Counted from the first letter of the stretch, positions 1-38,840 are shown. The stretch is DNA of 38,840 nucleotides from Conidiobolus incongruus B7586 (GCA_000697335.1 JNEM01010535.1:1-38840); one strand, 5' to 3'. Program-made: numbers and translations. The notes: generated by a model from the letters alone, not told the origin.

Positions 1-1372
1 GGAAATAATCTTAATAAAAAATTTATATAAATATTATATTTTATAATTAAAGATTTTAATTAGAAAAATACTTATAATATAGTTTAATAAAATATTTATT
101 AATCTAGCTTTTTAGAATATTAGGGCTTTATATACCAGAACTTATTACTAAGGTATTATAGCAGAATAACCAGAAAAAACCCTTTTATCTTTTTTACTTT
201 TTGGGTTTAAATAGTTAATTCAGTGAATAAAATATCTAACAAAAAATATCTTTGAATTTTAAATTAACAAAGACAACTCAAAATAAAAATAATATTAATT
301 TAACTATCAAATTCAGAAGGGTAGTTAATTTTGAAATACAATAATAAGGATACAAAACAATATATATTTAAAGAGTACATAGGTATTATAGTATTTTATT
401 GATAATTAAGATTTGTTTATTGAATGTTATAATTAAAAACTGGTTGTATAATGTTATTTGATTTTTCAGCTAATTTAAAAATGGCTTAAGAATAATTATA
501 TTTTTGAATTTATAATATTATAAAAAATATTGATATAAAGTAATTATTAAGAAATATTTGTTATTTTATATTTTGTTAAATATTAATTATAAAATAGTTA
601 AGATATAATAAATGATTTGGTTAAAGCAAACATATATCATGATAATATCATTATTTAAACAATAAGTAATTTTTTATAAAAAATATATTAGATTATGAAT
701 AATATTACTGTTCTAATTTTATAAATTTCTAAAAAATAAAAATTAAAAAATTGTAATCAAGGCATAGGGTTAATTTAATTCTAAAGGTAGATTAAAAAAT
801 TAATTGAAATTTGATTGATTAGATATATAATCGCGTTATTACATCTATAGAAATTGATATAAGTGAATTGAATTTATTTTTATCTAATCAGGCGAAACCG
901 AGTTTATTATTTAATAATTAAGAAATTATGGTTTAATAATGGAAATAGTTTAAAATTATATTTGATTAGATTTAATATCAATGTTATAACACTAAATTAT
1001 TTTAAAATCAAAATATGTGGATCTTGATATTTATCGAATATTTTATCAATGGAAATGGTATATTGAACTATATGTTGATATAATAGACTTATTCTTACTA
1101 CTCAGAAAACTTTCTCCTATACGGTAGATGATTTTTTAACCTTATTTGAATAAGAATATATTTTAAATAAATAAAGGTTAATATAATCTTTCTATACTAC
1201 AGATTAGATGCGCTTAGTTTAGTTCAAATAAAATAATATGATCTTAGGATAAAATATGAAGATTACTGACCAAATAAAAAATGTGCGTAAATTTATTCAT
1301 TTGATTATAATATGATAAAATTAAAAGATAAAAATTTCATTAGCATCACATAATAAAATGAGTTTTGGAAGC

Positions 1373-3892
1373 TCAATTTATTGTTTTACATAATGCTTTC
1401 AGTACCCTTAAATTAGAGAATATTTCGAATAGCTTTTTAGAAATTGAGTTTCCTACCCTTTTAGTAGAACTGGATTGTTCATTATCCTTGTCAGTAATCT
1501 AATAGTAATCAATCAATACTTTGAAATATCATTTAGAGTACTTATACTTTTAAATTACTAATTAAATCGATTTTTTCTCAATCAGTTAAGATGCTCTGAT
1601 TAGCTCTTCAGGGGAGGGGTGCTTTGTGACCATGTCACTAGCAATATAAGATGTAATACTTGGAATTAGCTGAAGTACTTTATAGAATCGATTTTAGATA
1701 TTGCTCAGGTCATTGGCTGAAACAATTTTCTTCGCATGAAGCTGTTCTACATTTAATTTCTGACCTTTATGGCTTGGTTTAGTTCTAAATGTAATTATGA
1801 GTAATGAGATTATAATTGTTAATGAGCTTACATGTAAGGAATAGTAGCGACAGTAGATGAGAATAATTTGATATAGTTCATGATATCTATCATATTATCC
1901 ATAAACACCAAGTTGACTGAAAATCAAATTTGGATATAGTTAAGAAAGTTTTCTAAATGCTGTATATTCTCAGGATGGTATGCTCTATTTGTGAATGTGG
2001 TCTGACTTGATTGAGAAGTAGCATTATTACTTTGATTATGAGAAAGACTTCTCAGCTGTTGTTCGAAAAATTTTTTGCTTTGTTTGTGGATATTTTTGAT
2101 TGTCTCATGATAATGAGTGATTAAAATTGAAATTGACTTGGGATATAAAGAGTTGATGAAACCTTTATTCTTGCAGGTGTAGCTATCCTTTTTGGAAGCT
2201 TGAGATAAAGACCAACCGAAAATGTTCAAATCATTGACAATGTCATCTACATTTCACCTAAGCAAAACTCTATTCATCTGAGTGATTTTAAACTGTTCTT
2301 CTGGTACTGGATATAATATCCCATCATTCTGGTTTACATAAATTTTGTAGCATGAAATACTCTAGGCACGAAGGAATCTGGCTTTTATCACATAATATCG
2401 TATCGATATCCAGAGAATTTATAGAATCGTTATTCCTTTTCCCAATTCATTACCTTCTTGAGTCCAATGAGACGAGTATTTTACTAAGTGATGCTTACAT
2501 GCGTCTTCTATATTGGGCTTGACCCTATTTAATTGTGTGACTCGTGGTTTGGATTGATTATCTTAATTGAATAGCGTTAAATAATGATATTCGTGGTTAA
2601 AATATTAATGATAACTTGAATTGTAGAGAAGAAAAATATTTGGATATTATAAACAGTTGAGGAAGTATGTGTCTGTCGAGAAAGCGGTGTATCGTTGGTG
2701 GGGTTTATACTTGAGTCCCAAAACCAAATTAAAATCCAGTACATATTGCCCATTGTGATATAATTACTAATATATTCAAATAAATATGTGATGCTGGTTA
2801 TCCATCGTCAACAATAATCACTTCATCTAAATAATTAAAAAAATGTATCAATGAATGGGATTGAATCATACCTGTGAATCTGGATTGAGTATTATTTTGA
2901 GAATCTAACTAGGGTAAAGAAATAGAGCAGTCAAATGAAGCGCTGTGAAAAGAGTCATTTGGTAGTATACCTTCATTATCAAGTTATTCACATGTAATGC
3001 TATTATTTTTAAGTATTTACTTAGTTTAGAGTGTTCTATCATTGAATTGAGCCAAGCCTCGAATTCATTTTGAGCGCTTGCGATGTGACCATCGATAGTT
3101 GTGCTTTGAATTTCGTCTGAATCGTTGATACTGGTATGATTATATCATTAGTATTGTCTTGATGGTTTTCTGAATTGCTATGTGATAAGTCAATAGATGT
3201 GTCGTTCAAATGAGGAATGGAATCAAAAGGCAATTGGGAGCAAAATGCATCTATCAAATTCAAGTTGTTTTCAAAGCTAAGTGAAAATTTAATATTTCGA
3301 ATATGATCATTAAAGACATGAAGATCATTATGATTCTGGGATTCAGATTGACTTGGAGAAAATGAAGAATGCAATGATTCAATATCAGAAAAAACATATT
3401 CATCATGATATATAAAGAGATGCTATATACTTGTTGAAGAATAGTTCGAGTGCTGAAGTGTACATGGTTTAGAAGGGGAGACCAGATCAACAATTTCGAT
3501 ATTGTATTGAATTTCTGTTTCCTTATTGATGAATAAAATGCTGACTTTGGTACTCTATATTCAACAAAAAATGGAGAATCCAATTCGGAACTATCGTTCA
3601 AGCTGTTAATTTCAATTTTTGAAGATGCAGATAGTGGAATATGAATAAGGTGTGGATTGGGATCAACATAAGATGTTTCAATACATGAATCTATTTTGAT
3701 ACTGATTAGTAGCCAATATCGATTATTACATATTTGCTGATGAGATACAATATAGTATTAAATGTTTCAATAGATTTGATTGAATTTATCCAGGGGTGGT
3801 AGGGTTTTAATCAAGTTGATTTAATAGTATAAAAAATTAAAGGATTCAATGATTTTGGTTTCAAAATTCTAATTGATATCTACCTTGGTCAT
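1373..3892 (-). pseudogene. EME1: EME1/MMS4-like (non-catalytic Mus81 partner, ERCC4 plus HhH domains) pseudogene; 5' boundary uncertain
   Basis: Manual minus-strand translation gives LYPKSISILITHY...QHLENFLNYIQI*FSVNLVFMDNMIDIMNYIKLFSSTVATIPY, intron 1831-1785, ...NDLSNI*NRFYKVLQLIPSITSYIASDMVTKHPSPEELIRAS*, then a frameshift to KIDLISNLK, intron 1547-1499, ITDKDNEQSSSTKRVGNSISKKLFEIFS. This matches, from memory, fungal EME1 motifs (ISTIPY, LQxIxxVT...YPSP, RRIGxxxSKRIY). In-frame stops at 1926-1924, 1696-1694 and 1588-1586, plus several frameshifts. ORFs 3039-3374 and 3260-3601 look like a frameshifted Ser-rich N-terminus. Confidence 0.7.
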
Positions 3893-4892
3893 TGGTTCAG
3901 AATATGAAATACCAATTGAAGAACTAAAAAGTTTAATATTTATATTTAAATTATTCCTTAATATTATAATAACCATATATTTTGTCAATAATATATTACT
4001 TCTATTAAAATTATTCTGATAGGAAAAATTTAAATATAGTTTTAACAAAAATAACAATAATTCTATAATATATAATCAAAATTTTAAACCATTATTTAAA
4101 TACAAAATTTGAAAAATATCTACAGTTGATTAAACTTCTCAGGTATCATATGTGAGTAAAAAAAATAATAGTTGGTTTAAATACAAAACACAATTTATTT
4201 AATTAAAGATAAAGTTGATTAGGATAATATATGATCAAAAGTGTAAAGTGAAATAAGAACATAGTATTGTTAGAGTCAAAAATAGTTTTTATTTCATTTC
4301 AGATGATATTCCATGTAAGATTGGGATAATCTGCAATTTGAGTTATTCAAATATTGAATTTTTAAGAATAAAAATGCAAGTAAGAAAAAGAGTATAGAAT
4401 CTTTAGTAATAATAATTTAACTTTACTTTATAATCATTAAAGTGGATTATAAAGAATAGATCATTTTATTAGTTTGAAAAATTTCAATTTTTCATTTTTG
4501 TTTATTAGATTTATTGATATTATATTAATATAACGGCGAAAAGATATGAATTTGACTATATTTCAATGATTAAAAATGTCCAAGTCAATCAATTTGAACA
4601 ATGTAAAATTAGGATAAAGTGCTGAAAACTGTATTGGTAGTGGTGTATTTTAATAAAAAATTGATGGTGGTAACCTTTGTTGTAGTATATTTGACTTTCA
4701 TATTACTGAATTTAAAATAAATATATGCTTTGAAACTGGTATTAAATTTACATCATTATAAATTAATTTAAATATTTCGATTTTGTAATTTTAGTAATAA
4801 GGTAATTATCAACAACTAATACGTTTTAATAGATAAATGAATATATTAATTTTATAATTTTTATTATGGTATTTTAATAATGATTAGATTAT

Positions 4893-7800
4893 TTATGATT
4901 CAGAAGTAAATTCTTTGAAAAGTATACCTTCTAACGACTTTGGTACCCATCTTGAAGGTCTGATATTGTTGTTATACAATATATCACCAATAAACAAAGG
5001 ACCAATAATAATGGCTAAGAAAAATACAAATGTGACAATGAAAAGAATGCCGTATAATATACTAGCTCTTCTACGCTGAGCCCTCTGCCTTAAGGAAAAG
5101 ATAGGAGGGCGAATCTGACGACTTGGACGAAGCCAAAAGAGCATCATGGAATGCCATTTATCGATCAAAGGAATCAAAGTAAATGGAGCTAACATAAACC
5201 AAATGACATGAGCAACAATGTAATCCGTAGCAAATAGAGACAGTTCAATAATTTTACAAACAAATTCACGTAACGGTTGAGTCACAGTCATCCAACCCAA
5301 GCCAGCAGATACCCATTTTCCAGTCCACCAAGCAACATTGGCGCCATCGTGGCCAAATTCTCGAGTTAAGAAAAGGAACATTAATAACGAAAAGATGGCT
5401 CTTTGTAAAAACATAGAAGCAGTTAAACCCAATAGGGTATTTCCAAATTTCCAATTTTCAAAGAACCACAAGATGAGGAAGCAAATAACCAAATTCAAAA
5501 CAGCCCAAGCGTGAGCAATAGCAGCGATAATACCGCCGAAAGATTTGGCACATATGCTCATAATTGGACCTAAGAAGAGCGAAACAGGGAACAAAACAAT
5601 TAGAATACCAGCATTAAGAGCAATTGGGACAACAGCAACTATTGCGACTTTGACAAGTCCAGTTCCTCCAGCATATGGAACCAATTTATCTGCATTTGGT
5701 GGTGGAGTAGGATCTTCAGTAAACTGAGCACCTGTCTTGAGAAAAGTAGTCATCGGTCTAGCAAAGCAACCTAAGACAGAATATATGGCAATGAGGAATA
5801 TAGCAGTTAGGAAAGGGAGTAAGACTTCGCTAACAAAGATGATCAAGCGATTAGCTCGAGGAATGTGCGCACCGATCTTGCGCTCTTTATCACCAAGCTT
5901 TTTTCTCTTTTGACCAGTAATACGTGTACGGGCATATCTGCAATGAGCAATCCATGAATCCTTAGCAGAACTTGAGTTACCAGCTGACATCCAATGTAAA
6001 AAATTGCGATAGTCCAAAATAAACTCCATAAGAGAGAACTGGTGGGGATTGTAAAGCCAAGGAGATAAAATTAAACCCAAGCATGTAAACCAGAAGTAAA
6101 GCAAAGGTGCGGTAAATAAAGTAACGCAGCAGAACATTAAAAGTAGTAAGCTTCTCATACCAGAATAAATACTTGAACTTGCAAAACGAGAGTAAAGTGT
6201 AGCAAAGCTCTGTCGTGTTGTCGCAAAACCTCTTCCAGTACCAATGTAACGAGCACCACCAAAACTTAAATTGGAAAGAATCGAATGGGAATAGATTTGG
6301 GTTGTAAAGATTTCAAACATAGGAGCAAGTGAAGCAATTTGCTTACCAAGACGAGATGCCATTCGACTGAATCCTTGTTCAGAGAGCACTTGGAGAATCA
6401 AAGGAAGGAAGGTGATGAAAAAGACAAGGAATACGGATAGAATAGTACGTCGAACCCATCCAAGGATACTGTATTGATTAAGCTTAGGGGTGGTGGGGTC
6501 CCATTCAAAGGAATCTTCTCCTATTCCAGATGCAGTGCCAGGTAAACCGAGATAAAGAATAGCTGTACAGGCAATTGCTAGAAGGAAGACTTGGATAGAA
6601 AACATAATCATCATATTATTAATATGGAATCCAGGATGGGCATAAAAGAGAGTGAGGAATCGATCCAAGGGAAGTTGTGAATAGATGTAATAGTACTCTC
6701 TACTCAAAAGCTGTTCACCCATACCAGTACCGATCTTAGTGTTGAAGTTCAATACTGAGCAGAAACCAAGATCACGACCTTTACCACATTGAATATATTC
6801 AGAATGTTTGATTCTTCCACCTCGTTGGAAAGCATTCATACCAGCATAAATATCTTCATTAAGATGGAGTCCTTTCTGGGCCTTGCTGACACCACCACGG
6901 GTGTTCATGAAAATCATATTTAAGAAATCAGGGTGCCCATAATGAAGACGTCCACCAATTGTAGCCATGATACGATGCGTAAGGGTACCAAAAGTCTGTT
7001 CCTTACCAGCTGCAATGTCACCCAAAATACCAATGTTCTCCGAAAAGATATATTCACGAGCACCGATAATCGCAACTGGAGGAAGATCTTGGTCAAGTTG
7101 AGAGGGTGGCGCATAAGGAGAATGAGGGGGTGCAATATATTCATCAAATTCGGCTAATACAGAGCGGATCTTGAGTGCTTCTTCCAAGTAATTGTCCTGA
7201 TTAGCATCAATTACTTGAAGGTACTCACCTCTAGTAAAGATAATCGCGTGATTTTGATTGTCAGATTTACCATCACCAAGAATAGGATTTCCAGGAATTT
7301 GAATGCGGTAGCGAGGTACTCGGACGCCATTCTCGTCAGGCTCACAGTGTCCATCAATCAAACAACTGTACATGGTGGGAGGCTCGCCTTCAGTTTCAGA
7401 TGGTACTTCGTCCAAGTAAGCAATCTGCAAATCAGGGTAAGTTTTCAATAGGAACTCGACGTTTTCCTTTTCTTCCTTATTAAACTTAGTGAAGCGTTGC
7501 ATGGAAATCACGAAGTTGAATTTGCGACGGGACATCAAATCCAGCTCCTGCTCAAGCGCCTCGGTATTTCCTCCCAAGACATGCACCAATTCAGGGTTTT
7601 CAATTCGATGTAAAAGTTTAAGAGCTTTGGAATAATTCATGAAACCAGAAATGGTACGGTACAAAGTTTGGGATCTTAATGAGGCCCATATACGAGTTCT
7701 AAGAGTGAATTCTGGAGCAGCAGACTTGAACCCAATGCAATAAAAAGGAAGATCATCTGTTTTAGATTTTCCTGTGGCCTTATCAGCATCTTCTTCCAAA

Positions 7801-10790
7801 CCAAAGGATGGTGGCTCTTCGGACATGATAGAGTTTTCTTCAGCAAGGATCTTAGTATCTTTAACAAAGTTATCCCATTCAACAGCATACAAAGATTTCA
7901 AGTATTCCAACATAGTAACTCGAGTAAACTGATCATCTTCACGAATAATTTCTCTAAGGGATAACAAGATTTTTTCAGCATAATGAGGTGTGAATACAGT
8001 GAAAGTAGGCATGTTCTCAACAGGCAAAGGTTCAGGAATAACTGTAGATAAAGACGAGGCAAAGAAGGAGATACGACGCTCAGCTTCACTTCCAGGTGGG
8101 TAGAATTCAGCATTGACTTTTGTATCTTCTTGTGCAACAAAGAAAGTGGGGGGCTTGAGTTTCTTCTTACCCTCAACATCACTAGCCACTTGTTGATAGA
8201 GTAATTTCTGGACATGGTCAATGGAAATCAAATGATCACGATACATGGAAATCACAATCGCATTCCATACTTGAGAGCAAAGCATTTTTGGTCGAAGCTT
8301 GATTTCCATATTTGTGGTAGCTAGGATTTTGGTATAGATTCTTTTGGGGAGTCTGGAAAAAATATTTTTCCATGGAGAAAGTATGGAGATTCCCATCGTA
8401 AAAGCATGTGCAATACTAAACATAGAAGTCATAATAATGTACCAAAGATATGTATCCAAGAAGAACATAATTAATAACAATAAAGCCATAACCGCAATTG
8501 TGATATAGGGCATATATTGAACCACGTAGCCTTGCAAATAAGGATCTCTAGTATAAAATTGTTCAAAAGATGTTTCCTTATTGGTCAGTGCTCTTGCAAC
8601 AAGGAATAATGCTGTCATCGGATTTTTAAATGACAAAATCAAGGCCAAGTAACTTTCAACTATTTTAGCAATTGCAATACACGCCCACATCGAAAGAGAA
8701 GTCGCTCTGTTATGGAAAGATAAAGGTGAAAAGTCAGCAGTGAAAGCACGATTAATTAATCCGTTGTTGCTACTGTTGGCAAGAGTAAGACGAGGATTTC
8801 GAACGAATAGAGAATTGGGAGGTATTGTTGTGAGGATTGCAGTTGTTAAAATACCAATGACTAGAGCGACAATTCCGATGATTTTACAAAGATTTTGATC
8901 CCTCTTATATAAGAATATAGCAGCAGCACCTGGTATTACATTGGCCAAGAAAATCAAAAAGAGCATAAAGTAACGGTACATTAAGATTCGATAGTTTTTC
9001 CAGCTTTTCTGAACAAAGAAAAATTCAAAAAATGTGGCAGAAAGAGCAACTAATGCAGCAATTGCCCCTCCAAAAGAGATTGCTGCATAGCTTCTAGGGT
9101 TCGTATAATTCTGATCAGTTTTTGCTAGTTCATACTCAGCCTCTTCATAAAACATGATTGGACTATTATAAACCCAGAAAATGTAAAAAGTAGCCAAATG
9201 GAAAATCCAGATACGACTGAAGTTAGTAAGAGTATGAGCCCAGGTTCTTCTTTCGTAATAGGTCTTGATAAAGGATCGCTTATAGTTCACCTCTCCTAAC
9301 TTAGTCCAACGTTCGTGAGGATGGATCGACATCAAAGGGGTCTTTTTATCTGATAGAACAATACGATTAACTCCCTCCTTTGTCCAGAAGGTTTCATTAA
9401 TATCATCATAGCCAATGACCTGAGCATGATCTCTCTCTCTTTTCAAGAACTGGCCATTAACCACTTCATAATTTTGATCTCGAATATATTCGTATAGCGG
9501 TGTAATCACTTTGCGGAGATACTCTCCCTCTGGAACCGGTTGAGTGAGGTTTTGGCAGATTGGACCATGGTAATAGTCATAAGCAAGCTTGAATAAGAAA
9601 CAAAGACACTCGGGCAAATAACGGATATTAAGAGCTTCACCCCACAGACATAGATAAAGAGCAATTTGAAGCACACGTTCGTGTTGAGTGAGTTTGCTCA
9701 TCTTGTTACGCCACCATTCTTCGAGGGAATCGGCCATCATCATCTCCTCGACCTCTACATTATGAGAATCCTTTGCATTGGAGTTTTGTGAGTCAAATTG
9801 TAAGGGTGAGTCCTTGTTGAATTCGGCAGCAAAGTACCATTTGCGATAATTTGCATATTTTCCACCAATATAATCAGCATGGAGGGTCAGAAGAGCCATT
9901 GTAGGAGACATTCGGGAAGCACGGGAATCGAGCAAAGTCATGAAGGCATCGTATTGATTGCGAACATTGTCCTTTTGGAACCCAAATTTATCACCAAGGT
10001 CATTGAATATATCCAAAATCTCTTCCTTGGATAAAGGCACTTGATGTTCGGCGCACCATGCAGGCCATGGATAGTCTTTAGCCAAAGAACGATGGCCAGG
10101 AAGATCAAAATAGTTTGTCTGTCCATTTGCTTCAGAAACCCAAGAGCTAGCACGAGAAAATGAAGACACCGAATTTAACCCAAATTGGGGTTTTCTGCTT
10201 TCGATTAAAGCAAGTAAGGATTCTGTTGAAGGAGCGTAGCGCGCATATCTACTATCAGATAATTTGGGATTGCGAATAGCACCAAATAAATCTAAATTTG
10301 CAGCATATCCAGACTGCGAATTTGGAATCATTGATGAGCGATTGGAATGAATATCACTACGAGCCATAGAATCTACTTCAGAATCTGCATAGCGGTGAGT
10401 ACGAGGAGAGTGGCGGGGTTGACCCACATCTGGATAATAATTTTCCGAAGTTAGATGAGCATCGCGACCACGGTCTCCTTTAACCAATTCGGCATCAAGC
10501 ACAGGTGATGGTTGTTGGGGATGACCTCTAACATGAGGAGAGTCGAGGGAAGAATCTGAAGAATAGTAAGGAGAGCGGTTGGAAGGATCACCTTCATAAT
10601 GATCTCTCTCGTAATAAGAGCTTTCATCCAAATAATTGTTTAAAAATGAATTTTGTTGGTTATCATAATTAGGATTTCTAGGGTCAAAACTATCGGTTGA
10701 CATATTCTGGTTGTAGTAGTTATCGTTATTAGGATAACCACCCCCTCTTTGCGGCGGGCGGGTATTAGGATTATAACTTTCGTTTCTCAT
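4893..10790 (-). CDS. FKS1: 1,3-beta-glucan synthase catalytic subunit (GT48), intronless, 1965 aa
   Basis: Uninterrupted ORF with FKS motifs FGFQKDN, ALYLCLWGEA, GYDDINETFW, EAERRISFFA, PILGDGKSDNQNH, IDANQDNYLEE, HYGHPDF, GLHLNEDIYAG and QCGKGRDLGF, and many transmembrane segments. Confidence 0.99.
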   Translation of the reverse strand: MRNESYNPNTRPPQRGGGYPNNDNYYNQNMSTDSFDPRNPNYDNQQNSFLNNYLDESSYYERDHYEGDPSNRSPYYSSDSSLDSPHVRGHPQQPSPVLDAELVKGDRGRDAHLTSENYYPDVGQPRHSPRTHRYADSEVDSMARSDIHSNRSSMIPNSQSGYAANLDLFGAIRNPKLSDSRYARYAPSTESLLALIESRKPQFGLNSVSSFSRASSWVSEANGQTNYFDLPGHRSLAKDYPWPAWCAEHQVPLSKEEILDIFNDLGDKFGFQKDNVRNQYDAFMTLLDSRASRMSPTMALLTLHADYIGGKYANYRKWYFAAEFNKDSPLQFDSQNSNAKDSHNVEVEEMMMADSLEEWWRNKMSKLTQHERVLQIALYLCLWGEALNIRYLPECLCFLFKLAYDYYHGPICQNLTQPVPEGEYLRKVITPLYEYIRDQNYEVVNGQFLKRERDHAQVIGYDDINETFWTKEGVNRIVLSDKKTPLMSIHPHERWTKLGEVNYKRSFIKTYYERRTWAHTLTNFSRIWIFHLATFYIFWVYNSPIMFYEEAEYELAKTDQNYTNPRSYAAISFGGAIAALVALSATFFEFFFVQKSWKNYRILMYRYFMLFLIFLANVIPGAAAIFLYKRDQNLCKIIGIVALVIGILTTAILTTIPPNSLFVRNPRLTLANSSNNGLINRAFTADFSPLSFHNRATSLSMWACIAIAKIVESYLALILSFKNPMTALFLVARALTNKETSFEQFYTRDPYLQGYVVQYMPYITIAVMALLLLIMFFLDTYLWYIIMTSMFSIAHAFTMGISILSPWKNIFSRLPKRIYTKILATTNMEIKLRPKMLCSQVWNAIVISMYRDHLISIDHVQKLLYQQVASDVEGKKKLKPPTFFVAQEDTKVNAEFYPPGSEAERRISFFASSLSTVIPEPLPVENMPTFTVFTPHYAEKILLSLREIIREDDQFTRVTMLEYLKSLYAVEWDNFVKDTKILAEENSIMSEEPPSFGLEEDADKATGKSKTDDLPFYCIGFKSAAPEFTLRTRIWASLRSQTLYRTISGFMNYSKALKLLHRIENPELVHVLGGNTEALEQELDLMSRRKFNFVISMQRFTKFNKEEKENVEFLLKTYPDLQIAYLDEVPSETEGEPPTMYSCLIDGHCEPDENGVRVPRYRIQIPGNPILGDGKSDNQNHAIIFTRGEYLQVIDANQDNYLEEALKIRSVLAEFDEYIAPPHSPYAPPSQLDQDLPPVAIIGAREYIFSENIGILGDIAAGKEQTFGTLTHRIMATIGGRLHYGHPDFLNMIFMNTRGGVSKAQKGLHLNEDIYAGMNAFQRGGRIKHSEYIQCGKGRDLGFCSVLNFNTKIGTGMGEQLLSREYYYIYSQLPLDRFLTLFYAHPGFHINNMMIMFSIQVFLLAIACTAILYLGLPGTASGIGEDSFEWDPTTPKLNQYSILGWVRRTILSVFLVFFITFLPLILQVLSEQGFSRMASRLGKQIASLAPMFEIFTTQIYSHSILSNLSFGGARYIGTGRGFATTRQSFATLYSRFASSSIYSGMRSLLLLMFCCVTLFTAPLLYFWFTCLGLILSPWLYNPHQFSLMEFILDYRNFLHWMSAGNSSSAKDSWIAHCRYARTRITGQKRKKLGDKERKIGAHIPRANRLIIFVSEVLLPFLTAIFLIAIYSVLGCFARPMTTFLKTGAQFTEDPTPPPNADKLVPYAGGTGLVKVAIVAVVPIALNAGILIVLFPVSLFLGPIMSICAKSFGGIIAAIAHAWAVLNLVICFLILWFFENWKFGNTLLGLTASMFLQRAIFSLLMFLFLTREFGHDGANVAWWTGKWVSAGLGWMTVTQPLREFVCKIIELSLFATDYIVAHVIWFMLAPFTLIPLIDKWHSMMLFWLRPSRQIRPPIFSLRQRAQRRRASILYGILFIVTFVFFLAIIIGPLFIGDILYNNNIRPSRWVPKSLEGILFKEFTSES

Positions 10791-11156
10791 TTAATGAGAG
10801 AATATTAGAATTAGAATATATTATATTCTGGAATCAAGATATACTTGAATAATATGATGAAAAATGTTTATAAATGAATTGGGATGAATTATCCCAAAGA
10901 ATTTAATATGTCAATGAAAGAAGTAAATCAATATTTGTATAAACCAACCTTAAATAACAAAACTGAATAATTAGACAAGATAACTAGTCAACCAAATTGC
11001 CCCATAAATAAGGTGAAGTCAACCTTATATATTAGTATGACTGATGGAAATTTATGGAGAAGTATTATGGAGGTAATTGTTAGAATTGGGGTTAATTGAA
11101 TTTTTGAGCTGAATTTTCGTCATGAATATAATTTTATTAAATATCAACAGTGATTT

Positions 11157-11301
11157 TGATTGGCTGGATTAGGTTTCATACTTGGATCTGATTGGATGAT
11201 GAGTTACTCCTAATATTCAATCAATATGTATATTTATTGAATGTGGGTGGGTTTAAATGAATATTGAAAATGCATGAGGTAAGACGAAAAAGCGATTGGC
11301 C
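11157..11301 (-). promoter_or_regulatory. Cluster of three CCAAT boxes upstream of FKS1
   Basis: Minus-strand AGCCAATCA (11165-11157), ATCCAATCAG (11197-11188) and GGCCAATCG (11301-11293), all in FKS1 sense orientation ~370-510 bp upstream of the ATG, in a locally more GC-rich island. Confidence 0.4.
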
Positions 11302-14300
11302 AGTGATTTGATCTCAATCACATCAAAGGACTAGGATTCGCTACTACTGTTTCTTGCAACTTGGTTCTAATTGTTACAAAAATATGAATTGATTCAATAT
11401 TGGTTTTGGCTTCCTTTCTCAATCCTTTTTTTAGGTAAAATTCAACTCAAAGATAAAAAAATGAAAAAAAATATAACTAAATTAATGAGTCTAAAAACAA
11501 TATGATATGAATTAAGAGATTACTAGTATCATGGTTGTAGGCTTGAAGAAGTGAATAGGATGACGACTGAATATCTTGGAAGTGATGTTAATCTGAATCG
11601 ATGTTAAGGTGTGGGAAAGATACAATGCTTTACACACTCTTATCAATATTTTTGACATCAATTTATCTAATAAGTGATTAACCAATCTGATTGGGGAATC
11701 ATTTTGGACACCTCTTCTAAGGTGTATAACCAATTGTTACTTCAATTTTAAGCATTGTAGTCCACTTCCAAATTAGCTTTGTACCACTTGAAATTTATCC
11801 TTTAACAATGATAACTATCTTTAAGGCGCCAAAGGAATTGATAAATCGTAATTAAACGAAATTATTACAAGGGCAAAACTTGTTTTTTCTATGAACATTT
11901 AACAATTTCATAAATTTTATTTAATATTATTTTACATGATAAAAGCTATAAAAATCAACATATTTTCCAAATAACCAAGAAATAGCCATTAGATTTTAGC
12001 CTTTTATTATCGAATCTGCTAGTCAAGATTCTAATAATAGATATGACGTGGTATTTTGTCATAGATCTTTTAAACTGCGTTTTTCAGTATCCAATTTATC
12101 TCTATGATATAACCAGTCTAATAAATTGATCCTACATATTTTACTCAACATTCGTTTATCAGATGATTATGAAGTACAAAATTTGATAGTATTAAATTAA
12201 AAAATAAACAACATCATTGTTAATAAACTAATTTTCAACTAAAAATTGTATAATATGTGAATTATAAGCTACGCCTTTTGCTTTAAAGTTCATACACGAT
12301 ATTAAGCTTTAAGATTTTCCTAATATTAACAAATATAAGCTCAGTTTATCCACTCACATGGCTCAATTTGATTTTCTAAATTTGCTTTTATATTTATCAT
12401 TATTTGATAATTTACTAGTTCAAAATTTAACAAATCGAATTAAGCAATTCTCTGTCAAACAACGAGCAATAAGGTCTAAAATAGAAATTAAAAAAATATT
12501 CAATCATTATATAAGGTTCATAATGCTAAATTGATAATATCTTCGTTAATATTCAAATGAATAGTGTTACTTGGCTTTGAAAACAGCTGATATGAAAATT
12601 CTGTTAGCATCGATATAAATAAACTATAATGGATTGTTAAACTAAATTAAATAATTGTCACTTATGAATATGTAATGCCATTCTTGGTAAAGAAATGTAT
12701 AATTCCTCCTAAATTCGGATCTCGCATTATTAGCAATAATCTGCATGTCTCATTTTAATTCAACCAACTCAAAACCATTTTTTGATGTTTATGATTGTTT
12801 TGTTTAATCGAATCGAATTTATCCTTTTGAATACTTTCGGATAATTTCTAATACCATAATGTTGAATATTCTATCAGTTAAAGTATGATGTTTGCAGGAT
12901 TATTGTTACCAATGATCGAAATACTCTTAAGTTTGACTTAGCCTATTTGGTACATTAGATTGCGGGTTTCTGGATGGGGTAATATCCAATTTGAGTACTT
13001 TTCAATAGCCATAGCATAATCATTGTTCTAGAAATCATATGAAGATACCATATTATTGTATAACACCATTATCAGCTATTTTTGAACCATAAAATCTATA
13101 TTCATGTTGAATATTCCACCTAAAGGTAACAATTAATTTGATATTTCTCAATTAAAATAAAACCACATCAAATCTATGGTAACATTCTGTTTTCCATTTC
13201 CACATATGACAATCCACAAGAATAGTCCATTATTCAGAGTATGTTTTCTGTTACAGTCTAGAATGAAATGGAAAATGAAAACTTTATAATAAAATCAAAT
13301 ATACTAGTTGAAAATTGAGATTAAAATTTATACTATTACATTGATAAGTTTATTTGAATTAAAGGATTCAAAAGATAGCTCGCACGAATAATAACTATAT
13401 AATAAAATTACTTTGAAAACATTTGATTACAATTAATTTTCAATATAATACTAAGTGTAGTATAGGAAGGTAAAAATTTTGATATTACTTGGATATTGAA
13501 GTTAATTTGAAAATAATCACCAAATCGATAATAAAATATACCTTTATTAAATTTCCTTTAATTTATATTCAATAAATCAAAAAAGATTTACTTTGTTAAT
13601 TTAATATATAAAATAGCTGAATTACTTTTATTTTTGAGTTATTTCGATATCTACTTATCCACAATGTTAATTTGAAACAATAGCTTGAGAATATTATAAC
13701 CTTGTTTCATTGATATGATCGAATTTATTGTTTAATTTTATGTTAACTATAAAATATGATTCATCTATGTGATAGTTTTAAAAATCAATTCTACATATAT
13801 AGTAAAACATAGTTGGAGATTTGGAAGTTGAATTAAATTTGATTTATTAAATATAACCCTCCAATTATATATCTTAGAAATTGATTGATTTGGTGACTAT
13901 TTATATTAAATTAGTTCAACAAACATCACCTAACAATTGGCTTAATTAACTGACTATCGCCTGAAAATGAATAATTGGTATTTAAATCCAAAAATGTATG
14001 TTAATATAAAACTAATTTTGCTTCTTAAACTTTGAATAACCTAACTATAGCAGAATCAAATATTAATTTCTGAATATAATTTAAAATGATATAAACATAA
14101 ATATTAATGCTATAATTGTAATTAGAAATCAAAGTATATGATTAGTATCGAAATAAAATTAATAGTATATCATTCAATATATATTCTTGTAGATAGATTT
14201 AATTCAAATAATAAAACATTCAAAGACACTAATTTTATTAATATTTGAACAAATATTTTTTGACAATTTTGATTTTAAAATTTTTGAAAATATGTAAAAT

Positions 14301-15890
14301 TAACTCAATAAATTTGTATATAATAATATGTTACATAATTGGAAATTAGATTGATTTTTAATAATATGAAATAACTAAATGAGTTAAACTTAATATTACT
14401 GTCATTATAATTCAAACAACATAAAAATAAATATAATATGATACTTTCTGAATATATTATTAATCCATCATCTTCAATTTTTATATTGTTTATTATAAAT
14501 AGAAAACATGATATGATGTAGAAATATATAATTTAAGAGGTATTATTTATCAAATCATGATAATATAGTATACAGGATATAGCTCAATATAATTTTAGTT
14601 CACTATTCAAGTATAATAAATTGAATTTTTACTCAACAAATAGTCGAAAAATTCTTGATAAATTATTTAAGATCATCAATTGTGAGAGTTAATTTAATTT
14701 CGTTAATTTCTCACTATATCTAAAAATTAGATAATATTTATTGGTTATAACTTGATTAAAAATTTGAATAAAGCATAGAGTTTATTAGATAGTGACAATA
14801 TATACAATTGTCCATCCTATTAAAATTAACAAAAAAATAAATATTAATAAGAATATAAATGCTCATAATAAAATATTCACGATATTCAAATACTTATAGC
14901 GTTTTTACTTATATAGTATTTTTCTTATACATTGTAATACAATCGTTTTGATCATTTAACTATCATCAATAGTGTTGATTGAATTATTCCAGGATTTGAT
15001 CGGGAAAAGCTGCAGCCTAAATTACATGAAAAATCTGTTGAAATAATACTCTGTTGATGCATATGTTATATGCTGAAATAATAACTTGATGATACTTAAA
15101 TATCTAAAGCCATAAATCCATAAAATAATTTGGATAATAATCAGGATAAATTATAATTCATTAAAATTTTTGGAATACTTTTAAATAAAAAGTGTCAATC
15201 TGATTACTTTCAGTAATAAAATTAAATTATCTCCTTCCAATATTAATTTAATAAAATTTAAAGTTTGTGTGATATATATTCAGATCTAATATAGTATGAG
15301 ATCTTTTTTCACCTTTAAGTGATAATATAAATATCTATATTTTCTCTAATCTACTGTTTTATATATGATAGGTCAATTATTTTTTTAATCATATTAAAAT
15401 ACTTGACATATTTTCTTATTTTGAAATTCATTTTTAATATCTGATATTATATTGTAATTCATCTTTTTTTGAATTTTTATAAATTTACTAATAATATAGT
15501 GAAAAAGTTTGGAAATGAAACAGCTAATATGATTGGACACTTTTACTTGAAAGGATGTAGTATTTAATTATAGTTATTGATTTTTGCAAAATTTAAATAA
15601 TTGTTTCTAATGTATTTAATTTGAACTATATTATTAACCACATCAATATTTGAATAGTCTTTGCTAAATTATTTATACTCAAAATATCTGTGTCTTATTT
15701 CCTGGATGATATTCATTTAATAATTTATCCAATACTTCTGTGTCACATTAATTCGTAACCATAAATTCAAGCTATGACTTAGTATATCGATTGTCTTCTC
15801 AAATATACTTATATTACTATAACATTAAATAATAATATATAGTTATAAATTATTTATTATTATTATTATTATAAAATATAATCTAATAGA

Positions 15891-18298
15891 ATGTTAAAAT
15901 TACCCAAGTTATCTCCCAAGCAGAGATATTTTCAAATATTTAGTACAAATACAGACGTTGGAAAAACAATTCTGACAACAGGTCTTGTGAGAGGCTCATT
16001 GAAGCTTGGTAAAGCCACCAATTACTTAAAACCAATTCAGACGGGCTATCCTAAAGACTGTGATGCAAGGTATTTCTAAAGTGTTTAAACCTTAGCTGAT
16101 AGCTAATGATATTCTAGCTTCATTAAGAAATTTAATCCCAATGTCAATAACAAAGTGATCTACACTTATCCAGATCCAGTCAGTCCCCACATCGCCACAA
16201 ATGAGGTAATGTCATCTTACTAAGTGACTCAAATAGTTATCTAATAGCCATATACTTCCAGCCTCCTTCTGATCAAGAAGTATTACACAAAGTGACTGCT
16301 GAGTTGATCAATTTCCAAAGCAATGAAAATTTGGATTCAACTACCTTTGTAGAAACTGCAGGAGGTACAAGCATAATCTTGGTTAATAAAGCGCTCTAAT
16401 ATAATTGATTTTTAGGTGTAAATAGTCCTACTTTATGTGGAACTTTGCAATCCGAATTTTATCGACCTCTCAGATTGCCTGTGGTACTGATCGGTGATGG
16501 CCAACTTGGAGGGATTTCAACCACCATTTCTTCATACGAGTCTTTAAAAATGAAGGGCTATGATATTTCCAGTATCATTATGTTCCATAACCCCAAGTAC
16601 CGAAATCATGAGTATTTATTCGACCATTTTAATGGCCAAATTCCTATTTATTTTGTCCCTCCTCCACCTCCTAAATTGCCAAACGCTCAAGAGGATTATG
16701 AGCAGCTGCAAGAGTATTATTCTCGCCATCAAGACGTATGGTCCGTTGCCAATCAAACTCTCATCCAAAGCCATCAAAATCGACTTAACAAGCTCAATGA
16801 CATGCCTCAGCATGCTAGCGACATTCTTTGGTGGCCCTTTACCCAGCATAAGCTGGTCGATAGCGTCAACGTCATTGATTCAGCTTACAAAGACGATCTT
16901 GTTATTTACGACCCTCCAAGTGGACAACTAAAGCCTAAATTTGACGTGTGCGGCAGTTGGTGGACTCAAGCCCTGGGCCATGGATCAGTAGAACTAACAC
17001 AAGCTGCCTCTTATGCAGCCGGAAGATACGGTCACGTAATGTATCCCGAAAGCGTCCATGAGCCTGCGTTGAATTTGGCTCAATCTCTCTTAGATACTGT
17101 GGGGAATGGATGGGCTTCTAGAGTCTTCTATTCTGATAACGGAAGCACAGGAATTGAAGTTGGACTGAAGATGGCAATGAAATATACTGAAAATCATTAC
17201 GACACCATCTACCCTCAAGACAAAGCCAGTAATCTTACTCAAAACAAATTGAAAATTATTGGTCTTGAAGGAGCCTATCATGGCGACACAATAGGTTGCA
17301 TGGATGCTGCAAATCCCAATCATTACAACGAGCAAGTCCACTGGTATGATCCCAAAGGCTTCTGGTTTGACCCTCCTACCATCATGAAGTCTTCCAACGG
17401 ATATACCATTACTTTACCATCGAACATCTATAAGAATGATGCAAAAGTCACTTTGGATTCTCTGGAAGACATTTTTGATTCAAGTCGTGATTCTTCAGAG
17501 CTTGCTTCAATTTATTATAAACATGTAAAGGAGCAATTGTCCAAGGCTATTGATGATGGCTATAGATTTGGTGCCTTGGTACTTGAACCTGTTATTATGG
17601 GCTCTGCTGGTATGCTATTTGTTGATCCATTATTCCAAAGGACTTTGGTAAAGGTGGTAAGAGATAAATGGCCTGTCCCTGTGTTATTTGATGAAGTTTT
17701 TACTGGATTCTTCAGAACTGGACCTCCCACTGCTTCTCGTTTACTCAATGTTGATCCCGATATTGCTGTATTTTCGAAGTCACTAACTGGGGGACTAGTT
17801 CCTTTATCTGCTACTTTGACAAACGAAACCATTTTCAAGGAGTTTGAAGGGCCAGCTAAGACTGATGCCTTACTTCATGGCCATTCTTACACTGCTTATC
17901 CAATTGGCTGCGAGGTTGCCAGAAAGAGTATTGAGTTGTATTCTAGAATCTATCCTAGATCATCTCCAATAAACACACAGCCCTCTTCTAAATGGTCTGA
18001 AGAATTGGTCGATAAGCTGATTGAAAACCCTCAAATCAATGGTGCTTATCGATTGGGAACTGTTTTAGTATTTGAGCTCCGGGATGATCAAACTTCAGGC
18101 TACAACTCAGCCAAGGCCAAAAAATTACTTCGTTGGTATCATCACCATGTCACCAATCCAACTGAGCAAAGTGATGTTCCAGAATTATTTATTCGTCCCT
18201 TAGGAAACCGATTGTACTTTATGATGTCTCATATCACCTCAGATTCTCAGCTTAAAGAGGTTGAAAGTACCATCTTAAAAGGGCTTGAACATATTTAA
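15891..18298 (+). CDS. BIO3-BIO1: Bifunctional dethiobiotin synthetase / 7,8-diaminopelargonate (DAPA) aminotransferase, ~750 aa; exons 15891-16069, 16118-16205, 16262-16364, 16416-18298
   Basis: DTBS motifs STNTDVGKT, YLKPIQTG, PVSPHIA, VETAGGVNSP and LGGISTTIS. Class III aminotransferase motifs WWPFTQH, SWWTQ, YSDNGSTG, YHGDT, FDEVFTG, PLP-lysine FSKSLTGG and LHGHSY. Three GT-AG introns splice in frame (2253 nt). Confidence 0.96.
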
Positions 18299-20312
18299 AA
18301 TAAAGCCAAATATTATTTATTTAACTCAAAATTTAATTATATACTATCTCAATACATTATACAGCTTAGCCAACATGGTGTATTATCATTTGCTTTATTA
18401 AATTATATAATAATACTTGACTAGATTAGTTTATAGAATAATCTTATATACTCTTAGATTTAATATTTTAGAGTGATTAAGCTATATTGGTTATATTAAA
18501 TCCTTTTATTAATAACTAGGAATGGGTTTTATAGTCTTAATCATATATATCATTTTACTTGTACAACAATACTATTAGTTAAAATAAATTAAATAATAAT
18601 TTTAATTGAGTTTTAGACTAAATTGGATTGTTATAAAAATAAACCTAAAAAGATATTAATTTATATAAGAAATTATATAAAACTATTATATTCAATCTCA
18701 CTGATCAACCACTTGTACTTTTTCAAATTTCTTAACTCCCAAACATGTTCTTTTTTTATTTATTTGTAAAATCAAAGTTCTTAATTGGAATAATAAGTGT
18801 AAAATTTAGATGTTTAGACCTCCAAATAAATTATTAATATTCCAAAAAAAAAATCACAAAGATTCATTTCAAGTGAATATATTACATGCGATTGAATCCA
18901 CCAATAATTTCACAATATGCTATTTTTCCCTCTTTTTTTCATATTGATATAGGCAAGTACTTTGCAAAATAATGAGTTTGTTGAACTTTTTAGCATCAGC
19001 TCAATATCTAATATATTTCTCAAAAAATCAAGCTTAGATCATTCTTATTGTTGTTATTTTATGATATAATAAATACTAAAGTATATTACATTTCTATCTT
19101 TAAATTTTTTTTATATTATTCATTTTTTGAAATTTTAGGAAATAATATATATTTTTCAATTAAAATATAATTTAAAATAAATAATAGGATTATAAAATGG
19201 GAGTTAACTTTTATATATTGCAATTATATTTTTTAGTATACTACATTTAGAATTTTAATTAAAAAATTTCTCATAATATTATTTATACCTCACATTGTGA
19301 CACTTGAAATAAAATATATGATTTTTATTTTTATTATTATTTAAATAATTCAATCTGTTTGATTAAAATATGATGAGTTATAATATATTTAATATTATAG
19401 TTAGTGATTAATATTTTAATATATAAAAAAATAAATATATGGATATAATTCTGAATTTTTGATAATTAAGTTTTTTGTTATAATATTAAAAAGACTTAAA
19501 TCAACATCATTTTCAATAGTCTATACTTCTTACTCAAAATGACTAATCCTAAGTTTTAAGATAGGAATAAAATAATTATATAAAGGTTTTCTTCAAGTTT
19601 GATATATTTGCTAGGGTATATGACCAGCAAAATTATTAAATTTTCAAATGACCATTATTTATATGTCAAATTTATCAATGGTTAAAACCTAGTATTATTT
19701 CCGAAATAAAAAAAATTATAAAAATTTTGTAATAATATAATAACATTAAATTAGTAAATATATTTATTTTATAATATTATAAAGGAATAGTTCTATATTT
19801 AACTGTATATTTAATTTACCACTGTTCATTTTTTAAATGATGATATATTCAATATAAATTAGTATATTGAATTAACACACTTCTATATATCACTTAGTTT
19901 TTAGAAGTGTTGATTAAAACTCAAGACTGAACTTGATTTTTGATCTGCGCGATATTGATTGACAAGGAAGTCAGTATATATGGAAAGTAATTCTAATTAA
20001 AAATATAATACAAAATAATTATAAATATCAATATTAATTTGTAAAATAACCAAATATATACAAGTTTAAAATTATTGCTGGTTAACAATAACATCGTAAT
20101 AATTTTCCAATTATTTAATTTATAGAAATTTTAAATAAACAAAATGTAAAATACAAATTAAATTCAAGTCACAACTCTCTCATTCAATCCATTTTGAGTT
20201 TATAAATTTATAATTATAGCATTTTAATTCTTCAACTTTTCTTTTATTTATATATAACGTTTATATTTCATATTATTAAGATTTCTATATTAAAATTTAT
20301 TTTGTAATTCTG

Positions 20313-22041
<1,729 letters not shown>

Positions 22042-23041
22042 TTTATCTAATCTAATTTTTGAATTAATATTGTTTGACATTGGTCACAGTTCAAATATGT
22101 TAATTGTTACTAGGTAAAATTATTAAACATATTTTGATTTAAATGTAATTTCTTTTTTATATTCAAATAATAATAATAGATATATAGTTTTCTAGCTATT
22201 GATTGCAGTCATTACCAATACATAAATTATCAATTTCATTAATTCGAATATTTTATTCCCAAACCAGTAATCATACTAATTGTAAGATTATAATTAAAAT
22301 TTAAACAATTTAATCTAATATTGATAGGTCATGAAATCTATAATGTTTATGATAATTTACATTTACTAATTGTAATTCATTGGATATACATATTTTATAA
22401 ACCAAACCAATCAATAATCCTGTAAATACTTTTTATATCTTGATATAGAATATATTGAATAAACGTCTAGTTAGTCTATAATGAATAAAATATACTATAA
22501 TGCAGTATATCTAAAATTAATTTTATTTGTAGAGTTTAGAAATTCCTTAATCATTATCAGAAATCAATAATTTTGAATTAATTTTATATATTAATATGGG
22601 GTATATTTAATTTTGTTCAAAAACTCATAATAAAAAAATAATAACCCATTTTCATGCATTAATAATCATACCTAAAACCAGAAAATAAATATATAAATTC
22701 ATTTTTATATTATCAAACTTCATCTTAAATTAAAAATCAATATATTTCAAAATGATTTAATAGTATAACAATACTTGATCAAAACCTTTTTATTATAAAA
22801 CATTCATTATTTATATTAACATAATCAGAAACGTTATTATAGTAGTTGTATTTTATTAGTTATATTATATATATTTAATTTGTATTAGTATGATCTTTAT
22901 AATAATAATAATACGAGATAGTGGAAAACAACTAAAAATGATAAACCCATAAAATTAATCAAAGTGAATATGATATATAATTAGAATAAGTTAGAATTCG
23001 GAACTAAAGTTACATATAATTTTTGTTTTTATTTATTGAAA

Positions 23042-24695
23042 ATGATCAGTGTATTTAATCATTTAAAATCTAAAAGCTCGAAAGTTATTTCTAGATCAAA
23101 CCTGGTTCATTCTAGAACTTTTTATCAATATTCAAAATGTTTAGATTCAGCTCAGGTAAATATATTCATTAGTTGATATGAACAATTTTTAATTTTTTTG
23201 TATTTATAGAGTATCATTAAAGAAAATATTAAGAATCCTTTAAAAAAAAGTGTCAACACTCGTCCTTTAACTATTGATATTGATTCTCATACCAAGCTCA
23301 CTACTTTGGAAAATGGACTCAGAATTGTTTCAGATTCAACTCCTGGGCATTTTTCAGCCTTTGGTGTTTATGTAGATGCTGGTTCCAGATACGAATCCAA
23401 ATACAACTCAGGAGTTAGTCACTTTATTGACCGCATTTCTTTTAAGGTAAATATTAATTTAACTTTAAATTCATGAAAATTTAAATATTTCAATATTTTA
23501 GTCAACAAAAAATTCAACTGCTGATAATATACAATCTCAATTGGAGAGCTTAGGCGGGAATATAATGTCTCACAGCTCACGTGAAGTTATGTTGCTTCAA
23601 GGCACAGTTTATAACCAGGATCTTGAAAAAATTGTCCCTCTATTTGCCGATATTATTCAGAAACCTGCCTTAATACCACATGAACTCGATGAACAGAGAA
23701 TTGCTATAGGCTATGAAGTTGGTGATATTATGAGCAATCCTGAAACTTACCTGCCTGAACTTTTACATACTGCAGCTTATCATGAAAACACTTTGGGAAA
23801 TACTTTATTATGCACACCTGATCGTGTGGGTTCTATTTCGCCCCAAATGATTCAAGATTATCGTCAAGCTTTATATACTCCTGAACGTATTGTAATTGCT
23901 TCAATGGGCCAATCTCATGAACGAGTTGTTGAATTGGTAGAGCGTCATTTTGATATTCTTTCTAAGCAATCTTTATCTAATACATCTCCATTCACACCTG
24001 ATTTAAGTGCTTCAAAATACACTGGAGGTTCCATCTTTAATCCTGATCCTACCGCTGAATTTACACAAGTTTATGTTGCAGTAGAAGGGGTTGGAATTAA
24101 TGATCCTGACCTTTATCCTTTGGCAACTCTTCAAATGCTTTTAGGTGGAGGAGGATCTTTTTCTGCTGGTGGACCTGGTAAAGGAATGCATTCTCGATTA
24201 TACAGAACTGTTCTCAATCAATATGCCTGGGCCCACTCATTTTTAGCATTTAATCATTCTTATAAGGATTCTGGACTCTTTGGTATTTCTGCTGCTTGTC
24301 CTCCAAGATTTAATACAGATATGCTTCACGTTCTTGCCCATAGTTTAGCTAGTGTAGCATATCCAAATCAGATTTCACCAATTGAATTAAGCAGAGCTAA
24401 GAATCAACTAAAAAACAATATGATGATGAGTTTAGAAAGTAGATTAGTTGGTCTCGAAGATTTAGGCCAACAAATTCTATTTACTAATAAGAGAGTGAGT
24501 GTAGAAGAAGTTTGTAGACGAGTCGATGAAGTCCAGTTACAAGATATTACCAGAGTTGCCGCTAAACTATTATTATCTCCTGAGACCAAGATAACATTAG
24601 TGGGACAAGGGTATTATGACGGTATTGAGAAGGCCTCTGAAATATTTAGAAAATTTGGTATTGGTAATGGTGAGACTTTGACTAGATGGGATTAA
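23042..24695 (+). CDS. MAS2: Mitochondrial processing peptidase alpha subunit (M16), ~514 aa; exons 23042-23155, 23210-23446, 23502-24695
   Basis: Basic, Ser-rich presequence-like N-terminus, TTLENGLRI, DAGSRYE, the non-catalytic HFIDRISFKST motif, and the alpha-specific glycine loop GGGGSFSAGGPGKGMHSRLY. Two introns splice in frame (1545 nt). Confidence 0.97.
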
Positions 24696-25087
24696 GGTTT
24701 ACATATCAGTACTTGTTGAAAAATATCATTATTTTTAATATAATTGCATATTATGTTGTAATGTTTTTTCAATATATATATTATTTAATTTTAAATAAAA
24801 CTAAATATAATATTTTCAATTTGATTATTGTTATTATATTTTTTGATATTTTAATGGTACATTAAGTTGTAATGACCACAAAACTAAAAGGGAATTGTAA
24901 TCAAAATTCAAGATAATTTTTATAATTAATTATAATATTCTTTAGGTATAAAATAACCTGATGTAATATATTATCCTCAAACCAAATAATTGAATTATTT
25001 TCTAAAGAGTTAATAATCAATGCTAAATGCTAAATTAATGTATAAAAATAGAGACTACATCATATGCTTCATACTATAATATCCATC

Positions 25088-25533
25088 ATGTTGGGAAGTT
25101 GGAATAATCTAGAGGTAATAGTATTCCACTTTATTTATCTTGATAAATACTTAATGACCATAAGAAGTATTTGCATTTATTAGAATGCTGGGAAACTGCA
25201 ATCAAAAGGTCAATATTGAAAAACAGAGCACTTCCACTAGAAGTCATTTACAGGATCTATGAAAAAAGAGTAATTAGAAAAAATTTACCTAAGCGCTCCT
25301 CTCGCACAGCAATGGAAAAATTGTGGTATTTGAAGCATTCTTATAAAACCATCAAAAGATATGAAGGAGAAGAGGAAGAATGGTTTAAAAATCAAAAAGT
25401 ATTAAATCGCACAGGAATTAATAAATACATTCCCATATCTAAACAAGTATTTTTTAAAATGAAGAAACTGGTAAAGCTTTATGAAGTAGAATATTTGTTT
25501 GCTACCAATCAAGAATTAATTAGCCATGATTAA
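25088..25533 (+). pseudogene. Possible frameshifted F-box-like gene fragment
   Basis: ATG 25088 gives MLGSWNNLEVIVFHFIYLDKYLMTIRSICIY*, which loosely resembles an F-box (L..E....IF.YLD...L...R.VC). A different frame continues ECWETAIKRSILKNR as the 120-codon ORF 25171-25533. Confidence 0.3.
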
Positions 25534-25806
25534 AATACATTTGAAATTTATGATCAATTTTTATTCAAAATTTCGAAAAACTGAAAGAAAACTGAGACAT
25601 TTTATCATCTATTAAATTCAGAGGAAATAAAATTAATGATAGGTATAAATGATGATCACAAATAAGGACAGAATCTAGCTACAATGAATCAATATTAAAA
25701 ATATGTTTACACCAAAATTAGGAGTAATATATACCATTATATAAGCTTAATGATAAACAATGTTAATAATTGATCTTTTCCATGAATATCATTAATATTA
25801 TTCACT

Positions 25807-27078
25807 CTAAAATTGCCATTCCAAATCAAACTCGATGTGAGTAATTGCTAATGAATTGTAATAAAGATATGAAACCACATTTCCTGTGATCAATTCATGT
25901 GAATTCAAGCTTGAACCAAAATCAATTCCCTGGTGTATATTCAAGGTCATTTCATTTTGGTAATGAGCCTTTCCAAACTTTTGATATCCCAGCAATTAAT
26001 TAAATGTCCATTCTACATTTGCAAAATAAATATTTTTTATAAGAACTGAATTTGAACTACATTTAAAATTAATATAATAAATCAATATGACTATTAGATA
26101 CTTTATATCTATAACCACATTAAGAACTGTGTTGATCATATGAGTCAATACCAAAGTTTATTCGTCATAGAGTTGGATGGAAGCGGATGAAGTCCCAAAT
26201 CAAGCATATTATAATTATAGTAGTTGAAATCATTAGAAGATATGGTGCCTAATTTTAATTAATATTGATTAAAATCTAGAATGAAAAATTGCTAAACTGA
26301 TTGATCTTCATTATTTCTTTTGGTTGGCTTAATTAATATATTCGTTCCATTATTACTAGATTTATTCACATCAAAAATGCATATCATATTCATTGATACA
26401 TCATACATTCTAATTACATCAGTGACTAGGATATATTTCATAATAGATTATTAGATTAATTGTACGGTATTAAGTGGGTTAAATTAATATATTGTGAAGC
26501 CACAAGTTACTCTATCATCTAATACGACATAATTTTCATATGCCAATCCATTATCCATATTACATAATTGGACAAGATATGGTTTAGTATGTTTAATAAA
26601 AGGATGTGTATTGATGTTTACATAATCATAAATAACTGGATTAATTAACTATTGAGCTCGAAAGATACCACAATGGTTATAGGAAGGATACTAATCAAAA
26701 TCAAATATGGGCTTTGATCTTGGTAACACTAAAAAAGTTTAAATAGTGTTTATTCAATCAAATTAAAATCAGTTTTAATGATCTATAGTTAGTCTTTAGA
26801 TTAGACTATACCTTGTCTTATTTCATCCGGATAGAATTTGTCATTTCTAAATATTTGTATTGAATATGGGTGCAATTGATGGAGTTGGGTATGATGGTAT
26901 ACTAACAAATACCACAGTTTCAGTATATCATTGCTTGAATTGATCAAAATAGCAGGACCATCAGGAGACCCAATCTACAGATCAATGTCGATGTTCATTC
27001 ATATATGATATAATAGATGTAATTTTGCTCATTTAAAGGATCAAACGAAATCATTTCCACAATTGGAGTCTGTATCAT
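25807..27078 (-). pseudogene. Degraded gene relic of unknown family (weak aspartic-protease-like hints)
   Basis: GC content is above the intergenic background, with short coding-like frames broken by stops (IDL*IGSPDGPAIL; NHCGIFR; ELITGNVVSYLYY...EFDLE). No catalytic DTG/DSG was found. Confidence 0.2.
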
Positions 27079-27425
27079 TATATTAAGTACAAAGTTACCG
27101 TTTTTGCAGCAATTGTAGGATCATTATCTAGTGAGGTTTATTATTTACATTTGATTAAATAGTAGAATTGGTTATTTCCATATTATATGTATTAATCTAT
27201 TTCATCACTTATTACAATATTTTAGGCCCTGTTACCAGTATTTAAACCATGAGTTGATTTTACTTGAAATGCGATTATGGGATTTTATATTAAAATTATT
27301 TAATATAATGAATAAATAAATTTGATAATGTTAATTCAGAAAAAATTGATATTCTGTAATTGATACTGAATGAAATATAAAATGCAATAAAATTACATAA
27401 TATGAATATTTATTTAAAACAAAAT

Positions 27426-28689
27426 TTATGATAATAATGTGTTCAATTTATCGGAAGGAGTCTCACCTAATTCGGTAATAAGTCGAGGAACTAAAGAGAA
27501 TGGAGTAACATCATATTTGAGTTGGATCGTTGAAAAGTTGCCATTAGGTGGGCTTTGAGCTAATAAATTCCATTGAGTTGAGTTGAATAAAACTTTATCC
27601 CAAATTTTATAGGATTCTCCAAAGAATGTAGTGGGAATTTCTTGTAATTGAGAAGCTAGGGCAATCTGACCTGTTCCACTCACTGAAAGGACGGATCCGT
27701 CGATTAATAAAGCTTCAGAGTTTAACCAAACACGAGTGGCATCTTGGATGACATAGGACAAGCTGCTTAATATGACATAGGTGCACTGGATTCCTTTCTT
27801 AGTCAAGTAGTCAAGTAAAATCTTGCCTGATTGTTGGTCGTTATCCACTATAATGACTGAAAATTTAGTACCATTAGTTAATGCTAATTCGAAGGCTTTT
27901 TGAACAACAGCAGAGTTGCCATAGGTCAAAATGACGTCATTATCTAACACCTCTGTAGAGAGGTGAAGAGCAATATTTTCAGTGGCTGATTCAATTTTTT
28001 CAAATTGGAAGCATTCTAATTTTTGATTAATCCCAGGGATGATGTCCTGTAAAGATGATTTAGGATCAAGATTGATTATGTATGTATTGATGTAATTTAA
28101 AGCGTTGGTGACTCCAGCTGTAAAAGGATAGATTAATTTGATATGGTTTAATTGGGAGGAGAGGTAAATAGGAAGATCGCGATTCAAAATAGCTTGATCT
28201 GGTAATTGGTAATCACTGATGAGGGTTTTGAGAGTGTCTAGTATATTGATGCAGAATGTGTTGTTATCTTGAACAGATTGTGATGAAAGCGTGCTGATAA
28301 GTTTTTCAACATTGGGGTGAATATTGGAAGATTCTTTCTTCTCATCTTTGATTTTGAGATGGGAGAACAAATTAGTGAAGCTAAAGTCGGAAATTGATTT
28401 GGGTGCAGGAGCAGAGGATTTAGGATCTGCTTTGGCTTGATTTTGAGCGGCTTTCTTTGGATGAGGTAGGCCTTGAGCTTTACGAGCTTCTTTTTCAGCT
28501 CTTTGTCGCTCCTTGAATAAAGATTAATAATTTGGATGTAATAAATATATTTTTGATTACCTGTAATTCGCGTCTCTCAGCTTTGGTCATCTCTTTCATA
28601 CTCTTTTTAGCTTCTACAGGTTGTTTTTGGCTAGTTAGAGAAGACTTAACATCCTTGTTACTGTGAGCTTCGATACTCGAATTATCCAT
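27426..28689 (-). CDS. GCD2: Translation initiation factor eIF2B delta subunit, divergent, ~404 aa; exons 28689-28561, 28511-27426
   Basis: Delta-specific N-terminal MTKAERRELQ|ERQRAEK, LFSHL and IHP. IF-2B domain VILTYGNSAVV, FSVIIVD, GIQCTYV, GESYK, LKYDVTP and ITELG. The intron splices in frame using an AAG acceptor. Confidence 0.88.
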
Positions 28690-29283
28690 GATATTTAAAT
28701 ATTAGACTAAATTAAAATAAATTAGTTTAATTATTAATATATATACTTTAATTAATATAATGGCAGTAATAGAAAATACAGTAATCATTTAAATATACGG
28801 TAGAATTGATTTTAAAATAAATTAATATATAACGCTTACATAATTGGTCGAATAATTAATTTATAAATTAAACTAATTTTGATTCATTATTAATTCTAAG
28901 TCATCAATAAGTTTTATAGAATATTTAAATCAATAACTTTTATGGGATTATATTTTTTTGATTCTAATAAATGTATATGCTTCCAACTAAATTGTATAAT
29001 AAATAAATAATAAAAAATATATCATTTTTAGTTAGTATCAATCATGGTATAATACTAAAATGAACATTATCTAATAATTAACTAAAAAATCAAGTTGATT
29101 ATTTATCAATTTATTATAGTTGAGAATATATATAGAGCAACTATATTTGCTCATATAGATCGATTGATAGATTAATTTATTGACCCAAAGAAATTTAAAT
29201 TATCTGAAAAGCATGATTAATAAAATTTTAAATATCATATAAATTTTGGACGAAATTAAAGGGTATTTAAATCAAAAACAATG

Positions 29284-29292
29284 AGCCAATCA
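29284..29292 (+). promoter_or_regulatory. CCAAT box in the divergent GCD2 / TPR-gene intergenic region
   Basis: AGCCAATCA about 170 bp upstream of ATG 29459, in otherwise very AT-rich DNA. Confidence 0.3.
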
Positions 29293-29458
29293 AAAGCACT
29301 GAGCTGGTTAAATTAATTCAAATACACTTTATTGTCATCAATTAGTATTTCTTAATGAAATCTTTTCATAAAATGGAATTTTAAATTGTATTTATTTATT
29401 ATTTATTGCTAATTCGTATTAAGTTTTTAATATATATGATAATTAATACAGTAAAACA

Positions 29459-31666
29459 ATGTCAAATGATTCTAAATTAAAAATACGAACAAAATATTTG
29501 ATTCATACTTATAACATTTCTAAAAATCATGACCATAATCAACCTCAATCTTCAAATCCAAGTGAAACGCCTCAAGAAAATGATCTTTTACAAATCGTTG
29601 ATGAGGAAAATTATACTTTCAATGAAGCTCAGTTTGACCAACATTGGAACACTGCTTTGGAAAACTGTAAAAATAAAGGTATGGGAAATTAATATATCAA
29701 TTTTAATTTAGATAGAGTTTGATATTAGCATATATTTTACACTCTTTACTATATTGAATCAAGAATAATTACTAAAATTATTTTCTATAGGAACCCTTGG
29801 GAAATGGAATCGCTCTTTACTTAGAAATGAGCCCAAATTGAAGGATAAACAAACACCGTTGGAATTCAAAAAATTTTCAACTGCATTAAATAAATTTTGC
29901 ACTAGATTAAATCTAAGTCATTTATCTCCTCCTGGTCCAGTAGTATCTGCAAGGTACATATTATTTTGATTTGTATGTTTTCAATTTCAGAAATTCATAA
30001 ATTTTTTAGAAAACAAAATTATATTGATTTAAGACATCTTCAAAGCCAAGACTGGTCTTCGAAAAAAGTTCAAAAAGGAAGAGAATTTGCAAAGAAAGGA
30101 GAATTTGATGAAGCTATTAAACATTTCTCTTCTGCCATACACACTGACCCAGAATGCTATAATGCTTTTTTCCATCGAGGATGTGCTTATGCTAGTAAGG
30201 CATGTTATAATGAAGCATGTCAAGATTTCGAAAAAGTACTGGAATTCATTCCAGATCACTTTTCTGCTTTTTCGTACCTAGAACAATGCACACGTAGACT
30301 CAAAGAAGACGAACTGTTAAAAACACAGTTTTCTACTCCGACCGATATTACTAGTATTGAATTCCAGAAAAAAGAAAAAGAAAGCCGCTTGTCTTATCTA
30401 CGAGCCAATTATCCTGAGCTCTTATCTGAAGATGGTAAAAGTGTTGACATTTCGAAATTTCGCATTCGCTTATCGCGACCAAAAGGACATAATCCAACAA
30501 GAAGTAAATTCCATGCACCGCCACGATTGGATACTCCTACAAACCAATCTTCAACTTGGTTTTCAGAATCTGGTCAAACTCAAACTAGGACTTTTGACAA
30601 TTATAATGCTTCATCTGATTCACTTGCAAAGAGTATAAACCCAGAAAGGAACCAATCTGGATTTAATGCTGACACATTAAATGCTTTCCGTAATACACAT
30701 TCCAATGCTCAGCATCCAACTTCTTATTATACTAGACCACATATGCCTATCATAAAATCATCAAAGCCTAATCCTGATTCCATACAATCCGAATTCGATA
30801 ATTCTACTAGAATTAACTTTAACAAAGATTCAATAGACGGCCATCTGAAATCTTTATCTCGTAAACAAAGTTTATATGGCACTAAGCCATGGAGTTATAA
30901 TACATTTCGCCCTGAAAAGCATGCAAGACCAATGGAATACATACCTGGAAACTCCGTATACAAGACCAATACAGTGAACCAAGCATCTGGGAATGTGGAT
31001 AATGGAACATCCAATATTTCGTCTATTAATTTTAGCCCACCAATAGACTCAAATCCCAGCAATTTACCTCCAGTTGAGACCAACCGCTCACCTCTTTTAA
31101 AGCAAGACAAAGAACAAACTCATCAATCTGGTCAAAAAGAGAGTGTATCTGAGTCTCGCAAAGTGGATATGGATAAGGAAAGTCTAGAAAATCAATTACT
31201 GAAATCACCTACATTTGACCAATCACCTAAGGGCAATAACAATCTTAGCTCACCCCTAAGTCAATTGATATCCAATGATCTTGCGGATTCACCTGCAGCT
31301 GCTCCTCGTCCAACCAATAATGAAGACAATCTAACATATCAAAAAGAATCTTTTACCTCAAACTATCCTACCTATTCTACAAATCACTATTCTTCATATT
31401 CAAGTTATCGTGGTCATTACTTTAGAGGGGACCGCGGATCACGGCCATATCGAGGTCGTTATCATCGATATCCAACACGAGGATACAGTCAATATTTCTA
31501 TCGTCCTCCTATGGACCATTCTACATTTGCTTCTAATACAGCCACTGAAAAGGATTCATATCAGGCCTCTGGAGAATACCACGCAACTTACCAAGCCCCT
31601 AGATATCGCCCATATTATTCTCGCCCTCCTCCTCGCCGCCATTTGGACTCACCTAATGGCTCATAA
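29459..31666 (+). CDS. TTC14-like TPR protein with a long disordered, Arg/Tyr/Gly-rich C-terminus, ~679 aa; exons 29459-29678, 29791-29953, 30010-31666
   Basis: YIDLRHLQSQDWSSKKVQKG...EAIKHFSSAIHTDPECYNAFFHRGCAYASK...ACQDFEKVLEFIPDH forms TPR repeats preceded by a LRxxQSxxW motif that I recall from TTC14. The proposed introns splice in frame (2040 nt). The 5' exons are less certain. Confidence 0.75.
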
Positions 31667-31979
31667 TTATTAAATACGATTGTATTGTATATTGCATTAT
31701 TGAATTTGATCTATCCTATTGAGTTTTAATCTTTAGCTTTTATTGTTTATTTTAATTCAATCCATTTCAATTATTCAAAATATATTTTCGACATTATATA
31801 CCTAATTATTTATTAAATTACATTGATATATACCAATATATTTGATTATAGATTTGTAAGGTATCTTTGCATATAAAAGCATTATCTTAATCAATAAAAT
31901 TAAATATTTTTATTCTTCTATTTGTTTCAGTGAATAATTTAGTTTTGATGATTTTGATTATATACAATATAATGGTATT

Positions 31980-33053
31980 ACCATAGAATTAAAGAAATGG
32001 CAAATTTTTTAATATTAGTTGTTTAATTTAAATATGTTTAAACTAAATAGTGATTATTAAAGTTTTTTATTTTAATATTAGTAAAACTAAATTATAAATC
32101 TTTTAAAATTATTTAAAATTTACAAGTAACTTTTAATAATAAAGTATTATTTAAATCAACAATTTATTGTTAGATAAATTACTTTAAAGCTAACAAAAAA
32201 ACTATTTAAAACTTGTTAAAATTTAAAAAACTAATTTTAATTATTACTCTTTTAATTATTAATAAAATGAAAAAATATATTGAAAAACACCTTTTTATTT
32301 TAGTTTAAGAATTATCAAGATACTTTAATATTAATTATATAAATATTATATATATTAAAATTTAAATTAAAATTAAAATTAATTAATAAAAATATAAAAT
32401 AAGTATCTTATAATTTAACTAAAGATTAAAAAATTTAAAATAGCTATTATTAAATAAAATTAAGATATAGTTAGAAACTAAAGTTTTTATAGTTGATTAT
32501 TATAATTAATAAATCTTTAATCATTTTATATGATTTTTTACTAAAATATAAATTAAAATGTTAAATTAAATAAACTTTATTTATAAATTCCTTTAAATAA
32601 ACATTAAATTAATAAATAAATATTAATTGTTATTATAAATTATAATAACATATACTATTCTAATTTAGTTTTTAAAGTAAAATTAATTAATAATAAACTT
32701 TATATTGTTTTTTCAAATAAAACTATTTTTAATTAATATTCTTAATATAATTTAAAAAACCTATTATTTTATATAATAATTGTAAAATATATAAAAATAA
32801 AATTTTAAAAATTTTTTAATTAAAAATAATTAGAAAAAACTATTATATCTATTATATTCTTTAAATTATAATTTATATAATTATAATTGTTTTAAGTAAT
32901 TAAAAAACTAGTTTATAAAAAAAAATTTCTATATCAAAATTTAATTAGTTTATAAAATATTAATTTTTAATTTTAAATAAAAAAACTATCTTTTATATAT
33001 TAAAACTTTATTAAAAATATAATCAAAAGTTATTAATAATAAATAAAGTTATT
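31980..33053. other. Extremely AT-rich, CpG-free block, probably an older hypermutated repeat into which the LTR element inserted
   Basis: Almost devoid of G/C, TpA-rich, and no CpG seen. Similar sequence resumes at 38780 beyond the right TSD. Confidence 0.45.
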
Positions 33054-33058
33054 AATTT
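33054..33058. repeat. Left 5-bp target-site duplication AATTT
   Basis: AATTT immediately precedes the LTR start TG (33059), and the identical AATTT follows the other LTR end CA (38774). Confidence 0.85.
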
Positions 33059-33456
33059 TGTAAGTGTAGTGGTAGTTAAACTAATATAGTATAGAGGAAA
33101 ACTTAATATAAAAGTAGTGTGGTATAAAATATAGTAATATAATGTAGTTATAGTGTGTAAGTGTAAACAAAGTTTAATTAAGCTTTGAATTAGGATGAGT
33201 CACTAATATATTAAGATTTATATTAGGTAGTGTTAATATCCTATAATATTAATAGAATATAGTCTCAATTTTAGAAATAGTGTAAAAGTAAAAAATAGTA
33301 AGAATTGAGAGGAAAAAAAAAACCTAGTTTATTAAATAATTTAATACTATTTATACAATTAATTTAACTATATAAGTATAAATTAATTATATAATTTATA
33401 GTTAATTAGATTATATAAAAGTGTATATAAGAATTTAAAGAACTAGTCTTTTAACA
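33059..33456 (-). repeat. 3' LTR (398 bp)
   Basis: TGTAAGTGTAGT...CTTTTAACA aligns end to end with 38374-38774. Confidence 0.96.
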
Positions 33457-33464
33457 CTCCCTTA
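33457..33464 (-). other. Eroded polypurine tract
   Basis: Minus strand reads TAAGGGAG directly abutting the TGTTAA start of the 3' LTR. Confidence 0.6.
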
Positions 33465-33499
33465 ATAAATTTCTTAGAAGAGACACACTCCCTAATTTT

Positions 33500-36400
33500 T
33501 ACAAATAGGTATAATAAGCTAAGGTATTCTTAATATTTTCTAGAGGTTCTTATGTAGCTTCTTTAATAAGATAACCTATCTATTTTATATAAAAATAAAG
33601 CTTATTCCTAATAGATTTAGATTTAATTATATAATCAACATAGTATTCTTCTTCTCTATCTTAATTAATAATTAGGTCTAGTTTTAAAGTTTTTAATTAA
33701 TTAAGAAAAGTGTTAAAATCTTTAAAGTATGGTTTAATTTTAGATATGTGAAAGGTAAGGTTGATCCTCAAAGTTAAAAGTAATTCTAAGGTAATATTTT
33801 TAAAATTTGAATCAATAAATTAAATTTTATAGGGACTATAATATAATAGTAAGTATTTAAGATTTAAGCTAGATTTAAGTAGGGTAAGTTTAAAGACAGA
33901 TTGTTCTAAGTATACAAACATACTAGTTTTATATTTAAAAGGGTTTCTAGATAACTTTAAATATTATTATTCTATGATCCTTTAATTTTCTTCTAAGTTA
34001 AATTTAACAAGGGAATTAATATGTTTGATATTAGATTAAAATTCAACAATGTCCAAAAGTAAGTTGATTTAAAGTTTTAGAGTAATTATTAAGTTAAGAT
34101 GTTTATTATAATTGATGAAATAAAAGCTAAAACCTGTTAATTTATTAATAAAGGTGTTGAATAAATATTAGAGTTGGTAGATATAAGCATCTTAATTTAA
34201 TTGATTAGTGTTAATATAAGCTTTAATCATTTACTTTAAGGTTTTAATAGTTTTTTCAACAAGTTTATTAGTTTAGTGATGATTAATAGTAAACATAGCT
34301 AGGTTAATCTTAAGGGAAAAGGATAATAACTTCCAGAATTAAAAGTTGAATTGTATGTCTCTATCAGATACAATAGTTTGTGGAATTCTATAGTAGGTAA
34401 AGATATTAGAGAATAACAATTATACAACATCTTTAACTGTAAAAGTTTTGAAACAAGGAATAAAATAAACATATTTGGAAAATGAATCAATTGCAATTAG
34501 TAAGTTATTATAACTATTTGTTGATTTAAGGATTTTTATGAAATCAAGCTGGATTTGTTGTTAAGTTTTATTAGGGACTTATAAAGGAATAAGTTTACTA
34601 TATTTTAATTGAGTATTATATTTAGTTCTTTAGCATATATCACAAGTATTAGTGTATTTTTGAATTGATTTAATTAGGGAAAGCTAGTAATACCTTGTTT
34701 TAATTTTCTTAGTGGTTTTTAACTAGTTTTGATGTCCTCTAACAAGTAAGTTATAGCATTCATTAAATATTGTTTGTTAAATCTTGGGAATGTTAGGAAT
34801 ATATAGACAATTATTATAATATAGTAAGTTATTGATAATTTTAAATTTTTTGACATATTTTAGTTAGATTTCTAATGGTTTAAAGAGTTCTTCTTTAACT
34901 AAAATAAAGAAATCATTATTTAACAGTGTTTCTTAAAGTAGTTTAATAAATTTTTTATTTCCTTTATTAATAATCATTAAGTTAATATTTGCTAGATTTT
35001 TACAATTAGAATAAAAGGGTAAGTATGTAAGATTTTTTAACAAAGTATCTACAACATAGTTTTATTAACCTAAGAGATATTAAATAAAGAAAAGGTAAGC
35101 TTAGATAGTTTTAATCTATCTAACTTATCTTTTTAATAAATGCTTCTAAGTATTTAAGTAGATAAGTGATTTATAATCTGTAAGTGTTAAAAAAAAATTG
35201 TAGGATAAGAAATGTAAGTGATTTTTGATTATTTCTACTAAAGCAAAGAGTTTTTATTTATAGACTAGGTATTTCAATTCAGCTAGTTTTATTTTTCTTA
35301 ACTAGAATGTTATTAGTTTTAAAGTAACATTTATAAGGTTAAACTCAATTTATTCTCCCTTATTTATTATTTTATCTTATAGTTATAGGGTAAAATATAA
35401 ATTAAATTCAAACTAAGCTAATTATCTATTAATTACAAAAGAACTAAAGTTAGTAAAAATAATAGTAGGTAGTTTTAGATTAAAGATAGATAAAGCAAAA
35501 ACATTGGTAATATAGAAAATTAAAGTATTTATGCAGAAAGTATATAGTGGGGTTTATTTAAAAAGAGAGTTTTTCTTCAAGAGATTAGTAAGAAAAGTAA
35601 TAAGTTCAGCAAAAGAATCAATGAAATCTTTAAAGTAATTTAATAATTTAAGTATAAACATAAGTTGATCTTTGTTTATAAATATAGTAAAAGCTTTAAT
35701 ACCATTGAGTTTAGTTAGATTAATACTAATTCCTTAAGAGGAAACAATATAACTACAGAAAAAGACAGAAGAAGCACTAAAGATACATTTTAATAGTTTT
35801 AAGGGTAATTTATATTCTTGAATAATTTGTAAAACTTAATTAACATGTTAAATATATTCTTCTTTAGTTTTTAAATAGATTAGGATATTATTAAAGTAGG
35901 TAATAACAAAGTTATTAAAAACAGGGTTAAAAAAAGAATTGATAAATCAAGTAAAAGTTGCAAGAACATTACACAATCTAAAGTTTATAACAATAAATTT
36001 ATAGTGACTTAAAAGAGTGTTGAAAGTAGTTAAAGGGATAAAGTTTTCTTCAACTTTAATGTTGTAATATCTATTCTTAACATTTAGTTTGGTAAATATA
36101 GTTGATTTAAGTAGTTTATCCCTAACATCATATAAGTTTAGTAGTGGGGTTTTATCCTTAATAGTTTTAGAGTTTAAAACATAGTTATCAATATAAAGTT
36201 TTTAACTACCATTAGCTTTTTGTATAAAGAGGATTAGAAATTTTTATAGTAAGGAAGAAAGTCTAATATACCCATTTTCAAGTAGTTTTTAGATTTCTTC
36301 TTTTAAGGTTTAGTATTATTCAAGAGATAAATGGTAAGTAAGCTTTAAATATAGTTGTGTACCAGGGATTAGTTTAATTTTGTGTTTAATATTATGTTTA

Positions 36401-38247
36401 GGTGGTAATTTATTTACAAGTTCAAAAACATTAGCAAATTAACTTATTGTATTGTATAAGAAGTAGTTATTAGATATAACTTTATTAAAATTAACAGATG
36501 AAGTGTTGATAGATGAATAATAAACAAATACATATCTTTATAAATTATTTAAGTTTTTGATTAGCTTTTTACATTGATTTTTACTTATAATAATAGAATT
36601 ATTTGCTACAATTGTAGAATTAGTGTTAGGTAAAGCATTTAATAATTTTATAGTAGGGTAATGTAGATTTTTTGAGATTAATTCCACTAATTTCTTTTAG
36701 AATATAAAAGAGATAAATTTGTAGCTTTTTGGGGTAACATCTATAGATATAAAACTGTGATATTCAAACTAATTTTAACCTAATATAAAATTATAACTAA
36801 TGTTACCAACTAGGAATTTAATATATTAGGAGTAGTTAAGGGGTAATAATAGGTATTTAGATATAGTATTAGGTGCTTGTTCTATTAAGTTGTTAGTATA
36901 TTTAATTATTAAGTTGCTTTTTTAAGTAGGTAAAGATAACTTTACAACAATAAAAAAAGAGATAATACAACTAAAATAGCTAGAGTTAATTAAAACACTA
37001 ACAGGTATATCTATAAAAAAACTAGTTAACACAAACAATAAGGTGATAGTTAAAGGTAAAAAATTACAAGGTAGATTAGTTACTAAAATATTTCTAGTTT
37101 CTAGTGGTTTAATCAGTTGGATTTCTCTAGTATACATAGTTTAATTTGTAGAATCATTGGTTTATTGGAACTTTTGTGGATTAGATTAAAATCTGCTAAC
37201 TAATTGTAAAAGGGGTGATTCTAGGGTTATATTAATATTATTCAAGTTTGATTTATGGTTGGTAAGTTGGGATTGTTGAAAATTAAACAGATGTTACTTC
37301 CTTAAAGGGTATTTGTTAGTTTTATAGTTAACTTGAGTTTTTTAGCAGTAATAACAACCTTTGTTTGTTTTCAAGTAGGCTTTAGCTTCTTCACTAAAGG
37401 TTTTCTTATAAAACCTTAAAGCAGAAACATCTATCATTTAAAACTTAAGTGGGTTAAAATAAAGTTTAAAAGATTAATTTTTTAGGTGGGAAGATTTAGT
37501 TATAGAGTAAAAGATATTATTAATTATAATTGCTACATTACAAATGTTAAAAAAAAACATATTATCAAAGTATTCCCTACTAACAAATTAAAGCTTTATT
37601 TGAGAGTTAAAGCATTGTAATAGTTTGTGGATTTATTCTTCTTTAGTGATATTTAATATGTTTAAGCATATCTTATTAAATTTCTCAATTAATTGTTTTA
37701 CAGAAGTTTTTTATTTAAGTTGGGAAAGTTTTTCTCTTGTTAATTAAACTTAATCTTTTAAGTAATACCTTTCTTTAAGGGTTTTTTCTAATTGTTTAAA
37801 AGTTTATATCTTTGTAGTAAGCTATCCTCTTAAAGATTTTTTAGGATTAAGTTTATAATAAGTTAACTACCAAATATAAATAGATTTTTCTAAAAAAGAA
37901 GTAGCTAATTTAAAAATATTCTTTAGATCTTTATTAAAAATTAAATCAAAGTAATTCTTTATGTTTTTAAGGTAGTTTTCAAGCTTGTAAAGGTTTTTTA
38001 AGTTATCATAAGTAGTTAATTTATCTTTAAAGATACTAAAGAGGTAGTTTAATGTATTAACTATAATGAAGTAGCTGGTTTGTTAGATTTAAGCTTTTTG
38101 AAACATGTTTTTTTTAATCAAAAGTTGTTTAATATAAGTTTTTTAAAAGGTAGTAAGCTTTTAGAGATTAAAGTCTTAGATTCACTTAGTAATTAAGCTA
38201 CTATTATTATTAAAATAATATAAGGGTATCTTCTTTTTTAGTGGTAT
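33500..38247 (-). pseudogene. Single-frame gag-pol polyprotein relic with many nonsense codons
   Basis: All motifs lie in one minus frame. Putative start ATA-CCA-CTA-AAA (38247, inferred ancestral MPPK); gag ATSFLEKSIYIW*; Zn knuckle GCYYC* (37356-37345); protease VLINSS (36987-36979, ancestral DSG); RT IFTKLNVKNRYY (Asn 36084-36082), VINFRLCNVLATF and YFNNIL (35898-35881); RNaseH IFTNFSSFVI and LTDYKSL; integrase RGHQ...TCDIC*, IVSDRD (~34374-34357) and YYSPYKI; chromodomain EEEYYVDYII...YIK*IGY...AT*EPLENI (~33655-33530). Confidence 0.95.
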
Positions 38248-38360
38248 TATAGTGTATAGTGTTAAATTTAAATGAAATAAATTATAAATAAGATTTAAAA
38301 TAGTAATAGATAGGTTAGATACAAGTAGTTATTAATTTCTAGTAGGTTTTTAACAGTAAT

Positions 38361-38373
38361 CTCACTATTACCA
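38361..38373 (-). other. Primer-binding site
   Basis: Minus strand TGGTAATAGTGAG directly follows the 5' LTR. TGG is complementary to the tRNA CCA end. Reverting two transitions gives TGGTAGCAG, an initiator-Met-type PBS (inference). Confidence 0.7.
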
Positions 38374-38774
38374 TATAAGTGTAGTGGTAGTTAAACTAAT
38401 ATAGTATAGAGGAAAACTTAATATAAAAGTAGTGTGGCACAGAACATGGTAATATAATGTAGCTGTAGCATGCAAGTGTAAACAAAGTTTAATTAAGCTT
38501 CAAACTAGGATGAGTCACTGATATATTAAGATTTATATTAGGTAGTGCCAATATCCTACAATATTAATAGAATATAGTCTCAATCTTAGAAATAGTGTAA
38601 AAGTAAAAAATAGTAAGAATTAAGAGGAAAAAAAGAGGAACCTAGTTTATTAAATAATTTAATACTATTTATACAATTAATTTAACTATATAAGTATAAA
38701 TTAATCATATAATTTATAGTTAATTAGATTATATGAAAATATATATAAGAATTTAGAGAACTAGTCTCTTAACA
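38374..38774 (-). repeat. 5' LTR (401 bp)
   Basis: TATAAGTGTAGT...CTCTTAACA; the inner terminal TG is itself mutated to TA relative to the other LTR. Confidence 0.96.
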
Positions 38775-38779
38775 AATTT
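38775..38779. repeat. Right 5-bp target-site duplication AATTT
   Basis: Identical to 33054-33058. Confidence 0.85.
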
Positions 38780-38840
38780 TATATTATATATATATTTTTA
38801 TATATTATATATTAAAATATTTATTAATTTTAACTATATA

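Follow-up and report, generated by a model that had tools for sequence, protein, structure and literature searches.

A Ty3/Gypsy retrotransposon in the genome of Conidiobolus incongruus B7586 is alignment-level evidence for a C>T process in Zoopagomycota that is confined to repeats, acts on both strands and mostly changes cytosines outside CpG. The element lies in a window of 38,840 nucleotides (the whole stretch of DNA that was analysed) and carries dense, nearly exclusive C:G>T:A transitions which, at this one locus, are confined to the repeat and its immediate flank; genes and single-copy DNA have escaped them. The element bears on the open question of RIP outside Dikarya. We hypothesize that a RIP-like mutator, linked to a methyltransferase of the DIM-2/DNMT1 class and acting on repeat chromatin, made these changes, and would give this reading slightly less than even odds (about 0.45).

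The element and its mutations

The first-pass annotation had described a structurally complete element with a gag-pol of about 4.7 kb in one frame, and the LTRs, the target-site duplication and the frame (Table 1) bear this out. The order of reverse transcriptase, RNase H and integrase between LTRs with a target duplication makes it a Ty3/Gypsy element, and the matches to gag, RT, RNase H, integrase and, weakly, a chromodomain all fall in this single frame, which is interrupted by 76 stops (64 TAA, 10 TAG and 2 TGA). The chromodomain-like tail aligns with a homologue, P0121, that bears PF00385. The element has the gag-PR-RT-RH-INT order, with a possible chromodomain at its end, the TG...CA LTRs and the 5-bp target duplication in common with chromodomain-bearing Ty3/Gypsy elements, but it is not assignable to a named family, its nearest relatives (P0133 and P0283, from metagenome contigs) being only 35-36% identical. 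Among 19 retroelement hits and one FKS protein that were looked up, two had an organism name, an alga and a pseudoscorpion, and both fall outside its clade. A search for a second copy with a pattern based on P0283 gave 23 pattern matches in metagenome contigs, none of them confirmed, and a transition-tolerant motif gave none in viral and none in metagenome contigs; at this single locus, duplication is proven for the LTR pair alone.

Table 1. Coordinates of the element, its parts and neighbouring features in the window
Feature	Position	Strand	Remarks
Ty3/Gypsy LTR retrotransposon	33059-38774	minus	5.7 kb; both LTRs and 5-bp target duplication kept
5' LTR	38374-38774	minus	401 bp; TG start, TA end (the 3' LTR ends in CA)
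3' LTR	33059-33456	minus	398 bp; TG...CA
PBS-like stretch	38360-38373	minus	starts TGGTA, directly after 5' LTR; presumably the primer-binding site
Dead gag-pol frame	33502-38247	minus	1582 codons; start approximate; no frameshift
Retrotrans_gag match	37615-37836	minus	Pfam E 8e-5, just under curated cut-off
CxxC zinc-knuckle-like motif	37356-37345	minus	after gag match
Protease position, NSS	36979-36987	minus	putative active site (D[S/T]G motif)
Reverse transcriptase (RVT_1)	35749-36153	minus	Pfam E 2e-9
RNase H (RT_RNaseH)	35095-35322	minus	Pfam E 1e-7
Integrase	34348-34782	minus	zinc-binding domain E 2e-10, core rve E 9e-4
Chromodomain-like tail	33523-33645	minus	Pfam Chromo E 0.043, below cut-off
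Purine-rich stretch	33457-33465	minus	before 3' LTR; putatively polypurine-tract-like
Target-site duplication, left copy	33054-33058		AAATT on minus strand
Target-site duplication, right copy	38775-38779		AAATT
AT-rich left flank with the element's signature	31990-33058		about 1.07 kb; 8.9% GC, 0 CpG, CpA:CpT 28:63
Host FKS glucan synthase	4893-10790	minus	1965 aa, intact ORF outside the element; taxonomic marker and unmutated control

Counted at fixed codon positions, the conserved residues of pol show C>T in 42 of 112 cases and G>A in 62 of 136, against A>G in 0 of 149 and T>C in 2 of 171, and about 45% of the testable C/G in pol has been lost. Three Asp codons of the reverse transcriptase had been noted to read AAT (at 36084, 35892 and 35889), which we confirm for columns where 99-100% of the aligned homologues have Asp; the reported NSS, FRLCNVL and SPY motifs were likewise found, at 36987-36979, 35982-35962 and 33837-33829. 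That most conserved motifs are altered is slightly overstated, since the changes affect 42 of 99 highly conserved residues, but 37 of these 42 (at columns conserved to at least 90%) are reachable by C>T or G>A alone and none by the reverse changes. In the FKS control, 9 of 49 changes are so reachable. The integrase LDF and VSDRD motifs and the zinc-finger cysteines are unaltered. By extrapolation the element holds about 1000 transitions and not one frameshift; the claimed absence of indel decay stands for the frame, and a single length difference of 3 nt was found in a pyrimidine tract of the LTRs.

The divergence of the LTRs after insertion is shown to consist of transitions only, 26 of them against no transversion in 385 ungapped columns, and 22 of the 26 differences lie outside CpG. 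Compared with the 95% upper bound for transversions, the rate of C/G loss is 36 times as great or more overall; for sites outside CpG the factor is no less than 32, and for CpA no less than 62. Relative to each other, the 3' LTR has lost 20 C/G and the 5' LTR 6 (p 0.009); the former are 14 G>A and 6 C>T on the sense strand of the element, and the latter are all C>T. The strand skew in the 3' LTR has a CMH p of 0.02, from 19 events and with a test picked after seeing the data. This skew and the unequal load suggest that mutation came in episodes. Across the whole of pol there is no strand bias (p 0.57), and the C>T changes act on both strands of the element.

The element contains no CpG (61 expected; GpC 58), and since ACG, CCG, GCG and TCG are all at zero and most LTR changes fall outside CpG, mutation at TpCpG only can be rejected. 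The contexts rank CpG (none left), CpA, CpT and CpC, with losses in pol of 65/104 at CpA, 34/89 at CpT and 14/66 at CpC, and in the LTRs of 14/29 at CpA; CpA is the top target outside CpG, yet CpG is wholly lost. In pol both the 3' neighbour (p 3e-6) and the 5' neighbour (p 3e-6) matter, as expected for an enzyme, with losses of 54/70 at YCA, 11/34 at RCA, 28/62 at YCT and 6/27 at RCT. The LTR pair does not show this preference for a 5' pyrimidine (YCA 6/11, RCA 8/18).

Extent of the signature and the host

In GC content, single-copy non-coding DNA (21.5%) and the element (21.8%) hardly differ. The AT-rich single-copy DNA however still contains CpG (74 when both strands of the pooled set are counted), and its CpA:CpT of 625:519 differs from the 356:702 of the element (p 4e-23), so that neutral single-copy DNA does not have the same spectrum and a genome-wide AT bias is rejected. 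From 32001 on, all 26 index windows score positive for a composite RIP index; before it, 2 of 128 do so weakly. The confinement of transitions to repeats, as annotated at first, thus holds with regard to genes and single-copy DNA but has to be widened to the left flank. Translated in all six frames, that flank matched nothing in Pfam, none of 176 retroelement proteins matched it, and a comparison blind to transitions scored it against the element no better than shuffled sequence (44, shuffle mean 46); the signature of the flank could be that of an older repeat relic rather than of spreading. To the right, the 66 bases to the end of the window hold one C/G only. Tandem repeats in the window are trivial, no tRNA genes were found in it, and a gene that had been labelled TTC14-like has TPR repeats only by Pfam.

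The host was placed from FKS alone, the ORF of which is intact as first described. In the tree it falls inside Entomophthorales (Zoopagomycota), branching outside the group of Neoconidiobolus plus Entomophthoraceae, and an AU test rejects Pezizomycotina (p 7.6e-24); the proposed Zoopagomycota-like host outside Dikarya is thereby supported and ordinary Pezizomycotina RIP rejected. With a host in Entomophthorales, and single-copy DNA of equal GC that lacks the signature, the pattern is neither ordinary RIP nor genome-wide AT bias. The responsible enzyme had been said to be absent from the window, and no DNA-methylase match was found among the 51 window ORFs scanned.

Possible causes of the C>T changes

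In the mechanism that we propose, the element would be marked as repeat chromatin and a C5-cytosine methyltransferase of the host, from the DIM-2/DNMT1 class, would modify its cytosines in CpG as well as elsewhere; these would become fixed as T at a higher rate than passive decay allows, over several episodes that were partly polarised by strand. The process can probably do without RID; its trigger may be homology pairing or heterochromatin, and it may take place at zygospore formation or in mitosis. RIP clusters in Neurospora are one-stranded (PMC7296669), and through its DIM-2 branch RIP also mutates non-repetitive DNA next to repeats (bioRxiv 2021.04.05.438447), which the involvement of the flank matches. 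Dim2 drives CA>TA mutation during mitosis in Zymoseptoria (PMC8016269), and the early-diverging Phycomyces has both DIM-2 and DNMT1, and its LTR elements are methylated in CG and CHH contexts (PMC11258239). DNA-methylase proteins of Entomophthoraceae are more than 1200 aa long and 12-14% identical to RID (PMC11105155), a length that would fit the DIM-2/DNMT1 class. Against a methyltransferase counts that Zoopagomycota are described as 5mC-poor (PMC11258239), and against a DIM-2-type enzyme that Zymoseptoria Dim2 spares the CG that is wholly lost here; the lack of a DNA-methylase match among the scanned window ORFs, the single locus, the lack of a second copy in our searches, the even strands of pol and the 5' pyrimidine preference that the LTR pair does not share are further points against such a mutator. 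That Entomophthorales possess a true RIP equivalent, in which a RID-independent methyltransferase actively mutates DNA once its duplication has been recognised, we regard as somewhat unlikely. If they do, repeat-induced mutation would predate Dikarya or would have arisen separately in Zoopagomycota, and would have been missed so far because AT-rich genomes hide the signal from k-mer screens.

Passive decay needs no dedicated mutator, only dense silencing methylation of CG and non-CG sites and spontaneous deamination of 5-methylcytosine; complete loss of CpG is its classic footprint, and the two strands of pol are affected about equally. The excess produced by passive deamination is usually about tenfold, whereas the LTR differences outside CpG occur at no less than the 32-fold given above, and the unequal LTR load, the strand skew and so many transitions with zero frameshifts also speak against it. 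We consider it an unlikely explanation, even though LTR elements are known to be methylated in this way in Phycomyces (PMC11258239) and CpG-only signatures in fungi have been attributed to such deamination (PMC4352252).

Canonical RIP, with a RID/Masc1 orthologue acting on homology-paired duplications before meiosis (zygospore formation) and with ordinary CpG methylation decay added, would agree with the preference for CpA among non-CpG targets in pol and LTRs and with the composite index. RID/Masc1 accompanies CpA/CpT signatures (PMC4352252), and a RIP-like index covers 24.2% of the Zoophthora radicans genome, with major caveats (eLife 2024, PMC11105155). RID-dependent leakage however reaches only about 150 bp (bioRxiv 2021.04.05.438447) and the flank here about 1 kb, and the host is outside Dikarya, which makes this quite improbable.

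Editing by an APOBEC/AID-like cytidine deaminase, either of cDNA while the element was retrotransposing or afterwards of the chromosomal copy, could account for the 5' pyrimidine preference in pol and the sense-strand G>A excess in the 3' LTR. Editing of cDNA would give G>A on one strand, but the sense strand of pol has almost as much C>T, and the flank carries the signature as well, so that cDNA editing alone is rejected; with all four NCG types at zero as well, a deaminase is very improbable. An untargeted or non-native origin (genome-wide AT bias, damage to the sample, or a contig joined to a piece of ascomycete DNA mutated by RIP) is hardly credible either, for although single-copy DNA is equally AT-rich, the junction near 31800-32000 is known from the assembly alone, and the relatives of the element carry no fungal taxon name, the single-copy DNA differs in CpG and CpA:CpT, the index is all but absent before 32001, damage would not end at a repeat boundary and the target duplication is intact.

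Known systems and significance

The idea of a RIP equivalent in a lineage without established RIP is sustained as far as both-strand transitions confined to a repeat are concerned, but its novelty was overstated, RIP-like indices having been reported before (PMC11105155). A 2025 screen of the kingdom with 1,239 genomes classed all 8 Zoopagomycota as 'no_rip' and found RIP only in ascomycetes (PMC12543289). The present element goes undetected when the screen is roughly emulated; GC content does not set the repeat apart from ordinary non-coding DNA, which is how a screen by k-mers can overlook the signature. The accessible parts of PMC4858203, PMC13297926 and bioRxiv 2023.01.30.526367 contain nothing on Entomophthorales. 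If the mutator is an enzyme of the DIM-2/DNMT1 class, RIP's older branch may represent the ancestral defence of fungi, and a gene-dense lineage of Entomophthorales would be a test ground for RIP independent of meiosis and RID. It could also bear on small versus gigabase genomes among the members of the order.

The report on Zoophthora radicans and other Entomophthoraceae (PMC11105155) concerns the same order, with a positive dinucleotide index and repeats dominated by Ty3 elements, but it gives composite indices only, from giant genomes, and leaves out Neoconidiobolus and Conidiobolus. We add a substitution spectrum, sequence context and controls, from a gene-dense region of a host that, by FKS, branches outside the group of Neoconidiobolus plus Entomophthoraceae. 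The TpCpG hypermutation of Pucciniomycotina (PMC3318451) and the CpG decay linked to Masc2/DNMT1 (PMC4352252) are also repeat-focused C>T changes outside ascomycetes, with CpG hottest and a 5' pyrimidine effect; they are limited to TpCpG or CpG, while most changes here are non-CpG and all NCG types are lost.

The mitotic mutation by Dim2 in Zymoseptoria tritici (PMC8016269) shares the dominance of transitions, the confinement to repeats and the favoured CpA. It is tied to a methyltransferase and does not need sex, and a methyltransferase link is what we propose here. CA accounts for more than 98% of its C>T changes and CG escapes, whereas our element has lost CG and is also changed at CpT and CpC; a pattern of that type is rejected. 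RIP in Neurospora crassa (PMC7296669, bioRxiv 2021.04.05.438447) has in common with the element dense C:G>T:A in a repeat, CpA over CpT and CpC, spared genes, affected neighbouring DNA and perhaps one-strand episodes, at which the 3' LTR hints and pol as a whole does not. The differences are the Zoopagomycota host and the complete loss of CpG, known from the sequence of one locus.

A complete element with directional substitutions

The minus strand of 33059-38774 holds a structurally complete Ty3/Gypsy retrotransposon, the parts of which are listed in the table. Its frame of 1582 codons contains 76 stops, 64 of them TAA, and since a homologue aligns unbroken from residue 91 to 1576, the element is without frameshift. 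P0133 and P0283, the Ty3/Gypsy proteins most closely related to it, come from JGI/IMG contigs and form an intact sister family (support 100; 17 gap positions among 1153 aligned). The altered codons and motifs that the first-pass annotation had described in the retrotransposon could all be located in the sequence.

Parts of the Ty3/Gypsy element
Feature	Position	Strand
5' LTR	38374-38774	-
3' LTR	33059-33456	-
Target duplication AAATT	both element ends, flanking 33059-38774		
Single frame with gag, RT, RNase H, integrase and a weak chromodomain match	33502-38247	-	

Comparison with 151 Ty3/Gypsy proteins shows that the mutations are directional. At columns conserved to at least 90% the element deviates at 42 of 99, and 37 of these changes are reachable by C>T or G>A only, none by the reverse and two by C>A or G>T; at the 75% threshold it deviates at 94 of 197, with 65 reachable and none reverse at the protein level. 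Among the homologues themselves an average of 10.7% of columns deviate (33% at most); 17% are reachable and 10% reverse. An unfiltered tally of fixed codon positions 1 and 2, taken only where the consensus equals the nearest relative P0283, gave C>T at 42/112, G>A at 62/136, A>G at 0/149 and T>C at 2/171, and transversions at 4-7%. About 45% of the testable C/G in pol has been lost, which extrapolates to an estimated load of ~1000 transitions from a starting element of ~39% GC. Across pol as a whole the loss shows no strand bias (p 0.57). The host glucan synthase gene FKS, a weak control because it is under selection, shows 49 changes among 716 conserved columns; 9 of them are reachable and 6 are reverse.

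The mutation process went on after the insertion of the element. Over 385 ungapped columns the two LTRs show 26 differences, every one a transition; the comparison leaves out 16 or 13 columns, where a pyrimidine tract differs in length by 3 nt. By context the differences fall at 4/4 CpG, 14/29 CpA, 7/50 CpT and 1/9 CpC sites. On the assumption, favoured by the pol spectrum, that C/G is the older state, loss per site runs at no less than 36 times the 95% upper bound for transversions (32 times or more outside CpG). The 3' LTR has lost 20 and the 5' LTR 6 (p 0.009), and in the former sense-strand G was lost more than C when stratified by context (p 0.02, a post hoc test). The LTR frequency at CpT is discrepant with pol, where 34 of 89 such cytosines are lost; the gap may reflect rate variation between sites, homogenisation of the LTRs or a template that was already mutated when mobilised.

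Sequence context and locality

The final 7,051 bases of the window contain no CpG (61 are expected in the element); no CpG gap elsewhere is longer than 814 bases. Loss in pol is 65/104 before A and 14/66 before C, although the distinction between CpA and CpG is blurred where neighbours may be mutated too. A 5' pyrimidine independently raises it (YCA 54/70, RCA 11/34; p 3e-6), an effect not visible in the small LTR set (6/11 vs 8/18).

From 32001 onward all 26 windows have a positive composite RIP index; of the 128 before, 2 are weakly positive. The genome is AT-biased, yet the signature of the element is not genome-wide, contrary to the alternative against which the first-pass annotation had set its proposal: six AT-rich single-copy stretches of the window (16-20% GC) keep CpG, and their CpA:CpT ratio is 625:519, whereas that of the element is 356:702 (p 4e-23). 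The signature is shared by the 1.07-kb left flank, 31990-33058 (CpA:CpT 28:63, p 2e-5), and sets in ~320 bp past the stop of the TPR gene. GC is 8.9% there and 1.5% in the right flank, 38775-38840, both well below the element. The left flank has no Pfam match, no retroelement-protein match and no similarity to the element, so that spreading from the element and insertion of the element into a fully eroded, older repeat fit its signature alike.

Elsewhere, 1-500 and 18251-18750 have weakly positive indices (0.24 and 0.15) and no CpG, and the former may be the edge of a further mutated stretch. At 15882-18298 an AAA_26 match is followed by aminotransferase class III, likely a fused biotin-pathway gene, which we take to be dethiobiotin synthetase/DAPA aminotransferase. 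Moderately GC-rich regions at 1694-3757 (-), 11500-15600 and 25147-27319, with ORFs lacking Pfam matches, are probably intron-rich or lineage-specific genes.

Host, putative mutator and known systems

FKS matches Neoconidiobolus, Massospora and Entomophthora best (67-71%), and ascomycetes reach 53-55%. In trees of 35 and 16 rows, selected from 120 matches, FKS falls inside the Entomophthorales (support 99-100), sister to paralogue pairs of Neoconidiobolus and Entomophthoraceae, and the AU test rejects a grouping with Pezizomycotina (p 7.6e-24). On this single gene, the earlier reading of a host outside Pezizomycotina holds. FKS splits off ahead of the duplication behind the two paralogues of Neoconidiobolus, Massospora and Entomophthora, a position that suggests a lineage of Conidiobolus grade.

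The hypermutation of the element is well supported as real: a C>T process acted in the chromosome, on both strands, confined to the repeat and dependent on context. Total CpG loss implies CG methylation, and non-CpG loss of at least 30-fold implies more than CG decay. With a kilobase of flank affected as well, we tentatively favour a C5-methyltransferase of the DIM-2/DNMT1 class, which would work as the mutator (probability roughly 0.45); no DNA-methylase match was seen among 51 ORFs of the window. Passive deamination of 5mC in CG and non-CG contexts, as judged from one locus, is a less likely source. RID-type RIP is more doubtful still, as the affected flank exceeds the RID leak of ~150 bp given in bioRxiv 2021.04.05.438447. 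A deaminase is very improbable, and so is artefact or AT bias.

RIP has previously been suggested, not established, in the Entomophthorales, and the open literature searched yielded no alignment-based RIP test in the order. PMC11105155 gives Zoophthora a RIP index of 24.2% and three relatives 2.4-5.7%, and PMC12543289 locates its strong signatures in 130 species, drawn entirely from four ascomycete classes, and scores 8/8 Zoopagomycota as 'no_rip'. Among the latter study's species, Conidiobolus coronatus, also 'no_rip', has no 1-kb repeats in the 95-100% identity range but 555 in the 80-95% range, a profile that fits repeat erosion or assembly collapse. A rough emulation of that study's k-mer rule on this one window with hand-drawn gene limits yielded not one doubly enriched k-mer, because the element matches single-copy non-coding DNA in GC (21.8% vs 21.5%). 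Of the RIP equivalent that had been proposed, the dense, repeat-confined transitions and RIP-like behaviour stand, and membership in RIP is putative. In the kilobase-scale flank affected at this element, the process resembles the DIM-2 branch of RIP and differs from the RID branch.
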